Assembly (NCBI GenBank): GCA_018992565.1
Contig: JACVGW010000001.1
Location: 36,712-100,711, forward strand
From: Theionarchaea archaeon
Lineage (GTDB): Archaea > Methanobacteriota_B > Thermococci > Methanofastidiosales > SZ-28-30
Direction of reading: 5' to 3'
DNA: 64,000 bases
The translations under genes were made by a program, and so were the position numbers. Position 1 is the first letter of the stretch, and every line of letters begins with the position of its first letter. The notes under the pieces are model-generated. The model was given only the letters and a program-made list of their open reading frames with translations. It did no database searches and was not told the origin of the DNA. This document shows, piece by piece, positions 1-64,000 of this stretch.

Positions 1-2
1 CC

Positions 3-443
3 ATGTGCACGACAATGACACGCCACTTTGGGTTGAAAGGAAGTTGTGGCATTGATTTTGTCGTTGACCCAAACGGCAATCCGTATGTCATGGAAATAAA
101 CCCTCGCCCTCAGGCCACTCTGGAGCTCCTGGAAAGAGTGTATGGGCGGAATATGGTAGTCCTCCATGAAAATGCGGTTCGAGGAATCCTGGATGTGTCT
201 TCCGCTCAGCCCAGCGCTCTCAGAACATGGGGGAAAGCCATTGTGTATGCTGAAAGGAATATCACTATGCCCGATACCAGTGAATGGCTTTTCTATTCAT
301 GGATCAAGGACATTCCTCATCCTGCTGAATCCATTCTGAAATCGGAACCAATCTGCACTGTTGTTGCTGATGGTAGTGATAGAGATGATTGCTTTGAACA
401 TCTTGTTCAACATTCTCTGACTCTCAAGGGCTTCTTTCAGTAA
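3..443 (+). CDS. ATP-grasp superfamily enzyme, C-terminal fragment (5' end lies outside the window)
   Basis: ORF is open to the window edge. It carries the ATP-grasp core block GIDFVVDPNGNPYVMEINPRPQ (the E-x-N metal/ATP site typical of ATP-grasp carboligases). Confidence 0.6.
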   Translation: MCTTMTRHFGLKGSCGIDFVVDPNGNPYVMEINPRPQATLELLERVYGRNMVVLHENAVRGILDVSSAQPSALRTWGKAIVYAERNITMPDTSEWLFYSWIKDIPHPAESILKSEPICTVVADGSDRDDCFEHLVQHSLTLKGFFQ

Positions 444-651
444 GTCCTTTTCTGTGATCCACTATATCCTGCAGTGTCCTCGTAACAAGGGTAGAACACC
501 TGGTGAGACCCAGAAGATCAATGATTGATGGTCAGAATACCAATCTGTGTCGTCTCTATAGAGCAAATACCCCCTTCTTGGTGGTTTCACCTAAGGCCAC
601 CTCCTTCAGCTGCTACTTCTCAGCTGAAATCATGGACAATTTGCATAGATT

Positions 652-1326
652 ATGAATCAGAATCATCTTATAGGCGGACAAGCACTACGGGACATGAGTG
701 AACATAGAATACCTGGTAAGCTGATCTGCGTTATATTCAGGAGCGTGGAAGAGCAGCTGGGCGAGAATGGACTCAACACTTTGCTGAGACGATCTGGGCT
801 TGATCATTACATTGACAATCCCCCTCCAGATGATGACACACCTGCTCTTGAACTTGAACCCTTTAAAAAGGCAATAGGATCTGTGGTGGATCTATTCGGA
901 GAGAAGGCCGCCAAACCGCTTCTCTTGCGCTGGGGAAAGCTAGTCTTTCAGTATGCGCTGGAAAGTCGGCCCACCATGTTTGGGTTGGCAGGCTTGACTA
1001 CTACGTTCTTGTCCGAAGAGAGAAAGATGCGATTCATCCTATCCAGGGTATTAGCGGAATTGGACAAGTTGTTTGGAGTTGCTCATATTCTGACTGAAGA
1101 TGAAACTCACTTCCATGTGGAGGTGAAGGACTGCTACTACTGCGGAGGAGTGAAATCATCAGAATGTATATGCTGGCAGCCTGTCGGATTCTGGACCAGT
1201 CTCATGACCTGGATTACAGGGAAAGAACATGAAGTCAAGGAAATTGAATGTAAAGCCCAGGGAAAGGAATCCTGCAAGTTTACTATTGCAAAACAGGGAA
1301 AGAATGCTGCAAAAGAGGCGTCATGA
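652..1326 (+). CDS. V4R (4-vinyl reductase-like) small-molecule-binding domain protein, paralogue 1
   Basis: C-terminal block HFHVEVKDCYYCGG...WITGKEHEVKEIECKAQGKESCKF is typical of V4R domains. It is clearly paralogous to ORF 5168-6004. Confidence 0.6.
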   Translation: MNQNHLIGGQALRDMSEHRIPGKLICVIFRSVEEQLGENGLNTLLRRSGLDHYIDNPPPDDDTPALELEPFKKAIGSVVDLFGEKAAKPLLLRWGKLVFQYALESRPTMFGLAGLTTTFLSEERKMRFILSRVLAELDKLFGVAHILTEDETHFHVEVKDCYYCGGVKSSECICWQPVGFWTSLMTWITGKEHEVKEIECKAQGKESCKFTIAKQGKNAAKEAS

Positions 1327-1485
1327 TCAGTATGTGAAAGCGCTGTCTGTCCAAAAGTTTATAGGGATTGCTGCCTTACCAGATACAGGCAAACCAGAAT
1401 AGTCACCAATGAAAGAATATGTAAAGACCCCCCGACTAAAGAAAAGGAATCTGGTTTGTTTCAATCTGTTGCAGGAGGCATTCTT

Positions 1486-3954
1486 ATGGAATTCGAAAAA
1501 TTGGGTGCATTCTACCTGGGAAAAGAATATAATAGTGCTCGTGGCCAGTTGCTGGATCGCCTGGTCATGTATGATGCCAGAGATCTGACTACTCATGCAC
1601 TCTGTGTGGGTATGACAGGGAGTGGGAAGACAGGTCTGTGCATTGACCTGCTTGAGGAGGCTGCCATCGACCACGTACCTGCCCTTATTATTGATCCCAA
1701 GGGTGATATTACTAATCTGCTGCTGACATTCCCTGAATTGAATCCTGAGGATTTCAAACCTTGGGTGAATGTGGATGATGCCCGCAGGAAAGGATTGACT
1801 GTTGAGCAATTTGCTTCACAGCAAGCGGAATTATGGCGCAATGGACTGAAGGAGTGGGGCCAGGACGGAGATCGGATCTCACTGCTCCGAGAATCAGCAG
1901 ATTTTGCCCTTTATACGCCGGGAAGTGATGCAGGCATACCTGTGTCCATTTTGCAGTCTTTTGCCGCGCCGCTTTTAGAGTGGGAAGGCAATGCAGAGTT
2001 GCTCCGGGAGCGAATTCAGGGGACAGTCAGCGCGCTACTAGGGCTCATCGGGATGGATGTCGACCCTGTGCGAAGCCGGGAACACATTCTCCTAGCTAAC
2101 CTTTTTGAATACTTCTGGCGGCAAAAGGAGGACCTGGATCTGCGAAAATTAATACTTGCAATACAGAACCCACCTATGAGTCAGCTGGGTGTTTTCGATA
2201 TGGACACATTCTTCCCCCAGAGAGAACGGCTTGCTCTGGCCATGAATCTCAATAATATTATTGCAGCTCCCGGATTCCAGACCTGGCTCAAGGGACAGCC
2301 ACTGGACATACCTGGATTCTTGAGCACGCCTGAAGGAATCCCACGACATTCCATTTTCTATATTGCTCATCTCAGTGATGCAGAACGCATGTTTTTCGTC
2401 ACCATGCTCTTGAACCAGGTCGTCACCTGGATGCGTACGCAGCCAGGTACAACAAGCCTGCGAGCTCTCCTGTACATGGATGAGATTTTCGGGTTCTTTC
2501 CTCCAGTTGCAAATCCTCCTTCAAAACAGCCCATGCTAACCCTGTTGAAACAGGCTAGAGCCTTTGGACTCGGGGTGGTACTGACCACTCAGAATCCCGT
2601 GGATCTTGACTATAAGGGGCTGACCAATACAGGAACCTGGCTCATCGGGAGGCTCCAGACAGAACGAGACAAGATGCGGGTACTGGATGGGCTGGAGAGT
2701 GCCTCTGCCGAGGCGGGTCAATCCTTGGATCGGGCCGAGCTGAGTCAGATAATCTCAAGCCTGGGATCAAGAATATTTCTCCTGCACAATGTTCATGAGA
2801 AAGCACCCGTTACCTTTCAAACTCGATGGGCTATGAGTTATCTCAGAGGGCCGCTGACCCGCAGCCAGGTGAAGCAACTGGTAGGTCAGAGAAAGCCTGA
2901 CTACCTGGAAGGTGTAAACCCCGCAGTCCACTCTCCCGTTTCGGAATCCCTCGCTTCTCTCCCTCCCTCGATTTCACCTGATATTGACCAGGTTTATCTT
3001 CCCTTGAAGAAAGGTGTTCAGGCTACGCTACAAGACATCCAGGGTGAGCCTCTTGCCACACTGGAGAAGAGCGAGCTCATATATGTGCCTGCTGTCCTGG
3101 GGATGGGCTCTGTCCATGTTACAGATCGCAAGCTGCGACTAGATGAAGAGAAGAAGTTCGCACTGCTCTTGCTGGATACTCTCAATCTCCTCCAGTGGGA
3201 ACAAAGCCTATCCCTCGAGCTCGATGCCCGCGATGTACTTTCTGCACCTGAGCCAGATGCACTTTTCGAGGTCTTGCCTGATTCTTTCGATGAGAAGAGA
3301 GAAATTACGAATCTGAAAAAGGATCTCACAGACCATCTCTACCGCACTGGGGGAATCACCCTTCTTCATAGCCCGTCACTAAAAACATATTCAAAACCTG
3401 GGGAATCAGAACGCGACTTTAAGATGCGCTTGACCCAAATGGCACGTGAGAAGAGAGACGAAGAGGTAGATGCTCTTACCCGGAAATTTGACAAACGCTT
3501 TCAGAGCCTTGAGAACCGGTTGCGCAAAGCAGAGGCAACACTGACCAAGAAACAAGCTAAGGCAGGAGCATACAAACAGGAAATCGCTGTTTCTGTAGGT
3601 GAATCAGTGCTGGGTATGTTCATGGGACGCCGATCTACCCGTGCTGCATCCACTGCCTTGAGCAAGTACCGTCAGAGCAAGATGTCCAGCATGGAGGCAG
3701 AACAAGCAGAAGAGAACGTGGAGGCTCTCAGAGAAGAAACGAAGCAGCTTGAACAGGAACTGAAAGAGCAGACTGCAGTGATAACTCAGGAATGGGAGAG
3801 AGCTCTGGACAATGTGGAGAGAGTTTCCCTCGCTCCGCGTAAGAGCGATATTGCAGTGAATATGGTCAGCTTGGCCTGGATACCTCACTGGCGTATTGCA
3901 TACAGAGACGAGAAAGGAGGTTCCCAGACTGCGACAGTTCCTGCCTTTCAATAG
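1486..3954 (+). CDS. HerA/FtsK-type (DUF87-like) P-loop ATPase with long C-terminal coiled-coil region
   Basis: Walker A is GMTGSGKTG and Walker B-like is LLYMDEIFGFFPP. The block VVLTTQNPVDLDYKGLTNTGTWLIGRLQTERD is typical of HerA/VirB4-like ATPases. The start was moved to ATG 1486, which follows GCAGGAGGC. The C-terminal ~200 aa are rich in heptad-like K/E/Q repeats. Confidence 0.7.
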   Translation: MEFEKLGAFYLGKEYNSARGQLLDRLVMYDARDLTTHALCVGMTGSGKTGLCIDLLEEAAIDHVPALIIDPKGDITNLLLTFPELNPEDFKPWVNVDDARRKGLTVEQFASQQAELWRNGLKEWGQDGDRISLLRESADFALYTPGSDAGIPVSILQSFAAPLLEWEGNAELLRERIQGTVSALLGLIGMDVDPVRSREHILLANLFEYFWRQKEDLDLRKLILAIQNPPMSQLGVFDMDTFFPQRERLALAMNLNNIIAAPGFQTWLKGQPLDIPGFLSTPEGIPRHSIFYIAHLSDAERMFFVTMLLNQVVTWMRTQPGTTSLRALLYMDEIFGFFPPVANPPSKQPMLTLLKQARAFGLGVVLTTQNPVDLDYKGLTNTGTWLIGRLQTERDKMRVLDGLESASAEAGQSLDRAELSQIISSLGSRIFLLHNVHEKAPVTFQTRWAMSYLRGPLTRSQVKQLVGQRKPDYLEGVNPAVHSPVSESLASLPPSISPDIDQVYLPLKKGVQATLQDIQGEPLATLEKSELIYVPAVLGMGSVHVTDRKLRLDEEKKFALLLLDTLNLLQWEQSLSLELDARDVLSAPEPDALFEVLPDSFDEKREITNLKKDLTDHLYRTGGITLLHSPSLKTYSKPGESERDFKMRLTQMAREKRDEEVDALTRKFDKRFQSLENRLRKAEATLTKKQAKAGAYKQEIAVSVGESVLGMFMGRRSTRAASTALSKYRQSKMSSMEAEQAEENVEALREETKQLEQELKEQTAVITQEWERALDNVERVSLAPRKSDIAVNMVSLAWIPHWRIAYRDEKGGSQTATVPAFQ

Positions 3955-3979
3955 CCAGGCTGCCCTCATAAAAAGGTAC

Positions 3980-4414
3980 TTATTTCTCAGCAGCCTTGAA
4001 AATGAGAGCAACGTCCCTCTCCGGTAGCGTGCGCATTGCCTTGCCTTGGAGGTGCCCGCTCCATCTCTTTTTGTTCTTAATAAAAGAAAGGTCAGGAATC
4101 AATGGTTTGAAAGGAATTTCTCCAAAAGATACAACATCTTGAAGCCTAGTCCTGAGAGGATATGTCTCGCCTGTTTTCGACGTGAAAATTCTTTTGATAT
4201 CCCTGAAAACATCTGAAGCAACGTCAGCATGGCCGCACACTGCAGACTCCAACCGCCCACTCTGAGACTGTTCGCCCACCAGGTAGAAGAATAGTCCATC
4301 GCCAATTGTCACCCGTGAGATTGTGTTCCTGTGGCGTTCAGAAACACCCCACACCTGGTGATCGAGAACAGATTTCCAGTTCTCTCGGTTCAGAATGCAG
4401 AGCCAGTGTGTCAT
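3980..4414 (-). CDS. PUA-like (EVE/ASCH-type) domain protein
   Basis: The N-terminus HWLCILNRENWKSVLDHQVWGVSERHRNTISRVTIGDGLFFY matches the N-terminal pattern of EVE/PUA-like proteins (W..i.n..nW......vWGv.......i..v..GD...fY). Confidence 0.5.
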   Translation of the reverse strand: MTHWLCILNRENWKSVLDHQVWGVSERHRNTISRVTIGDGLFFYLVGEQSQSGRLESAVCGHADVASDVFRDIKRIFTSKTGETYPLRTRLQDVVSFGEIPFKPLIPDLSFIKNKKRWSGHLQGKAMRTLPERDVALIFKAAEK

Positions 4415-4638
4415 GAGATATGTTGATTCTGCAGTTTATAAGTCCACTGCAAGGGCACAGTGGGGCTGGACATCACCAGATGTGGGCACTTATCTCAACT
4501 CTCGCTTCTTTCATGGATTTCATGCTGTGCTTCAATGTTTTTCCAGTTCCTCATGCACAGATGCATCCGCAAAGGTTATATAAGAATATACGATGAGGGA
4601 GAGAGAACACGGCATAAAGCGAAATCGAAGGTACCTCT

Positions 4639-5136
4639 ATGCGAGCAAAGAGATCTATCGACAAAATGGAAAAAAAGAAAGACGTTGCCGGTCTTATTGA
4701 AATGCTGAGAAGAAATGACTGGACTCTCAGAAGGAAAGCAGCTACCGCGCTGGAAAAAGTCGGTGCCCCGGCTGTGGAAGCAGTCATAATTGCCCTTGAA
4801 GATGAGAACAGGTATGTCAGAAGAATGGCTGCTCTTATACTGGGAACAATAAGAGATAGACGGGCAGTAGAACCCCTCATCGCGGTATTAGGAGACCAGG
4901 ACACCAATGTTCGGCGCTGTGCAGCGGAATCATTAGGGAAACTGAAAGACAAGCGCGCTATAGAACCCCTTGTTCTAGCTTTGAGAGAAGAGAAGGATTC
5001 TGTTCGATGGATAATTGCTCTTGCTCTGCAGAAACTGGGTGGTGAAAAAGAAGTCGATTCTCTCATGGGGGCACTTGAAGATAGCCAGGATGTACGCGAA
5101 AATGAGGTGGAAGGGAACACGGATAATATCCTGTGA
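4639..5136 (+). CDS. HEAT-repeat (PBS-lyase HEAT-like) protein
   Basis: There are about five ~31-aa repeats of the form D..VRr.AA.aLG.i.d.rAvepLi.aL. Confidence 0.75.
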   Translation: MRAKRSIDKMEKKKDVAGLIEMLRRNDWTLRRKAATALEKVGAPAVEAVIIALEDENRYVRRMAALILGTIRDRRAVEPLIAVLGDQDTNVRRCAAESLGKLKDKRAIEPLVLALREEKDSVRWIIALALQKLGGEKEVDSLMGALEDSQDVRENEVEGNTDNIL

Positions 5137-5167
5137 ATTACTCCATTAATAGGCTGCATCTCCTTTG

Positions 5168-6004
5168 ATGGAGCAAGAAGAGAAGAGAGGGGAGACAAAA
5201 CCTTATATACACATCCTTTATACGGTGTGCAGGGTGAGTGAAATGACTACCGAGCCGAGAGTACCTTCAGACAGAGAGCTATCTCTGGAGGGTCAAGATG
5301 AAGTGGAATTCTCTTCTCTGTCCTGTGAAAAGGACAAGGTTGGTTTTGATGAGGGTTGCCCAGAACCCACACACTATGAAAGCGGTGGAGGAAAAAACAC
5401 CAGCAACTATGAAATGAGAACCTGGCTGGAGACCATACAGAACATCGTTGGATCGAATGGACTGAAATCTATCCTGAATCATGCCCATCTACAGCACTAC
5501 CAATCTAACTTCCCACCCAAAGACTATCAGTTCAAGATTCCGCTGGAAGATGTGGGAAACCTCTTTAAATCATTGAACACTCTTTTTGGAGACAGAGGGA
5601 CTCGCAGTCTGCAGCTGCGGATTGGTCGAGAATTCACCCGTGTCACAATTGACAATTACAATCCGGTGATGGCCAAGAGTCTTCAGGTCGCTGCCCGATT
5701 GGTACCTGAGGTTACCAAAATGCGTCTTGCTTTACGAAAATTCGAAGAAGAGATGGGAAAGGGTCTTTCTTTGGAAATAAAACTCACAGAGGAAAGCGAT
5801 CACTTCCTATTAACCATTAAGGGCATTTTCGTCAGTGAGGGCGTTCAATGCGAGACGCCCGTGTGCCATGCATATGTAGGCATTCTCCAGTATCTAATGG
5901 AATGGATTACTGGCCGCCCTCATGAAGTGGAAGAAATCGAGTGCAGAGCACAGGGGTTCCCTGCTGACGTGTTCAGAATTTCAAAGGACTCTGAGCTGCA
6001 TTGA
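5168..6004 (+). CDS. V4R domain protein, paralogue 2, with disordered N-terminal extension
   Basis: C-terminal block HFLLTIKG...CHAYVGILQYLMEWITGRPHEVEEIECRAQG parallels ORF 652-1326. The start is uncertain (ATG 5168 or 5237). Confidence 0.6.
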   Translation: MEQEEKRGETKPYIHILYTVCRVSEMTTEPRVPSDRELSLEGQDEVEFSSLSCEKDKVGFDEGCPEPTHYESGGGKNTSNYEMRTWLETIQNIVGSNGLKSILNHAHLQHYQSNFPPKDYQFKIPLEDVGNLFKSLNTLFGDRGTRSLQLRIGREFTRVTIDNYNPVMAKSLQVAARLVPEVTKMRLALRKFEEEMGKGLSLEIKLTEESDHFLLTIKGIFVSEGVQCETPVCHAYVGILQYLMEWITGRPHEVEEIECRAQGFPADVFRISKDSELH

Positions 6005-6031
6005 AGATGAAGCCACACAGGACGTGAACAC

Positions 6032-7381
6032 ATGACATCTGTTCAGAAGGAGATGTTCTTGCGCAAACTGGGTGCGAATGAACGGGTGGTTTGGCAGACA
6101 ATTCAGGCGGGGTCAATCAACTTTGCTGCAGTAGCTCGTATCTCAGGGTATGTGGATGAGGCGGCACTCCGGACTGTCCTCGATCTTCTTTCTCAGCGTC
6201 ATCCCCTGCTGAGAACCCGGATTGACATACAGCAGGGAGAACCGGTTTTTACGTCATGTGATGTTCCCGAAATTCCTCTGCGGTCAGTAAGGAGAACCAA
6301 GGATACCCAGTGGCAGGAGGAAGCAGAAAGAGAACTGAATACGGTATTACCGTGGTCTACAGGGCCCTTGTTACGGGTGGTACTCCTACAAAACCGTAAT
6401 CATAGTGACATAGTGACCAGGTTTCATCATGTCATGGGTGATGGAACCTCAGGAATGTATCTCATGCACGACCTAATAAAGCTCCTGGGAAGCATTTGTA
6501 ACGGCAAAGTCCCCACATTTAAGCGCATGCCGGAAAGGCCTCCGGTAGAAGAACTTCTTCCTCATATGAATAACCTGGAAGGAATGGTAAAGAGTGCTAC
6601 TCTGGCCAGCAGGCAAATGTTCAACATTATCATGAGACGCCCTCGAACGTTGCCTATAGATAGGAAAGCCTCCCTGGAAGAGTGTTTCACCCGGATTGTG
6701 CACTGCACGCTTTCAAAAGAGGAAACTGGTGCCCTCATTGAACGATGCAGAAGGGAATCCACGTCAGTCCATGGAGCGATTTGTGCGGCTATGCTCATGG
6801 CAGCAAGCAAGCAAATCTGTAATTCCGAGGAGAAGTATCCTATCACCTTAAATTGCATGTCCCCGGTGGATCTCCGTCCGTATCTCAATCCCCCACTTGG
6901 GGAAGAACTAGGATTTTACGCCTCCATGGTAATCACAGCTCATAAGGTACAAGACAATGGGAAATTATGGGATCTCGCTCGAAGTGTTCGACGTCGAGTA
7001 CAGACCTCCATTCAGAGTGGTGATCCTCTTGTATTCATCTCACTCCTGGATATGCTGACCCCCCATGATGCTCGACCCTCTGATTTCGCCAGAAGAGCCT
7101 CTCAAATCTACCCGGCGCCTATTATGGTCACCAACTTAAGACGAATTGCCATTCCCAAGGTATATGAGACCTTATCCCTGGAAAAACTGCACTTTGTCGT
7201 CTCAAACAAGGCAGTCCCCAATCTATTCAATGCGGCACTCGTGACCTTCGCTGACAGACTGACTCTCAATTTCTCTTACGTAGATCCAGTAATATCTCCA
7301 GAGCACGCCCGCTCCCTCGTTGAAGATACTATGAAAATGCTTGGTACCCAATTCCATCAGCAATCGCTGCATTGCATGTGA
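6032..7381 (+). CDS. Condensation-domain / PapA5-like acyltransferase (HHxxxDG family)
   Basis: Catalytic motif HHVMGDGTSG lies at about nt 6424-6450. Size is ~450 aa. The N-terminal pattern (RHPLLRTRI...) is as in condensation / wax-ester-synthase-like enzymes. Confidence 0.55.
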   Translation: MTSVQKEMFLRKLGANERVVWQTIQAGSINFAAVARISGYVDEAALRTVLDLLSQRHPLLRTRIDIQQGEPVFTSCDVPEIPLRSVRRTKDTQWQEEAERELNTVLPWSTGPLLRVVLLQNRNHSDIVTRFHHVMGDGTSGMYLMHDLIKLLGSICNGKVPTFKRMPERPPVEELLPHMNNLEGMVKSATLASRQMFNIIMRRPRTLPIDRKASLEECFTRIVHCTLSKEETGALIERCRRESTSVHGAICAAMLMAASKQICNSEEKYPITLNCMSPVDLRPYLNPPLGEELGFYASMVITAHKVQDNGKLWDLARSVRRRVQTSIQSGDPLVFISLLDMLTPHDARPSDFARRASQIYPAPIMVTNLRRIAIPKVYETLSLEKLHFVVSNKAVPNLFNAALVTFADRLTLNFSYVDPVISPEHARSLVEDTMKMLGTQFHQQSLHCM

Positions 7382-7418
7382 TGGTTCTTCCGCCATTCCT
7401 CATAATGTAATCAACTAG

Positions 7419-7437
7419 AAAAGGAAGAAAAAAAGGT
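7419..7437 (-). terminator. Oligo-T tract terminator candidate after the OPT and small-ORF unit
   Basis: The minus strand reads TAAACCTTTTTTTCTTCCTTTTC directly after the small ORF stop. Archaeal termination typically uses oligo-T runs. Confidence 0.3.
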
Positions 7438-7557
7438 TTATTCCGATTCGTCCTCCAGATCAGAGTCCTGCGCCATCAGCTCTTCATAAATCACATACAA
7501 GACTCCAAGACAGGCAATAATTCCCAAGCACAGCCAGAGTGTTACCCACCAGTACAT
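7438..7557 (-). CDS. Small (39 aa) single-pass membrane protein with acidic tail, coupled to the OPT transporter
   Basis: My own translation is MYWWVTLWLCLGIIACLGVLYVIYEELMAQDSDLEDESE. Its ATG directly abuts the OPT stop (TAGATG). It is too short for the supplied ORF track. Confidence 0.4.
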   Translation of the reverse strand: MYWWVTLWLCLGIIACLGVLYVIYEELMAQDSDLEDESE

Positions 7558-9513
7558 CTAGCCACCTCCTAATGCTGAAACAACAACATTGATGAGCACC
7601 ATGACCAGCGGCGCCAGTGCAATCCCACCCAGGACCAGACCTGCTGCAAACGGTTTCCCTTTTCTATCCATCCAGGCTGTGCCCTTCACTCGTTCCACGA
7701 TTGCGCGGATCAGGCCTCCTATGAAGAACGTGCTGGTATACATGGGGCCCACAAGTGCGCCAATGCCCACAGCAGTGAGGATGAAGGGCAGATTCCGTTT
7801 CTGCAGGAAGAACACCACAATCCCGATTATAAACCCTGCCAGTACAAAGGAACGGTCGAAGACCAGTCCAAGCTGTCCTGTGGAAAAGGCGATGATACTT
7901 GAGGCCACATTCTGCATATTGGTCATGGGGAGTGCAGTCCCGCCCACTCCGTAGAAATGCCATATCAGGAACACGAAAGGAGTAGATATCAGCCATCCAA
8001 AGCACCATCCCAGAAGCGCGCTGAGGTACTGATGGCGGGGATTCACATCAAAAGCTTCACCCACTTTCAGTGCTTCCATCTGTCCCGCAGCAAACCGGGA
8101 CCCCTGCAGACTCTCTGTAATGGCAAACCCTCCAAATCCCAGAACACCCAGTGAGTTCAGTGCAAACTGTCTTAGAGAATCTGTAACACCAGCGAACTGA
8201 GATAGCCATATGATTCCTGCTTCCCCAGCTATTCTGGTGTCAATGAGAATGGCCAGCAGGAATATGCCCAGGACAATGCATCCTATCAACAGTGCTCTTG
8301 ACAAACTCAGTGGAAATTCGCTGATAAATCGATCAAATGACATCACGGAGGATAGCATCAACACGGCTGCAGAGAAAATGACGAAGACAATCACCGTACT
8401 CTTGGAGGGTCTCCAGGTGACTCTGGACCCTGAAAGCAACGGAGCAACTATTTTTAGAATAATTGGAGCCAGCGCTGCTGTTATCAGCAGCCCTGAGGCA
8501 ATAGAGAATCCATAAGGATACCTGAAATCAGTCCATTGATTCGCAAAGAATGCATAACCCTTTATGGTACCTCTGCTCACCAGAAGAGCACTGAGAAAGA
8601 CGTAGAAAGCCACAGCACTTCCTATCATGTTAAATGTCGATTTGGGAGACATGAGCATTCCCAGCCCAATAAACCCTACACTGATAATAACACAGAACAG
8701 TGCTCCGTGAAGAACGGACCCCACATAGGGAGTCAGATCCAGTAACCGGAATTGACTGGAGATATCCACCAGCCAGTCTGGAGCATATCCCAGGGAAGAG
8801 GGATAGTACACAAATACAAAATCCACCACAAATCCAATGATCATTCCATAGAACAGGTGGTCGAGCCTGTACCTCTCAAGTTGCAGCCCTTTTATAAACT
8901 GGATGTCTGTTTGAGCCCCAGGGAAAGCGAGACCTTCTTCTTTTATCAGGCTGTTTCTCAGCCAGATAACCACCATCAGTGCTGCAATCCCTGACACAAT
9001 GGCAACGGGCACCATCCAGGAAAGAGGTGTAATCCAGCTCTTTGAGAGCATCACACCTTCCTGCAGCACATTTCCGTATAATGTCTTATTGGGCAAAATC
9101 CAATCAGGAATCCGCATACCTGCAGACTCTGGAACATTATACAAAGTAATAAGAACCCATGTTAGAGGGAATATGGAGAAAGCGAAAGCTGCAGCCTGGT
9201 GAACAGTGTAACTAACCACTGCCTCTTTGGATGATGGAGGTTGTGCCTGGAATAATGAAGCATACGCGAATAGTGCAGTCACAGAAATCATGGCCCCTGT
9301 AATCATGAGACCAACAGTGAGCACCAGGAATGCATTTACCACCGCTACGAGACTGCCAAAGACCAGTCCGATGAGTAATGATCGCACGGTAAGAGTTTTT
9401 TCTGTCATCACCAAGAAAGACTTTGACAGTAATATAAATATTTCGGTGATTCGACTCACGTCTTCATGATTCGGTTTGTGAAGCACATTTTCCATGAGGC
9501 GTAGCGAATGCAT
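7558..9513 (-). CDS. OPT-family oligopeptide/metal-chelate transporter
   Basis: ~650-aa polytopic membrane protein with many hydrophobic segments and an OPT-like N-terminal block TVRSLLIGLVFGSLVAVVNAFLVL. The start is uncertain (9513 or ATG 9408). Confidence 0.6.
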   Translation of the reverse strand: MHSLRLMENVLHKPNHEDVSRITEIFILLSKSFLVMTEKTLTVRSLLIGLVFGSLVAVVNAFLVLTVGLMITGAMISVTALFAYASLFQAQPPSSKEAVVSYTVHQAAAFAFSIFPLTWVLITLYNVPESAGMRIPDWILPNKTLYGNVLQEGVMLSKSWITPLSWMVPVAIVSGIAALMVVIWLRNSLIKEEGLAFPGAQTDIQFIKGLQLERYRLDHLFYGMIIGFVVDFVFVYYPSSLGYAPDWLVDISSQFRLLDLTPYVGSVLHGALFCVIISVGFIGLGMLMSPKSTFNMIGSAVAFYVFLSALLVSRGTIKGYAFFANQWTDFRYPYGFSIASGLLITAALAPIILKIVAPLLSGSRVTWRPSKSTVIVFVIFSAAVLMLSSVMSFDRFISEFPLSLSRALLIGCIVLGIFLLAILIDTRIAGEAGIIWLSQFAGVTDSLRQFALNSLGVLGFGGFAITESLQGSRFAAGQMEALKVGEAFDVNPRHQYLSALLGWCFGWLISTPFVFLIWHFYGVGGTALPMTNMQNVASSIIAFSTGQLGLVFDRSFVLAGFIIGIVVFFLQKRNLPFILTAVGIGALVGPMYTSTFFIGGLIRAIVERVKGTAWMDRKGKPFAAGLVLGGIALAPLVMVLINVVVSALGGG

Positions 9514-9976
9514 GCAGGGAACCCATCGTTTTCCTGTGCCGACCTTTCTGTGGTCACTGCAGTATCTTCAGCTTGTCATGAGGATGTGCGTTATGTTGCG
9601 CTTCGGTAGTACCCAGAAAATCTCAATGCATTTTTGGAATACCAAGAGATTGGTACTTCGTCGCCCCAAAAAGGTCTTTGAGAAAATCGTGTCTGCAGCG
9701 TGACACTGTCTTGTTCAGCTTCTGCAATCGCTGTAACTCCCATTGTTCTGAAGGAATGGGAAGGTTTGCCTATACTTACATAGGAGACACTAGTTCCTCT
9801 TGAATCACTCTTTACAACATCTCTTCTATTTTTGTAACCTAAAATGAAATAAATGAATATCTAAACATAATAACAAAAACAAGATTATTAGTACTCTTTT
9901 TTCCAATTAGAAGAAGAAATAAAGTAATATAAAGAAAAGCAAAACCATATAAAGGATATCACCCACAGAAAACGCA

Positions 9977-11371
9977 ATGCACCTGTACCTCATTCCCCCG
10001 GCTGTGTCCCTGCTGGGCAATGCAGCCATGGGGGTGTACCTTATCAAGAAAAGACCCAGTTCACGGGTAACCCATGCATTTTCGATTCTCATACTCCTGC
10101 TCATAGGCTGGGCGTTCTCCGAGATCATGATGAGGAGCAGCCCCAATGAAGAGATCGCCCTTTTCTGGGCGAAAATCCTCTATCTGAATAGCTTTTTTCT
10201 GCCTTCTGCATTTGTTGTTCTGGCCTACGTCTATACTGGTGGCAAGAAGAAGATATACACCTTTTTGCCATATGCAGCAGGGTTCGGATTCATTTGTCTT
10301 CTATTCACCGACAATTTTCTGGTAGGAATGGAGGAGATCCCTCTCTGGGGGTATGATGCTGATGTTGGTTCTTTGTTCACCTATTTCACAGGAGGATACT
10401 TGGCAATCATTGCGGCCGGGACCTTGATTCTACTGCGTTACTATAAGAAGAGCTCTTCCATAGAGAAACGGAGGCTGCAGACCATGCTGGCGGGCTTTCT
10501 GCTTTCTCTCGTGCTGATTGCCATCACCAACCTACTCTCCCGAATAAAAGATGTCCCTCTTCCCCGTATGGGTTCTATGTTCACTCTCATAGCTACCCTG
10601 AGCTTCGCCTATGGGATCTTGAAATACCAGCTGCTCATTGTACCTATCAGAGAGAGAGCCAGGGAAACGCTTGATGCCAGATGTGGAGCACTCTGCACAT
10701 CGTGTAGCCGATACCTTGAGAACGAGTGTCCCAGCTGTGAGCAGGGAGATAAGGAGTTGAGGGAAAGCTGCCCTATCTATCAGTGTTCTGTGCAGAGAGG
10801 TGTTCTATGTGAAAACTGCCCCCTCCTTCTGGGATGCGAGACCTACAGAACATACTGTGAACAATGTCCTTTCAAAACAGATCAATTTGGACTTAAACCT
10901 AGAAACAGCTACTTGTGGGAAGATGCAGACCCTGATGTGGCCTTTCGCATTTTCAGGGACTACACCATAAGGGGATCCTTTGGACTTCTTATCACCAGGG
11001 AATATCCTGAAAAGGTGAGGGAAAAATACAGCCTTCCTCATGTGAGCATCCTGTGGCTCAGTCAGCTTGAAGATCACGAAAAAGGAGTGGATCCGACCAA
11101 CCTCCCCCGATTGACCCATACTGTAACCCAGTTTGTCAGGCAAACTCCGCAGTCTTTTGTACTACTCACAGGACTGGAGTATCTAGTCGTCCACAACGGG
11201 TTTGAGAGAGTCCTCAAGCATGTGCACATGATGAATGATCAGGTGATGACTCATAGCTCACGGCTGCTGGTCGTTGTAGACCCCAAGACGCTTGATCCCA
11301 AAGAACTGAGTCTTCTGCAGAGAGAATTGCGTTCTTTGAAGAAGGAAAACCTTTTTAAATATCCTGCTTAA
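9977..11371 (+). CDS. Membrane sensor: 7TM (HisKA_7TM-like) domain + 12-Cys linker + C-terminal DUF835 domain
   Basis: The N-terminal ~230 aa form seven hydrophobic helices. The linker is CGALCTSC...CPSC...CPIYQC...CENC...C...CEQC. The C-terminal block GLLITREYPEKVREKY...ILWLS...LLTGLEYLVVHNGFERVLKHV...VVVDPKTLDPKELSLLQREL matches DUF835 and resembles the tail of ORF 38037-40142. Confidence 0.65.
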   Translation: MHLYLIPPAVSLLGNAAMGVYLIKKRPSSRVTHAFSILILLLIGWAFSEIMMRSSPNEEIALFWAKILYLNSFFLPSAFVVLAYVYTGGKKKIYTFLPYAAGFGFICLLFTDNFLVGMEEIPLWGYDADVGSLFTYFTGGYLAIIAAGTLILLRYYKKSSSIEKRRLQTMLAGFLLSLVLIAITNLLSRIKDVPLPRMGSMFTLIATLSFAYGILKYQLLIVPIRERARETLDARCGALCTSCSRYLENECPSCEQGDKELRESCPIYQCSVQRGVLCENCPLLLGCETYRTYCEQCPFKTDQFGLKPRNSYLWEDADPDVAFRIFRDYTIRGSFGLLITREYPEKVREKYSLPHVSILWLSQLEDHEKGVDPTNLPRLTHTVTQFVRQTPQSFVLLTGLEYLVVHNGFERVLKHVHMMNDQVMTHSSRLLVVVDPKTLDPKELSLLQRELRSLKKENLFKYPA

Positions 11372-11374
11372 GGA

Positions 11375-11962
11375 ATGTTAATGGATCTCGTTGGAATAAT
11401 TCCCACAGGGAAGGTCTGGGGTCTCATTCTAAGGGATTTGATACTTGATTCGAAGACATTGTTCGAAAAGGCTGGAAAAAAACTGATGATAGACATATTG
11501 ACAGAACGTCCGTGCCCTCTTCCCAGGCTGGCCTATGATAAAGATTTGAGAAAGTATCGGGTAGAAGGGTTTTACTTGCAAGCTTTTGACATAAAAAGCG
11601 AAGTGGAACGTCTTCACAACATTTCCATTGACAAGGTTCTGGTTTTGACTGATGTTGATATCTGTGACCCACCGTGTATGAATGGCTTCGGATTTTCTGA
11701 CGCAGTCAACCGCATGTTCGCCATTGTCTCTATTTTCAAGTTGGAGAAAGGTGCCAGTGAAACTGTACTGAGAGATCGGCTGGTAAAAGAGGCGGCACAC
11801 GAGCTGGGTCATACATACGGGCTGGACCACTGTGCCAAAAGCATCTGCCCCATGAGCGATTCCCCGTCAACCCTGGAGATAGACCAGAAAGCCAAAGAAT
11901 TCTGCCCACGCTGCACCGAGATGCTTTCAGATAGTGGATATGGCAGGTACTGGGGGGTTTGA
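11375..11962 (+). CDS. amzA: Archaemetzincin (peptidase M54)
   Basis: It has the signature HELGHTYGLDHCAKSICPM...CPRC (HExxHxxGxxxCxxxxCxM followed by CxxC). Confidence 0.8.
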   Translation: MLMDLVGIIPTGKVWGLILRDLILDSKTLFEKAGKKLMIDILTERPCPLPRLAYDKDLRKYRVEGFYLQAFDIKSEVERLHNISIDKVLVLTDVDICDPPCMNGFGFSDAVNRMFAIVSIFKLEKGASETVLRDRLVKEAAHELGHTYGLDHCAKSICPMSDSPSTLEIDQKAKEFCPRCTEMLSDSGYGRYWGV

Positions 11963-12747
11963 TGATTTACTATTACCCGGGTGAGAGCTTTCCTGCAATT
12001 TCTGTTACAGGTAGGCAGTGTCAGCTCATGTGTCCTCACTGCCAGGGGCACTACTTGAAATCCATGGTTGAGGCCAGGACGGGACGGGACCTAGTTGCTG
12101 TGTGCAAAGGTGTGGAAAACCGGGGAGGTGTGGGCTGTTTGATCTCAGGAGGATGTGACGCTAGGGGGAGAGTCCCGCTGCCCCTGCAGGCCATCAAACA
12201 AGTAAAAGAGGAAACCCACCTCATCCTGAATGTGCATACAGGTCTCGTGGATGAAAGTACTGCAGGAGTCCTGCGGGAAATAAACCCCTATATCTCCTTT
12301 GAAATTCCAACAGAGGCTGTACTACGCGAACTATATCAGATTAGAGCCAAACAGGAAGATTACTTTTCATCTCTCCTGCACCTTGAGGGGCTGCGTGTGA
12401 TCCCTCACGTCATGGTGGGGTTCAGGACAAAATATGATGCAGAGACCATATCCCGGATTAGAGATATGGGATTTGACACCCTGGTTCTCATTGTGTTTAC
12501 ATCTACACGAGGGACTCCTTTTGAGAATCATGTGGTAGACCTGCAGAGAGTCAGGGAGAGCATTGAAAAGGCTCGGTCACTGTTTCCTCGTCTCTTCCTG
12601 GGATGTATGCGACCCCGAATCAGAGAGCTTGAGGAATGTGCCCCCCTATTTGACGGTATTGTGGTTCCAACACCCTGGGCAAGAGACGCTGTGATCCGGG
12701 CGGGATTACCTGTGAGAATTATGAAGACCTGCTGTGTGGTAGAATGA
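11959..12747 (+). CDS. Radical SAM protein (function unknown)
   Basis: CxxxCxxC cluster motif CQLMCPHC lies near the N-terminus, with the block ISGGCDARGRVPL. Its start overlaps the amzA stop (ATGA). Confidence 0.6.
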   Translation: MMIYYYPGESFPAISVTGRQCQLMCPHCQGHYLKSMVEARTGRDLVAVCKGVENRGGVGCLISGGCDARGRVPLPLQAIKQVKEETHLILNVHTGLVDESTAGVLREINPYISFEIPTEAVLRELYQIRAKQEDYFSSLLHLEGLRVIPHVMVGFRTKYDAETISRIRDMGFDTLVLIVFTSTRGTPFENHVVDLQRVRESIEKARSLFPRLFLGCMRPRIRELEECAPLFDGIVVPTPWARDAVIRAGLPVRIMKTCCVVE

Positions 12748-12962
12748 GGTTCAACCCCAGCACACATCGTATCATGCTAGACGTCTTTGGATCGCGCCAC
12801 CTAGGAGTCATCTCTGCATAAGACCTCACATTTTCTTTCTAAGAGATGAAAAGACTTATATGCTGCTCTTACACCTCAGTATCCGTGTATCAAAGTCTGA
12901 AGCTTTAGGAGAAGCTCAGAAGATTGGCAGACATCTGTGCAGACACTCAACCGGGTGATCCT

Positions 12963-13096
12963 TTGATTGAACCTGAGAATCTGACCAGGAAATTTGGCAC
13001 TCTCACTGCGGCTGATGCTGTGGGTGGTCGCATTCAGTTCGTTACTGAGGTCAGCCCAGCGTTAGAGAATGTGTACTCGAAACTGGCCAGGAGTTG
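12963..13096 (+). pseudogene. Remnant of an ABC-transporter ATPase gene (large internal deletion)
   Basis: The reading frame gives LIEPENLTRKFGTLTAADAV (a typical ABC ATPase N-terminus before the Walker A). It is fused directly to ...VSPALENVYSKLARS*, a typical ABC-2 ATPase C-terminus. Walker A, signature and Walker B motifs are all missing. The stop sits 8 nt before the permease ATG, as in intact ATPase-permease pairs. Confidence 0.45.
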
Positions 13097-13103
13097 AAGA
13101 AAG

Positions 13104-13844
13104 ATGGATCTGGAAAATTCCTTGACAGCTGCAGTGAAGGGCTTTGGCATATTCAAGAGGCAAAAGAATATACTCATTTCCCTAGTCTCCTTTCCACCTA
13201 TATTGTCGATTGGTCTGCCTGCAGTCATCTGGCTCTTGATAACGGTAAGATCGATTCCCACAGGAGTGATCACCGTTCTGCTGAATGCATTTTCCTTTTA
13301 CTTTGTCATCCTGGCATGCTTCCTCCCCATTACTCTCGCATCTTACAGTATTGTTCGCGATAAGATCGAGAAAAGCCTAGAACCACTTCTGGCAACCCCC
13401 ATAACCGATAGTGAATTCCTCTTTGGGAAGAGCCTTGCGGCATTTCTGCCATCCATCGCCGCGACGTATGCAGGTATCGTCATATTCATGCCGCTTGCAG
13501 ATGCACTAACATACAATAAGCTCGGTTATCTTTTTTTCCTCAATGGAACCATGATAGTCATTCTGCTGTTGACGTTACCTCTCTCATGTATGCTGAGCGT
13601 TGAAATGAATGTCATTATTTCCTCAAGAGTCAATGATTTGAGGACTGCAGCGGAACTTGGAGCACTCGTATTGCTTCCCTTTGGAGCTATTTATGTTCTT
13701 TCTGAGCTCGATTTCATTCCGCTCAATGAAGTCAATTTGTTAATGATTTCAGTCTTTGTTGCCGCTGTTGATGTATTTCTGTTCTACCTGAGCAGAATCA
13801 CCTTCCGCAGGGAGGAGATTCTTGCAGAATCAAAACAAGAGTGA
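13104..13844 (+). CDS. ABC-2-type transporter permease-like membrane protein
   Basis: 246 aa with about six hydrophobic helices. It sits directly downstream of the ABC ATPase remnant. Confidence 0.5.
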   Translation: MDLENSLTAAVKGFGIFKRQKNILISLVSFPPILSIGLPAVIWLLITVRSIPTGVITVLLNAFSFYFVILACFLPITLASYSIVRDKIEKSLEPLLATPITDSEFLFGKSLAAFLPSIAATYAGIVIFMPLADALTYNKLGYLFFLNGTMIVILLLTLPLSCMLSVEMNVIISSRVNDLRTAAELGALVLLPFGAIYVLSELDFIPLNEVNLLMISVFVAAVDVFLFYLSRITFRREEILAESKQE

Positions 13845-13886
13845 TAAAAATGGAGTCAAATTGTATTATCTGGTCCACGTGATGGA

Positions 13887-14822
13887 ATGAAAACGATACG
13901 CGTCTCTCTGGGCTCTGCAGCAGCATTGGGGTTGAAAAAGGTCAGAATAGACTGTCTGCCCACCACCATATACATCATGACCCCTGGAAAGTGTAGGGCG
14001 CGCTGTTTGTTTTGTTCCCAGTGGATACAGAGGGACTACTTGTCCAGAGTCCACTGGCCGGAATTCACAGTGGAAGATGTAGTATCTCATTTGAAGAAGG
14101 ATCAAAGGGTGTGCATCCAGTGCCTTAATTATGAAGGCGTATTTGAAGAGGTCATGGAACTTGCTGGACGATTGCAGGATAAGACAGGAGCTATTTCTGT
14201 TTCAGCCCACCCTTTTTCTAGAGAGGAAATTTGCAGTCTGCATCCCTATATCGACCGAATCTCCATTAACATGGATTGTGCAACGCAGAGTCTTTTTGAG
14301 AAGATCAAACCCTACTATTCTTGGAAGAACCATCTGTCATCCCTGCTGTATGCAAAACGAATCTTCGGCGCATTTAAAGCAGGGTCTCACTTGATTGTGG
14401 GGCTCGGTGAGACTGAAGAGGAGATGGGCCGAATGATGGCCTGGTTGTATCACCATGAACTCACCTGTTCTCTGTTTGCCTTCACTCCCCTGCCAGGTAC
14501 ACCACTCGAAAAAGTGAAGAAACCAGATATCACCTACTACAGACGCTTGCAGGCCGCCCACTATCTCATGTATGACAGGGGAGAAACGCTACGATTTGAA
14601 AACGGACTCATCTCCAATCTCAACGATGACATTCCTCCAGAGGCTTTTACCACCAGAGGATGTCCTGGGTGCAACAGGCCGTATTACACAGAAACTCCCA
14701 GAAATATATATAATTTTCCGTACACTCCTACAGAATCACAAAGAAACCTTGTTAAAGCCCAATTAAAGAGAATAGATACGCCTGGCTGTAATGATAGTAC
14801 ATGTCCGAAAAAGAGTCAATGA
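13887..14822 (+). CDS. Radical SAM protein, BioB/ThiH-like subgroup
   Basis: CxxxCxxC motif CRARCLFC. The block LIVGLGETEEEM is typical of the biotin-synthase-like radical SAM subgroup. CPGC lies near the C-terminus. Confidence 0.65.
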   Translation: MKTIRVSLGSAAALGLKKVRIDCLPTTIYIMTPGKCRARCLFCSQWIQRDYLSRVHWPEFTVEDVVSHLKKDQRVCIQCLNYEGVFEEVMELAGRLQDKTGAISVSAHPFSREEICSLHPYIDRISINMDCATQSLFEKIKPYYSWKNHLSSLLYAKRIFGAFKAGSHLIVGLGETEEEMGRMMAWLYHHELTCSLFAFTPLPGTPLEKVKKPDITYYRRLQAAHYLMYDRGETLRFENGLISNLNDDIPPEAFTTRGCPGCNRPYYTETPRNIYNFPYTPTESQRNLVKAQLKRIDTPGCNDSTCPKKSQ

Positions 14823-14835
14823 ACGCTGCTTGTAT

Positions 14836-15858
14836 TCACCCTGCTTTGTCAAATATCTGCTTCAGGTCAACGTGCCGTTTCACAAGTTCTTTGACCAGGG
14901 GGGCCCGGTGAGGCCTCAGCTCAGCCACTGTCTGTTCGCACCTCTGGGCTGCGGTCATGGTATCATACGGGACCATCACCACGGGGATATGCAGCTCATC
15001 TGCCTTTGCCAGAACATCCATGGAAGGATAGCTGCTTCCTGTGAGTACAAGAAGGCTGCTTCCGGAATCGCATGCAAGAAGCTGCATGTCCGCCCTGTCT
15101 CCTCCTGTCACCATAATGGTCTTCTGAGGAAATCCCATCTGCTGCAGCGTTCTCTGAGCAGTGTCATATGTCATGGCCCCCACTACTGTAGTTCCTACCA
15201 TCTTGTGCAGTCCTTCTTCTCCTGCAAGGAGTTCTCCATCCAGGACATCCAGGACATCCTCGGAGGTGGGAGTCTTGAGGTCTTCATCCTCTGGAATGAC
15301 GCCCAGAAGGGTGATTCCTTTCTCTTCCAATTGTGCCTGAAGGTTCTCATCCAGTGATGAAGCCTTATTGACCACCACTCCCAGCATGATAGCCTCTTTT
15401 ACAGCAAAACAACGGTCAGCCATAACGCTCTTATCAATGATTTTTTCAGATGTGCCCTCTGTTACAAGCACAGCAGGCACTCCTAATTGTGAACCAATCT
15501 GGGGAGCGCTCAGCCCAGTGTAAGAACCGTATGAGAGCGTATGGGCTGTCTCAATGATTGTGAAATCCTTTCCCCTTGAGAGCTGCTGATATCGTTCCAT
15601 CAATAGGTGAGTGAAATCCGTTTCTGGTTCAAGATCATGCATGATCCTGTGATAATCCTTGGACAAATTGAAAGACCCAGCATCCTCCGTCAAGCCGAAT
15701 ACCTCTCTGAATAGGAGGACATCTCTATCGTTCCCATTGTCAAGGTTTGTACCCAATGGCTTGAAAAACCCAACCTTTCCTGGGCAGTTGAGACCGATAC
15801 CTAGACCCACCATGGTCTTACCGGCATTTTTGCTGGTTGAAGTAATCAGCAAGCTCAT
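14836..15858 (-). CDS. Phosphotransacetylase N-terminal-like protein (CobQ/MinD-type NTP-binding domain + DRTGG domain)
   Basis: N-terminal P-loop-like block ITSTSKNAGKT. The C-terminal block MVTGGDRADMQLLA...LVLTG is the DRTGG domain signature. Confidence 0.7.
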   Translation of the reverse strand: MSLLITSTSKNAGKTMVGLGIGLNCPGKVGFFKPLGTNLDNGNDRDVLLFREVFGLTEDAGSFNLSKDYHRIMHDLEPETDFTHLLMERYQQLSRGKDFTIIETAHTLSYGSYTGLSAPQIGSQLGVPAVLVTEGTSEKIIDKSVMADRCFAVKEAIMLGVVVNKASSLDENLQAQLEEKGITLLGVIPEDEDLKTPTSEDVLDVLDGELLAGEEGLHKMVGTTVVGAMTYDTAQRTLQQMGFPQKTIMVTGGDRADMQLLACDSGSSLLVLTGSSYPSMDVLAKADELHIPVVMVPYDTMTAAQRCEQTVAELRPHRAPLVKELVKRHVDLKQIFDKAG

Positions 15859-15962
15859 GGACTCTCTTCCTTTCCACGCTATAAATAGGTTTGGTTCATA
15901 CCAACTTGCACAGAAATAGTAGTCTTCTCAGAATTAAATACAAAAAAGAGAGAAAAAGGAGA

Positions 15963-17900
15963 TTATTTGACACTGTCTTTGATCTTTTCCACAATAGATG
16001 AATCTCGAAGTGTTGTGGTGTCGCCGAGTTCTTTTCCCTCTGCAATGTCCTTGAGAAGTCGACGCATAATCTTTCCTGACCGCGTCTTGGGCAAGTCCTC
16101 AGTGAATACGATCCAGTCTGGCCTTGCAATGGGGCCGATAACAGTGCCCACATGTTTCTTGAGGTCTGCTTCCAGTTCACTGGAGGCTGACTGCTCTCCC
16201 TTGAGAATGACGAAGGCCATGATCCCCTGTCCCTTAACGTCATGTGGTCTGGCTACTACAGCAGCTTCTGCTACAGCAGGATGGTCAACAAGCGCAGATT
16301 CGACTTCCATGGTACTGATCCTGTGGCCTGAGACATTCATCACATCATCCACACGGCCCAGTATCCAGATGTATCCATCCATATCCTTCTTTGCTCCATC
16401 TCCAGGGAAGTAGATTTCTTTGCCGTAACGATCCCAGTAGGTCTTCACGTACCGATCAGGATCTTTGTACAATGTTCGAAGCATGGCAGGCCAAGGAGTC
16501 TTCATCACCAGGTATCCGCCACCTCCTGGAGGCACCGGTGTTCCCTTCTCATCCACAACGTCTGCTTTCAGGCTGGGGAAGGGTTTAGTTGCACTCCCTG
16601 GCTTCAGAGTGGTCACTCCAGGCAGAGGTGTGATCAAGATCATGCCAGTCTCGGTTTGCCACCAGGTATCCACTATGGGACATGTGCTCTTGCCAATAGT
16701 CTCGTAATACCACATCCAGGCTGCTGGGTTGATAGGTTCACCCACACTTCCCAGAAGTCGCAGAGTGGAGAGATCATGCATCTCAGGGTACTTCTTTCCC
16801 CACTGCATGAAGGCCCTAATGGCAGTAGGAGCGGTATAGAATACAGTCACCCCATATTTCTCCACAATACCCCAGAATCTGTCCTTGTCGGGATAATCGG
16901 GTGCACCTTCAAACATCACACTTGTTGTACCCAGAGCTAAGGGGCCATATACAATGTAGCTGTGCCCCGTGACCCAGCCAATGTCAGCTGTGCACCAGAA
17001 GGTGTCTTCTTCTTTGAGATCGAACACCCATTTGGTAGTAGCATATACTCCCGTCAGGTAGCCTCCGGTGGTGTGGACCACACCTTTCGGTTTTGCAGTG
17101 GTACCCGAGGTATACAGAATATAGAGGATGTCTTCAGCATCCATAGGTTCTGCTTCACACACAGACGAAGCATCCTTCATAAGTTCATGCCACCAAAGGT
17201 CTCGTCCCTTTTTGAAAGGAATGTCGTTTTCTGTCCGTTTCACCACAATAACATGCTCGATAGAAGGTGTTTCTCTTAATGCTTCATCTGCATTCTCTTT
17301 GAGAGCAACGACCTTTCCTCGCCTCCACCCTCCATCTGTGGTTATGAGGATCTTCGCTTCTGCATCAATGATTCTGTCCCGCAGAGAAGCAGGCGAGAAC
17401 CCTCCAAATACAATACTGTGAGGGGCACCAATACGGGTACAGGCCAGCATGGCAATAGGAAGTTCAGGAACCATGGGCATATAAATGGCAACTCGATCTC
17501 CTTTCTTCACGCCCAGCCCTTTGAGCACATTAGCAAATTTGCATACTTCCCTGTATAGATCCCAATACGTGTAGATCTTGATGTCGCCAGGCTCACCTTC
17601 CCAGATAATAGCTGCTTTATTCTTTCGAAAGGTCTGGATGTGCCTATCCAGGCAATTATAACTAACGTTGATTTTTCCATTGATGAACCACTTGGCCCAC
17701 GGAGGATCCCATTCTAAGACTCTGTCCCACTTCTTGAACCAGTGCAGTTCTTCAGCAAACGTGGCCCAGAATCCTTCGAAATCCTTTTCAGCTTTCTCAT
17801 ATATGGTATCGTCTTTTACCCAGGCCTGTTTTTTGAAATCTTCAGGCGGGGGAAAAACCTTTCCCTCTTCCAATAATACTTCAATTGTCTCATCTGACAT
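15963..17900 (-). CDS. acs: Acetyl-CoA synthetase (AMP-forming)
   Basis: 645 aa. AMP-binding motifs [11 protein letters not shown] and WWQTETG are present, with the C-terminal block [14 protein letters not shown]. Confidence 0.9.
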
Positions 17901-18026
17901 GTTCTCACCTCAGATTAGCGCAAGGCTATACATAGTTGATCTAGGAATTACTTTTAAATGTTGTGGTATGTAAACTGTACCTACGTCACGTTACCACACC
18001 GCTGAATGGCTCCTAGTACTAGTGGG

Positions 18027-18974
18027 TTAGGGGGACGGAAGAGCCAGGTCAGCAGGGCCGTGCTTTGACAGTCTCAGATCTGGGTGGATCTTTTCCACAA
18101 AATCCCGGATTATTTCCGCGTACTTGACCTTTTCCCTGGCGAACTTCGCAAGGAACTCTTCTGCAGTCCAGGGTTTATAGAGGCCTCCTCCTACGGCTAA
18201 GGCTGTACCAGGTTCTATCTTGAAGTAACATGGGGATGTTACCCTGGCCAGCTCTGCTGTCTCCCACATTCTATTATATCCTCCAAAAGACTCTGACAGC
18301 ATCACATGTACATCCACTGGTATTTTCACTGCCTTTCTGATAGCAGCAAACATCGGGAGGCTCAAGTCACCAAGTGGGTTAAAGGTATTTGCACCCAGTG
18401 ATTCAAGGACCTTCCCTCCAGCTCCACTTGCATGACCTGCATAGATGGAAACCTTAAATATGGTGTCTTTCTGTATGATGCCGTCTTCCCGCAACTTGGA
18501 AAGCAGCCAGAGTGCTCCCTCATCCATGACCAGGAATCCTCTGAATCCCAGCTCAGCGCAGCGCACAATATCTGCTATCAGGTACGATAGGTTGTCACTA
18601 CCTCGGATTCTTGCTCCCGAAAGGCCTCCTTCTGGTGTAACCAGTTGCCGACCTGTATCCCAGGCGCTACGTGGCCCTGGTGTCAGCACCACTTCCATTT
18701 TCTTTTCTTTGGCCAGCTGGGCAAATTGAGTCAGTTCTTCATCATCCAAGAGTGTTGACCCCATAACAACGCTTATGAGCCTATGGATAGGTACATCACG
18801 CTTCTCCATTTCATCAACAAGAGCTTCTAGTGTGGAAAGGCGCTCAACCCCAGAAATCTCCATGCGGTAATGAGCACCGTCAGGGAATTTCAAGGGAGAA
18901 GACGGCAATTCATACAAATCCCTCCCTGGAATTCCATGTTTTTCCATGGCACGTCTAATTTCTTGAATGTCCAT
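18027..18974 (-). CDS. Conserved hypothetical protein (possible alpha/beta-barrel enzyme), function unknown
   Basis: Long ORF with good coding character. The start was moved to ATG 18974, which follows GAGGAGGAATTCAG. I recognised no diagnostic motif. Confidence 0.5.
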   Translation of the reverse strand: MDIQEIRRAMEKHGIPGRDLYELPSSPLKFPDGAHYRMEISGVERLSTLEALVDEMEKRDVPIHRLISVVMGSTLLDDEELTQFAQLAKEKKMEVVLTPGPRSAWDTGRQLVTPEGGLSGARIRGSDNLSYLIADIVRCAELGFRGFLVMDEGALWLLSKLREDGIIQKDTIFKVSIYAGHASGAGGKVLESLGANTFNPLGDLSLPMFAAIRKAVKIPVDVHVMLSESFGGYNRMWETAELARVTSPCYFKIEPGTALAVGGGLYKPWTAEEFLAKFAREKVKYAEIIRDFVEKIHPDLRLSKHGPADLALPSP

Positions 18975-19814
18975 CTGAATTCCTCCTCTTAGACCTTTAT
19001 TTCTCAATATGAATGTGTGGAAGTTTTTTACCTTAAATAATTATCGGACCATGCACATTTTGGGTATCCCCTCTCTACATTCCGCGCAACACAGGTGACG
19101 ACGCGATACAAACCTCTTTCTGATGTCAAGCAATCCCAGAAAATCACTTCCAATCGAAGGAATCCATTGAGCACTTTTTGCATCAAAAGCCAGCAGAAAT
19201 AATAGGAATGCTCCCTGGAGAGGAGCATTCCCTCAGTTCTTCCTCATCCTTCACCTCCCTGGGCAGAGACCAAATCATAATGGTGATTGGAATGTGAAAA
19301 GGTATAGACCTTCTCTTTTCACTATTGAAGGAAATTTCTTCCTTTCAATGAAGAAATACTCCTAGGCGTCTTTCCTTCCTACTAAATATAGGCTTGTCGC
19401 TGCTTTATAAATGTTTCCACTGCGGAATTCTATGGAAACCTTTTTTGAGAAATTCGTGAAGATTTGTTAAAAGAGCAAGCTCAGTTCTTAGAAATTCTCC
19501 AGCAGACCTTCAGTTCTTACAAGCAAACTAGAAATATTCTCAAGCAAAATGTGGCAATTCCGTGGAGAGCTTCGGGATAATCAGTGCTCTAAAACCTCAC
19601 ATTCTCTCCGACTACTTCCCTGACCCTCATTTTTAATTTGGAGAAGAAATTACATGTATTGAGACCCGTAATTATGCAGAATGTCAGATTTACTGCTTTA
19701 GTCACACTGAATGTCAGTGTAGAAAGAGATAACTTAAGCTAGACTTTGGTTACAACCATGGCGAAAATCTTTTAAAGGAATGGAGTACAGTGTGAAGAGA
19801 CACGAGGTGGTATC

Positions 19815-20243
19815 ATGAACATTCAAGGATATGAACTCCCTGATGATCTCTACTACGAGGAACATCACTACTGGGCACGAGTCGAAGGAGGCCTTGTAGT
19901 CGTTGGAGCCACTGATTATACACAGAAAGCAGCTGGAGACTTTGTATTTGTGGAACTGCCCTACGAAGGGGACAAAGTGGAACAGGGGAAACCCTTTGCC
20001 ACAATTGAATCGGGGAAATGGACAGGAAGAATCCATGCTCCTGTTTCAGGAGAAGTTGCCGAAGTCAACGAAGATCTTGAGGATGACTACACGAAAATAA
20101 ACCAGGATCCATATGGAGAAGGATGGATCATTAAGATCAAACCTTCGAACCTGGATGCAGAACTGAAAACCCTGCTTCATGAGAAGAAAGAAGTGGAAGA
20201 GTGGATGAAGAAGGAAATCGAGATCCACAAGGTTGAATCCTGA
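19815..20243 (+). CDS. gcvH: Glycine-cleavage H-like lipoyl carrier protein
   Basis: It has HHYWARVEGG..VVGATDYTQ and the lipoyl-lysine context IESGKW...HAPVSGEV. SD GAGGTGG lies 4 nt upstream of the ATG. Confidence 0.8.
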   Translation: MNIQGYELPDDLYYEEHHYWARVEGGLVVVGATDYTQKAAGDFVFVELPYEGDKVEQGKPFATIESGKWTGRIHAPVSGEVAEVNEDLEDDYTKINQDPYGEGWIIKIKPSNLDAELKTLLHEKKEVEEWMKKEIEIHKVES

Positions 20244-20421
20244 TTTTCTTTTCACTTTTTATTTTTGATCATGCTACCTTCTTTTTGAGAAAGACTCCAG
20301 TGTAGGACTTCATATCAGACCCTTGCTCCCCTTGTTATTCAAGCTGAAACTAAATGAAGATATCTCAACCTGCAGAAAACTATAAAAGGTGAAACCAAGA
20401 TTATAGGTGGAGGTTATTGAT

Positions 20422-20931
20422 ATGGCTGAATTGCTGGTAAGGGACGCAATGACTGAAAGCTACGTGAAACTTAGTCCCAAAACCGTTTCCAGTGAAGCCG
20501 CGCGCATTATGGCAGATTCAGATGCAGATTGTATTCTTGTTATCAGAGAAGGAACTCCAGCAGGGATCGTAACTGCCTCTGATTTTCTGCGTCGTGTGGT
20601 AGCAGAAGGGAAAAACGCCAGCGAGATTCTTTTAAAAGAGATTATGTCGTCGCCAGTCATTACCATTGATCCCAACAAAACCCTGGCCGAAGCATCCAAC
20701 AGACTGTCGGCAAACAATGTGAAGAGACTCATTGTAATGGAGGGAAACATGGTGGCTGGTGTATTAACATCAGTTGATATCCTTTTCTATGCAGAGGATC
20801 TGGGAGAAGCTCAGGAAGAACGTGAGATGGGGCCCAGTATGTGTGAGATATGCGGGGGTTACTTTGAGGTACTGACCGAGGTCGATGGGAAATTCGTCTG
20901 TGAAGACTGCAAAGAGCTGCTTGAAAGGTGA
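20422..20931 (+). CDS. CBS-pair protein with C-terminal zinc ribbon
   Basis: Two CBS repeats are followed by CEICGG...CEDC. The ATG follows GGTGGAGGT. Confidence 0.75.
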   Translation: MAELLVRDAMTESYVKLSPKTVSSEAARIMADSDADCILVIREGTPAGIVTASDFLRRVVAEGKNASEILLKEIMSSPVITIDPNKTLAEASNRLSANNVKRLIVMEGNMVAGVLTSVDILFYAEDLGEAQEEREMGPSMCEICGGYFEVLTEVDGKFVCEDCKELLER

Positions 20932-20935
20932 AATC

Positions 20936-21703
20936 ATGCAGATACATGAAATCATGAAAGAACCAGTAGTAGTAGAACCTGAAGATTACGCCACACGAAT
21001 CAGAGCTTTGCTGCGAGATAAGACTCGAATTGTTGTGGTGAAAGAAGATGATAGAGTCCTGGGGATTATCACACGGAAGGATGTCATGCTGGTAACTTCA
21101 ACAAAATCCAATTTGAAGGCCAGGGAAATCATGTCTGCGCCTGTGCTGGTTTTCAGACCAGACGAGGAAGTCCATGAAGCCGGACGGAAGATGATTAACA
21201 TGGATGTATATTCTGCTCTTGTCATGGAAAATAATTCCGTTCTGGGAATTGTACACATGGAAGAGATCTTGCAGAGTGTCTACCGCCCCACTACAAAGAA
21301 AGTCAGTGATATCATGACAGCTGATGTGGTTTCCTGTGACGTGTCTGAGAATGTTGTACGAGTGTGGAACCTCATGGAATACCACAATCTCACCGGGCTG
21401 CCAGTAACTCGAGAGGTGTCTTCTTCTCGCCGCCGATACAAGAAGCTGGAAGGATTTGTCACCAGGAAGGATATACTGCGCAGCGGAACTATCCGACCAG
21501 GAGAAGAAGTGCATTTCTCCAACCCTCCACCAATTGAAAAAGCCATGACCCGTACTCCCAGGTACGTGCGTCCTCATGACTCAGTTGATGCTTGCGTGAA
21601 CCTCTTCAAGAAGCATGACATTGGCCGATTGCCTGTGATACGTGACGGGTATGAACTGATTGGGATTGTAGATAGAGAAGACGTCTTGACGCTGTACGTG
21701 TAG
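20936..21703 (+). CDS. CBS-domain protein (four CBS repeats)
   Basis: It begins MQIHEIMKEP after AGGTGAAATC. There are four CBS-like repeats (..IM...v.v........a...m....i..lPVv..). It has the same 255-aa size as ORF 22606-23373. Confidence 0.75.
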   Translation: MQIHEIMKEPVVVEPEDYATRIRALLRDKTRIVVVKEDDRVLGIITRKDVMLVTSTKSNLKAREIMSAPVLVFRPDEEVHEAGRKMINMDVYSALVMENNSVLGIVHMEEILQSVYRPTTKKVSDIMTADVVSCDVSENVVRVWNLMEYHNLTGLPVTREVSSSRRRYKKLEGFVTRKDILRSGTIRPGEEVHFSNPPPIEKAMTRTPRYVRPHDSVDACVNLFKKHDIGRLPVIRDGYELIGIVDREDVLTLYV

Positions 21704-21714
21704 GAGGAATAGAA

Positions 21715-22596
21715 ATGAAAAGAACAATTCAGGGAAAGCTTGACCGGGGGCCACGTGAGTTTGAGACCCGGGTTCATGAACACGAAGGAGAAGTAATGGG
21801 TATTGCGAGAAGAGATGTGGTTACTGCCCCCCCCACCATTTCCATTAAAGGGGCTGCAGAAACAATGGCTTCCTATAAGACAAGGAGGCTGCCCATAACC
21901 CACCCCGGCACAAGCAGAATCGAAGGTATTGTAATCAGCAGAGATATCATCAATTTTCTGGGTGGGGGAGAAAAGAACAAGATTATCTCAGAAAAGTACT
22001 ATGGAAACTTGTTTGCTGCAATGAATGATTCTATCAGGGACATTATGAGCCGTGATGCAATAACTGTGAAGAATACTGCCTCCATTGATGAGGTTGTCAC
22101 GGAAATGAAAGAAAAGAATGTGGGGGGATTTCCTGTGATCAATACGGAGTATCAGGTGGTAGGCATCATTGAAGAGAAGGACCTGGTGCGCCAGATCGCA
22201 GGCACAATTACCGGTGAACTCGTGGAAGACAGAATGACCACTGATCCAATAATCATTACCCCAGGAACTACCATCAAGGACACCAACCGGTTCATGATTG
22301 CCAATGACATCAGGAGACTTCCTGTGGTCAGTGAAGGAGAACTGGTGGGACTGATAACCACCACAGACATTCTACGCTACTTTGCCTCCAATGAGATGTT
22401 CAGGCACATGAGAGGAGATCCTCTGTCTCTGCGCATACAGGATATCATGGTGCGAGATCTGAAGACCATATCCCCTCGAGAAGACGTGGGAAAGGCGGTC
22501 CAGGTTATGAAGGACAATGATGTGGGCTGTCTGCTTGTCATGGATAAGAATCTGGTGGGAATACTCACAGAACGAGATATTCTGGGGTTGTTTTAG
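21715..22596 (+). CDS. CBS-domain protein (four CBS repeats)
   Basis: It has repeated CBS blocks with RRLPI/GFPV/RRLPV/GCLLV cores. The start is uncertain (21715 or 21796). Confidence 0.7.
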   Translation: MKRTIQGKLDRGPREFETRVHEHEGEVMGIARRDVVTAPPTISIKGAAETMASYKTRRLPITHPGTSRIEGIVISRDIINFLGGGEKNKIISEKYYGNLFAAMNDSIRDIMSRDAITVKNTASIDEVVTEMKEKNVGGFPVINTEYQVVGIIEEKDLVRQIAGTITGELVEDRMTTDPIIITPGTTIKDTNRFMIANDIRRLPVVSEGELVGLITTTDILRYFASNEMFRHMRGDPLSLRIQDIMVRDLKTISPREDVGKAVQVMKDNDVGCLLVMDKNLVGILTERDILGLF

Positions 22597-22605
22597 GGTG
22601 GTGCC

Positions 22606-23373
22606 ATGCACATCAGAGAGATTATGAAAGAACCCATTCATGTAGACAAAGACCAGAGGCTTTCTCATGCAATAGACTTATTCAAGAAGCATAATATTGC
22701 CCGACTGCCTGTCCTTGAGGGCGGTGATCTGGTGGGAATCATAACGCAGAGAGATATCATGGATAAAATCGGATATTTCAAAGAGGATTTGAAGGTATCC
22801 ACCTTCCACATATCTGCCTGCATGACAAAAGATCCCTACACTCTCAGCCCCTCAGACTCTCTTGAGAGTGCCATCACAATCTTCCGAAAGCGAAAAATCT
22901 CAGGTATCCCCATTGTAGATGAGCAGCTCGTGGGCATGGTTACCAAACTGGATGTAATCCAGCAGTGCACATACGCGGGGAACGTGGCAGACTGTTATAC
23001 CCCCCAGTTTGTGTCTGTATCCGCCAGTGAAAGAGTGGTTCATGCCCGGATGCTCATGCTGAGACACAATGAACGCTGCTTTCCAGTTATTGATAATGCT
23101 CTTGAAGGAATCATTACCACAGCAGATGTAGTCTATGAGCTATACAAGTTCATGGACTTGATTGACAAGCATCAGAGTTCTCTGGTGAGAAACCTCAGTG
23201 TTGAAGAGGCCATGAATCAGAATCCTGTGACCACTGCTCCGTGGGTAGACCTTGAGAAAGTCAAAGGTACGATGGTCCGTGATAATCTCTCCACACTGCC
23301 TGTGGTGACTGAAGACTCAGAAGTCCTGGGGTTGATATCAAAGGATGAGATGATGCAGGCGCTCACAGTATGA
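22606..23373 (+). CDS. CBS-domain protein (four CBS repeats)
   Basis: It begins MHIREIMKEP, paralogous to ORF 20936-21703, with four CBS blocks. Confidence 0.75.
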   Translation: MHIREIMKEPIHVDKDQRLSHAIDLFKKHNIARLPVLEGGDLVGIITQRDIMDKIGYFKEDLKVSTFHISACMTKDPYTLSPSDSLESAITIFRKRKISGIPIVDEQLVGMVTKLDVIQQCTYAGNVADCYTPQFVSVSASERVVHARMLMLRHNERCFPVIDNALEGIITTADVVYELYKFMDLIDKHQSSLVRNLSVEEAMNQNPVTTAPWVDLEKVKGTMVRDNLSTLPVVTEDSEVLGLISKDEMMQALTV

Positions 23374-23476
23374 CTTCTCGCTCTCACGTGAGGAAAGTCT
23401 TTTAAACCTCTTAACGAAGGCAGTTCAGGAGATGAGGTTGAAATGCCTATTTCTGTGAAGAGCGGAGGCGAGGCTG

Positions 23477-24442
23477 TTGCCTACCAGCCTTGAAGCCAAA
23501 ATAAGGCACTACAGGATGATCTATGAGATTCTGGTTTCCCAAACTCCACGAATCTCTGTCAAAGACATTTCTTCCATTCTTCATGTTGATCCCAGGACGG
23601 CCAGCAGTAGAATGAAGGAGGCTCTCGATCAGGGGTACATTGCGGGTCCCCAGATCAGGAAGCGTTCCTATGCTAATATGAAAGAGTATATGTATTTCAT
23701 CTCCTGTGAGAATCCCTTCCCCAAGTATCTGAACTACAGCCAGGATGAACGTGTGGTGTATCATGCCAGAATGGCGGGGTTTGCCAGTCTGTGGATAGTT
23801 TCCAGAGCCCCCCTGGACATAGAAGAACCCGTAGTGCTGGAAGGGTGCCGGTCTGACTATCACCTCTCGTACGCTCCCGACCACTCCTGGGGGTATGCCA
23901 TGGAGGTGATGAAGAATTCCTTAGAAGCCTTCGATTTTCATGGACACCAATCAGCCCACATCCTCAAAAGTCGTTGTGACACGTGTATCGGGTGGGATGA
24001 CGAGGACGAATCTCTCTACCAATACTTTAAGTACAACTTGAGGAACCCCTTTTCTCCTGTCATGCGGAGACATCTCATCACGTCCGGGAAGATATATACA
24101 TTCCTTGAGAAGCTGCCTTCCCGCTGCACCATCATTACTCATTATTTCCCGGAAGGAATAGCTGCATATGATCCATACCTCTTCATGTTTGATACAGAGT
24201 ATGAGGACTTCATCATCGAGGTATTCTCTCTGCTTCCCACATCCTGCTTTTTCTTCAAAGTTTCTGATAGATTATTGCTGCTGGCTTATGTGAAGCGACA
24301 CCTTCTCAGGTATGATGGCCTGACCATGTCCGATGTGGGCCAGTTGCAGATTCCCATTCTCGTGAAATTACTGCTGGAAAAGAAGATTATAAGAAGTGAA
24401 GACCATGCTATAGTGGAATATCACTGGGCAAAGGACCTGTAA
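23477..24442 (+). CDS. Putative two-module winged-helix protein (regulator?), function unknown
   Basis: The N-terminal HTH-like segment is ISVKDISSILHVDPRTASSRMKEALDQGYIAGP. Its architecture resembles ORF 42208-43359. The start codon is uncertain. Confidence 0.4.
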   Translation: MPTSLEAKIRHYRMIYEILVSQTPRISVKDISSILHVDPRTASSRMKEALDQGYIAGPQIRKRSYANMKEYMYFISCENPFPKYLNYSQDERVVYHARMAGFASLWIVSRAPLDIEEPVVLEGCRSDYHLSYAPDHSWGYAMEVMKNSLEAFDFHGHQSAHILKSRCDTCIGWDDEDESLYQYFKYNLRNPFSPVMRRHLITSGKIYTFLEKLPSRCTIITHYFPEGIAAYDPYLFMFDTEYEDFIIEVFSLLPTSCFFFKVSDRLLLLAYVKRHLLRYDGLTMSDVGQLQIPILVKLLLEKKIIRSEDHAIVEYHWAKDL

Positions 24443-24464
24443 CCCAGTATATGATGCAGAAAGA

Positions 24465-25928
24465 CTAGTACGTGAATTTTCTCCTGACTATGAGCCTCAG
24501 CAGCATGAGTACGGGGATGATTTCCAATCTTCCTATCCACATATTGAACATGAGAGTGGCTTTGTTGAGTGTCCCCATCCAGGGACCGGTAATTCCAGTG
24601 GAAAGCCCCACATTTCCCTGCGCTGATGCCACTTCAAAAATCACATCCCCCAGAGTATATTGAGGGGGAACAGTCTGCAGGAGCACCAGAACTCCCATGA
24701 GAAGGAAAACCAGCCACAAGAAAGAAATGAGGCCAGCTTCTGCCACTTCTTCATTCGCTTCATCGGGCGACAGTGACTTTGAACCCAGTTTATGGGAAAT
24801 GATCGCCGTGGGGGAAAGAGAAACTTTCCTGAACTTCCATACCACTCCCTTGTACAAGAGGATTACTCTGATTAGTTTTATTCCTCCCACTGTAGACCCT
24901 GCTGCCCCTCCAATGATCATGGCTAGAGAAAGAATGAGTTTTGAAGACTCATTCCATATCTGCACGTTGGCCGTCTGAAACCCAGTGCAGGTCAGTGCAG
25001 AAAAAACCTGGAAACTTGAAAACCTGAAGGATGAGGAAGCAGCACCATATGTTTGCATGTTCACATAGGCTAAGAAGGCAATAGCTGTTCCAGCAATCAA
25101 AAAATATGCTCTGTTTTGGGGATCGGTGAAGAAAACTTTGTAATTTACCCTAATCATTCGATAGTGAACCACAAAGGAGACTGCACCTGCTGTCATAATA
25201 GGGATGAGTGCGTAATCAATGAGAGGAGAATCATAGGTGCCAATGCTGTTGTCAACCACAGAGAATCCACCAGTGGCAATTCCAGTCATGGAATGGTTTA
25301 TGGCATCCCAAAGAGGCATCCGGCACAGCCACAGCAGAAATACTCCCAACACAGTATAAATGAGGAATATCTTCCAGATGGTCTTCACTGTGGACACAAT
25401 TGAAGGATGTATCTTCTCTACCCGACCTTCTGATTTGTAGAGAGAATATGCTCCTGTCCCGGGCCTGGCCAGGATAGAAATCATCAACACAATGACGCCG
25501 ACTCCCCCGATCCACTGCATGAGAGACCTCCAGAATTGAATGCTGTGGGAGAGGAGGTCTTCCCTGATCACCATAGTCAGTCCAGTTCCACTCCACCCAG
25601 ACATACACTCAAACATGCAATCAATAAACGGCATTTTCTCTATGAAAAAAATCGGTATAGTGCTGTAAAGAGGGACGATAACCCACGCCAGAGCAGCCAC
25701 AATCATGGCATGCCTGGTCCTTGGCTCTTCTTCCACCCGCACTGAAAGCAGGACCATGGAAGACAGAAATGCCAATCCACTGGTCAGCAGGAAGTACCAG
25801 ACAGCGTGGAATTCCCCAAATATCACGGGTATGAGTATGGCAAAGAAGGTCACAAAGGAGAAGATGCGAAGGATCCTGCCTAGCTCTTCAAGAATGATCC
25901 GAACATCAGAGGCGAGTATCCCCTTCAT
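24465..25928 (-). CDS. trkH: TrkH/KtrB-family K+ transporter membrane subunit (copy 1)
   Basis: Polytopic protein with repeated selectivity-filter-like GTGLT/TGGFS/CTGFQ/NVGLSTG segments. The start was moved to the Met just after the trkA stop. Confidence 0.8.
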   Translation of the reverse strand: MKGILASDVRIILEELGRILRIFSFVTFFAILIPVIFGEFHAVWYFLLTSGLAFLSSMVLLSVRVEEEPRTRHAMIVAALAWVIVPLYSTIPIFFIEKMPFIDCMFECMSGWSGTGLTMVIREDLLSHSIQFWRSLMQWIGGVGVIVLMISILARPGTGAYSLYKSEGRVEKIHPSIVSTVKTIWKIFLIYTVLGVFLLWLCRMPLWDAINHSMTGIATGGFSVVDNSIGTYDSPLIDYALIPIMTAGAVSFVVHYRMIRVNYKVFFTDPQNRAYFLIAGTAIAFLAYVNMQTYGAASSSFRFSSFQVFSALTCTGFQTANVQIWNESSKLILSLAMIIGGAAGSTVGGIKLIRVILLYKGVVWKFRKVSLSPTAIISHKLGSKSLSPDEANEEVAEAGLISFLWLVFLLMGVLVLLQTVPPQYTLGDVIFEVASAQGNVGLSTGITGPWMGTLNKATLMFNMWIGRLEIIPVLMLLRLIVRRKFTY

Positions 25929-25932
25929 GGGA

Positions 25933-26592
25933 TCATCCCGTAAACAGCCTCGTGGTCTCTTCAATTCTCTTGGCTAAAACGAATACTGTCACTCTGTCCC
26001 CTTCTTTAATCACAGTGTCTCCTCTGGGAATGATAATTCCATCATCCCGGGCAATGGCCACTATCAAAGCATCTTTCTGAGCCAATCTCAGGCTGTCCAG
26101 CGTCTTACCAACCACGAAGGCTCTGTCTGTGACTACAATCTCGAAAATCTCCGCTTCACCGCCTCCAATACTCATGAAATCTCTAATGGACGGCCTTTGC
26201 AGTACACGATAGAGATACTCTGCCACTGCTGAAGAAGGATTCTCCATGACGTTAGCTCCAATCCTTCTGAACATCAAAGCATGCTCAGGCTGGGAAACCA
26301 GCGACACCAGCGACTGGATCTTCAATTCCTTGCCTACCAGAATAGTGAGAAGGTTTACTGCATCATCTTTAGTGGTGGCGGCCAGAGCATCGGCTCTGCG
26401 GGCTCCCGCATCCTCCAGGATGGATTTGATGGTAGAATCCCCACATATAGCCATTATATCATATTTTTCTGCAATTTCATTGCACTTCGCCTCATCCTTG
26501 TCCACAATTACGACATTATGTCCTCTTTCTGTGGTGATTTTCACAAGGCTCTCGCCTACGCTTCCAGCTCCAACCACAATAATATACATCAC
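25933..26592 (-). CDS. trkA: TrkA/KtrA K+ uptake regulatory subunit (RCK N and C domains), copy 1
   Basis: Rossmann motif IIVVGAGSVG is followed by a TrkA_C-like C-terminal domain. Confidence 0.8.
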   Translation of the reverse strand: MMYIIVVGAGSVGESLVKITTERGHNVVIVDKDEAKCNEIAEKYDIMAICGDSTIKSILEDAGARRADALAATTKDDAVNLLTILVGKELKIQSLVSLVSQPEHALMFRRIGANVMENPSSAVAEYLYRVLQRPSIRDFMSIGGGEAEIFEIVVTDRAFVVGKTLDSLRLAQKDALIVAIARDDGIIIPRGDTVIKEGDRVTVFVLAKRIEETTRLFTG

Positions 26593-26745
26593 ATTGGCAT
26601 AAATCGGGGAACTTATAAAGGTAAGGTTTCAAGAGAACAGAGAAAACAGCATGGTCAGAAAAGACCATGCGGTGAACAGCAATCCTCATATACTGCAGGT
26701 CAGCAATTTCAGTATGATTTCCTGCGAACTCACAAGAGTGTCAAC

Positions 26746-28089
26746 ATGGAGATGGTTCATATGAACAGACTCATTGGAAAAGTGAAGCCAATCCAGTTCC
26801 TGGTTATAGGATATATTGCGATCATCTGCATAGGTTCCTTGTTCCTGTATTTGCCTGCTGCTTCCTCTGCAGGTACATCTCAGGACTATGTGGACGCATT
26901 GTTCACAGCCACCTCAGCAGTCTCCACCACGGGGCTGGTAGTGGTGGATACAGGTACCTTCTACTCAGGGTTCGGGCAGTTCATTATTCTGCTCCTGTTC
27001 CAGATTGGAGGGCTGGGATATATGGTATTCGTAGTGTTTATGGTATATGCACTGGGCAGAAAACCATCTCTTACCAGTGCTGTTACACTGCAGCAGTCAC
27101 TCTCCGGGGTTACGCTGGGGAACATGAAGCAGTATCTCAAAGCAGTACTTGTTTTCACACTACTCTTTGAGGGGCTGGGAGCACTTGTTCTCAGTATCTA
27201 CTGGATGGATCGATTCACTCCATCAGAGGCAGTTTTTCTTGGAGTCTTTCATTCAGTGTCAGCGTTCTGTACCTCAGGATTTTCCATATTTTCTGACAGT
27301 TTCAACTCGTATCAAACCAGTGTTTTCATGAATGTGGTGCTCGGCATATTGTGCATTGGAGGGGGAATTGGGTTCATTGTACTCTCTGATCTGCAGAACC
27401 TGGTGAGAAAGAGGATTTCCGGGGTGAGACCCTGCAGGCTGTCACTTCATAGCAATATGTCACTGTTGATTTCTGCGCTGTTAATGATGACTGGAGCTTT
27501 CGTCTTGATGAGTCAGGAATCCAGTATCCCTCTATCAGACAGAATGCTACCTTCTCTGTTCCAGTCAGTTTCAGCCTCCAGTACTACAGGATTCAATACA
27601 GTGGATATTGGGGCGTTGACCACAAGCAGTCTGTTCATGCTGGCTATTTTAATGGCTATTGGTGCGTCTCCAGGAGGAAGTGGAGGAGGGATCAAGGTTA
27701 CAGCTGTGGGTTCCATGATGCTTTCAGTATGGGCTCTCTTGAGAGGAAGAAAGGAGGTCAAGGCCTTTGGATGGCAGATCCCCGAGGAAACAGTAAGAAG
27801 ATCTTTTGCCGTGGCTACACTGGTTGCAATATGGGTGATTCTGGTGACCATGGTTCTTTCTGCCACAGAAGACGGCACATTCATGCAGGTCCTCTTTGAG
27901 GTGATATCTGCTGTAGGAACAGTAGGACTTACCACAGGGCTGACCCCTATGCTCACTTCTCTGGGGAAAGTGCTGATCATCACAACTATGCTGATTGGAC
28001 GGGTGGGTCCTCTCGCTATTGCATTCACAGTATTGGGAGAAGAGAAAGCGTCTTTCGAGCATGCAGAAGGAGAAATATATATCGGATAA
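26746..28089 (+). CDS. trkH: TrkH/KtrB-family K+ transporter membrane subunit (copy 2)
   Basis: Filter-like segments are TTGLVV, CTSGFS, STTGFN and TVGLTTG. The ORF-track N-terminal extension (26281-26745) is antisense to trkA and was rejected. Confidence 0.8.
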   Translation: MEMVHMNRLIGKVKPIQFLVIGYIAIICIGSLFLYLPAASSAGTSQDYVDALFTATSAVSTTGLVVVDTGTFYSGFGQFIILLLFQIGGLGYMVFVVFMVYALGRKPSLTSAVTLQQSLSGVTLGNMKQYLKAVLVFTLLFEGLGALVLSIYWMDRFTPSEAVFLGVFHSVSAFCTSGFSIFSDSFNSYQTSVFMNVVLGILCIGGGIGFIVLSDLQNLVRKRISGVRPCRLSLHSNMSLLISALLMMTGAFVLMSQESSIPLSDRMLPSLFQSVSASSTTGFNTVDIGALTTSSLFMLAILMAIGASPGGSGGGIKVTAVGSMMLSVWALLRGRKEVKAFGWQIPEETVRRSFAVATLVAIWVILVTMVLSATEDGTFMQVLFEVISAVGTVGLTTGLTPMLTSLGKVLIITTMLIGRVGPLAIAFTVLGEEKASFEHAEGEIYIG

Positions 28090-28100
28090 GAGGTGAAGCA

Positions 28101-28751
28101 ATGAAGCAATTCGTCGTAATAGGATTGGGAAGGTTTGGAATGAATCTGGCTGCCGCTTTAGCTGAAGCAGGACATGAAGTCTTGGTCATTGACGAAGACA
28201 AAAAGAAGATCGAGGCAATCAAAGAGAAGGTGACCCACGCAGTCGTAGCAGACGCTACAGATAAACAGGTCATATCTGAGTTCGTTACAGCAGATGTGGA
28301 CACCGTTGTTGTGGGAGTGAATGAAAGCATGGAAGCCAGTACTCTGGCCACATTGTACCTCAAAGAGATGGGAGTCAAAGAAGTCATTGTAAAAGCAACC
28401 AGTGATGACCATGCCAAGATATTGAAGGCCTTGGGGGCCACAGAGATAATTTATCCAGAAAAAGATGTAGCATTGAGGCTGGCTGAGAGGTTGAGTACTC
28501 CAAATCTGATTGAACATCTTCCCCTTACTCCTGAGTACAGTATTGTGGAAATTACTCCTCCTGAAGACTTTCTGGGAAAAACCCTGCGGAGCCTCGAACT
28601 ACGGAAAGAATATGGAATCGTGGTAATTGCAGTAAAAGACATGCTCACCAATACCTTCCACTTGATTCCTGGAGGAGAGTATGAAATCCGAGCAGATACT
28701 GCCCTCATAATCATAGGGAAGAAGTCTGATATCGAGAAACTGGATGTATGA
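28101..28751 (+). CDS. trkA: TrkA/KtrA K+ uptake regulatory subunit, copy 2
   Basis: Rossmann motif VVIGLGRFG. SD AGGTGA lies 4 nt upstream. A TrkA_C-like tail is present. Confidence 0.8.
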   Translation: MKQFVVIGLGRFGMNLAAALAEAGHEVLVIDEDKKKIEAIKEKVTHAVVADATDKQVISEFVTADVDTVVVGVNESMEASTLATLYLKEMGVKEVIVKATSDDHAKILKALGATEIIYPEKDVALRLAERLSTPNLIEHLPLTPEYSIVEITPPEDFLGKTLRSLELRKEYGIVVIAVKDMLTNTFHLIPGGEYEIRADTALIIIGKKSDIEKLDV

Positions 28752-29302
28752 AGCGGGTGAAACGATTGGAAATAGAAGTAAAATCCAGAGCTTGCACACT
28801 GGAGGAAGTGGAGGAGAGACTTTTGGCCATGGGGGGTGCATTTGTTGACGAGGTTATCCAGAAAGATACATATTTTAACCATCCCTGCAAAAATTTTGAA
28901 ACGACTGATGAGGCGGTTCGAATCCGGGTCTCCAATGACCGCTCTTATCTTACGTACAAGGGAAAAAAGGTGGATCCTGAAAGCAAGACTCGGGACGAAA
29001 TTGAAATCCTTATTGAAGATTCAGAGAAAGGAAAAGAAATCCTCAAATCCCTGGGCTTCATAGAAGTTGCCATTGTTGCAAAGACTCGGAGAGTGTATAG
29101 TCTGGATGAGTTCTCCGTATGCCTGGACACGGTAGACAAACTGGGAACCTTTGTGGAAGTAGAGGGATATCTGGGTGGGAACCCTGAACTTGTCCACTGT
29201 GAAAAGCTGCGCGACAAGGCTTTGAACCTGCTGAATGAGCTGCACCTCACTGACTGTGAGCGAAGATCATATCTAGAATTGCTTCTTGAGCAGGAAGAAT
29301 GA
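28748..29302 (+). CDS. CYTH-domain protein (class IV adenylyl cyclase / triphosphate tunnel metalloenzyme)
   Basis: It has the N-terminal EIEVK motif, the pattern RIR....YLTYKG and the C-terminal FVEVEG. Its start overlaps the trkA stop (ATGA). Confidence 0.75.
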   Translation: MKRVKRLEIEVKSRACTLEEVEERLLAMGGAFVDEVIQKDTYFNHPCKNFETTDEAVRIRVSNDRSYLTYKGKKVDPESKTRDEIEILIEDSEKGKEILKSLGFIEVAIVAKTRRVYSLDEFSVCLDTVDKLGTFVEVEGYLGGNPELVHCEKLRDKALNLLNELHLTDCERRSYLELLLEQEE

Positions 29303-29348
29303 AGGGTATCGGGTCAAGTCTTTTTAACAATGAAAATGAGAAGAGATT

Positions 29349-30299
29349 ATGTCCATTGAAGATGAGATTGAAACCCTGAGGCAGCAACTTCCCAATATCC
29401 TCTCAAATCCCCCCCATATTCTGAAGGCAGAGGAGGGGGATGTCATCTCTATTGTGGCAGCTGACAGACCGGACAAGGCAGTAGTCATTGGTCCAGGGGG
29501 ATACATCGCAGGACACCTTGCCAAGAACCATGAGAAACCTCTCTCCATTACAGCGTATACTGACGAGTGGATTAGAGACTTCAGAAAAGCAGAATCAAAG
29601 CGCCTGCTGACCATCATGAAGACCATGGTGACCGAAGAACAAAAAAGAGTCCTCCTTCTCCTTGAAAGCCTGCTCATGGGGCATTCATGTACTGATCCAT
29701 CGCTCACTGTAGGTGTTGCACTCTCGGGGGGGAGGGACAGCCTTGCCAGTGCAGTACTACTTCACAACGTGGTCAGAACCCAGGGATTGACTGTGTATCC
29801 ATCTGATATTATACTGCCGCGTCATCAAAGAGAATCACTTGACAGGGCTGTTGATGCTCTGGCTATTGAACACCAGTACGTGGAGGCAGACTTCTCAGAA
29901 ATCATCAACAGGACACTCAAGGGACACATTCACCCCTGCGGTCACTGCCACCAGAAAACATTCAGTGTACTGGTAGACGCCTGCATTGAACATTCAATCT
30001 CGTCCCTGGTTCTTGGAGAACTACTTCCTACTGGCTCTCAATCCCTCAGACTGGTCCGAGGAGTTCTCATTATCAACTTACCTGCTTTTCTGGCTTTGAA
30101 CAAGAGAGATACCACAAATATTGCGTCCCGGATAGAGAAATATTCTGGATTTAGACTCGGATGCCCACTGCTCAAGCAAGCCCATCGGAAATTCCCCAAC
30201 ATGAAATACGCCACTGCCAAGAGGTTGTTCAGAGAAGTGCGAGCCGGAGTGTTAGAGCCAGGAGAAGCTCTCCAGTATCTAAAACCTCTCTTGAAGTGA
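29349..30299 (+). CDS. KH-like domain + PP-loop ATP pyrophosphatase fusion protein
   Basis: The N-terminal block VVIGPGGYIAGHL is GxxG KH-like. The PP-loop motif is ALSGGRDS. A downstream PCGHCHQ pair resembles those of thiolation/lysidine-type PP-loop enzymes. Confidence 0.55.
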   Translation: MSIEDEIETLRQQLPNILSNPPHILKAEEGDVISIVAADRPDKAVVIGPGGYIAGHLAKNHEKPLSITAYTDEWIRDFRKAESKRLLTIMKTMVTEEQKRVLLLLESLLMGHSCTDPSLTVGVALSGGRDSLASAVLLHNVVRTQGLTVYPSDIILPRHQRESLDRAVDALAIEHQYVEADFSEIINRTLKGHIHPCGHCHQKTFSVLVDACIEHSISSLVLGELLPTGSQSLRLVRGVLIINLPAFLALNKRDTTNIASRIEKYSGFRLGCPLLKQAHRKFPNMKYATAKRLFREVRAGVLEPGEALQYLKPLLK

Positions 30300-30311
30300 T
30301 ATCCTGTTAGT

Positions 30312-31121
30312 TCAGGCCCTCAACAACGTCAACTTGCAGTCAATCTTGCTGCATATTCTTGAGAATACGTAACTATAGAACGGGAAAGCGAGTCGGTTGT
30401 CTTCTGAATGTCCTCTGTAGAACTGAAGAGGAAACTCATACAGGGGCGAAATCAGCAAAAATATCTGATAGAAACTGCTTCCAGGTTCTATTCCATCATA
30501 TGGTTCCAGCTCAGCCTTTCCTCGAATGGAAAACTCTCCTTCTGTCTGCTTCTCGATTTCCTCACACACAGTATCAAATCCAGGTTCATTGGAGAGCCTG
30601 GCAACTGGAGCCAGATAGAAAGAAATCCCCAGGGTACAGTACTCAAAGAGATCCGTCTGAGAGATCAAATATCGTATGCAATCCAGGAGCTCGACTTTGT
30701 TTTCTGTGTAATCCACAATAGTCCCGTACCCTTCTGTCCATTCAGAAAGATCTCCTTCAAATCCAAATCGGCTCTTCGTTTCTTGAAGTGTGGCCTCAAT
30801 TCGGGCCCGCAGTCTCTCTGCTACAGCAGAAATAACACCTTCTGGCTCATCCATCTCTTCATCCCAGAGTTCCTCATCTGGCTGAGACACATCCAGGAGC
30901 AATTCCAGGCTGAAGCCCTGAGAAATGTCCACATAGGGAGAATTGAGGATTTTCTTGGTGAGAGCGGAGACTCTCCTGGAATCTGTGGGTATTCCATAGC
31001 ATAGTTCACTGGGATCAAACTCAGTGGTCGACCACCACTCGTCTTCCATGTGCCTATTTATTGTGAGATGATTAAAAACCTTTGGCATCTTTCCCCTTGA
31101 AATCAGCCTGCACATCTGCAT
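30312..31121 (-). CDS. Hypothetical acidic protein
   Basis: Long ORF with no recognisable motif. The start is uncertain because there are several N-terminal Met codons. Confidence 0.4.
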   Translation of the reverse strand: MQMCRLISRGKMPKVFNHLTINRHMEDEWWSTTEFDPSELCYGIPTDSRRVSALTKKILNSPYVDISQGFSLELLLDVSQPDEELWDEEMDEPEGVISAVAERLRARIEATLQETKSRFGFEGDLSEWTEGYGTIVDYTENKVELLDCIRYLISQTDLFEYCTLGISFYLAPVARLSNEPGFDTVCEEIEKQTEGEFSIRGKAELEPYDGIEPGSSFYQIFLLISPLYEFPLQFYRGHSEDNRLAFPFYSYVFSRICSKIDCKLTLLRA

Positions 31122-31170
31122 GAGGTTGACTGCTATGAAAAGAATTTAAACTCCAGAATACAGCAAGATC

Positions 31171-31671
31171 ATGCCTCTGAGAACTGCAAGAAAACGTAGA
31201 GTGCAGACAGACTATGACCGAACAGCACTGTTCTATGAGAAGAGGTATCTGTCTATCCAGTGGGAAAAGTACTCTATTATGATGGAAAACCATCTAAAGG
31301 GATGTATCCTTGATTTAGGATGTGGAACGGGACTTTTATCTGAATACCTTCATAGCCGAATAGTGGGAATAGACATCTCCTTCAAGATGCTGGACCAGGC
31401 CAGAACCAGAGAACGTGTTGTACAGGGAGACATGGATTTCCTACCTTTTAGAAACGAAGTTTTTGATGCTGTAGTATCTTTCACCTCCCTGCAGAATCTC
31501 TCAGATGTGAACCCTGCATTGAAGGAAGTGAGACGAGTTCTCAAGAGTGGATCTCCTTTCATAGTGACCCTTCTGAACAAAGGCTCCTCAGTCGAGAAAG
31601 AAATTGAGAAATACTTCACTATTATATCAATTCGGCAGTGCGGAGAAGACATTGGATTCATATGCTGGTAA
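31171..31671 (+). CDS. Class I SAM-dependent methyltransferase
   Basis: Motif I is ILDLGCGTGLL. The post-I acidic residue and the motif FDAVVSFTSLQ are present. Confidence 0.7.
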   Translation: MPLRTARKRRVQTDYDRTALFYEKRYLSIQWEKYSIMMENHLKGCILDLGCGTGLLSEYLHSRIVGIDISFKMLDQARTRERVVQGDMDFLPFRNEVFDAVVSFTSLQNLSDVNPALKEVRRVLKSGSPFIVTLLNKGSSVEKEIEKYFTIISIRQCGEDIGFICW

Positions 31672-31912
31672 AACAAGGTGGGCCTGCTTGGAGCTTTCCC
31701 TCTTTCGAGGTTCTTTCCTTCTTTCCTTTTCAGGATCGATTTCTGCCGCATTGACACGAGGTCTTTGCGAGCTCTCCTTACAGACCCATTCCCTATTAGG
31801 GGGACTCAATATATAAATCTTTCGGTTCAGTTGTGTTACATTAAACTATAGGTAAAAAGAAATTTCCACTGGAAGTTTTTCATGAATTACTCTTCTCAAA
31901 ATGAGTTGACTT

Positions 31913-32689
31913 CTAAAATTCCTCCAAAATTTCGTAGTCTGCAAAATCATTATAGAATAATACCTTTTTAGCAAAAATAAATCCTTCTTTTCTACATTTC
32001 GATACCAGGGGATGAACATCCCGATACGTTCTTGAGACATGAGCTATGGCAATGGTAGTATCAGGGAGTTCCTTCTTGATCTGCTTGAGGTCTCTGAAAT
32101 GGACATGAAAGCGGTCTTCAGTCTCCTGGTACTTGCTGTCCTCAAAATACCTGCATTCAGTAACGAGAAGATGAGGACTGAGGTCTGCAATGCGAGCTTG
32201 ATTTTCTGAAGAAGAACCCTTCCAATCTCCTGTGATGAGCACTGTGAACTCTGTGTCTATTTTTTCAATGAACAGCCCCAAGTTCAGAAAAGAGTGCTCC
32301 AGGGGAATGGCTGTCAGCATGGAATTGTTGATGGGGATCTTCTGGAAAGGAATGACTGGGTTGAGCACTCGCTTTCCCTTTGAATGGAATTTGTACAGCT
32401 CTTCATGGAGCTTGAAACAGCTCATGCCATTCACTTGTGTGGTATCAAGAGGCGCAAAAATAGTGATTACCTCCCCCTGCTCCAAGAGGTAGTCAGCTCC
32501 CCCTGCTATGCTGCTTCTGATGTGGTCGAAGTGGAAATGGGTGATCCAGTGCACAAACTTGTCTGCTCGATTTGAACAGGCAGCGTCAACGCTGTAGTAC
32601 TTGTCCTGGATTCTCACACTGATATACGGATGGTATGGAGCGTGGAGTTCCAATTTGGCGACGCTGCTGCCAGTCCTGTCAACCATCAT
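31913..32689 (-). CDS. Metallo-beta-lactamase-fold hydrolase
   Basis: The HxHxDH motif is present (THFHFDHI). Confidence 0.6.
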   Translation of the reverse strand: MMVDRTGSSVAKLELHAPYHPYISVRIQDKYYSVDAACSNRADKFVHWITHFHFDHIRSSIAGGADYLLEQGEVITIFAPLDTTQVNGMSCFKLHEELYKFHSKGKRVLNPVIPFQKIPINNSMLTAIPLEHSFLNLGLFIEKIDTEFTVLITGDWKGSSSENQARIADLSPHLLVTECRYFEDSKYQETEDRFHVHFRDLKQIKKELPDTTIAIAHVSRTYRDVHPLVSKCRKEGFIFAKKVLFYNDFADYEILEEF

Positions 32690-32841
32690 GTAAAGGATGA
32701 GAATCCCGCATATAAAGGTTTCCCCAGCTTTACATAAAATTGAGAGAAATCTGTTTTAGTAGTGGAAGAGCGCAGGTGAGAAAAGTATCACGAGAGCAGG
32801 CTGCAGTTCAAGAAATGTGGGTATTCTCGGGTTCCTGTCCC

Positions 32842-33585
32842 TTACAGATAGTCAATAATACTGGCAATGATCCTGTTTTCACCTTCAGCCAGCTGTTCAT
32901 AGACAGTGGCTGGTGACAGCCCCAATTCATCTGCCAGATCTTTGATGCGTGCTCTCTTGGGTATCTCGAAATACCCTCTCAAGTATGCTCTTTTCAGTGT
33001 TCGCAACTGCTTCTCAGAAAGCAGCCCTTTCAACTCTACAACATTAATGAAAAAGGAGTCATCCACATGTTCGAGGGGATGGACTGCTGTTATCTTCACT
33101 TCTCCAATATTCTGAAGCATCTCTACCACATTCCGCAGTTTGTCAGCATCTGGGGCCAGAATCCTGTAGTGCTTGGCTCCTTTGCAGGTGACAATAGGAT
33201 TGGGAAGAAGGTAGTAACATCCTCCTCTGGAGAGAATGTCATGAACTTTGTATCTATTCTCACACCGGCACACACTCTGAACAACAATTTCATTCTGATT
33301 TTGGGAGAAGATGTCAAGTGATACAAGAGTGTCATCAGCTCTGGCCTTTTCAAGCGCTGCTCGAAGCTGAAGGGAGTCCTCACATTCCCATCGAGAAAGG
33401 CCCTTTTCCTGATGAATAGAAAAAACAGTCATGGTGATATCCGGAAACTCCTGTGAAAGCTTCTGGGCCCAGCAGCGCTCTGGTTTTATCTGGAAGCTTG
33501 CTTCTATCATGCACCTAACATATTTGGTCTGCATAAAAGGATTGTCATGAAAGAAGAGGTTATGTGACACAGGGGCAGCCTCCAA
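32842..33585 (-). CDS. HTH_10 (Bat-type) transcriptional regulator
   Basis: The C-terminal block LSEKQLRTLKRAYLRGYFEIPKRARIKDLADELGLSPATVYEQL is the HTH_10 signature. The true start may be the internal ATG at 33534. Confidence 0.65.
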   Translation of the reverse strand: MEAAPVSHNLFFHDNPFMQTKYVRCMIEASFQIKPERCWAQKLSQEFPDITMTVFSIHQEKGLSRWECEDSLQLRAALEKARADDTLVSLDIFSQNQNEIVVQSVCRCENRYKVHDILSRGGCYYLLPNPIVTCKGAKHYRILAPDADKLRNVVEMLQNIGEVKITAVHPLEHVDDSFFINVVELKGLLSEKQLRTLKRAYLRGYFEIPKRARIKDLADELGLSPATVYEQLAEGENRIIASIIDYL

Positions 33586-33588
33586 ACC

Positions 33589-33598
33589 TTTTTATAAT
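33589..33598. promoter_or_regulatory. Shared AT-rich TATA-like element between divergent genes
   Basis: TTTTTATAAT sits in the 22-nt gap between the maximal ORFs of the HTH_10 gene and the 908-aa gene. This implies that both real starts lie further inside (ATG 33534 and ATG 33647). Confidence 0.3.
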
Positions 33599-33607
33599 CA
33601 TGAAAGA

Positions 33608-36334
33608 ATGAGAAAATCCTCAACAGAAATCCTGTGGTGGTATGAGATGTACAAAGGATATCCTATTTGTCTCGAGGAAGACGATGGGACAGTTTCAGTG
33701 CTGCGTCTGAAACTTGAACCGCTGGACAAGATACGCCTACATGAAGAGGTCATCCCTGAGGCGTTTAGAAAAATCTGTAAGGCGATATGTGAAGAAAAAG
33801 TCCTTCAGGATCCAATCTTCGTTGACGAGCAGTCAAAAGTCATACTGGATGGAATGCACAGGGCTGCAGCGCTGCTCATGCTACAGTCAGGAGACTGCAA
33901 AAACCTTTTCTGGGACGAGACTGAGAAGCATTACACGTATTCGCAGTGCGAGAACTGCTCCGGCAAATTCAAGAATCTGGAGTACATTTTGTGCTGCTCC
34001 CTAGACTACGTCAACAGCAAGGCTGTGACACTGAAAAAGTGGTATCGAGGAGTTGACTTCCCTTTTGAAACAGCAATTGAGCTTTTGAAAACCAGGTATG
34101 CCATGCGAGAACAGACGGGAAAAAACGCATCTCTTCTGAAGGAAGACGCTTTTGCAGTCTTGACTGATGGAAAGAGATACGTCTCTCTCTCCGCTGGTTT
34201 TGACACAACGCTGGACAAATACATGTCTCTCCGAGACGTGGAATCCCTGATACGGGAAAATGGGGGTCACATTATGTACTGTGCTGATGAAGAAGCATAT
34301 TCGCTGCTGGAGCAGAAGAAGTTCTCATTTCTGATGATAACACCTACCATAACTCGTGAGGATGTGCAGACCTTTTCCAAGCCAGGACTTCCTGAAAAAG
34401 GAGAAGTCTTCCCTCCGAAATCTACGCGTCATCGTCTTGCCGCACGCCCTCTCAAGATCAACATTCCGCTCAGGTTACTGGAAAAGGGAGAGTATCAATT
34501 CAAACAGGAACAACTCAAAGTGTTCTTGAGAAGAAAGCGTAAATTGACTGTAACAGGCAGGCTGGAGCAATACCTGGAGAAACATAAGATACTGTTTGGA
34601 GAACCTGCAGAGTTGAAAGAACCTCTGGAAACCCCGTATCTGTGGATATGTGAATTCCCTCTGGAATTCTATGAGATTAAATACGATGTGGACCAGTTCA
34701 CTGAAGCTGTGTCTGCAGACTTGATACAGAAGGGGATGGAATTGGCATATTCTGCCTTGATCAGGGAGACCAATCGCCTGCTGCTTATTATTTCTGGTGT
34801 GAAAGATGAAATAAAGACTGAAGAGAGACTTATGTCCTTAATGGTTTCCCATTTTCCAGGTTACAAGATGAAGAACTTATTCGGCCACAGGAAGAACGGG
34901 TCCCCAGTGTGGATGATTCCTATGGAAGACTGTACTCCTTCGAGAGCCTATTTTGAACGCAACGAGAGGTTATTGAGAAAGCTGGTGAGGACTCACAATG
35001 CTGTGCAATCTGGGAGAGGAGGATTCCAGCAGGCTCTCACCAGCGCATACACGGATATCATGGTGACACATAGCTCACAGGAGCTTCTCCTCTTATTTGC
35101 CTTTCATGTCCTGGATAGCGCACCGCGGTGCAAAGTGTTTGAATATCTCCACGAGGACATTGATGACCACCAGAAGGTTTTCTCAGGAATAGAGACACTC
35201 AGGAAGAAAGGACTTCTTTCCTTGCATGACGGAGAGATTGAGCTCACTGAAAATGGTAAAGAAGTCATCACAGGGGCTCTCGCTGCCACCGGGGAACTCA
35301 CCAGCCTTTTGAGGGAGCTGTCCACAGACAAGTTCACTGGCTTTCTGAGAAAAATCGATTCAAACGTAACTCATGTCATAAAACCTGATGGCAGAAAAGA
35401 TGAGTTTCATATTGGAAGTATCATGGAATCATTGATCTTCACCGATATGGGGTGGAGAAAGGTGGCAGATGTTCTGGACAGGGTTGCAGAGGAGTTCGAG
35501 AATGTTGATTTTGTCTCTTCTGATGAGCTAACAAGCTTTGTGCAACGATACCTGGAAGAAGAACATCCACTGAGTAATGTGCCTTCCAGATACGACTATT
35601 TCATTAATTCGAGAGATCACATCTTCTCCAGAGGAGCCAGAGTCACCTCCCTGTCTCGGAATCAGATTGAACAGGACATTGATGAATTCATCCCGGAGTG
35701 CCTTGAAATGAGTGCCAGTCAGAAATCTCAGCTCTCAAACATGATATATGAAGGAGTGAGGCTCCTGACTATTCCCCTGGTGAAGGAACTGTACGAAAAA
35801 GAGCAAATTGTATTTGAAAAGCACCTTCTCCATGAGATTGAGAAATTTCTGGTGGATCAGGCAGTTCCCATCCTTGGCAAGATCAGAGATAGTCCTTCCC
35901 AGGCAGTGATTGCATATGTGAAAGAGACTCTGAAAAAGGCAGATACCCATATTGAAATAAGCGAAGACCTGCTACAGAGAATGGACTCTGAGTTCATAAG
36001 GTACTATCTTTCAGCCATGGATGAATTGACAGAATCTGTTTCAGTGGGATTGGGTAAGGTGCCTTTCTTCAGTGTGTTTGGCAGGTTGAGCCAGCTGGCT
36101 CTCGTGGTGGGAGAGCCAGAAGCCACTCCACTCTACTTCGAGCTAGACAACCTCCGCCAGTTTCTCAGTCATATGAGAAGCGTTTTCAGGAGAGCTACTT
36201 CATTACTGGATCAGTGGCGTAGTTCATATGCTCTTGAAGAAAAGGCCATACTGAAGGGGCACAAGAAAGCCTGGGAGAGTCATCTGAGAGACGTGAAGGG
36301 ATTAATTGGAAGATGTGAAAAAGCCCTGCCCTGA
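33608..36334 (+). CDS. Large multidomain protein: N-terminal ParB/Srx-fold domain + winged helix + ATP-cone + helical C-terminal region
   Basis: The ParB-type block is LDKIRLHEEVIPEAFRKICKAICEEKVLQDPIFVDEQSKVILDGMHRAAAL, with DGxHR at about nt 33848-33862. The wHTH-like block VFEYLHEDIDDHQKVFSGIETLRKKGLLSLHDGEIELTENGKEV lies at about nt 35130-35270. The ATP-cone-like block HVIKPDGRKDEFHIGSIMESLIFTDMGWRKVADVLDRVAEEFENVDFVSSDELTSFVQRYLEEE lies at about nt 35368-35570. An alternative start is ATG 33647, after GGTGGT. Confidence 0.6.
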   Translation: MRKSSTEILWWYEMYKGYPICLEEDDGTVSVLRLKLEPLDKIRLHEEVIPEAFRKICKAICEEKVLQDPIFVDEQSKVILDGMHRAAALLMLQSGDCKNLFWDETEKHYTYSQCENCSGKFKNLEYILCCSLDYVNSKAVTLKKWYRGVDFPFETAIELLKTRYAMREQTGKNASLLKEDAFAVLTDGKRYVSLSAGFDTTLDKYMSLRDVESLIRENGGHIMYCADEEAYSLLEQKKFSFLMITPTITREDVQTFSKPGLPEKGEVFPPKSTRHRLAARPLKINIPLRLLEKGEYQFKQEQLKVFLRRKRKLTVTGRLEQYLEKHKILFGEPAELKEPLETPYLWICEFPLEFYEIKYDVDQFTEAVSADLIQKGMELAYSALIRETNRLLLIISGVKDEIKTEERLMSLMVSHFPGYKMKNLFGHRKNGSPVWMIPMEDCTPSRAYFERNERLLRKLVRTHNAVQSGRGGFQQALTSAYTDIMVTHSSQELLLLFAFHVLDSAPRCKVFEYLHEDIDDHQKVFSGIETLRKKGLLSLHDGEIELTENGKEVITGALAATGELTSLLRELSTDKFTGFLRKIDSNVTHVIKPDGRKDEFHIGSIMESLIFTDMGWRKVADVLDRVAEEFENVDFVSSDELTSFVQRYLEEEHPLSNVPSRYDYFINSRDHIFSRGARVTSLSRNQIEQDIDEFIPECLEMSASQKSQLSNMIYEGVRLLTIPLVKELYEKEQIVFEKHLLHEIEKFLVDQAVPILGKIRDSPSQAVIAYVKETLKKADTHIEISEDLLQRMDSEFIRYYLSAMDELTESVSVGLGKVPFFSVFGRLSQLALVVGEPEATPLYFELDNLRQFLSHMRSVFRRATSLLDQWRSSYALEEKAILKGHKKAWESHLRDVKGLIGRCEKALP

Positions 36335-36538
36335 TGTGATGGTGGCTAGTACGGTTCCTGCCATACAGAAGAGGCAAGATGAATGATGGGCTCAACGGCA
36401 TTATAGATTCACATGCACGATAACGTATTCGGACTGCAAGAGGGTATTCTACACTTCTCCAGAGGTTCTGGAAATCAACAGCTGTATTCGCAGAGGGTTC
36501 ACACTTCTTGTGATACTATGCTACAAATTCACACATAG

Positions 36539-36547
36539 ATATATAAA
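36539..36547 (+). promoter_or_regulatory. TATA-box-like element upstream of the KaiC-like gene
   Basis: ATATATAAA ends 34 nt upstream of ATG 36581. It lies within a 247-nt gap. Confidence 0.3.
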
Positions 36548-36580
36548 CTTATAAAGGGAACCTCATAAGGGTTGAATTCT

Positions 36581-37999
36581 ATGGGAAGGATCAGAATCCC
36601 TAGAGAGGTTGCTAACTTCCTGAAACAGGAAGGAAGTCAGAGACTGATTGTGAAAGGTGATGCAGGAACAGGTAAGACAATTTTTGTTCTGTCACTGCTG
36701 CGATATCTTTCACGCTACAGCCAGGGAGTCTATGTCTCCACTAGGGTAACCCATAAGGACATCTACCGGTATACCCCGTGGGTGAGAGACAAGATTCAGA
36801 AGGATAACATCATTGACGCTACAAACCCTCAGGGCACGCTCTTGTCTATGGAATCTGAGTTGAAGTACAACAGCGCAGGTGACTTTGTAAAGATCATAGC
36901 TGACAAGTGCCGGCTTCTGGAAGTCCTAGACATGAAATACGGTTGCGTGATCATTGATTCCTGGGAATCTCTGGTGGCCAATATCCCATATCCTCGAACT
37001 GATGGTGGAATTCAGTTGGAACGGACTTTGATAGATCTTTCCAAAGAAATGAATGTCAACCTCATTCTCACCCTGGAAACCACGGCCAGCACCCGGCTGG
37101 ACTATGTGGCAGATGGCGTGGTCTCCATGGAAAAAGAACTCATCAATGAAAACAGAATCCGCACCATGCGACTGAAAAAACTGAGAGGGGTCAAGATTAC
37201 AAACCCTGTCTATCCTTTTACGTTGGACGGTGGGAAATTTCAGGTTCTGGAACCTGAGCCCATATACTTCGAACCCAAGAAGTCCAAGCGATTGAGGAGG
37301 ATACGACCTCCCACACCTAACCATGTCTCCTCGGGGATCAGAGACTTTGATGGGCTGCTGGGAAGTGGTCTCAAGAAAGGCAGCCTGAACCTCTTGGAGG
37401 TGGGAAAGGGATTGGGATTTTCTTACATTCCTTTTGTCACCATTTCTGTCATCAATGCCTTGAATACTGGAATGAGCGCCATTGTAGCAGTACCTGAAGG
37501 GATCAACTTCTCATTATTGAAGGAACGGCTGGTTGGGCCGTTCGTTAAGCCTGAATTGTACAGCAATGCACGGGTGGTGGAGGAGACATACATGCCTGAA
37601 AATGAACTCCCTTCTGAAGTCACTCCATTGAGAATTGCCAGAACACACAAGGATTTTCTTGATCTCCTGGAAGCACTGAGAGAGAGACTGCAGCGTCCGA
37701 CTCTGCAGATCATAGGAATGGACAACGTGGAACACAAGTATGGATTCTCCAATATCCAGAGTGACCTTGGAAGAGTCTCGTCTCAAAACAGGAGCTCCCA
37801 GGACATAACAGTGCTGGTTGCAAAAGAAGGACAGCAAATCACTCCCCACCTGGGCCACATATGCGACACACACTGGAGACTGGAGACCATTAGCAAATGT
37901 CTCTTCATGGAAGGCATCATACCCAAGACAGGTCTCTATCATATACATTTTTACGATTCCACGTCAGGTCCTGCAGCCCGGCTGACTCCTCTTCTCTGA
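36581..37999 (+). CDS. Two-domain KaiC/RecA-superfamily ATPase (first P-loop intact, second degenerate)
   Basis: Domain 1 has Walker A GDAGTGKT and Walker B-like CVIIDSWE. Domain 2 begins with the KaiC-type SGIRDFDGLLGSGLKKGSLNLLEVG, but GKGLGFSY replaces the P-loop. Confidence 0.65.
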   Translation: MGRIRIPREVANFLKQEGSQRLIVKGDAGTGKTIFVLSLLRYLSRYSQGVYVSTRVTHKDIYRYTPWVRDKIQKDNIIDATNPQGTLLSMESELKYNSAGDFVKIIADKCRLLEVLDMKYGCVIIDSWESLVANIPYPRTDGGIQLERTLIDLSKEMNVNLILTLETTASTRLDYVADGVVSMEKELINENRIRTMRLKKLRGVKITNPVYPFTLDGGKFQVLEPEPIYFEPKKSKRLRRIRPPTPNHVSSGIRDFDGLLGSGLKKGSLNLLEVGKGLGFSYIPFVTISVINALNTGMSAIVAVPEGINFSLLKERLVGPFVKPELYSNARVVEETYMPENELPSEVTPLRIARTHKDFLDLLEALRERLQRPTLQIIGMDNVEHKYGFSNIQSDLGRVSSQNRSSQDITVLVAKEGQQITPHLGHICDTHWRLETISKCLFMEGIIPKTGLYHIHFYDSTSGPAARLTPLL

Positions 38000-38036
38000 C
38001 CACAAGACTTATATTTGGCTATCTGTAGGTGTTCGT

Positions 38037-40142
38037 ATGCCTGGAAAAGTTATCCCTCTGATGCTTTTGTCTCTCCTGGTCCTAGCCGCTGCAGATGGGG
38101 TTTTCGAGCAAAAAGAAACCCATGACTTGAGCAAGCACATGTCAACATTGCTCAGCCTGTGGGCAGGGGACATAGATGCTGATCGTACAGCAGAAATACT
38201 GGCAGGAGGTATCATCTACGAAGGAGCCATTTCAAAAGGTATTCTTGTCCAGATTAAGCGAAATGATATCTCTATTCTTGCAAAAATCCCCTCCACGTCC
38301 AGGACTGTCGTTATTACAGTGTGTGATGCTACTGCTGATACTGGCCAAGAGATAGTTGTGGGAGCCAATGACCTGTACGTGTACACGAGGGGGGGAAAAT
38401 TGTTGACCACAAAGCCAGTGGGAGGAGATGTAACTGCAGTCCAGGCACTAGACACTGGAGACTCCCCCCTCAGTGAAATCATATGTGGGACTTCATCGGG
38501 GGAGGTATTGTATTTTGTTAATCTGGAAACCAAGGCACAGGTTTCTGTAATGAAGTCAGTAACTCAGATTCTGAAAAGAGACGATGGGACTTTTTATGCC
38601 ATTGCAGGCCAGTCCATAAACTGTATCAGTACCGGCGGAGAGAAGCTGTGGCTGCATAATGCCCAGGGAGAGATAACAAGCGCAGCAGTATATGACATGG
38701 ATGGAGATACTGTCAATGAGCTCATATATGTTGCAGGACCCAGCATCTATACCCTCTCTTCTGACGGGAAGAAAGAGACCCTGCTCATGACACCTTCCAA
38801 CCATCCCCTCTCTCTTCTAGTAAAGGATTTCACAGAGGACGGTAAGCCAGACCTCGTGGTGGCCGACAGCAAGGACAGCGTTGCCGTCTATTCTAACCTG
38901 AAGCAGCAGGTTGAATCCCTTTTTTTCAGAAGGGAAGCAGGTGAAATTCCTCTTCTGTTTGCTGCAAACGTGGCAGGAGACCAAAAGACTGACCTTGTCT
39001 ATGGAGGGGTGACGAAAGTCCATGTTCTGGAAAACATCATACCGTCGGCAGAATTGGTCACAAGAGGACAGCAGGTGCTCAGTGAAGGGAAAGGACTCCT
39101 GGAAGAAAGGGAATATGAGAGAGCAAAATCCAAATTCGAAGAGGCAGAAAGAATATTTTCTCTGGGAGGAGAAGAGAGACTGGCAGCAGAATGTCAAGCA
39201 TATATCGAGGAGATCACAGCACTATTAAAAAGGAAATCACAAGCAGAAAATGCCATAAAAGAAGGGAAAGATTTGTTTTCGCAGGGAGAATATGAAAAAG
39301 CCAAGATCCAGTTTGAACTTGCAGCCCAGGAATATGGGCTGCTGGCAGGCCAGGATTCTTACTACCAACCCTATGCAGAAGAGGCACGAACGCTTGTGAA
39401 TCAATGTGATGAGGCCATAGCAGATCGCTATTTTGACGCTGGAATGGAATATCTCAGCAACAGTCAGTATGATGGGGCCAGGGAGTATTTTGAAGCTGCG
39501 GAGGCTATTTATTCTCAAATTGGCAGCAAAAAGGCTGAACTGTGCCTTGAAAAGATCCAGCAGATCGAAGATGAGCTGGGAAGGAAACCGATAGAAAAAG
39601 ACATGACAATATTCTTCTATGCAGGGGTAGTACTCCTTATTGCTGCTGTCGTGGTGATATTGTTTGCCACCAGGAAGAAAGTGTCCACAAAATTGGAGAA
39701 GGGTCGTCTGTACCTCCTGCTTGAGCCACAGCCCAAGAAAGCTCTCCAGCTGATCAAAGAGTATGGAAGGATAGGATATGAAGGTCTGGTGATCAGCAGA
39801 CTTCCAGCCGAGCAACTGCGGAAGAAAAAGCTGAAGAAACAAAAAATACTACAGTTTTCAAGCACCAGCAAGGAGGACAGCATTCCTCCAGACAACGTAG
39901 TTAATATACTGCTTGGCATGAAGGAGTTCATGACTAGCAGAGACAGCAGCATCATACTGCTGGATAGTCTGGATTACCTTATCATCCAGAACTCTTTTGA
40001 AGATGCATTCAGTCTCATCCAGAAATTGGCGGAATCAGTGACGCTGTATAAAGGCATTGTCCTGGCAGTATTGAATCCCAAGAGCGTGGAAGAGAGAGAA
40101 CTTGTTCTTCTGGAAGGAGAAATGGAACTTCTGGAAATATGA
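38037..40142 (+). CDS. Receptor-like protein: signal peptide + FG-GAP/VCBS beta-propeller + TPR-like repeats + TM helix + cytoplasmic DUF835
   Basis: The signal peptide is MPGKVIPLMLLSLLVLAAADG. FG-GAP-like motifs are DIDADRTAEILAGG, DMDGDTVNELIYV, DFTEDGKPDLVVAD and AGDQKTDLVYGG. Three G..L...gEYE.AK..FE.A repeats follow. The TM helix is IFFYAGVVLLIAAVVVILFA. The DUF835-like tail is GLVISR...ILLDSLDYLIIQNSFEDAFSLIQKL...AVLNPKSVEERELVLLEGEM. Confidence 0.6.
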   Translation: MPGKVIPLMLLSLLVLAAADGVFEQKETHDLSKHMSTLLSLWAGDIDADRTAEILAGGIIYEGAISKGILVQIKRNDISILAKIPSTSRTVVITVCDATADTGQEIVVGANDLYVYTRGGKLLTTKPVGGDVTAVQALDTGDSPLSEIICGTSSGEVLYFVNLETKAQVSVMKSVTQILKRDDGTFYAIAGQSINCISTGGEKLWLHNAQGEITSAAVYDMDGDTVNELIYVAGPSIYTLSSDGKKETLLMTPSNHPLSLLVKDFTEDGKPDLVVADSKDSVAVYSNLKQQVESLFFRREAGEIPLLFAANVAGDQKTDLVYGGVTKVHVLENIIPSAELVTRGQQVLSEGKGLLEEREYERAKSKFEEAERIFSLGGEERLAAECQAYIEEITALLKRKSQAENAIKEGKDLFSQGEYEKAKIQFELAAQEYGLLAGQDSYYQPYAEEARTLVNQCDEAIADRYFDAGMEYLSNSQYDGAREYFEAAEAIYSQIGSKKAELCLEKIQQIEDELGRKPIEKDMTIFFYAGVVLLIAAVVVILFATRKKVSTKLEKGRLYLLLEPQPKKALQLIKEYGRIGYEGLVISRLPAEQLRKKKLKKQKILQFSSTSKEDSIPPDNVVNILLGMKEFMTSRDSSIILLDSLDYLIIQNSFEDAFSLIQKLAESVTLYKGIVLAVLNPKSVEERELVLLEGEMELLEI

Positions 40143-40780
40143 ATGGGTTGACCATGAAAGGAATAGTCCTGATGTCAGGAGGCATCGATTCTCCTGTGGC
40201 TGCCTACTTGATGGCGAATTACGACCTGATAGCACTTCACTGTGACAATAACCCGTATACTGAAGGTGCGAAACAGGCTGCTGCAGCAGTCACCGCTCGA
40301 TTGGAAGATGTTCTGAAGAAGGAAATTCCATTCTTCGTTGCTCCTCACGGCGAAGTATTAACCGAGTTCCTCAGAGTATGCGAGGCTGAAGGCCGGAAAT
40401 ATACCTGCCTCTTTTGCAAGCGTATGATGTTCAGGGTGGGTGAAAGGATTGCCCTGGATATGGGGGGCGATTTCCTGGTTACTGGAGAGAATCTCGGCCA
40501 GGTGGCATCTCAGACACTCCAGAATATTCTTGTAACCTCACGGGCAGTCCAGATCCCCATAGTACGTCCAGTCATTGGGCTGGATAAACTGGATATCATC
40601 AGCATTGCTGAGACGGTTGGCACATATGAAATCTCAACAGGAAAGGCTGCAACCTGCCGCGCTGTTCCCCGTTATCCCGCCACCCGAGCACAACTGCATA
40701 CAGTGGAAGCTCTTGAGAAGCGTCTCCCCATTGAACGCCTTGTTTCACGTGCTGCAGAAGCCGCGGAAGAAGCCCATTGA
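40139..40780 (+). CDS. ThiI-like PP-loop sulfurtransferase domain protein (no THUMP domain)
   Basis: Motifs SGGIDSPVAAYL, CLFCKRMM and TGENLGQVASQTLQN...RPVIGLDKLDII are present. The start overlaps the upstream stop (ATGA). Confidence 0.7.
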   Translation: MNGLTMKGIVLMSGGIDSPVAAYLMANYDLIALHCDNNPYTEGAKQAAAAVTARLEDVLKKEIPFFVAPHGEVLTEFLRVCEAEGRKYTCLFCKRMMFRVGERIALDMGGDFLVTGENLGQVASQTLQNILVTSRAVQIPIVRPVIGLDKLDIISIAETVGTYEISTGKAATCRAVPRYPATRAQLHTVEALEKRLPIERLVSRAAEAAEEAH

Positions 40781-40848
40781 GGGCCTCTGGAAGTGCAGGC
40801 TTTCACAGGCGGCAGAAGAATTATAAGACCTCGCCCGTACGTTATCAT

Positions 40849-42231
40849 ATGAATGAAGTGGAGACTTCTATTTTGGACTGCAATTCCAGGTACTTTGGCT
40901 TTGACACTCTCCAGCTTATGGAGAATGCAGGAAGAAGTGTGGCACAGGAGATTGAGAATCGGTATTCACATGATAATAAAATAGGCATTTTTTGCGGAAG
41001 AGGGAATAATGGGGGAGATGGATTTGTGGCTGCACGATTCCTGGCAGAGCACAATGACGTCACTGTCTATCTGGTGGGATCACCAAGAGATATATATACT
41101 GAAGAAGCACGGAAAAACTATTCCATTTTGAAGAATACGTCTGTGAAGAGTCAGATCATCCTGGATACAAAAACCATACAGATCGCTAAGCATGACATCA
41201 TTGTGGATGCACTTCTTGGAACAGGTATCCAGGGAGAACTGCGAGAGCCCTACCGAACACTGGTTGAAAAGATGAATGCATGTCCTGCAGCGAAAGTCTC
41301 AGTAGATATTCCCACAGGATACAACACGTCAGTCCAGATAGCAGCAGATCTCGTCATCTCCATGCACTACGAGAAAGTCCCTTCATGTGTGGTTGCTACC
41401 ATAGGAGTTCCCACCCAAATTGAATCACTGGTTGGCCCGGGTGATGTGAGATTCCTAAAACGGAGAAAGAACGATTCACACAAGGGGGACAATGGGAGAG
41501 TACTCATTGTTGGGGGCTCAGAGCTCTACCATGGGGCACCTGTCTATTCCGGCACAGCAGCTTCCAAGATTTCAGACCTTGTCTTTATTGCGTGCCCCCG
41601 GTCTGCAGCTCCCGTAATTAAAGGGGCTACCCCAGATTTCATAGTCCACCCTCTCTCTTCAGAGTATCTGGTACCTGAAGATGTCTCCACACTCGAGGAT
41701 CTTGCTGAATCCTGCGACATTGTCCTCATCGGGCCCGGGCTGGGAATCCATCCGAAGACCCAGAAGGCCTGCCAGAGCCTGTTTGCACTCGATATTCCCA
41801 AGGTGATAGATGCAGATGGACTCAAAGCACTGAAAGGAATGGTTGATGTACTAGCTCCTCCTGCTGTTCTAACGCCTCATCATGGGGAATTCGCCCACGT
41901 ATTCGGCACTCAGTCGGTACAGGATGCGGCTCGAGAACATGCCTGTATTATCGTCCAGAAAGGTGTCACTGACGTTATCACCACTGGAACTCGCACCAAG
42001 TACAATCATACAGGAAATGCAGGGATGACCACAGGAGGGACGGGGGACATTCTCGCAGGTCTCATTACAGGGTTCGGTGCGGTCAATGACTTGTTCCAGG
42101 CCTCATGTGCTGCAGCCTTTGTTAGTGGAATGGCGGGAGATCGCTGTTACCAGAAGATGGGGTTTCACTACTCGGCTTCTGATGTACTGGACCAGCTGCA
42201 ACCTACCTTACAGTGGTGCGAGACATTCTGA
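40849..42231 (+). CDS. nnr: Bifunctional NAD(P)H-hydrate repair enzyme (YjeF_N epimerase + carbohydrate-kinase-like dehydratase)
   Basis: The N domain has GRGNNGGDGFVAARFL. The C domain has HKGDNGRVLIVGGS..YHGAP and GTGDILAG. The start was moved to ATG 40849. Confidence 0.8.
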   Translation: MNEVETSILDCNSRYFGFDTLQLMENAGRSVAQEIENRYSHDNKIGIFCGRGNNGGDGFVAARFLAEHNDVTVYLVGSPRDIYTEEARKNYSILKNTSVKSQIILDTKTIQIAKHDIIVDALLGTGIQGELREPYRTLVEKMNACPAAKVSVDIPTGYNTSVQIAADLVISMHYEKVPSCVVATIGVPTQIESLVGPGDVRFLKRRKNDSHKGDNGRVLIVGGSELYHGAPVYSGTAASKISDLVFIACPRSAAPVIKGATPDFIVHPLSSEYLVPEDVSTLEDLAESCDIVLIGPGLGIHPKTQKACQSLFALDIPKVIDADGLKALKGMVDVLAPPAVLTPHHGEFAHVFGTQSVQDAAREHACIIVQKGVTDVITTGTRTKYNHTGNAGMTTGGTGDILAGLITGFGAVNDLFQASCAAAFVSGMAGDRCYQKMGFHYSASDVLDQLQPTLQWCETF

Positions 42232-43359
42232 TTCTACTGCCTTCCGTATTTCTTCCAGATACTGATGGTAGGGATAGTATAGGGTGCAAGTATCAGGGTT
42301 ATAGCATTTGGTGTCTATAGTCTGCATCACCCAGAAAGATGCGGGAAACGATCTCAAAAAGTAGAATTTCTTGTCCTCTATCTCCACGTACCGATCCAGG
42401 TCCTGCAACAGCTTTATGAGAAAAGAGGGATGACAGACGCACTGCACTACGCCATAGTCCTGTCCTCCAGAAAAAGGAGTCCAGTAGGTCAATCGTTCCT
42501 GGATACGCACGTTTTTGCCAAAATTGAACAGGAGTCGATCGGTCTTTTCCCGATGACTGCTGCGCATTAACAGGATGAACCTGGAGCACTTCTCTCTCGG
42601 AATGGGATATACATTGTAATACTCCTCGATAATGTTGAGGTCAAGAAGCTTTCGGGCAGAAGACTTGAGCTCCGAATACGTGAGAAAGAGACCCTCCTTC
42701 TGTCGCTCATACTGACTGATCTTGCGCAGATTGCACTCCCCGATGCCCAGAAAGAGGTCCTCAATGAGGGAAAGATCACACGTAGTGAGAGATTCGCCAC
42801 AGAACTCACCAAGAGAAAGATCGGGCACCTCAGTCTCTTCCAACAACCTGTCCAGTGATGGAATGAGAGGGACTGGCTCATTCTTGTGGGTTACGAAGAG
42901 AGGATTTCTCAGATACCAGGAGGTCTTCTGCAAGTACAGGTCATAATGAACCAGAATATCACACTGCAAGAGATAGTCAAAAATCTCCTTGAGTTTTTCC
43001 TGATCAGAGCATACAAAGGAAGAGACCAGCATTCTAAAAGACTGTTCAAATACTGGATAGAGAGTGACAAAACAGCCGATCTTTTTTAGCAAATTAATGA
43101 CATATGGATAATCCCTGCGAAACATGAGCACTGCAATCATTCGACAGAGACGGTTCTTGGTAAATCGCCCCACATCCACATCGAAGTAAGGACCTGAGAG
43201 GTATCCTGCCTGTTTTAGCCTACGCTTTACCGCAGAAACATAGACTGAATTCTTGTAGTTTGAAAGAGTCGCCAGCCTTTCATTGGGAATATTCGGGTCT
43301 TTCGCCAAGCATTGTAGTATTAGTTTACGTCTCAACGGCAGATTGTCCTCAGTTTCCAT
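42208..43359 (-). CDS. Putative two-module winged-helix protein, distant paralogue of ORF 23477-24442
   Basis: The N-terminal block LRRKLILQCLAKDPNIPNERLATLSNYKNSVYVSAVKRRLKQAGYLSGP is HTH-like. A second HTH-like segment lies mid-protein. Confidence 0.4.
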   Translation of the reverse strand: METEDNLPLRRKLILQCLAKDPNIPNERLATLSNYKNSVYVSAVKRRLKQAGYLSGPYFDVDVGRFTKNRLCRMIAVLMFRRDYPYVINLLKKIGCFVTLYPVFEQSFRMLVSSFVCSDQEKLKEIFDYLLQCDILVHYDLYLQKTSWYLRNPLFVTHKNEPVPLIPSLDRLLEETEVPDLSLGEFCGESLTTCDLSLIEDLFLGIGECNLRKISQYERQKEGLFLTYSELKSSARKLLDLNIIEEYYNVYPIPREKCSRFILLMRSSHREKTDRLLFNFGKNVRIQERLTYWTPFSGGQDYGVVQCVCHPSFLIKLLQDLDRYVEIEDKKFYFLRSFPASFWVMQTIDTKCYNPDTCTLYYPYHQYLEEIRKAVESECLAPL

Positions 43360-43424
43360 GATTAACTTTTTTGGCCTTGAGAGTATTTAAGTGTTTTGAG
43401 GGAGTACAGAAAGCGGTGATCCCC

Positions 43425-43616
43425 GTGAGAAAGAAACTTGTATGTATCCTCCTGTTGACAGCCTTGCTGGTAGCTTCAGGTTGTGTCCTGATAAGTGCCG
43501 GCGAAGATTCCGACTGCTCAAAAATCACAGTAACGGGTTGGGACAACCCGTTTGGAAAGGAAGGTGGAGATGAAGGAATATTTCTCTGCTTTATAAGCGG
43601 AGAAGACTCAGATTGA
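43425..43616 (+). CDS. Small acidic lipoprotein candidate (63 aa)
   Basis: A GTG start follows GGTGATCCCC. The signal is RKKLVCILLLTALLVASGC, with a lipobox-like ASGC. The mature part both starts and ends with IS(A)GEDSD. Confidence 0.4.
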   Translation: MRKKLVCILLLTALLVASGCVLISAGEDSDCSKITVTGWDNPFGKEGGDEGIFLCFISGEDSD

Positions 43617-43970
43617 GTGCCGAAAGGAAATAGGTGCATCACTATCACAAGAGAAAAGGAAAGGTGTGAAAAGTAGAGGCTGTTCAACACGTGCGCCGAG
43701 TAGTGTCTGTTGATGGAAGATGAGTGGATCGATCTCGGATGGGGCTACCAAAGGGAATGAGGAGAAGAACGGACTACCCAGTGCCTTTTCCTCCATTACG
43801 TCCGAAAGGGTATCTCCTCTACCCTTCTTATGATTGTTGTAACCATGGGTAAATATACGATTCTATATGATTACATACAATAAAAATGGTATGTAAAGTA
43901 CCTGTTCATGTACGCATGAACTCGAAATGAGCATGGAAACCCTTAAGAAGAGTGCTTGATACTCTCCCAT

Positions 43971-44843
43971 ATGCAGATTATTGAATCGATTCCCAATTTT
44001 TCAGAGGGAACTGACATGAGTACAGTGGAGAAAATCCTGGACGATTTCAGGTCTTCGGATGTGAGACTTGTAGATTACACGTTTGATTCTGATTATAATC
44101 GTCTGGTGGTGACGATAATCGGAGAGTCAAGAAAAGTGAAAGCAGCACTCCTGAAAGCCTCAGATACGGCAATTACGCACATTGATATGCGAAAGCACAA
44201 AGGCGCGCATCCCAGAATGGGAGCTGTTGACGTAGTCCCCTTTGTCCCCTTGAAAGGTATCACCATGAAGGAGTGCATTGAGCTATCAAGGGAATATGGA
44301 AAGGAGCTTTCAGAGGCCCACAACGTACCTGTATTCTTGTACGATGAATCAGCAACCTCTCTCGAGAGACGGGATATTGACTTTCTGAGAAAGGGTGAAT
44401 TTGAAGGACTCAAAGAACATCTCAAGATGGTAAAGCCGGACTTCGGTCCTGCTGTTCCTCATCCCACCGCAGGAGCCACCATCACGGGAGCCAGGGAAAT
44501 CATGGTTGGGCTAAATGTCAACCTGGGCACCAGCGACCTCAAGATCGCCAAGAAGATAGCCAAGGCCATCCATGCAAAGAGTGGGGGTCTCACCTATGTC
44601 AAAGCAATGGCATGCGAATTCGGAGAGATGACTCAGATTGGAATGAGTAACGTCAATTTCAGGAAGACGCCTCTCTACCGGCAACTGGAATTGATTACCA
44701 TTGAGGCCCGGCGATATGGGATTCAGGTGGTATCCAGTGAGTTTTGCGGGCTCATTCCCCTGGATGCACTCTTGGATGTATGTAAGTACTATCTAAAAGT
44801 AGATGATCTTGAAGAGAAAAGAATTATTGAAATGAATTTGTAG
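43971..44843 (+). CDS. Glutamate formimidoyltransferase (FtcD N-terminal-type)
   Basis: It begins MQIIESIPNFSEG, the formiminotransferase N-terminal signature. HPRMGAVDVVPFVP is present. Confidence 0.75.
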   Translation: MQIIESIPNFSEGTDMSTVEKILDDFRSSDVRLVDYTFDSDYNRLVVTIIGESRKVKAALLKASDTAITHIDMRKHKGAHPRMGAVDVVPFVPLKGITMKECIELSREYGKELSEAHNVPVFLYDESATSLERRDIDFLRKGEFEGLKEHLKMVKPDFGPAVPHPTAGATITGAREIMVGLNVNLGTSDLKIAKKIAKAIHAKSGGLTYVKAMACEFGEMTQIGMSNVNFRKTPLYRQLELITIEARRYGIQVVSSEFCGLIPLDALLDVCKYYLKVDDLEEKRIIEMNL

Positions 44844-44864
44844 CCTGTCTGGTGTCGACTTTCG

Positions 44865-45584
44865 TCACCGAAGGGTTTTCAGTGTACCCAGATATGTACC
44901 ATCCAACAGGTAGATATCGCACCGAGATTCATCCAACAGGTTCTGAGAAAAGAGGACTCCAGGTATTCTGGGATCGCTGTTTACAGCCACGCCTCTGATA
45001 ACAGGATTAAAGGCAGGCATGATGATAACTCTGGTATTCTGCAGAGTATATCCCAGAATCCAGCACTTTTCTTTTGTTCGCGACCCCAATTCGTCCTGAA
45101 ACTCTACTGCAGGATGAGAATGTCCCACCACCAGGAGCGGAGGAAGTGGGTTGTCCAGAGCCCGATGCCCATGGGTGAGGACTATGCCATTCATCACTAT
45201 TTCATTCTTCACGTCACAGTCAACCAGCGATTCAATCCCGCCGTCATGGTTACCCTTGACTATCTCGACAGGGACACTGAAATCCACAAAACCCGGTACC
45301 TCGCGTTCCTCATGCCAGGAGACATTAGGGACATTGTGCTTGATATCTCCCAGGAGAATTAGCCGGGTAATATCCTCAGTCAAGAGCGCTTCGATTTCAC
45401 CCTTAATTCTGTCTGTCAAAGATCCCATGCGAATGCCTTTGGTATACATTTCATATTCAATACCGAGGTGAATGTCACATACCACCAGCGTATGATCAAC
45501 TCTGAGAGCGGGTGCATCCCATAGTGGTTGAACCAGAACCATGCCATCTTGTACAACCAAACATTTATAAGTCTTGATAATCAC
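44865..45584 (-). CDS. Calcineurin-like metallophosphoesterase
   Basis: Motifs CDIHLG, GDIKH, GNHD, THGH and GHSHP occur in the canonical order. Confidence 0.7.
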   Translation of the reverse strand: MIIKTYKCLVVQDGMVLVQPLWDAPALRVDHTLVVCDIHLGIEYEMYTKGIRMGSLTDRIKGEIEALLTEDITRLILLGDIKHNVPNVSWHEEREVPGFVDFSVPVEIVKGNHDGGIESLVDCDVKNEIVMNGIVLTHGHRALDNPLPPLLVVGHSHPAVEFQDELGSRTKEKCWILGYTLQNTRVIIMPAFNPVIRGVAVNSDPRIPGVLFSQNLLDESRCDIYLLDGTYLGTLKTLR

Positions 45585-45605
45585 CCCTGAGGTGAGGACG
45601 ATTCA

Positions 45606-45701
45606 ATGGGAAAAAAGCCAAGAAAGTGGAAAAAGAAGGGTAGAATGAGATGGAGACATAAGAAGAAACGAATGAGGAGAATGAAGAAGAAAAAGCGCTA
45701 G
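45606..45701 (+). CDS. rpl41e: Ribosomal protein eL41 (31 aa)
   Basis: My own translation is MGKKPRKWKKKGRMRWRHKKKRMRRMKKKKR. The KWKKKGRMRW core and extreme basicity are typical of archaeal L41e. It is too short for the ORF track. Confidence 0.6.
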   Translation: MGKKPRKWKKKGRMRWRHKKKRMRRMKKKKR

Positions 45702-45982
45702 ACTTCAGCTACCCCTCTCGTCTTGGCGCGTTTCTGACGGCTTAGAATCATTTCGACAAGTCTATTCTCAGCATCCATTACTTCCTCTGCCTTACCGGCC
45801 AGTTCTACATATATGCCGGAAACTGCATCCATTGTCTCTACCTGTACTCCGAGTTCCCTCAGATCATAGATCAGGTCAAGATCAGCCCGATCTATTAAGA
45901 GGCGTACGCGGTACATGTCTACATCCCTTCTCAGGGCATCTTCAACGATTTTCAAGAGATCACCCACTCTACTTGGAAACAC
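45698..45982 (-). CDS. Hypothetical small protein (94 aa)
   Basis: ORF with a plausible alpha/beta pattern and no recognisable motif. Its 3' end overlaps the eL41 stop by 4 nt. Confidence 0.4.
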   Translation of the reverse strand: MFPSRVGDLLKIVEDALRRDVDMYRVRLLIDRADLDLIYDLRELGVQVETMDAVSGIYVELAGKAEEVMDAENRLVEMILSRQKRAKTRGVAEV

Positions 45983-46105
45983 TATTATATAAATGTTTCG
46001 ATTGAGATAGTAAGTTCAAGGGTATTCTGAAGCACTTCTTGATGCCGGAACCTCTTGGGCAAAAAAAGCAAAACTTGAGAAAAAAAGGAAAAAAGAAAGA
46101 CATAG

Positions 46106-46381
46106 TCACTGCTTCAAGGTGATTTCCATAGCGGAAACAGCTGATTTTGTTCCATCATCTCTGGCAACTTCTTCCGTCGAGGTTACAATTGAAGCAACTT
46201 TCAGGCCAGGCATGAACTTGCGTCTGACAATTTCGGACACATCTACAGCCCGGGATATGGCTCTTCCCCGTGCTTTTATAATTACCTCTGAGGATGTGCC
46301 TACATTGAGCTGGGTCACCACAGCCAAAACGTAGTTCATCACCGGTTTTCCTCCGATGAATACGGTGTTGTCGTCTTTCAA
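46106..46381 (-). CDS. albA: Alba DNA/RNA-binding chromatin protein
   Basis: [21 protein letters not shown]...[25 protein letters not shown] is the Alba signature. Confidence 0.85.
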
Positions 46382-46688
46382 AAGAACACCTCCGTGAAGT
46401 CTCTCACCCAGCCACAGTCTCTTTCCTCCACTTTTAAAGGTTTCGGTTTATCGGTCATTTCTTTCAGTGACATTAATTCCCAGAAGATGGATGTGTATGA
46501 CCTCAAGACGGGAGGATTCCTGGAGTTAGATTTATAAGTGGGAGGCAGTAGGAAATCCATGGTTCTCTGGTATGTGCTGCCACTGAAATCTATGGAAGAA
46601 CGCTTGAAAAAGACTTTTCCTGTCGCTTGCTGCTGGGTATTCCTCTTTTCTGTGCAGATTCAGCCCGATTCTTGTGGGAGGTTGCTTG

Positions 46689-48323
46689 ATGGTAGAACCT
46701 GATGGTTCTGTTTACCTTGAAGTTGCCCTGCCACAGATACGACGACTGCTGGGACTGCAGGACAGAAATCCCGGTTCATCTACGTATGGATGCTTTGACC
46801 GCAGCTTCTGGCACTATAGGGTTCTCGATTTTGCAAATGGAAGGCAACAGGAAGCTGCCCTGACCCTTGCTCTCGCATATCACATATCCCACCCGCTGAA
46901 CCCTTATTTTGGTAAGGAAAAGATGAAACAGTGGTGTCTGGCAGCTCTTCAATTTTTGACAGCCATTCAAAATGGAGACGGCTCCTTCAATGAATACTAC
47001 CCCCATGAACATGCCTTTGTGACTACTGCCTTTGCAGCCTTTGCAGGTTCTGAGGCGCTGCTCCTGCTGAATGAAAAGCCTCCCAGCACGGTGGAGATGT
47101 TGACCAAATGTGGGAAGTTCCTGTTAAAAAGAGATGAACTTGAAGTGGTAAACCAGAACCTTGGAGCTGCTTCTGCATTGTATAACATCCACCTACTAAC
47201 TAATGAGGAGAAGTTCAAAAAAGGTGCTTACTCCAAGATCAAAACCTCTCTCGAATCACAGTCACCAGAAGGATGGTTTCATGAGTACGGAGGCCCCGAT
47301 ATTGGGTATCTCAGTGTGGCTGTCAGCTATCTTGCTCACTTCTACTACAAAACAAGAGATGCACAAGCTCTTGCCGGCCTCAAGAAGGCAGTAACATTCT
47401 TGTCACATTTCATTCATCCTGATGGCACCGCGGGAGGGGAATATGGATCCCGCAACACTTTCTACCTCATCCCTGATGGCATTGAAATCTGCGCCCAGGT
47501 CGATCCATGTGCCGGCTATCTGGCCCGGGAAATACGCACTTCTCTAGCCCGAAAAGGGTTCTCCCCTGCTGACTTGGATAATCGTTATCTCTGCAACATG
47601 CTGTACAACTACGTGCAGGCCTACAGAATGTGCAACCCTGTACGAGAGCACACGTCACCAGAACCAGTTCTCTACGAAGAATCAGGTCTTTTGGTGGAAA
47701 AAAGAGACCAGTATCACATGGTGACAAACCTCCGGAAAGGTGGTGTATTCAAAGTGTTTTGTCACGGGGAACTGGTAGCCTCTGACTGTGGGATTCTGGG
47801 AAGGCTTTCCGACGGGACCCTTGTTACCAGTCAATGGCTTGGAACCTCGTTTACCCGGAAGAGATCTGGTGGCAGTACTCAGTACGTGGTGACTGGGCAG
47901 TTGATGAAGGTGCCTGAGCAACAGATGACGCCGCTAAAAACCATGATCTTGAGAGGTTCTCTTACGATTGGACAGAAGTATGTATCTGATCTGGCAAAAA
48001 ACCTGCTGAGAAAGCAACTCATCACCCAAAAAAACGCTGTACCTCTCTTCTTTGAACGCCGGCTAACCCTGAGTAGTGATATTCATGTCACTGACAAATT
48101 GAGAGGAACGGGTGAATTCGCCATGTTGCACCTGGTGACAAATGCCTCACTGATATATGTTCCTTCTTCGCGCTATTTCCGGATTACTGAGCTGTCTACT
48201 CCGCTATATCTCACTGATGATCTTTCGGATCTTTTTAATACCAAAGGGGAATTAGTTCTTGAGCGGAATATCACCTGTGATACTTGGCAGTCTCCACTGC
48301 GTAACCCACCAGGAGCACATTGA
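46689..48323 (+). CDS. Hypothetical protein, possibly alpha/alpha-toroid fold, glycan-locus associated
   Basis: It has repeated aromatic/Gly segments (IQNGDGSFNEYYPHEHAF, SPEGWFHEYGGPDIGY, IHPDGTAGGEYGSRNTFY) reminiscent of toroid repeats. The assignment is weak. Confidence 0.35.
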   Translation: MVEPDGSVYLEVALPQIRRLLGLQDRNPGSSTYGCFDRSFWHYRVLDFANGRQQEAALTLALAYHISHPLNPYFGKEKMKQWCLAALQFLTAIQNGDGSFNEYYPHEHAFVTTAFAAFAGSEALLLLNEKPPSTVEMLTKCGKFLLKRDELEVVNQNLGAASALYNIHLLTNEEKFKKGAYSKIKTSLESQSPEGWFHEYGGPDIGYLSVAVSYLAHFYYKTRDAQALAGLKKAVTFLSHFIHPDGTAGGEYGSRNTFYLIPDGIEICAQVDPCAGYLAREIRTSLARKGFSPADLDNRYLCNMLYNYVQAYRMCNPVREHTSPEPVLYEESGLLVEKRDQYHMVTNLRKGGVFKVFCHGELVASDCGILGRLSDGTLVTSQWLGTSFTRKRSGGSTQYVVTGQLMKVPEQQMTPLKTMILRGSLTIGQKYVSDLAKNLLRKQLITQKNAVPLFFERRLTLSSDIHVTDKLRGTGEFAMLHLVTNASLIYVPSSRYFRITELSTPLYLTDDLSDLFNTKGELVLERNITCDTWQSPLRNPPGAH

Positions 48324-49254
48324 CGCTGGAGAGTAGAAAAGCCACTGTCAGGACAACATTCCACCATAACATCCCTGCCCCAGAAAGCCACGTGTATAAC
48401 GCATATAATCCGAAAAGCAAGCCGACAGAAAGCATTCCGAAAGAAATCATGCCGAAGAGTCGAAATGGCCTTTCACCTAGTGTTAAATCCATCTTCAACG
48501 CAACCATATCCATAATTCCGCACGGGATTCTCATAGCACCATATTTTGATTTTCCATTCAACCTCGGTAGATAATCGACAGACACTTCCGCAATGGTGCA
48601 GCCTTTGTCCTTGAGAAGGGGGAGTATGTACCGATGTTCATCCTTCTTGAGGTACAAGTCTCTGACCGCCTCCCTCCTGAATGCCTTGAATCCCAGATTA
48701 AACTGGTGCACGGGCAATGAAAACAGCCTCTGGCAGATACCATTATATATGAGCGAAGGAACAATCTTAGTTATTGGCTCTTTCTTTTTTCCCCATCCAT
48801 TCACTACATCGTACCCTCTCTCCAGTTTCTCTACCATCTTCGGTATATCTGCTGCCCGGAACTGTCCATCTCCATCCATCAAGATAACGTATTTTCCTTC
48901 TGCATGTTGAAATCCAGTCATCATAGCTGCAGTTTTTCCTTTGTTAACATCATGGACAAGTACCTTTACATGAGGATGATACCGGCTTTGCATGGCCTGG
49001 GCGATTTCCAATGTTCGGTCAGTGCTTCCATCATCTACCAGAATGATATCATATTCTGTCCCAAGCGGAATGAGAGTCTCTTCAAGATCCTCTACCACAC
49101 TTTGGACATTCTTCTCTTCATTATACAATGGAACAATCACAGACACGTGCTTTCCACCATCTACCACACCATCTTCCAAGCAGGTCACCTGAATTGTCAC
49201 CTCCTCTACGGGAGAGGTTGAATGTTGATAGAAAGAATCAATCCGTTTGGTCAT
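48271..49254 (-). CDS. Family-2 glycosyltransferase, polyprenyl-phosphate type (Dpm1/GtrB/ArnC-like) with two C-terminal TM helices
   Basis: VSVIVPLYNEEKNV...ILVDDGSTDRT...DGDGQF is followed by two hydrophobic C-terminal helices. Confidence 0.8.
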   Translation of the reverse strand: MTKRIDSFYQHSTSPVEEVTIQVTCLEDGVVDGGKHVSVIVPLYNEEKNVQSVVEDLEETLIPLGTEYDIILVDDGSTDRTLEIAQAMQSRYHPHVKVLVHDVNKGKTAAMMTGFQHAEGKYVILMDGDGQFRAADIPKMVEKLERGYDVVNGWGKKKEPITKIVPSLIYNGICQRLFSLPVHQFNLGFKAFRREAVRDLYLKKDEHRYILPLLKDKGCTIAEVSVDYLPRLNGKSKYGAMRIPCGIMDMVALKMDLTLGERPFRLFGMISFGMLSVGLLFGLYALYTWLSGAGMLWWNVVLTVAFLLSSVNVLLVGYAVETAKYHR

Positions 49255-49583
49255 CTTTCACCACCTCTAAGTATCTATACCCTCCCTTGAAACTATATAA
49301 ACTTTCCGGTTGAAGAACACATTCAAAATTCACCGTTACATCTCTTTCTTTTATTACTTTATTGAATCTTCTTCTGCACTTAAAGAAGAGGTTTATATAA
49401 GGTATCACTGTATCTAAAGCCACATCTTCTGGCCTTCCCCTGTTTAGTACGGTGTAACTACTTTCTATTGCTTTGTAAGATTGATCGATATTTCACATAT
49501 TCATTCCAGGTAAGGTAATGCCAGTGCCCACGAATGAGAACCCGTGAAGATGAGATGAGAAGTGAGGGATACCGCTACCAGAA

Positions 49584-50603
49584 TCAGAAGGTCTTTCCCA
49601 GTATTCTATACAGAAAGATGCAGGGATAGACGGCTGCATGGAGGAGAGGGTTTCTCACTTTGGCAAATCCATATGCATTCTGTCTCTTGCATCCTATTCT
49701 CTCCTTGAATTCATAGGTAGATACGCCGAAATAGATCCTCTTTTGACCTCTCTGTAACGCTTCTCGTATGGTTTCGTAATACAGGAGGAAGTAAGCATGA
49801 CACTCCCTGTAGCCTGGATCAATGCCCGGGTACTTTATGTGCACAGTGCCTCCTGAGTTGAGCCACAGCGCACATGCTATAGGCATATCCTCCTTTAGAC
49901 AGATGGCTAATTCTGCTCTGTCTTTGAGATGATTCTCCAGACCTTCATAGAATGATTCAGTAAGGAGCCAGCGAGGATCTTTGTGGCTCTGACAGGTGTA
50001 TCTCTGGAGTCTATGCGCAGTGTCTTTCCATTTCAAGAAATCATTGGTAAAGATGGTTCTCAGGTTCCACTTTTTTGCTGCTCTGTTCATGGTGATTCGA
50101 GCACTCCTCCGTGTAGTTGGATCTAAAGACGCCAAGTAGTCGTCAAAATCCTTATAGGGGAGGTCAAGATAAGTATCATCAGCAAGGGGGAAGCCCACAA
50201 ATCCCTTCATCTGAGGGCCTAACCATGAGAATTCATCCCTGGTGAGTTCTAACACGAGCATGCCTCTGGTTCGAGTGGTTCTCTGGATCTCAAGCAGAGT
50301 GTCCAGGAGCTGGTGAGTATGTTCGGGGGAAGGAGAATGAAATGCAGAAGTGACACCAAGAGGTGATCTCACCTCTAGAAAAGCCACTCTCGTGGAAAAA
50401 ATGGGTTCTCTAATAGGAGAGCAGCATGCAGCGGCCAGAAGGGCTCCTCCTTCTTGTATTGTCACGTAGGTGAGCTCTCTCATTCCAGACTCTTCCACTG
50501 CCCTGTACCATCCGTAGGAACGTTCTACATCCTCTGTTCCCACCAGGTATTCCCATTCTCTTTGATCTATGTCCTGGATGCTTTTGAGAATTCTTACTTC
50601 CAT
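49584..50603 (-). CDS. FemAB-like / BioF2-like GNAT-fold acyltransferase, paralogue 1
   Basis: N-terminal EWEYLVG...GWYRAVEESGMRELTYV. C-terminal ...GIDPGYRECHAYFLLYYETIREALQRGQKRIYFGVSTYEFKERIGCK. It is 339 aa. Confidence 0.6.
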   Translation of the reverse strand: MEVRILKSIQDIDQREWEYLVGTEDVERSYGWYRAVEESGMRELTYVTIQEGGALLAAACCSPIREPIFSTRVAFLEVRSPLGVTSAFHSPSPEHTHQLLDTLLEIQRTTRTRGMLVLELTRDEFSWLGPQMKGFVGFPLADDTYLDLPYKDFDDYLASLDPTTRRSARITMNRAAKKWNLRTIFTNDFLKWKDTAHRLQRYTCQSHKDPRWLLTESFYEGLENHLKDRAELAICLKEDMPIACALWLNSGGTVHIKYPGIDPGYRECHAYFLLYYETIREALQRGQKRIYFGVSTYEFKERIGCKRQNAYGFAKVRNPLLHAAVYPCIFLYRILGKTF

Positions 50604-51004
50604 GGATACTACCTCGCTGGTGGGTCAGTAAATTGATTGACCAGCTCTCTTGCACCTCTCTCTTGTGAGACCGCCCTAATAAATACTGTGGTCTTAGCAA
50701 ATGTTGATAGAGAATTTTCTACGTTTTTATCTTTAAAAAAAATATTATATAACGATTTAGGATAATTAAAGATGATTAGGAAGACACACATGTATCATCA
50801 TAACCAGGTCACAATAGGTGCTAATGTCTTTCTTGGGTCAACGCAAGAGCTGTGACCATGAATAGGTGTAGCCCCTCTTCTAGAATGGATTCGCATATTC
50901 CCTAGTGAATGGAGAGAAGAAGGCCTGTCTGGTTCAGAGAAGAGAAACTGTATCGATGATGGAAGAATACCAGTTAATTGTGAGATGATGAACCTACACG
51001 TCAA

Positions 51005-51029
51005 CTAAAAAGGAAAAGCAGAAAAAATG
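51005..51029 (-). terminator. Oligo-T terminator candidate after the Cys-rich gene
   Basis: The minus strand reads CATTTTTTCTGCTTTTCCTTTTTAG, starting 13 nt after the stop. Confidence 0.4.
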
Positions 51030-51041
51030 AATTACAGCTGA

Positions 51042-51728
51042 TCACGGGTCTGGGCAACCATCGCACGTCTTCCCGCAGGTATCATCACATGTATATTCGC
51101 ACGTGTCTTCACATGTGTCTTCGCAGGTCCAGGGGCATGTAGGACCATCGCAGGTTGAAGGGCATGTCGCCTGGCACGTTGAACCACATGTATAACATGT
51201 CTGCTGACATCCTGTAGCATTACACGTCCATCCCTGACCCTGACAGGTCTCACACGTTGACGGACAGGTTACCACGCATGTTCCCATACATGTGAAAGCT
51301 GCAACGCACGTGTATCCGTCACACGAAAGGCTACACGTAAACTGAGTGCATGTCCACCAGTTCAGGCATGTGGCCAAACATGTGCTTCCTCCATGCGTAT
51401 ATCCCTCACAGGTCTGCGAGCACGTGTAGTACCCATGGCAGGTATAGTATCCGTAACAGGTTTCCAGTCCGGTGGTGCTCAAAATTTCGTCGTTGCAGCA
51501 ATCTGTGACCCCGCAATTCAGGCTACATCCCTGTTCAGCAGTATACATAAAGGCGTTTTGTTCAGTAGGTAGGAAATTCATTTTGTATGAAGCTTCTTCC
51601 ATTCTATAGGTATATAATGGCGTACTCAGGAATGGAGAATCGGCTGTCACAGCTGCAGCTGCAAGTACTACAGCAACGGTGCTGAACACCGCAATATATA
51701 GCATCTGTTTCTTTATTATGCTGGTCAC
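51042..51728 (-). CDS. Secreted Cys/Thr-rich repeat protein (about 34 Cys, mostly T-C dipeptides at 4-residue spacing)
   Basis: The Sec-type signal is KKQMLYIAVFSTVAVVLAAAAVTA. A Cys-free ~40-aa segment follows. The ~155-aa core is ...TCPSTCETC...TCYTCGSTCQATCPSTCDGPTCPWTCEDTCEDTCEYTCDDTCGKTCDGC. The start is ambiguous (GTG 51728, ATA 51719 or ATG 51704). Confidence 0.6.
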   Translation of the reverse strand: MTSIIKKQMLYIAVFSTVAVVLAAAAVTADSPFLSTPLYTYRMEEASYKMNFLPTEQNAFMYTAEQGCSLNCGVTDCCNDEILSTTGLETCYGYYTCHGYYTCSQTCEGYTHGGSTCLATCLNWWTCTQFTCSLSCDGYTCVAAFTCMGTCVVTCPSTCETCQGQGWTCNATGCQQTCYTCGSTCQATCPSTCDGPTCPWTCEDTCEDTCEYTCDDTCGKTCDGCPDP

Positions 51729-51747
51729 CTCCTTCTGGGCTCTGCTC

Positions 51748-51755
51748 TATTTATA
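51748..51755 (-). promoter_or_regulatory. TATA-box-like element upstream of the Cys-rich gene
   Basis: The minus strand has TATAAATA ending 20 nt upstream of GTG 51728. A second element, TTTTATAAAT, lies ~15 nt further upstream. Confidence 0.35.
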
Positions 51756-52000
51756 CAGAAGCATTTATAAAATTTTCTGTTCTTTATTCACAAAACATAT
51801 TCTGGTTTACTATTTAAAAGGACAATAATATAAGAGACCTGAATGCGATTTACCTTCAAAGGAACGTAAGTCTTGAAATGGAATCATTGACGTGACTCCC
51901 TCATCTTCATGTGGGGTGGTGGGGAGAACTTCCCACAGTACTGAAACGATGTAACAAATCTGAGCTTGAAATCCGCCAAGAGTACTGGGGGTTCCCATGC

Positions 52001-53020
52001 TCAAAACGTTCTTCCCAAAAAGCCCAGACCCCACGCATATGACTTTAGTGCCAGTTGAAGAAGCGGGTTGTCCAATTTTACAAATCCAAAGACCTGTTCT
52101 CTCCTGCATCCGATCTTCTTCTTAAATTCGTAGGTTGTTGGGCCAAAATAGATCCTTTTCTGATTTCTCTGCAGTGCCTTTTTGATTCCCTCATAATACA
52201 TTACAAAATATGCCTGATATTCTTTATACCCGGGGTCAACTCCCGCAAGTTTGTGGACAGCCAGAATATCCGTGTTCAGAACAAGCCCGGATGCGATAGG
52301 AATATCATCCTTTGAACAAATGATCAGCTCAGCCTTGTCTTTGAGATGCCTCTCCAGGGCTTCATAAAATGCTTCTGTGAGGTGGCTTCTTGTAATACCA
52401 TGTTCCTCACATAAATAACCTCTGAGCCTGTGTGCCGTTTCTTTCCATTCTGAAAATTCGCTGGTAAAAGTGGTCGTCAGATTCCATCTTTTTTCCGCCC
52501 TGCTCAGTGTTTTTCGCACACTCCTCCGCGCACTTGCATCAAGAGAGCTCAGATAGTCATCGAAATCCGCGTAGTCCAGGTCAATGTAAGTATCATCCAG
52601 TATTTGTACAGGGTTGTATCCATTCATCTGTTCTCTCAGAAGTGCAACCTCTGTGTCTTTTAATTCAAGAACGAGGATTCCCTTCGCGTTAACTGCTTGC
52701 CTGATCTTTTCCAATTCCTTCAATAGCTGCGGGATATACTTCAGAGATGTAGAGAATAGTCCAGAGGCAGTACCGAAAGGAGAACGCACTTCTAAGAAGC
52801 GTATTTCAATGTTCAGCAATTCCTCTTCATAGGGGTAGCACGTTGCAGCAGCCACAAGACGCCCCTCCTCTTTAAGGAACACATAGTGCATGTCTCTCAT
52901 CCCGGAATCTTCAACCGCCCTGTACCACCCGGTTAATTTCCCTGCGTGCTCAGTTCCCACGAGACGTTCCCACTCTTCCTGCTCTACATCTGTGATAGTA
53001 TCTGATTGCACGATATCCAT
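52001..53020 (-). CDS. FemAB-like / BioF2-like GNAT-fold acyltransferase, paralogue 2
   Basis: It has the same conserved blocks (EWERLVG...GWYRAVEDSGMRDMHYVF...GVDPGYKEYQAYFVMYYEGIKKALQRNQKRIYFGPTTYEFKKKIGC). The start was moved to ATG 53020, after AGGTGATTCA. This gives 339 aa, as in paralogue 1. Confidence 0.6.
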   Translation of the reverse strand: MDIVQSDTITDVEQEEWERLVGTEHAGKLTGWYRAVEDSGMRDMHYVFLKEEGRLVAAATCYPYEEELLNIEIRFLEVRSPFGTASGLFSTSLKYIPQLLKELEKIRQAVNAKGILVLELKDTEVALLREQMNGYNPVQILDDTYIDLDYADFDDYLSSLDASARRSVRKTLSRAEKRWNLTTTFTSEFSEWKETAHRLRGYLCEEHGITRSHLTEAFYEALERHLKDKAELIICSKDDIPIASGLVLNTDILAVHKLAGVDPGYKEYQAYFVMYYEGIKKALQRNQKRIYFGPTTYEFKKKIGCRREQVFGFVKLDNPLLQLALKSYAWGLGFLGRTF

Positions 53021-53327
53021 TGAATCACCTGTATGGTCCTCATCCTCCGCGGACACTTTTCATCTGAGTAAAAACAGAACCATTTAAGAGTTTTGTGATG
53101 CGGTAGCTTCTCATTTCACATTTGTGTCTGAATATCCCTTTTCTGCCTTTTACTACGTTGTCAATATCAGATGGATCGTGTTCTCCGATTCGAGACCACA
53201 TACGTACATGATCGAAGGAAAACTACTTTTGAGATCATGGTAGCTTTCCTGTATTGAAGCTGTCCCTCTCAATTATAGTGGCTCCTGGCGCTGAAATTGC
53301 GAATTGGAGTGATGAGGTGACAGCCTA

Positions 53328-54326
53328 TCAGAAATCTTTATTGATGAGGTTGTACCCAGCAGTAATAAGTCTGAAAAATGAATGGAACACTGGGTTATCG
53401 AACTTTACTAACCCGTAAAGCTCTTCTCTCTTGCAGCCGATTTTCTCTTTAAACGCATAGGTTGTAGAGCCGAAGTACATCCTTTTCTGACCTCTCTCAA
53501 TAGCCCTTCTAATGCCTTCATAGTAGAAAAGGAAATATGCTTGATATCTTCTGTACTCTGGATCCAGTCCTACGAGTTTATGCTCAGCAACAGTGGAAGA
53601 GAAGAAAGGAAGACCAAAGGCAATGAGAACGTCATTCTTGAAGAAGAGTATGAGTTCAGCATGATCTTTCATATTAGTCTGAACTGCTTCATAGAACCGG
53701 GGGGGAAAGCGAGTTCTGGAATCGCCATATTTCTGACACAGGTACCCCTGCAGCCTGTAGCATTCATCTTTCCATCTTGAAAAGTCAGTAGTGATAACTG
53801 TTTCTAGCTTGAACTCCTTTCTGGCCCTCTTAAGTGTCATCCGTGCACTCCTCCAGGCTTGTTCATCGAGAGAGTCAAGGTATTCATCAAAGCTCGCGAA
53901 GTGTAAGTCAAGATACGTTTCGTCTTTAAGAGGAAGGCTGATCCCTCCTGTCAAGTACTGTCTGATAGCATCAAACTCTGCTCTTTTTAGAAACAATGAT
54001 AGAATTCCTTTTGTCTTTTCTTTCTCCTTGATCTCCACCAGACCCTCCATGAGTTTCTGTGTGGAATCAGCATTGGGGGAAAAGAAAGATATCACATCCA
54101 GAAAAGGCATTCCGGAAAGAAATCTCCTCTCAATGTATGTGTAGCAGCAAGCAGCACCAATCAGAGTATCTTTCTCCTTCAGGAAAACATATTGCATATC
54201 CCTCATGCCAGAGTCTTCTATAGTTCTGTACCACCCATGCGAACGTTCTATGTATATTCTTCCTGCCACCCTCTCCCACTCTGTCTCTTCTATTTCCTTG
54301 ATGGTTTTTGAAATCACGAGTTCCAT
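53328..54326 (-). CDS. FemAB-like / BioF2-like GNAT-fold acyltransferase, paralogue 3
   Basis: It has the same conserved blocks (EWERVAG...GWYRTIEDSGMRDMQYVF...GLDPEYRRYQAYFLFYYEGIRRAIERGQKRMYFGSTTYAFKEKIGC). Confidence 0.6.
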   Translation of the reverse strand: MELVISKTIKEIEETEWERVAGRIYIERSHGWYRTIEDSGMRDMQYVFLKEKDTLIGAACCYTYIERRFLSGMPFLDVISFFSPNADSTQKLMEGLVEIKEKEKTKGILSLFLKRAEFDAIRQYLTGGISLPLKDETYLDLHFASFDEYLDSLDEQAWRSARMTLKRARKEFKLETVITTDFSRWKDECYRLQGYLCQKYGDSRTRFPPRFYEAVQTNMKDHAELILFFKNDVLIAFGLPFFSSTVAEHKLVGLDPEYRRYQAYFLFYYEGIRRAIERGQKRMYFGSTTYAFKEKIGCKREELYGLVKFDNPVFHSFFRLITAGYNLINKDF

Positions 54327-54833
54327 GGAATCATCTCACATCGCACTTTTCAGACTCTTCGAGATCATCCTTTCAGGATCAATCGTAGGAGATACCTGAA
54401 ATCTATCGTGTAGGTACTGCTAATAAAGGTTTTGTAAGAATAGAAATCGCCTTTGATCTCACTATGCTCTTCTCAAGAATAGGCATCCTGCCTGCCATAT
54501 TCTTCTTTTTTCGTTGCACTGTCCCAATTTCAGAATCCATGGCAATGGAAATCTCAGCATGTTTTTCCCTGAAAGCCGCATTCTTCCTATGGGGCCTGAC
54601 AGCCACGGCAAGAATGAAATCCGGGCTTCTTGGTTTCCACGAAACAATCCTTCTCCATTCAATGCAAACAGTGCTCCAGATGAGTACCTACACAAATAAT
54701 ACAGTCTTCTTCAGGTGTTCCTATCAGAGCATGAGATAATGGACGTCTTCACCTGCCAGCTGCTGAAAGCACCATGCTCTGCAGTGGGACTGATGGGAAC
54801 TGCCACGTTCTCCATTATTCAGTATTGGTATGC

Positions 54834-55730
54834 TCACTCAATTCTTTTTCCAGCTTTGGTCAACATCGCAATGTAGGTCTTCAAGGCAACATTCAAGAAG
54901 GGGTTCCTGAAGGCAGCCAGCCCAAAGACTCCTTCTCTCTTACATCCAATTTTCTCTTTGAATTCGTAGGTTGATGGGCCAAAATAGATCCTTTTCTGTC
55001 TTTTTTCAAGAGCTCTGCGAATTCCTTCATAATAAACCAGGAAATAAGCCTGGTAATCCCTGTATTTTGGATCGGTGCCCATGAATTTGTATTGGCAGAT
55101 CTCAGCTGAATTCAAAGACATAGCAAAAACCAAGGGTACGTCCTCCCTAGAGAAAAGCACCAGTTCTGCCTCATTCTTCAAGTAAGTTTCAAGAGCAGAG
55201 AAAAATTCCTCTGATAAGTACCATCTGTAATTTCTAAAACGATCACAGAGATATTTCTGGAGTTTACGAACAGTGTCTTTCCATTTCAGGAAGTCATGTG
55301 AAAAAACACACTGTATCCCAAGTTTTTCCGCCCTGTTCAATGTAGCTCTGACACTTCGCCGGGACTTTCCATTCAAGGACCCCAGGTAATCCTCAAAATC
55401 AGAGAAATTCAAGTCCATATACGTATTGTCATCTACCTGGAACTCTGTGAACCCTGTCATCTGGTTCTTCAACGAGGTAAGCTCATGGTTCTTTAGGTCC
55501 ATAATCATGAGCCCCGATGCTTTCACTTTCCTGCGGATTTTCTCCAGTTCTCGTAGAAGAGAACAAGCATGCTCAGAGGTCTGAGAAAAAAAGGCCAGGT
55601 TCGTCCCTAACGGCGATCGTACTTCCAGAAAAGGCATCTCCACATACATCTTCTCCCTATATGGGAAACAGCATGCAACAGCCACGAGGTGCCGCTCTTC
55701 TTTCAGGAATACGTAGCGCAGGTCTCTCAT
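54834..55730 (-). CDS. FemAB-like acyltransferase, paralogue 4, with lost canonical start codon (truncated product or pseudogene)
   Basis: The first ATG is at 55730. The frame stays open to 55883 and encodes the conserved N-terminal block (EIVQSHTVTDVEREEWENLVGTKDIERSYNWYRTIEASR) with no ATG/GTG/TTG. ACC sits where paralogue 2 has ATG, after a retained GGAGGTGA. Confidence 0.5.
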   Translation of the reverse strand: MRDLRYVFLKEERHLVAVACCFPYREKMYVEMPFLEVRSPLGTNLAFFSQTSEHACSLLRELEKIRRKVKASGLMIMDLKNHELTSLKNQMTGFTEFQVDDNTYMDLNFSDFEDYLGSLNGKSRRSVRATLNRAEKLGIQCVFSHDFLKWKDTVRKLQKYLCDRFRNYRWYLSEEFFSALETYLKNEAELVLFSREDVPLVFAMSLNSAEICQYKFMGTDPKYRDYQAYFLVYYEGIRRALEKRQKRIYFGPSTYEFKEKIGCKREGVFGLAAFRNPFLNVALKTYIAMLTKAGKRIE

Positions 55731-55965
55731 CCTGGATGCTTCTATTGTTCTGTACCAATTGTAAGAACGCTCAATGTCCTTCGTTCCTACCAGGTTCTCC
55801 CATTCCTCTCGTTCTACATCTGTGACGGTGTGTGATTGTACGATTTCGGTAGGATCACCTCCAGGTATGTACGGGCACTGAGACTATGTAATCCTTTGCC
55901 AATATAAACAATGAGGGCCTCTCTTCTATTATCTACTATCATACTACTGGAACCACCATCGGCTT

Positions 55966-56742
55966 TCAGCAGCCCGCGCCCTGAGTGCACCCTTCCTGGC
56001 AGGCATATTCACCCATGGTTAGAGGTTCTGCTTTCACAGTAGCCCACCTCAAGAATTTCTCGACTGCGCCTTCCATCTTCTCGCCAGTGTTCCTCGTATA
56101 CATAATTCCTCCCCTGGTGAGAGGCACAAATTCCCAGGGATGGAAGTAGATGGCCAGGTAATTGCTCTTCAATGCCAAGGTGACAATCTTGGCATATGAC
56201 ACGCCCAACTGCCTGAACCACACCCATGACAGAGGGAGACGTGCAAGAGGGGAAACACTCACTGGAATTTCGAGGACTCCCTCCTGAGAGAAGGGAATTC
56301 TGGGCTCACCAAGATGGTTGTAGCGTCCCGGTACAAGGGTTGGATGAAGTGAGCTCGAATACAGAAAGCCTGCACTCTTTAAAACGGCATATGAAGGAGG
56401 CCTCATCCGGGGTGCACGAAATCCAGCCACCTGATTGGTTATCCCTTTCTCCAGCTTTTCTTTTCCAGTGCGAAGCCTTTCGAGGGCATCTTCTGCAGAC
56501 ATGGACTGATAGTCGTCTCCATGAGACAGCCCATGAAACGCAATTTCGTGCTCGTCCGAAAGCTCTGCAACAAATTCGGAGTATCTGCTGTAAAATGATC
56601 CAGTGACAAAAAAGGTAGCCCGTACCTCGGTCCTTCTCAATAGGTCACGCACAACCTGCCCTCCCCTGTATCCTATCTCAAATCCATCTTCTCCTGCTTT
56701 ATCGTATTCTTCTAGATCAAAACTCAAGAGTAATGTATTCAT
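55966..56742 (-). CDS. Polysaccharide deacetylase (NodB-homology, EPS-locus type)
   Basis: Blocks LLLSFDLEEYD...ATFFVTG...HEIAFHGLSH are present. The start was set at the ATG that overlaps the upstream stop (ATGA). Confidence 0.7.
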   Translation of the reverse strand: MNTLLLSFDLEEYDKAGEDGFEIGYRGGQVVRDLLRRTEVRATFFVTGSFYSRYSEFVAELSDEHEIAFHGLSHGDDYQSMSAEDALERLRTGKEKLEKGITNQVAGFRAPRMRPPSYAVLKSAGFLYSSSLHPTLVPGRYNHLGEPRIPFSQEGVLEIPVSVSPLARLPLSWVWFRQLGVSYAKIVTLALKSNYLAIYFHPWEFVPLTRGGIMYTRNTGEKMEGAVEKFLRWATVKAEPLTMGEYACQEGCTQGAGC

Positions 56743-57581
56743 TGTTTCACCCCGATTATTGAGAAATTCCACGAAATCAAAGCAGGTTCAGTCTTGATTC
56801 CTAGTGAATATGGTTCAAAGACACTGTATAATTCTCTATCTGTGAAGACATGCAAATACTTCTCAGATATGAAATACAGGTCACGTATTTCTGCCAAAGT
56901 GGGGACTTTCTTTCTTCGGAGAGTAAATCTCGTGAGATGCAAAATGAATTTGACAATTCTTGCGGATTTCCCCATTGTATGCGAAAAGGGGTTATAGGAA
57001 AGCAGGGCCAGCCCGCTCAACACGAAGAATGCGCCTGCCAACAGAGGGGAGAAAATAAACCCTGCAACACCCAGAATCCCGCACCCTAGAGAACTTGCAG
57101 ACCACAGCACAAGATGCCCCCTGTTCCGCAGCTCTTTAGCGACGAAAGAACCTCCTTTCTTCAGCACTCTGTCTATTTCCTTGATAGTCCCTTCAAGGAC
57201 CTCTTCCGGTATCACAGACAAGAAGTAATCAGATAACACAAAATCAAAGCTTCCATCTTCAAAGGGGAGGTAGTCTCCCCTGCAGCAGATCACCTCGTTC
57301 CCTCTGGAAATGGCCATTTCCAGCATGCCAGGGGAGAGATCGATGCCACATACCCACGCCTGAGGCTTGAATTGCTTGATCAGCTCCATGAAGGACCCAT
57401 TCGTCACTCCCATCACCAAGATGCGGGATGTCTCATCGGGTATGAGACTGTTGTAGTAGGAGTCCCAGGCCCACTGTGGGTTTACTGTGGCAATGTCTTT
57501 CCAGTACCTGGATGCGACCTCCCAGTACACTGCCTGGGGCTGTTCAGCTAAGGGGGCTTTAGATGCCAAGTTTTTTCCCAA
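56739..57581 (-). CDS. Methyltransferase-like protein with C-terminal TM helices
   Basis: A class I MTase-like core (ILVMGVTNGS...CGIDLSPGML...FDFVLSDYFL...LKKGGSF) is followed by two hydrophobic helices. Motif I is atypical. Confidence 0.5.
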   Translation of the reverse strand: MGKNLASKAPLAEQPQAVYWEVASRYWKDIATVNPQWAWDSYYNSLIPDETSRILVMGVTNGSFMELIKQFKPQAWVCGIDLSPGMLEMAISRGNEVICCRGDYLPFEDGSFDFVLSDYFLSVIPEEVLEGTIKEIDRVLKKGGSFVAKELRNRGHLVLWSASSLGCGILGVAGFIFSPLLAGAFFVLSGLALLSYNPFSHTMGKSARIVKFILHLTRFTLRRKKVPTLAEIRDLYFISEKYLHVFTDRELYSVFEPYSLGIKTEPALISWNFSIIGVKQ

Positions 57582-58254
57582 TCCGCTCTCCCCACCTATC
57601 GAGAGGGGCCAGATTTAGAAGGACAACCAGCACCATGAAGGCAGCGAACCAGTACACCAGTTCATGCATCAAGGGATCCCTTCCCAAGAAATAGGATACA
57701 TGATAGACCCAAGAAGCAACCTCCGAATAGGGGAATCCCCATCTCAGGTGGAATATAGTCTGGAAGATGAAGATGTTGAGGCAGGAGAAGTAGACGAGCA
57801 GCCCTGAAAACACGATCTTCAATGTTTTTGCTGTAGACCCACCACCCATTCTGAAGGCCAGTGATACACCAAATATGATGGATGGAAACAACATGACATA
57901 GAACGCGTTCCACAATTCGTTGATGAAGTAGTGTCGATCCTGGTTGAACTCTGGAATGAATGTCTCTTCAAAGGCTTCATCCGGATAGGTTCCGAACCAT
58001 CCCCACGACAGAGCATTCTCATAAGGCACCAGGAATGCAAAGAGCAGCAAGACAATCAGAATGTACTTATATTTCCAGGTGTTGGGAAAAAACGCAACAG
58101 CAAGTCCCATGAATATCAAAGCAAAAAGCTTGGGCAGAAAGACACCCAGGGATATAACCTCTCTGGTATGTGGCGTAAATAACAGCATGTACCCTCCTAT
58201 GGATACTGCCAGGATTCCGAATATGAGCCATAACCATTTTCTGATAGGCAACAT
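57559..58254 (-). CDS. Polytopic membrane protein, function unknown
   Basis: 231 aa with about six hydrophobic helices. It is the first gene of the minus-strand run and overlaps the next gene by 23 nt. Confidence 0.5.
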   Translation of the reverse strand: MLPIRKWLWLIFGILAVSIGGYMLLFTPHTREVISLGVFLPKLFALIFMGLAVAFFPNTWKYKYILIVLLLFAFLVPYENALSWGWFGTYPDEAFEETFIPEFNQDRHYFINELWNAFYVMLFPSIIFGVSLAFRMGGGSTAKTLKIVFSGLLVYFSCLNIFIFQTIFHLRWGFPYSEVASWVYHVSYFLGRDPLMHELVYWFAAFMVLVVLLNLAPLDRWGERIGKKLGI

Positions 58255-58674
58255 AGATTCACCTCAGCCTTTCTCTCAAAGTGAGTTTATAAACTTTTCC
58301 ATGTTGATAACTGAGATATGCTGCTTTTTGAGATTTTCCGAAAGGGAATTTCCTTCAATGTGGTTTTTTGAACAGACCAGTAGATTTCTGCGTACATTAC
58401 GGGTGGGTCACTGGTATCCAGACACTCCAGGAAATGCTGGCAATAGCCCAGGGTCTGTTTGTCAATCTAGTCAGCTTTGGCGCCACCTAGACTTTTTCTG
58501 CAAATTACAGAGATGATCTCTGGATGGATGGACATACCTGGCTGACTCCACACTCCAAGCTTCAGGATAACCTTTAAGACTGCATAAACAAAGTAATTGT
58601 ATCCAGATACTACCTTGAATTGAACGTCATGCAGAGGTGATTCAATAAGAGTACGCCGAGCTACCCTTGAAGAT

Positions 58675-59403
58675 GTGGTAAAATTTCACCTGTTATTTAA
58701 AAAGGCATACTGTAATCACTCGCTATATCACGTCAGAACTCCAGAATTCTACCAGCAGCTCTTGATCAAGAGACCTAATGTCGGACTGAAGAACATTCTA
58801 GTAGCAGAGAGAGAAAATGGGCTGACAGGATTTGCGGCATTCGGAGTCAAAGACCTTGGCTCTGCAACGATTATTTCTATCTACGAAGTGTCAACCACGG
58901 ATGAAGAGTCATTTCATGCCCTGATGTCTGGAATTCAGCACATTGGAACAGAGAAAAGATGTGCCTACCTGGAAACAATGGCCCCTCCACAGGGCAACCT
59001 CGCCTCCCAGCTGACTGAAGAGGGGTATTCAAGGATCAAGGATATGATTACCATGGGTTACCCCATTACGGTCAGGAGAATTCTCAACCTCTTTGTTGAA
59101 AGAGCTCTCTCAAAGGGAATGTTCAGAAAGAATGTAAAGATAGCTTTTGATGTTAATGGGGAGCATATCGTTCTCACACTGCCTGAAGGCACGCTTGAGA
59201 ATGGAACTGAGGGGGACCTGTTGATTCAGACTTCTGCGTGCGTATTGCTGGAACTCCTCTTCAGGAGAGCTGGAATCTTAATATCACTCATCAAGGGAAA
59301 AGTGGTCGTAAGGCCGTTGCGATGTATAGTGTCTGCTCGTGAAGTGATTGAGTACCTGGCCGAAGAAGTAAGAGCAATTACTCCCTACACGGAATTGACT
59401 TGA
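58675..59403 (+). CDS. GNAT-type acetyltransferase with possible SCP2-like C-terminal domain (Eis-like)
   Basis: The open frame upstream of GTG 58675 encodes IRVRRATLEDV, a typical GNAT N-terminus. GAGGTGA + 4 nt precedes an ATA codon at 58645, so the true start may be a mutated or non-canonical codon. Confidence 0.45.
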   Translation: MVKFHLLFKKAYCNHSLYHVRTPEFYQQLLIKRPNVGLKNILVAERENGLTGFAAFGVKDLGSATIISIYEVSTTDEESFHALMSGIQHIGTEKRCAYLETMAPPQGNLASQLTEEGYSRIKDMITMGYPITVRRILNLFVERALSKGMFRKNVKIAFDVNGEHIVLTLPEGTLENGTEGDLLIQTSACVLLELLFRRAGILISLIKGKVVVRPLRCIVSAREVIEYLAEEVRAITPYTELT

Positions 59404-59528
59404 CTCATTTTTCCTCAACGTTGCACGTTTCGCCCGGCCCGACAATCTGTTTTATTTTCAGCCAAAGAACCCGAAAACCTTAAATACCCATGGATCGAGA
59501 AAAACAAGAAGTATAAGGAGGAAAGTAA

Positions 59529-60806
59529 ATGCATAGAATTCAAAAATGGATCCTCGTAGTGACAATTTCTTCAATTATGGTAATCTCAGGTATTTCCAGC
59601 GCTTCTGTTGTGAGAGAATCCCAGATAACTACCAATACTAACACTCAATGGCGTCCTTCCGTCTGGGGGAAGTACATTGTGTGGCAGGATCAGAGAAATG
59701 GGAATGCTGATATCTATGGCTATGATCTTACAACGGGGGCTGAATTCTCTATATGCACTAATGTATTCAACCAGGAACACCCTTCAATATATGGAAGTAC
59801 TGTTGTTTGGTATGACTGGAGAAATGGAAATGCTGATGTCTACGGATACGACCTCTCCACAGGAACTGAGTTTCCCATCTGCACCAATGTAAATAATCAA
59901 CGCCTGCCCATAATCTATGGTACATATGTCGTGTGGAACGACTGGAGGAATGGCAACTGGGATATCTACGGATACGACCTCTCCACAGGAACTGAGTTTC
60001 CCATCTGCACCAATACTGCCCACCAGTATTTTCCCAATGTGGGTAGCGGAATAGCAGTTTGGTGGGATGAGAGAAACGGCATTGGCAACTGGGATATCTA
60101 CGGATATGATATATCTACAGGGACAGAATTCCCGATTTGCCTGAATCCAGGTAACCAGGGATATCCTGTGACCCACAACAATGTGGTGGCATGGATTGAT
60201 GACCGAAATGGCAACTGGGATATCTACGGATATGATGTATCTACAGGGACAGAATTTCCTGTATGCACCAATACCTCTGACCAGTTCCGTCCGTGGGTCT
60301 TCAACGATGTCATTGTGTGGTTTGATATGCGGAATGGAAACCAGGACATTTATGGATATCAAATGTCAAGCGGTACAGAATTCCAGATTACAACCAACAC
60401 AGGCGACCAGAGACATCCCAAGATCCAGTGCAACTATGTAGTATGGCATGACAGGAGAGATGGAAACTACAACATATACCTTGCTGAGCTAGACATCAAT
60501 GAATGCGGAGGACAACCTACATTCCTTTATCGTCCCGTGGACTACAATAGTCCGATGAGGTCTCTTGCTTCAACGCGAATTTCGGAAGTGCAGGGATTAC
60601 TGGAAGAACTGCAGAATACGTGTGAAAAACTGAAAGAGAATGATGATCCTCTGTACGAGAGATGCTGCGTGGACAGACTGGACGAAGCACAAAAGTACCT
60701 GGAGAAGGCTGAGACGTTATTCATGAGCGGTAACTACATTGCGGCAAACTACTGGGCACTCAAGGCATTGGAAATCCTGCAGGAAGCCAAAGACTGCTGC
60801 TCATAA
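59529..60806 (+). CDS. Secreted protein with about 6.5 tandem 42-aa beta-propeller-type repeats and helical C-terminal domain
   Basis: It has a signal peptide. Repeats follow W.D.RNGN.DIYGYDLSTGTEFPICTN...Q..P......VVW. SD AGGAGG lies 7 nt upstream of the ATG. Confidence 0.65.
   Translation: MHRIQKWILVVTISSIMVISGISSASVVRESQITTNTNTQWRPSVWGKYIVWQDQRNGNADIYGYDLTTGAEFSICTNVFNQEHPSIYGSTVVWYDWRNGNADVYGYDLSTGTEFPICTNVNNQRLPIIYGTYVVWNDWRNGNWDIYGYDLSTGTEFPICTNTAHQYFPNVGSGIAVWWDERNGIGNWDIYGYDISTGTEFPICLNPGNQGYPVTHNNVVAWIDDRNGNWDIYGYDVSTGTEFPVCTNTSDQFRPWVFNDVIVWFDMRNGNQDIYGYQMSSGTEFQITTNTGDQRHPKIQCNYVVWHDRRDGNYNIYLAELDINECGGQPTFLYRPVDYNSPMRSLASTRISEVQGLLEELQNTCEKLKENDDPLYERCCVDRLDEAQKYLEKAETLFMSGNYIAANYWALKALEILQEAKDCCS
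59839..60014 (+). repeat. Intragenic tandem repeat with a perfect 50-nt copy at 126-nt offset
   Basis: TCTACGGATACGACCTCTCCACAGGAACTGAGTTTCCCATCTGCACCAAT occurs at 59839-59888 and again at 59965-60014. A second near-identical pair lies at 60084-60130 and 60210-60256. Confidence 0.85.
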
Positions 60807-61095
60807 TAAATCCTTCTTTTTCTCTTTCATCATATTTACGGCTTCTATTTACATTGTTAATTCTCGGATATCTGTGTGTCAGCTCTATTGTTGGTTTACC
60901 CGTGTGTGGAACGTAATGTGATACTGCTTTGTTCTCCCTTATCATTCATATGATAGACATCACAATACCTTGCTCGCATCTGGACAGCACAGGTTCTTCT
61001 CTGCCTCCTAATTACTGCCCATGGCTCAAAAATACAGTCAATCCATGAATTGAAAACAAACATTTTTAAGCATTACTCAAGTTAAGGTGATCCAC

Positions 61096-62364
61096 ATGCT
61101 TCCCAGAATGGTATTGTACGGACTAAAAGCCTATGCAATGCAGTGGAAATCTCCCAGAGCTATCGAGAAATTCCAAGAGAAAGAGCTGAGGTACATTGTA
61201 TCTCATGCATACAGGAACTCCTCCTTCTACAGACACAAATTCAGAGAACATGGAGTAGGGCCCGATGATATACAGACAATTGATGACTTGAGGAAGTTGC
61301 CAACTGTGAGCAAGAGAGAACTCATTGACAACTTCTCTGACGTGATAAGCAAGGGATTCAGAGAAGAAGCCTGCACAGTGGAGTCTACTTCTGGTTCTAC
61401 AGGAGAAAACATGACAATCCTCCATGACCAGAGAGCTATTGACTACTACGCTCCCGCTCACATTCGAGGACACTTGGCCGTAGGGTTGAGACCCCAGTAC
61501 AAGACAGCATACATACGGTACAAGTCCATGGGGCCGAGCCTCATTGAGAGGCTTGGATTTTTCAGATTCTGCCACATTCCATCAGATCTCCCTCCAGCAG
61601 CCATCATTGAGCGCATGAAGGAAATCAAAGCCTTCGCCATAAATTGCTATCCAAATACCATGTACCTGATTGCAAAGGAAATATCTCAGGAAGATGCTGA
61701 ATATCTGTCACCTCATCACATAGTGACCTGGTCGGAGAAACTCACTCCAAGGATTAGAAAGACTGTTGAGGAAACCTTTGGCTGCCCTGTGTACGATCAG
61801 TACGGTGCTTTTGAGTGTCATTCCATCGCATTTGAATGTAAGGAAAAAAGAATGCATATCAATGCGGATGTTTTGATAATGGAGTTTCTGAAAGACGGAG
61901 AACCTGTGGCTCCGGGAGAGCGAGGCGAGATAGTCATCACCAATTTATGGGACAGGGCAATGCCGTTCATTCGATACAGAATCGGAGACATCGGAGGACC
62001 ATCAGATGAAACATGCGAATGTGGCCGCGGGCTGCCATTGATGGAGGAACTTGAAGGACGCACAGACGATTCTCTGGTGACTGTTTCAGGAAAGCCAGTC
62101 TTACCCAGTATCGTTGTTCCAATCTTCTTTCCTTACCCTGAAATAGACGCCTTCCAAGTAGTCCAGGCGACAAAAAAAGATATACGAATCAAGATCGTGA
62201 AGGGAAAAAACTACAGAGAAGACATTGACAGGGAAATTCTCCGGAAATTCAGAGATATTTTTGGTGATGAACCTGATATTCGCATAGAATACGTAGAAGA
62301 AATCAAGAAGACACCGGGAGGCAAACTGCGGTGTATTGTGAGCGAGGTGCCTCAATGCTTCTGA
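61096..62364 (+). CDS. Phenylacetate-CoA ligase / CapK / F390-synthetase-like adenylate-forming enzyme, paralogue 1
   Basis: The N-terminus is ...HAYRNSSFYRHKFREHGVGPDDIQTIDDLRKLPTVSKRELIDN, with STSGSTGE and RYRIGDIG...CECGRGLP. The ATG follows AGGTGATCCAC. Confidence 0.7.
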   Translation: MLPRMVLYGLKAYAMQWKSPRAIEKFQEKELRYIVSHAYRNSSFYRHKFREHGVGPDDIQTIDDLRKLPTVSKRELIDNFSDVISKGFREEACTVESTSGSTGENMTILHDQRAIDYYAPAHIRGHLAVGLRPQYKTAYIRYKSMGPSLIERLGFFRFCHIPSDLPPAAIIERMKEIKAFAINCYPNTMYLIAKEISQEDAEYLSPHHIVTWSEKLTPRIRKTVEETFGCPVYDQYGAFECHSIAFECKEKRMHINADVLIMEFLKDGEPVAPGERGEIVITNLWDRAMPFIRYRIGDIGGPSDETCECGRGLPLMEELEGRTDDSLVTVSGKPVLPSIVVPIFFPYPEIDAFQVVQATKKDIRIKIVKGKNYREDIDREILRKFRDIFGDEPDIRIEYVEEIKKTPGGKLRCIVSEVPQCF

Positions 62365-63638
62365 ATTTGCCATATCACGTCTTGATGGCACTGAAGAACC
62401 AGTACGCCAGCCCAGAGTACTTGAAAAAATGGCAGCAAAAACGCTTGAAACACATGATAGAACATGCCTACAGGAACACTCGGTTCTACCACCAGAAATT
62501 CAGAGAGGCAGGGATACATCCTCATGACATTCAAGGATTGAGCGACATGCAGAAGATCCCTCTCATCAGCAAGGATGAAGTGCGCAACCAAGGTGCTGAT
62601 TCACTGGTGGCACAGGGATACGATGAAAGGAATTGCGAAGTCCACTACACCTCAGGATCTTCGGGGAAGATGCTGAGAATACTGTATGACTCTGAAAATC
62701 ATCTGTATGAGAGTGCTATTGCATACCGATACCACCTGGGCCAGGGAGTGAGACCATGGCACAGATACTACCTCATTCTTCACGATGAGAAAGAGCTCCA
62801 GGATACTCGAAAGAGGTCAATCTTGCATCGAACCATGGGTGTCGCAGGGGACCTGCCTGATGAAGAAAAAATCAGACTTGCTCAGGACTACAACCCCCAT
62901 GTAATGGGAGGACACCTTTCCAGCCTCATTTCCATGGGAAAGATAATGGAAACCCAACAGATAGACAGCATACGACCCAGAATTTTGATTGTAGGAGGAG
63001 AATTGTCACTTCCTGCTCATCGGAGATATGTTGAGCGCGTTTTTGGAGGAGCTACCTACGACAAGTATGGTGCTTTTGAGGTAAAATCAATTGCTTGGGA
63101 ATGCCGGCACCACACTATGCATATGGATGCAGATTCTGTGATGGTAGAGTTCCTGAAAGATGGAGAACCTGTTGCTCCTGGGGAGCGAGGTGAGGTGGTG
63201 GTGACCAGTTTGTGGAATAAGGCTATGCCCTTCATCCGGTACAGACTGGGGGATATTGGAGTACCGTCTGACAAGGTCTGCGAATGCGGGAGGACTCTTC
63301 CTGCAATGGAGATTATTGAAGGGAGACTGGATGACTTCATCGTCCTTCCTTCAGGAGCTTTTATCCCGCCTGGAGCTGTGGTGCCCCTGTTTCTTTCTGT
63401 GACGCAGGTCGATCAATTCAAAATAGTGCAGGACAAGAAAGACTCAATCAGGGTACAGATCAGGCCGGGTCAGGGATACACTCACGAAATAGAACAGGGG
63501 TTAATTCAGAAAATGAAGGAGGTTCTGGGCGAACCTGTTCATATTGATGTTGAACACGTTGAAAGCATTGAGCAGATAGCCAGAGGCAAATTCAGAGCCG
63601 TCATCTCTCACGTTGGCGTAGATTTATCACATCTGTGA
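62355..63638 (+). CDS. Phenylacetate-CoA ligase / CapK-like adenylate-forming enzyme, paralogue 2
   Basis: HAYRNTRFYHQKFREAGIHPHDIQGLSDMQKIPLISKDEV, TSGSSGK and RYRLGDIG...CECGRTLP are present. The ATG follows GAGGTGCCTCA and overlaps paralogue 1 by 10 nt. Confidence 0.7.
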   Translation: MLLNLPYHVLMALKNQYASPEYLKKWQQKRLKHMIEHAYRNTRFYHQKFREAGIHPHDIQGLSDMQKIPLISKDEVRNQGADSLVAQGYDERNCEVHYTSGSSGKMLRILYDSENHLYESAIAYRYHLGQGVRPWHRYYLILHDEKELQDTRKRSILHRTMGVAGDLPDEEKIRLAQDYNPHVMGGHLSSLISMGKIMETQQIDSIRPRILIVGGELSLPAHRRYVERVFGGATYDKYGAFEVKSIAWECRHHTMHMDADSVMVEFLKDGEPVAPGERGEVVVTSLWNKAMPFIRYRLGDIGVPSDKVCECGRTLPAMEIIEGRLDDFIVLPSGAFIPPGAVVPLFLSVTQVDQFKIVQDKKDSIRVQIRPGQGYTHEIEQGLIQKMKEVLGEPVHIDVEHVESIEQIARGKFRAVISHVGVDLSHL

Positions 63639-63779
63639 ATGAGAAAGTTGTTCTGAGATGTTCTCAAAGCACGAAAAATTAGATTCATTCGTCGAAAAAC
63701 GTCAAATAAACACTATTTCCTTCTGTAGCACTTTAGGCTGATCTGATGGAAGGAAAAGTTTATTAGTTCTCATCAACTC

Positions 63780-64000
63780 ATGTTTGTTATGTTCCTGAAA
63801 GATCTGTATTACCTGGGAAATTCATGGAGGACTCCCAGAAAGCCGTTTCACACTGTGGAAAAATATCAGCTCAAGATGTTAAAGGCTGCAGTGCGACATG
63901 CCTATAGACATTCAGCTTTTTACCATGAGAAGTTCAGGAGAGCAGGAGTTGGTCCAGAGGACATTACCTGTCTGAAGGACATTGAAAAGCTCCCTTTCAC
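63780..64000 (+). CDS. Phenylacetate-CoA ligase / CapK-like adenylate-forming enzyme, paralogue 3 (3' end outside the window)
   Basis: My own translation is MFVMFLKDLYYLGNSWRTPRKPFHTVEKYQLKMLKAAVRHAYRHSAFYHEKFRRAGVGPEDITCLKDIEKLPF. It is open to the window end and has the same N-terminal pattern as the two upstream genes. Confidence 0.6.
   Translation, partial: MFVMFLKDLYYLGNSWRTPRKPFHTVEKYQLKMLKAAVRHAYRHSAFYHEKFRRAGVGPEDITCLKDIEKLPF

Follow-up and report, generated by a model that had tools for sequence, protein, structure and literature searches.

A family of predicted exported proteins with Thr-Cys units at a four-residue period in Theionarchaea and Methanofastidiosia

Long arrays with a Cys at every fourth residue have been described in the CXXX-repeat targets of radical SAM enzymes (TIGR04114 tSAM_targ_Cxxx, TIGR04117 and PF27846 tSAM_targ_Cxxx_rpt, with the maturase TIGR04115). 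Together with the 'Cys-every-fifth' CefB system, TIGR04114/04115 establish periodic-Cys proteins as targets of such enzymes. Here we describe a protein encoded in a 64-kb window, by which we mean the whole stretch of Theionarchaea DNA that was analysed, and the family to which it belongs. The models TIGR04114 and PF27846 are its nearest described analogues, and the tandem four-residue Cys spacing is found both in the window protein and across the family. The family differs from CXXX-repeat targets in having a signal peptide, its own conserved N-terminal domain and a near-obligatory Thr before Cys. Neither the window protein nor the relatives scanned reach the cut-offs of TIGR04114 and PF27846, and no more than a few members give even sub-threshold matches; the best-scoring relative (P0078) gives 17.4 bits against TIGR04114, where the cut-off is 20, and the match of another (P0067) to PF27846 is weak. 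One JGI family record bears the title 'modification target Cys-rich repeat protein'.

Other known systems each share part of the design. Sactipeptides and ranthipeptides (PapB, SCIFF) have a leader-like conserved part followed by a variable Cys-rich part; a further likeness lies in the possible short-range pairing of Cys with an acceptor in each repeat and in the RRE-rSAM-SPASM genes near some relatives. Their precursors are, however, shorter than those of this family by a factor of 2–4, and the family has a Sec-type signal and no orthologous maturase linked to it. The nematode proteins of Pfam C_tripleX (PF02363) show a C-x3-C-x3-C pattern, which one relative matches below threshold (12.9 bits, cut-off 22.9), but that family is eukaryotic and lacks both the conserved N-terminal domain and the Thr rule. 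Metallothioneins and other thiolate metal binders resemble our family: Cys makes up about 20% of the sequence, basic residues are few, no fold is predicted in the absence of ligand, and the number of Cys need not be even. Metallothioneins are cytosolic, whereas this family has a signal peptide that predicts export, common aromatics, rare CxC and CC, a regular four-residue Thr spacing and a conserved non-Cys N-terminal domain. Finally, the Tenebrio-type antifreeze beta-solenoids of insects (TCTxSxxCxxAx) are also secreted proteins dominated by a short-period Thr/Cys repeat, but their period is 12 and not 4.

The gene occupies positions 51042–51728 on the minus strand of the window, reading from GTG at 51728 to the stop at 51042–51044 and encoding 228 aa; an alternative ATG at 51704 would give 220 aa. 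Exact matches among proteins from Theionarchaea metagenome-assembled genomes (MAGs), on which the assignment of the window to this group rests, are 228 and 220 aa long, and both starts thus appear in public annotations. Codon use is mixed (TGC 18 and TGT 16; ACA 14, ACC 13, ACG 10 and ACT 3), tandem repetition at the DNA level is limited to 44–55 bp close to the 3' end, and dN/dS is 0.08 against an 81%-identical orthologue in locus L006. These three observations rule out an artefact of a simple DNA repeat, which the sequence-only reading had already thought unlikely from the varied codons. With the ORF and its four-residue T-C unit reproduced, the evidence from ORF reading, exact matches and substitution rates indicates that this is a genuine gene of the Theionarchaea genome.

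Signals read by eye from the surrounding DNA suggest that the gene is transcribed separately. Two TATA-like boxes lie upstream of the start at 51746–51771 (TTTATAAAT at 51763–51771 and TGTATAAATAG at 51746–51756), the second about 20–25 nt before GTG 51728, a distance compatible with an mRNA that has a short leader or none. Beyond the stop by 15–35 nt, between 51007 and 51027, oligo-T runs of T6 (51022–51027), T4 (51014–51017) and T5 (51007–51011) are like an archaeal terminator. Because these promoter-like and terminator-like signals are accompanied by flanking intergenic gaps of 272 and 438 bp, the gene is probably its own transcription unit, in agreement with what had been proposed from the boxes and T-runs before.

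The encoded protein has three parts. Its signal-peptide-like N-terminus (aa 1–29; 51642–51728) consists of MTSIIKKQ, with its K/R residues, then some 19–20 hydrophobic residues and V-T-A, with a predicted cleavage before DS. By rule of thumb (a basic n-region, an h-region of about 15–20 hydrophobic residues and small residues at -3/-1) this stretch qualifies as a Sec signal peptide, and AlphaFold2 predicts a helix over residues 2–27. The V/T/A preference is shared family-wide, at -10/-9/-8 from the TPLY motif, by 119, 96 and 150 of 205 members, which upholds the earlier view of a Sec-type exported protein. A Cys-free conserved domain follows (aa 30–67; 51528–51641), as delimited by alignment and profile; it contains the family signature, STPLYTYRMEEASYKMNFLPTEQNAFMYTAEQG, and ten residues in it (P37, L38, Y39, R42, M43, E44, S47, F52, Y62 and G67) are invariant in alignment A2. 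Mean column identity is 55% in the N-terminal part versus 23–28% over the whole protein.

The remainder is an acidic repeat region of about 30 Thr-Cys-x-x units (aa 68–228; 51045–51527) that starts with the first Cys, at residue 68, and holds 34 C, 33 T, 17 D+E and a single K+R in 161 aa. Thr stands immediately before 27 of the 34 Cys, and 17 of the 33 Cys-Cys gaps are exactly four residues, the others being 3, 5 or 6 residues apart from four outliers. The number of Cys and the prevailing C-x3-C spacing given by the sequence-only reading therefore stand, while its count of about 28 Thr-preceded Cys has to be lowered by one. A more conserved block inside the region reads GWTCNATGCQQTC...TCP.TC, and TCT occurs once in the protein.

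This architecture, with its four-residue repeat, is kept across 95 homologues. A profile of the N-terminal domain retrieves 247 clusters at 50% identity, always with the domain at the N-terminus, and the members retrieved are 59–281 aa long with about 20% Cys in their C-terminal part. All share one plan: a Sec-type signal ending in V-T-A, a Cys-free domain of about 40–60 aa (TPLYTxRMEQASSKMNFLPT..F.Y..G) and an acidic T-C-x-x array whose length varies. Judged from these sequences, the family comprises about 240 clusters at 50% identity, is confined to Theionarchaea and Methanofastidiosia and is previously undescribed. It is thus a large family of uncultured sediment archaea, with up to seven paralogues per locus; tandem arrays of 6–7 paralogues are found in L003 and L004, from a population with 10 or more distinct sequences. 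Family genes are solitary, with median gaps of 259 bp upstream and 199 bp downstream. The metagenome samples behind the contigs carry the label SMTZ, for the sulfate-methane transition zone of estuary sediment.

Neither the window protein nor any scanned relative passed a cut-off in the curated libraries Pfam, NCBIfam, PHROGs and PADLOC or in a search of PDB sequences; for the window protein, NCBIfam gave no match at E<=0.01 and Pfam none at E<=10. Literature searches on CXXX repeats, TIGR04114, PF27846 and Theionarchaea with cysteine-rich proteins found no relevant report. The suggestion that no described family has an xxTC period fits the lack of Pfam, NCBIfam, PHROG, PADLOC and PDB matches. 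A pattern scan of reference genomes confirmed one locus only (L010, in a Woesearchaeota-labelled MAG); by our estimate most of the 89 pattern matches are due to chance, arising from a degenerate second pattern.

In the 95 homologues together, Cys-Cys gaps number 1941, of which 1003 are four residues long and only 43 are of the CC or CxC kind; 1635 Cys are preceded by Thr. The family unit can be written T-C-[P/E/W/G]-[D/S/N/Y], with P at 29% of x1 positions and D/S/N at 42% of x2 positions. Between relatives (478 pairs), Cys is conserved at 94.8% and the Thr before it at 93.6%, with Ser as the usual Thr substitute; by this comparison the two residues are equally constrained. The Cys-rich region contains 20.5% C and 19.8% T, a T:C ratio close to 1:1, with 10.8% D+E, 2.1% K+R, 8.6% Y+W+F and a median net charge of -7. 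A Thr-Cys dipeptide at a four-residue period is an unusual defining unit, and the familiar explanations of Cys-rich proteins fail to account for it.

Our best guess, which we hold tentatively, is that these proteins are extracellular thiolate arrays that bind metals or sulfur. Sec would export the protein and the signal peptide would be cleaved, leaving the conserved domain as the mature N-terminus. The T-C-P/E-D/N/S units would then form a run of beta-turns and not a globular or solenoid fold, a reading suggested by P at x1 and D/S/N at x2, given textbook turn propensities. In the anoxic, sulfidic sediment around the cell, the exported protein would offer many free thiolates at once, flanked by Thr hydroxyls and Asp/Glu, as a multivalent array to which soft metals, metal-sulfide species or zero-valent sulfur would bind at the cell surface; its Cys would not be locked into a defined pattern of intramolecular disulfides. 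If the Cys are indeed free thiolates, the family would be a candidate for metal or sulfur handling at the surface of these archaea in sulfidic sediment.

We count in favour of a thiolate array the ligand-friendly composition, the absence of a dedicated enzyme among the immediate neighbours in 59 locus groups and the envelope-related neighbours, which in several loci include an S-layer protein, GldG/DUF4350-like membrane proteins and STT3 and, in the window, the glycosyltransferase/FemAB cluster. Against it stand two departures from metallothionein sequences, which have few or no aromatics and CxC, CxxC or CC motifs: in this family aromatics are common, and the classical spacings are rare. Thiolate binding also leaves unexplained the equally strong conservation of Thr and Cys and the fact that the N-terminal domain, of 40–60 aa, is the most conserved part. 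Moreover, a conserved 'leader' with a hypervariable Cys-rich 'core' in tandem arrays is what a modified-peptide precursor classically looks like.

That resemblance leads to a second explanation, the main rival, which we consider unlikely: the proteins may be RiPP-like, with the N-terminal domain as leader and T-C units modified by an enzyme whose gene lies in another part of the genome. This enzyme would most likely be one of the many PqqD-radical SAM-SPASM maturases, which could form Cys-to-Thr thioethers of the sactipeptide and ranthipeptide kind, and the outcome would be a ladder of small rings made before or during export. Consistent with this, conservation is concentrated in the N-terminal part with its ten invariant residues and drops in the Cys-rich part, and the genes occur in the tandem arrays noted above. 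The constraint on Thr, with Ser as its main replacement and about one Thr per Cys, would fit a chemical role for a hydroxy amino acid, and the established periodic-Cys radical-SAM targets provide a precedent. Were the units modified, RiPP-like chemistry would extend to exported archaeal proteins of 150–280 aa.

Genes for possible maturases occur near some relatives. There are 18 radical SAM/SPASM genes in the 728 kb around family genes, some with an N-terminal PqqD/RRE and several only 0–760 bp away (L018, L078 and L059), and in L009 two family genes flank one for a stand-alone PqqD protein. As cognate maturases, however, the radical SAM/SPASM enzymes, found near 10 locus groups, failed both a distance test and an orthology test. 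Their density is flat with distance, at about 0.2–0.25 per 10 kb in most bins with a peak at 4.5–6 kb; they are mutually 20–33% identical and differ in kind (AhbD/NirJ-like, CefB-like and PapB/SCIFF-like), whereas a near-invariant leader should pair with one conserved maturase. The only listed match to TIGR04115, from one of nine neighbouring enzymes scanned, scores 103 bits against a cut-off of 350 and lies 4.8 kb from a relative; no cognate TIGR04115-type maturase adjoins the gene, whereas CXXX-repeat targets are encoded beside theirs and a partner protein (TIGR04116). No radical SAM/SPASM homologue occurs within the 64-kb window; two radical-SAM-like ORFs in it (11959–12747 and 13887–14822) are about 37 kb from the Thr-Cys gene. 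An N-terminal Sec-type signal and a 'core' of 100–190 aa would be unusual for RiPPs, and the window protein has no match to the CXXX-repeat model. We also considered the PqqD neighbour as a partner and set it aside, as it is present in L009 only. Among the 25 commonest Pfam families listed for 123 neighbours within 1.3 kb there are no YcaO or lanthipeptide-synthetase domains, that is, none of the dehydratase/cyclase or cyclodehydratase partners expected beside lanthipeptide or azole precursors.

A bolder form of this idea, which we rate as rather improbable, is that every T-C unit is converted post-translationally, into a Cys-to-Thr thioether or a methyloxazoline-thiazoline pair, by a trans-encoded enzyme recognising TPLYTxRMEQ..FLPT, yielding a Sec-exported 'ladder' with 15–45 modified units. 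Such conversion, if true, would define a new and very large class of archaeal surface polymers that are made on the ribosome and then modified.

It is a good deal harder to credit that these are disulfide-rich secreted proteins, either solenoids or antimicrobials of the defensin or conotoxin kind, with a conserved signal and pro-region and a hypervariable, disulfide-braced mature part. The signal, the conserved pro-like region, the hypervariable Cys-rich part and the multigene arrays would all suit this explanation, as would the strong conservation of Cys between relatives and the even Cys number of the window protein. Family-wide, however, even Cys counts are no commoner than odd ones (71 non-redundant complete genes split into 34 even and 37 odd, and 205 members into 93 even and 112 odd). 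AlphaFold2 is usually good at solenoids and small disulfide folds, yet two runs gave no repeat fold, with pLDDT of 49 from a 37-sequence alignment and 47 from a 96-sequence alignment, and pLDDT stayed below 50 over the repeat region; this low confidence may stem from a repetitive sequence that is hard to align. Because parity lacks an even bias and the models are foldless, a disulfide solenoid is disfavoured, and free or otherwise used thiols are favoured. The disulfide-laddered solenoid put forward by the sequence-only reading also does not agree with the repeat itself: an antifreeze-type solenoid should show coils of 12–15 residues, paired Cys and a confident solenoid model, whereas a period of four is too short for a coil and TCT appears a single time. 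The SMTZ origin of the contigs also counts against a disulfide fold: the hosts are strict anaerobes of sulfidic sediment, where extracellular disulfides are disfavoured. Disulfide bonding leaves Thr unexplained as well.

The window gene lies between FemAB-like paralogues 1 and 2, an arrangement maintained at the 81%-identical orthologous locus (L006/L007), and the earlier proposal that it encodes a substrate of the surrounding enzymes had started from this position. FemAB neighbours are confined to the window lineage (the window, L006 and L007), which is one of 59 locus groups, and the four FemAB matches among 123 immediate neighbours all come from the window and L006. The position therefore looks accidental to this lineage, with no functional link suggested. 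The flanking cluster, with weak matches to XrtA-system FemAB and deacetylase and with CapK-like ligases, resembles an exopolysaccharide locus, which needs no protein substrate. That the Thr or Cys are acylated, aminoacylated or glycosylated by the four FemAB-like transferases, glycosyltransferase, deacetylase or methyltransferase of this cluster is thus very improbable, given also the gene's own promoter-like and terminator-like signals and FemAB-like proteins that have no evident signal peptide whereas their supposed target has one.

The wider neighbourhood is diverse, the 123 immediate neighbours in 59 locus groups matching 152 Pfam families, of which the commonest have 4 members each. TldD/PmbA pairs near two relatives were judged to reflect shared synteny and not a link. 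A 383-aa wHTH-like protein of the window (42208–43359) is 25–31% identical to a subgroup adjacent to family genes; we do not count it as a partner because it falls in an orthologue group of its own that is highly conserved. The only neighbour that depends on distance is a putative Lrp-like regulator of about 365 aa, absent from the immediate surroundings of the window gene. Of its 10 copies, eight are no more than 1.5 kb from a family gene and none is found at 1.5–7.5 kb, suggesting that some paralogues are probably under the control of an adjacent Lrp-like regulator.

Our results show that the minus-strand ORF at 51042-51728, which encodes 228 aa from GTG 51728, is a genuine gene and that its product belongs to a discrete, undescribed archaeal family of Thr-Cys repeat proteins with a three-part architecture. 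The sequence-only reading had picked out this ORF as T-C-rich with 4-residue spacing, which we confirm: the protein contains 34 Cys, starting from residue 68, and 17 of its 33 Cys-Cys gaps are of 4 residues. The earlier tally of about 34 Cys was exact, but 27 of them, rather than about 28, directly follow Thr; from residue 68 to the end there are 34 C, 33 T, 17 D+E and one K. We agree that a translation artefact of simple DNA is unlikely and rule it out, because Cys and Thr codons are both mixed and only ~50 bp, near the 3′ end of the ORF, score as tandem repeat. Compared with its orthologue in L006 (a locus orthologous to the window), to which it is 81% identical, the gene has a dN/dS of 0.08. 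Two TATA-like boxes upstream (51763-51771 and 51746-51756), three T-runs 3′ of the stop codon (51007-51027) and flanking intergenic gaps of 272 and 438 bp suggest a separate transcription unit, as had been proposed from the same promoter- and terminator-like signals. The start codon is ambiguous (51702-51734): GTG 51728 is overlapped by GGAGG, a start at the in-frame ATG 51704 would shorten the product to 220 aa, and both forms occur in public annotations of identical MAG proteins; these exact matches assign the window to a Theionarchaea MAG. Starting at ATG 51704 would cost the protein the basic n-region present in homologues (MNKKQ..); ATA ATA AAG in the window is ATG AAT AAG in the orthologue.

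The homologue search proposed from that reading returned 95 proteins, none carrying a name, and those with a taxon label come from Theionarchaea or Methanofastidiosia MAGs. In all of them the N-terminus is basic and then hydrophobic, the Cys-free segment that follows is highly conserved (TPLYTxRMEQASSKMNFLPTxxNxFTYTTEKGYTLN), and the Cys/Thr-rich portion varies widely in length. Searching 1.84 billion representative proteins with a profile of the first 72 positions gave 247 clusters with E<=1e-3, of which 237 reach E<=1e-10; the 150 matches listed are 59-281 aa long, with the domain beginning within a few residues of the N-terminus in most, and the remainder of the protein is ~20% Cys in the matches examined, apart from a few probable frameshifts. 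Gaps of 4 residues make up 1003 of the 1941 Cys-Cys gaps in the 95 homologues, in which 1635 Cys follow Thr; the repeat unit is T-C-[P/E/W/G]-[D/S/N/Y], with a 5-residue variant T-C-[D/E]-[G/D]-[P/S]. Across 478 pairs of relatives (55-92% identity), Cys was conserved at 94.8% and Thr before Cys at 93.6%, values to be read knowing that repeat alignments tend to pair TC with TC, compared with 69.6% for other Thr in the region and 21-60% for other residues; Ser was the commonest substitute for Thr before Cys. The conserved element is thus shown to be the T-C unit, rather than Cys by itself.

The view that no described family has this xxTC period also held, in that Pfam, NCBIfam, PHROGs and PADLOC returned no match to the window protein, and no PDB sequence matched a profile of the family (alignment A1). 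Periodic-Cys repeat proteins are already known, namely the CXXX-repeat and Cys-every-fifth radical-SAM targets and nematode C_tripleX. A few relatives match CXXX-repeat target models, all below cut-off (TIGR04114, at best 17.4 bits against 20; TIGR04117; and, weakly, PF27846, tSAM_targ_Cxxx_rpt); one relative gave a sub-threshold match to C_tripleX. Membership tests placed the Thr-Cys family in none of these, and it differs from them in having a signal peptide, a conserved N-domain of its own and a near-obligatory Thr. The sole member confirmed in the reference-genome collection (L010:6270-6512) comes from a MAG labelled Woesearchaeota, on a contig of 7 kb; the host range may be wider, or the contig may have been misbinned. 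Tandem, same-strand paralogues occur in a Theionarchaea contig (L003:9992-17806 and L004:494-8621), interrupted by a 749-786 aa multi-pass membrane protein without a family; each locus has 6-7 paralogues, and this population has at least 10 distinct ones (123-266 aa, 14-47 Cys).

Judging by its residues, the window protein is probably exported by Sec, with putative cleavage after V-T-A, and would function outside the cell; Pro at x1 and Asp/Asn/Ser at x2 point to T-C units forming a run of beta-turns. The mechanism that we prefer, tentatively and with less than even confidence, is a candidate surface thiolate array: the exported protein would present multivalent thiolates, assisted by Thr hydroxyls and acidic residues, through which these anaerobes could bind soft metals, metal sulfides or sulfur at their surface.

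The main rival, possible but rather doubtful, is a RiPP-like protein in which a trans-acting enzyme would cross-link the T-C units. This reading would best account for the invariant N-domain and the conserved Thr, but no orthologous enzyme is linked to the genes, and the signal peptide has to be fitted in. We merged 97 collected loci at ≥90% nucleotide identity into 59 groups (45 with >5 kb), a survey that shows no conserved enzyme in cis. Family genes are mostly solitary (median gap 259 bp upstream, 199 bp downstream); the 123 proteins within 1.3 kb matched 152 Pfam families, and the 25 commonest have at most 4 members each and include no YcaO or lanthipeptide-synthetase domain. Cell-envelope genes (S-layer protein, GldG/DUF4350-like membrane proteins, STT3) adjoin family genes in several loci, and two clusters of neighbours are each found in 10 groups: a 365-395 aa protein and PqqD-radical SAM-SPASM proteins. 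Radical SAM/SPASM genes are frequent near family genes (18 in 728 kb). We rejected the PqqD-radical SAM-SPASM neighbours as one cognate maturase, since their density shows no fall-off with distance, their mutual identity is 20-33% and their kinds are mixed (AhbD/NirJ-like; CefB 'Cys-every-fifth'-like, 286 bits; PapB/SCIFF-like, 281-284 bits); the 64-kb window contains none.

Diverse radical SAM/SPASM genes resembling peptide maturases are unusually abundant in these sediment-archaeal loci (L042:3266-4606, L044:3795-5171, L059:3357-9224, L018:1-4326, L068:3084-7639), and small ORFs that could be their own precursors adjoin several. Only in L009 does a stand-alone 96-aa PqqD-family (RRE-like) protein lie between two Thr-Cys repeat genes (L009:930-2594), 4.5 kb from a radical SAM gene (L009:7098-8315) whose CxxxCxxC we read by eye as HemN-like.

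A structural or antimicrobial protein rich in disulfides is unlikely. The sequence-only reading had proposed a disulfide-laddered solenoid, which modelling did not bear out: AlphaFold2 gave mean pLDDT of 49 and 47 (37- and 96-sequence alignments), and in both models the repeat region stayed below 50 and a solenoid was absent. The N-terminal helix was the sole confident part, the conserved domain, including a short helix over LYTYRMEEASYK, reached ~55-60, and the models thus show no confident predicted fold. Disulfide-bonded secreted protein families strongly prefer even Cys numbers. The mature parts of 205 members include 93 even and 112 odd, and a cleaner sample, 71 non-redundant genes that have their stop codon within the contig, includes 34 and 37, showing that this family has no even-Cys constraint. 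This parity, together with the habitat of the contigs, which come from samples labelled SMTZ (taken to mean sulfate-methane transition zone), argues against a fixed intramolecular disulfide ladder.

That the protein is a substrate of the surrounding FemAB cluster, the functional tie first suggested, is very improbable: among the 59 groups FemAB neighbours are limited to the window and orthologous L006/L007, so the context is shown not to be conserved and the suggested link is lineage-specific. The window cluster (48271-63638) comprises a GT2 glycosyltransferase (48271-49254), four FemAB_like/Acetyltransf_6 paralogues (49584-50603, 52001-53056, 53328-54326, 54834-55730), a polysaccharide deacetylase (55966-56772), a methyltransferase (56739-57581), a 231-aa membrane protein without a family (57559-58254) and two ~430-aa proteins (61087-63638; CapK_C in the L006 counterpart). 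It looks like an archaeal surface-polysaccharide locus, because the FemAB and deacetylase proteins weakly match bacterial XrtA/PEP-CTERM exopolysaccharide-locus models (TIGR03019, TIGR03006). Kept beside the glycosyltransferase is a plus-strand 549-aa protein without a Pfam/NCBIfam family (46674-48323), whose L006 orthologue has only a faint Ulvan_lyase_N match.

The recurrent 365-395 aa neighbours (for example L011:8687-9781, L087:7945-9129, L036:13958-15067) show a weak wHTH signal at the N-terminus and nothing in Pfam above cut-off; judged by eye, they resemble tandem Lrp/AsnC-type regulators. Eight of the 10 copies, in 8 locus groups, are no more than 1.5 kb from a Thr-Cys family gene, mostly at 123-433 bp and in divergent orientation, and none is at 1.5-7.5 kb; adjacent copies are mostly 48-68% identical to one another, with an outlier in L054 at 25-29%. 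We rejected the window copy (42208-43359, minus strand) as a partner: 7.7 kb from the Thr-Cys gene and only 25-31% identical to adjacent copies, it is a distant paralogue from another orthologue group, itself highly conserved, so no Lrp-like partner adjoins the window gene. Elsewhere in the window, a plus-strand 425-aa protein with a signal-peptide-like start (59529-60806) contains ~7 tandem ~45-aa units (..NGNxDIYGYDLSTGTEFPICTN..), and an 81-aa relative of it lies directly 5′ of the Thr-Cys repeat gene in L013-L015.
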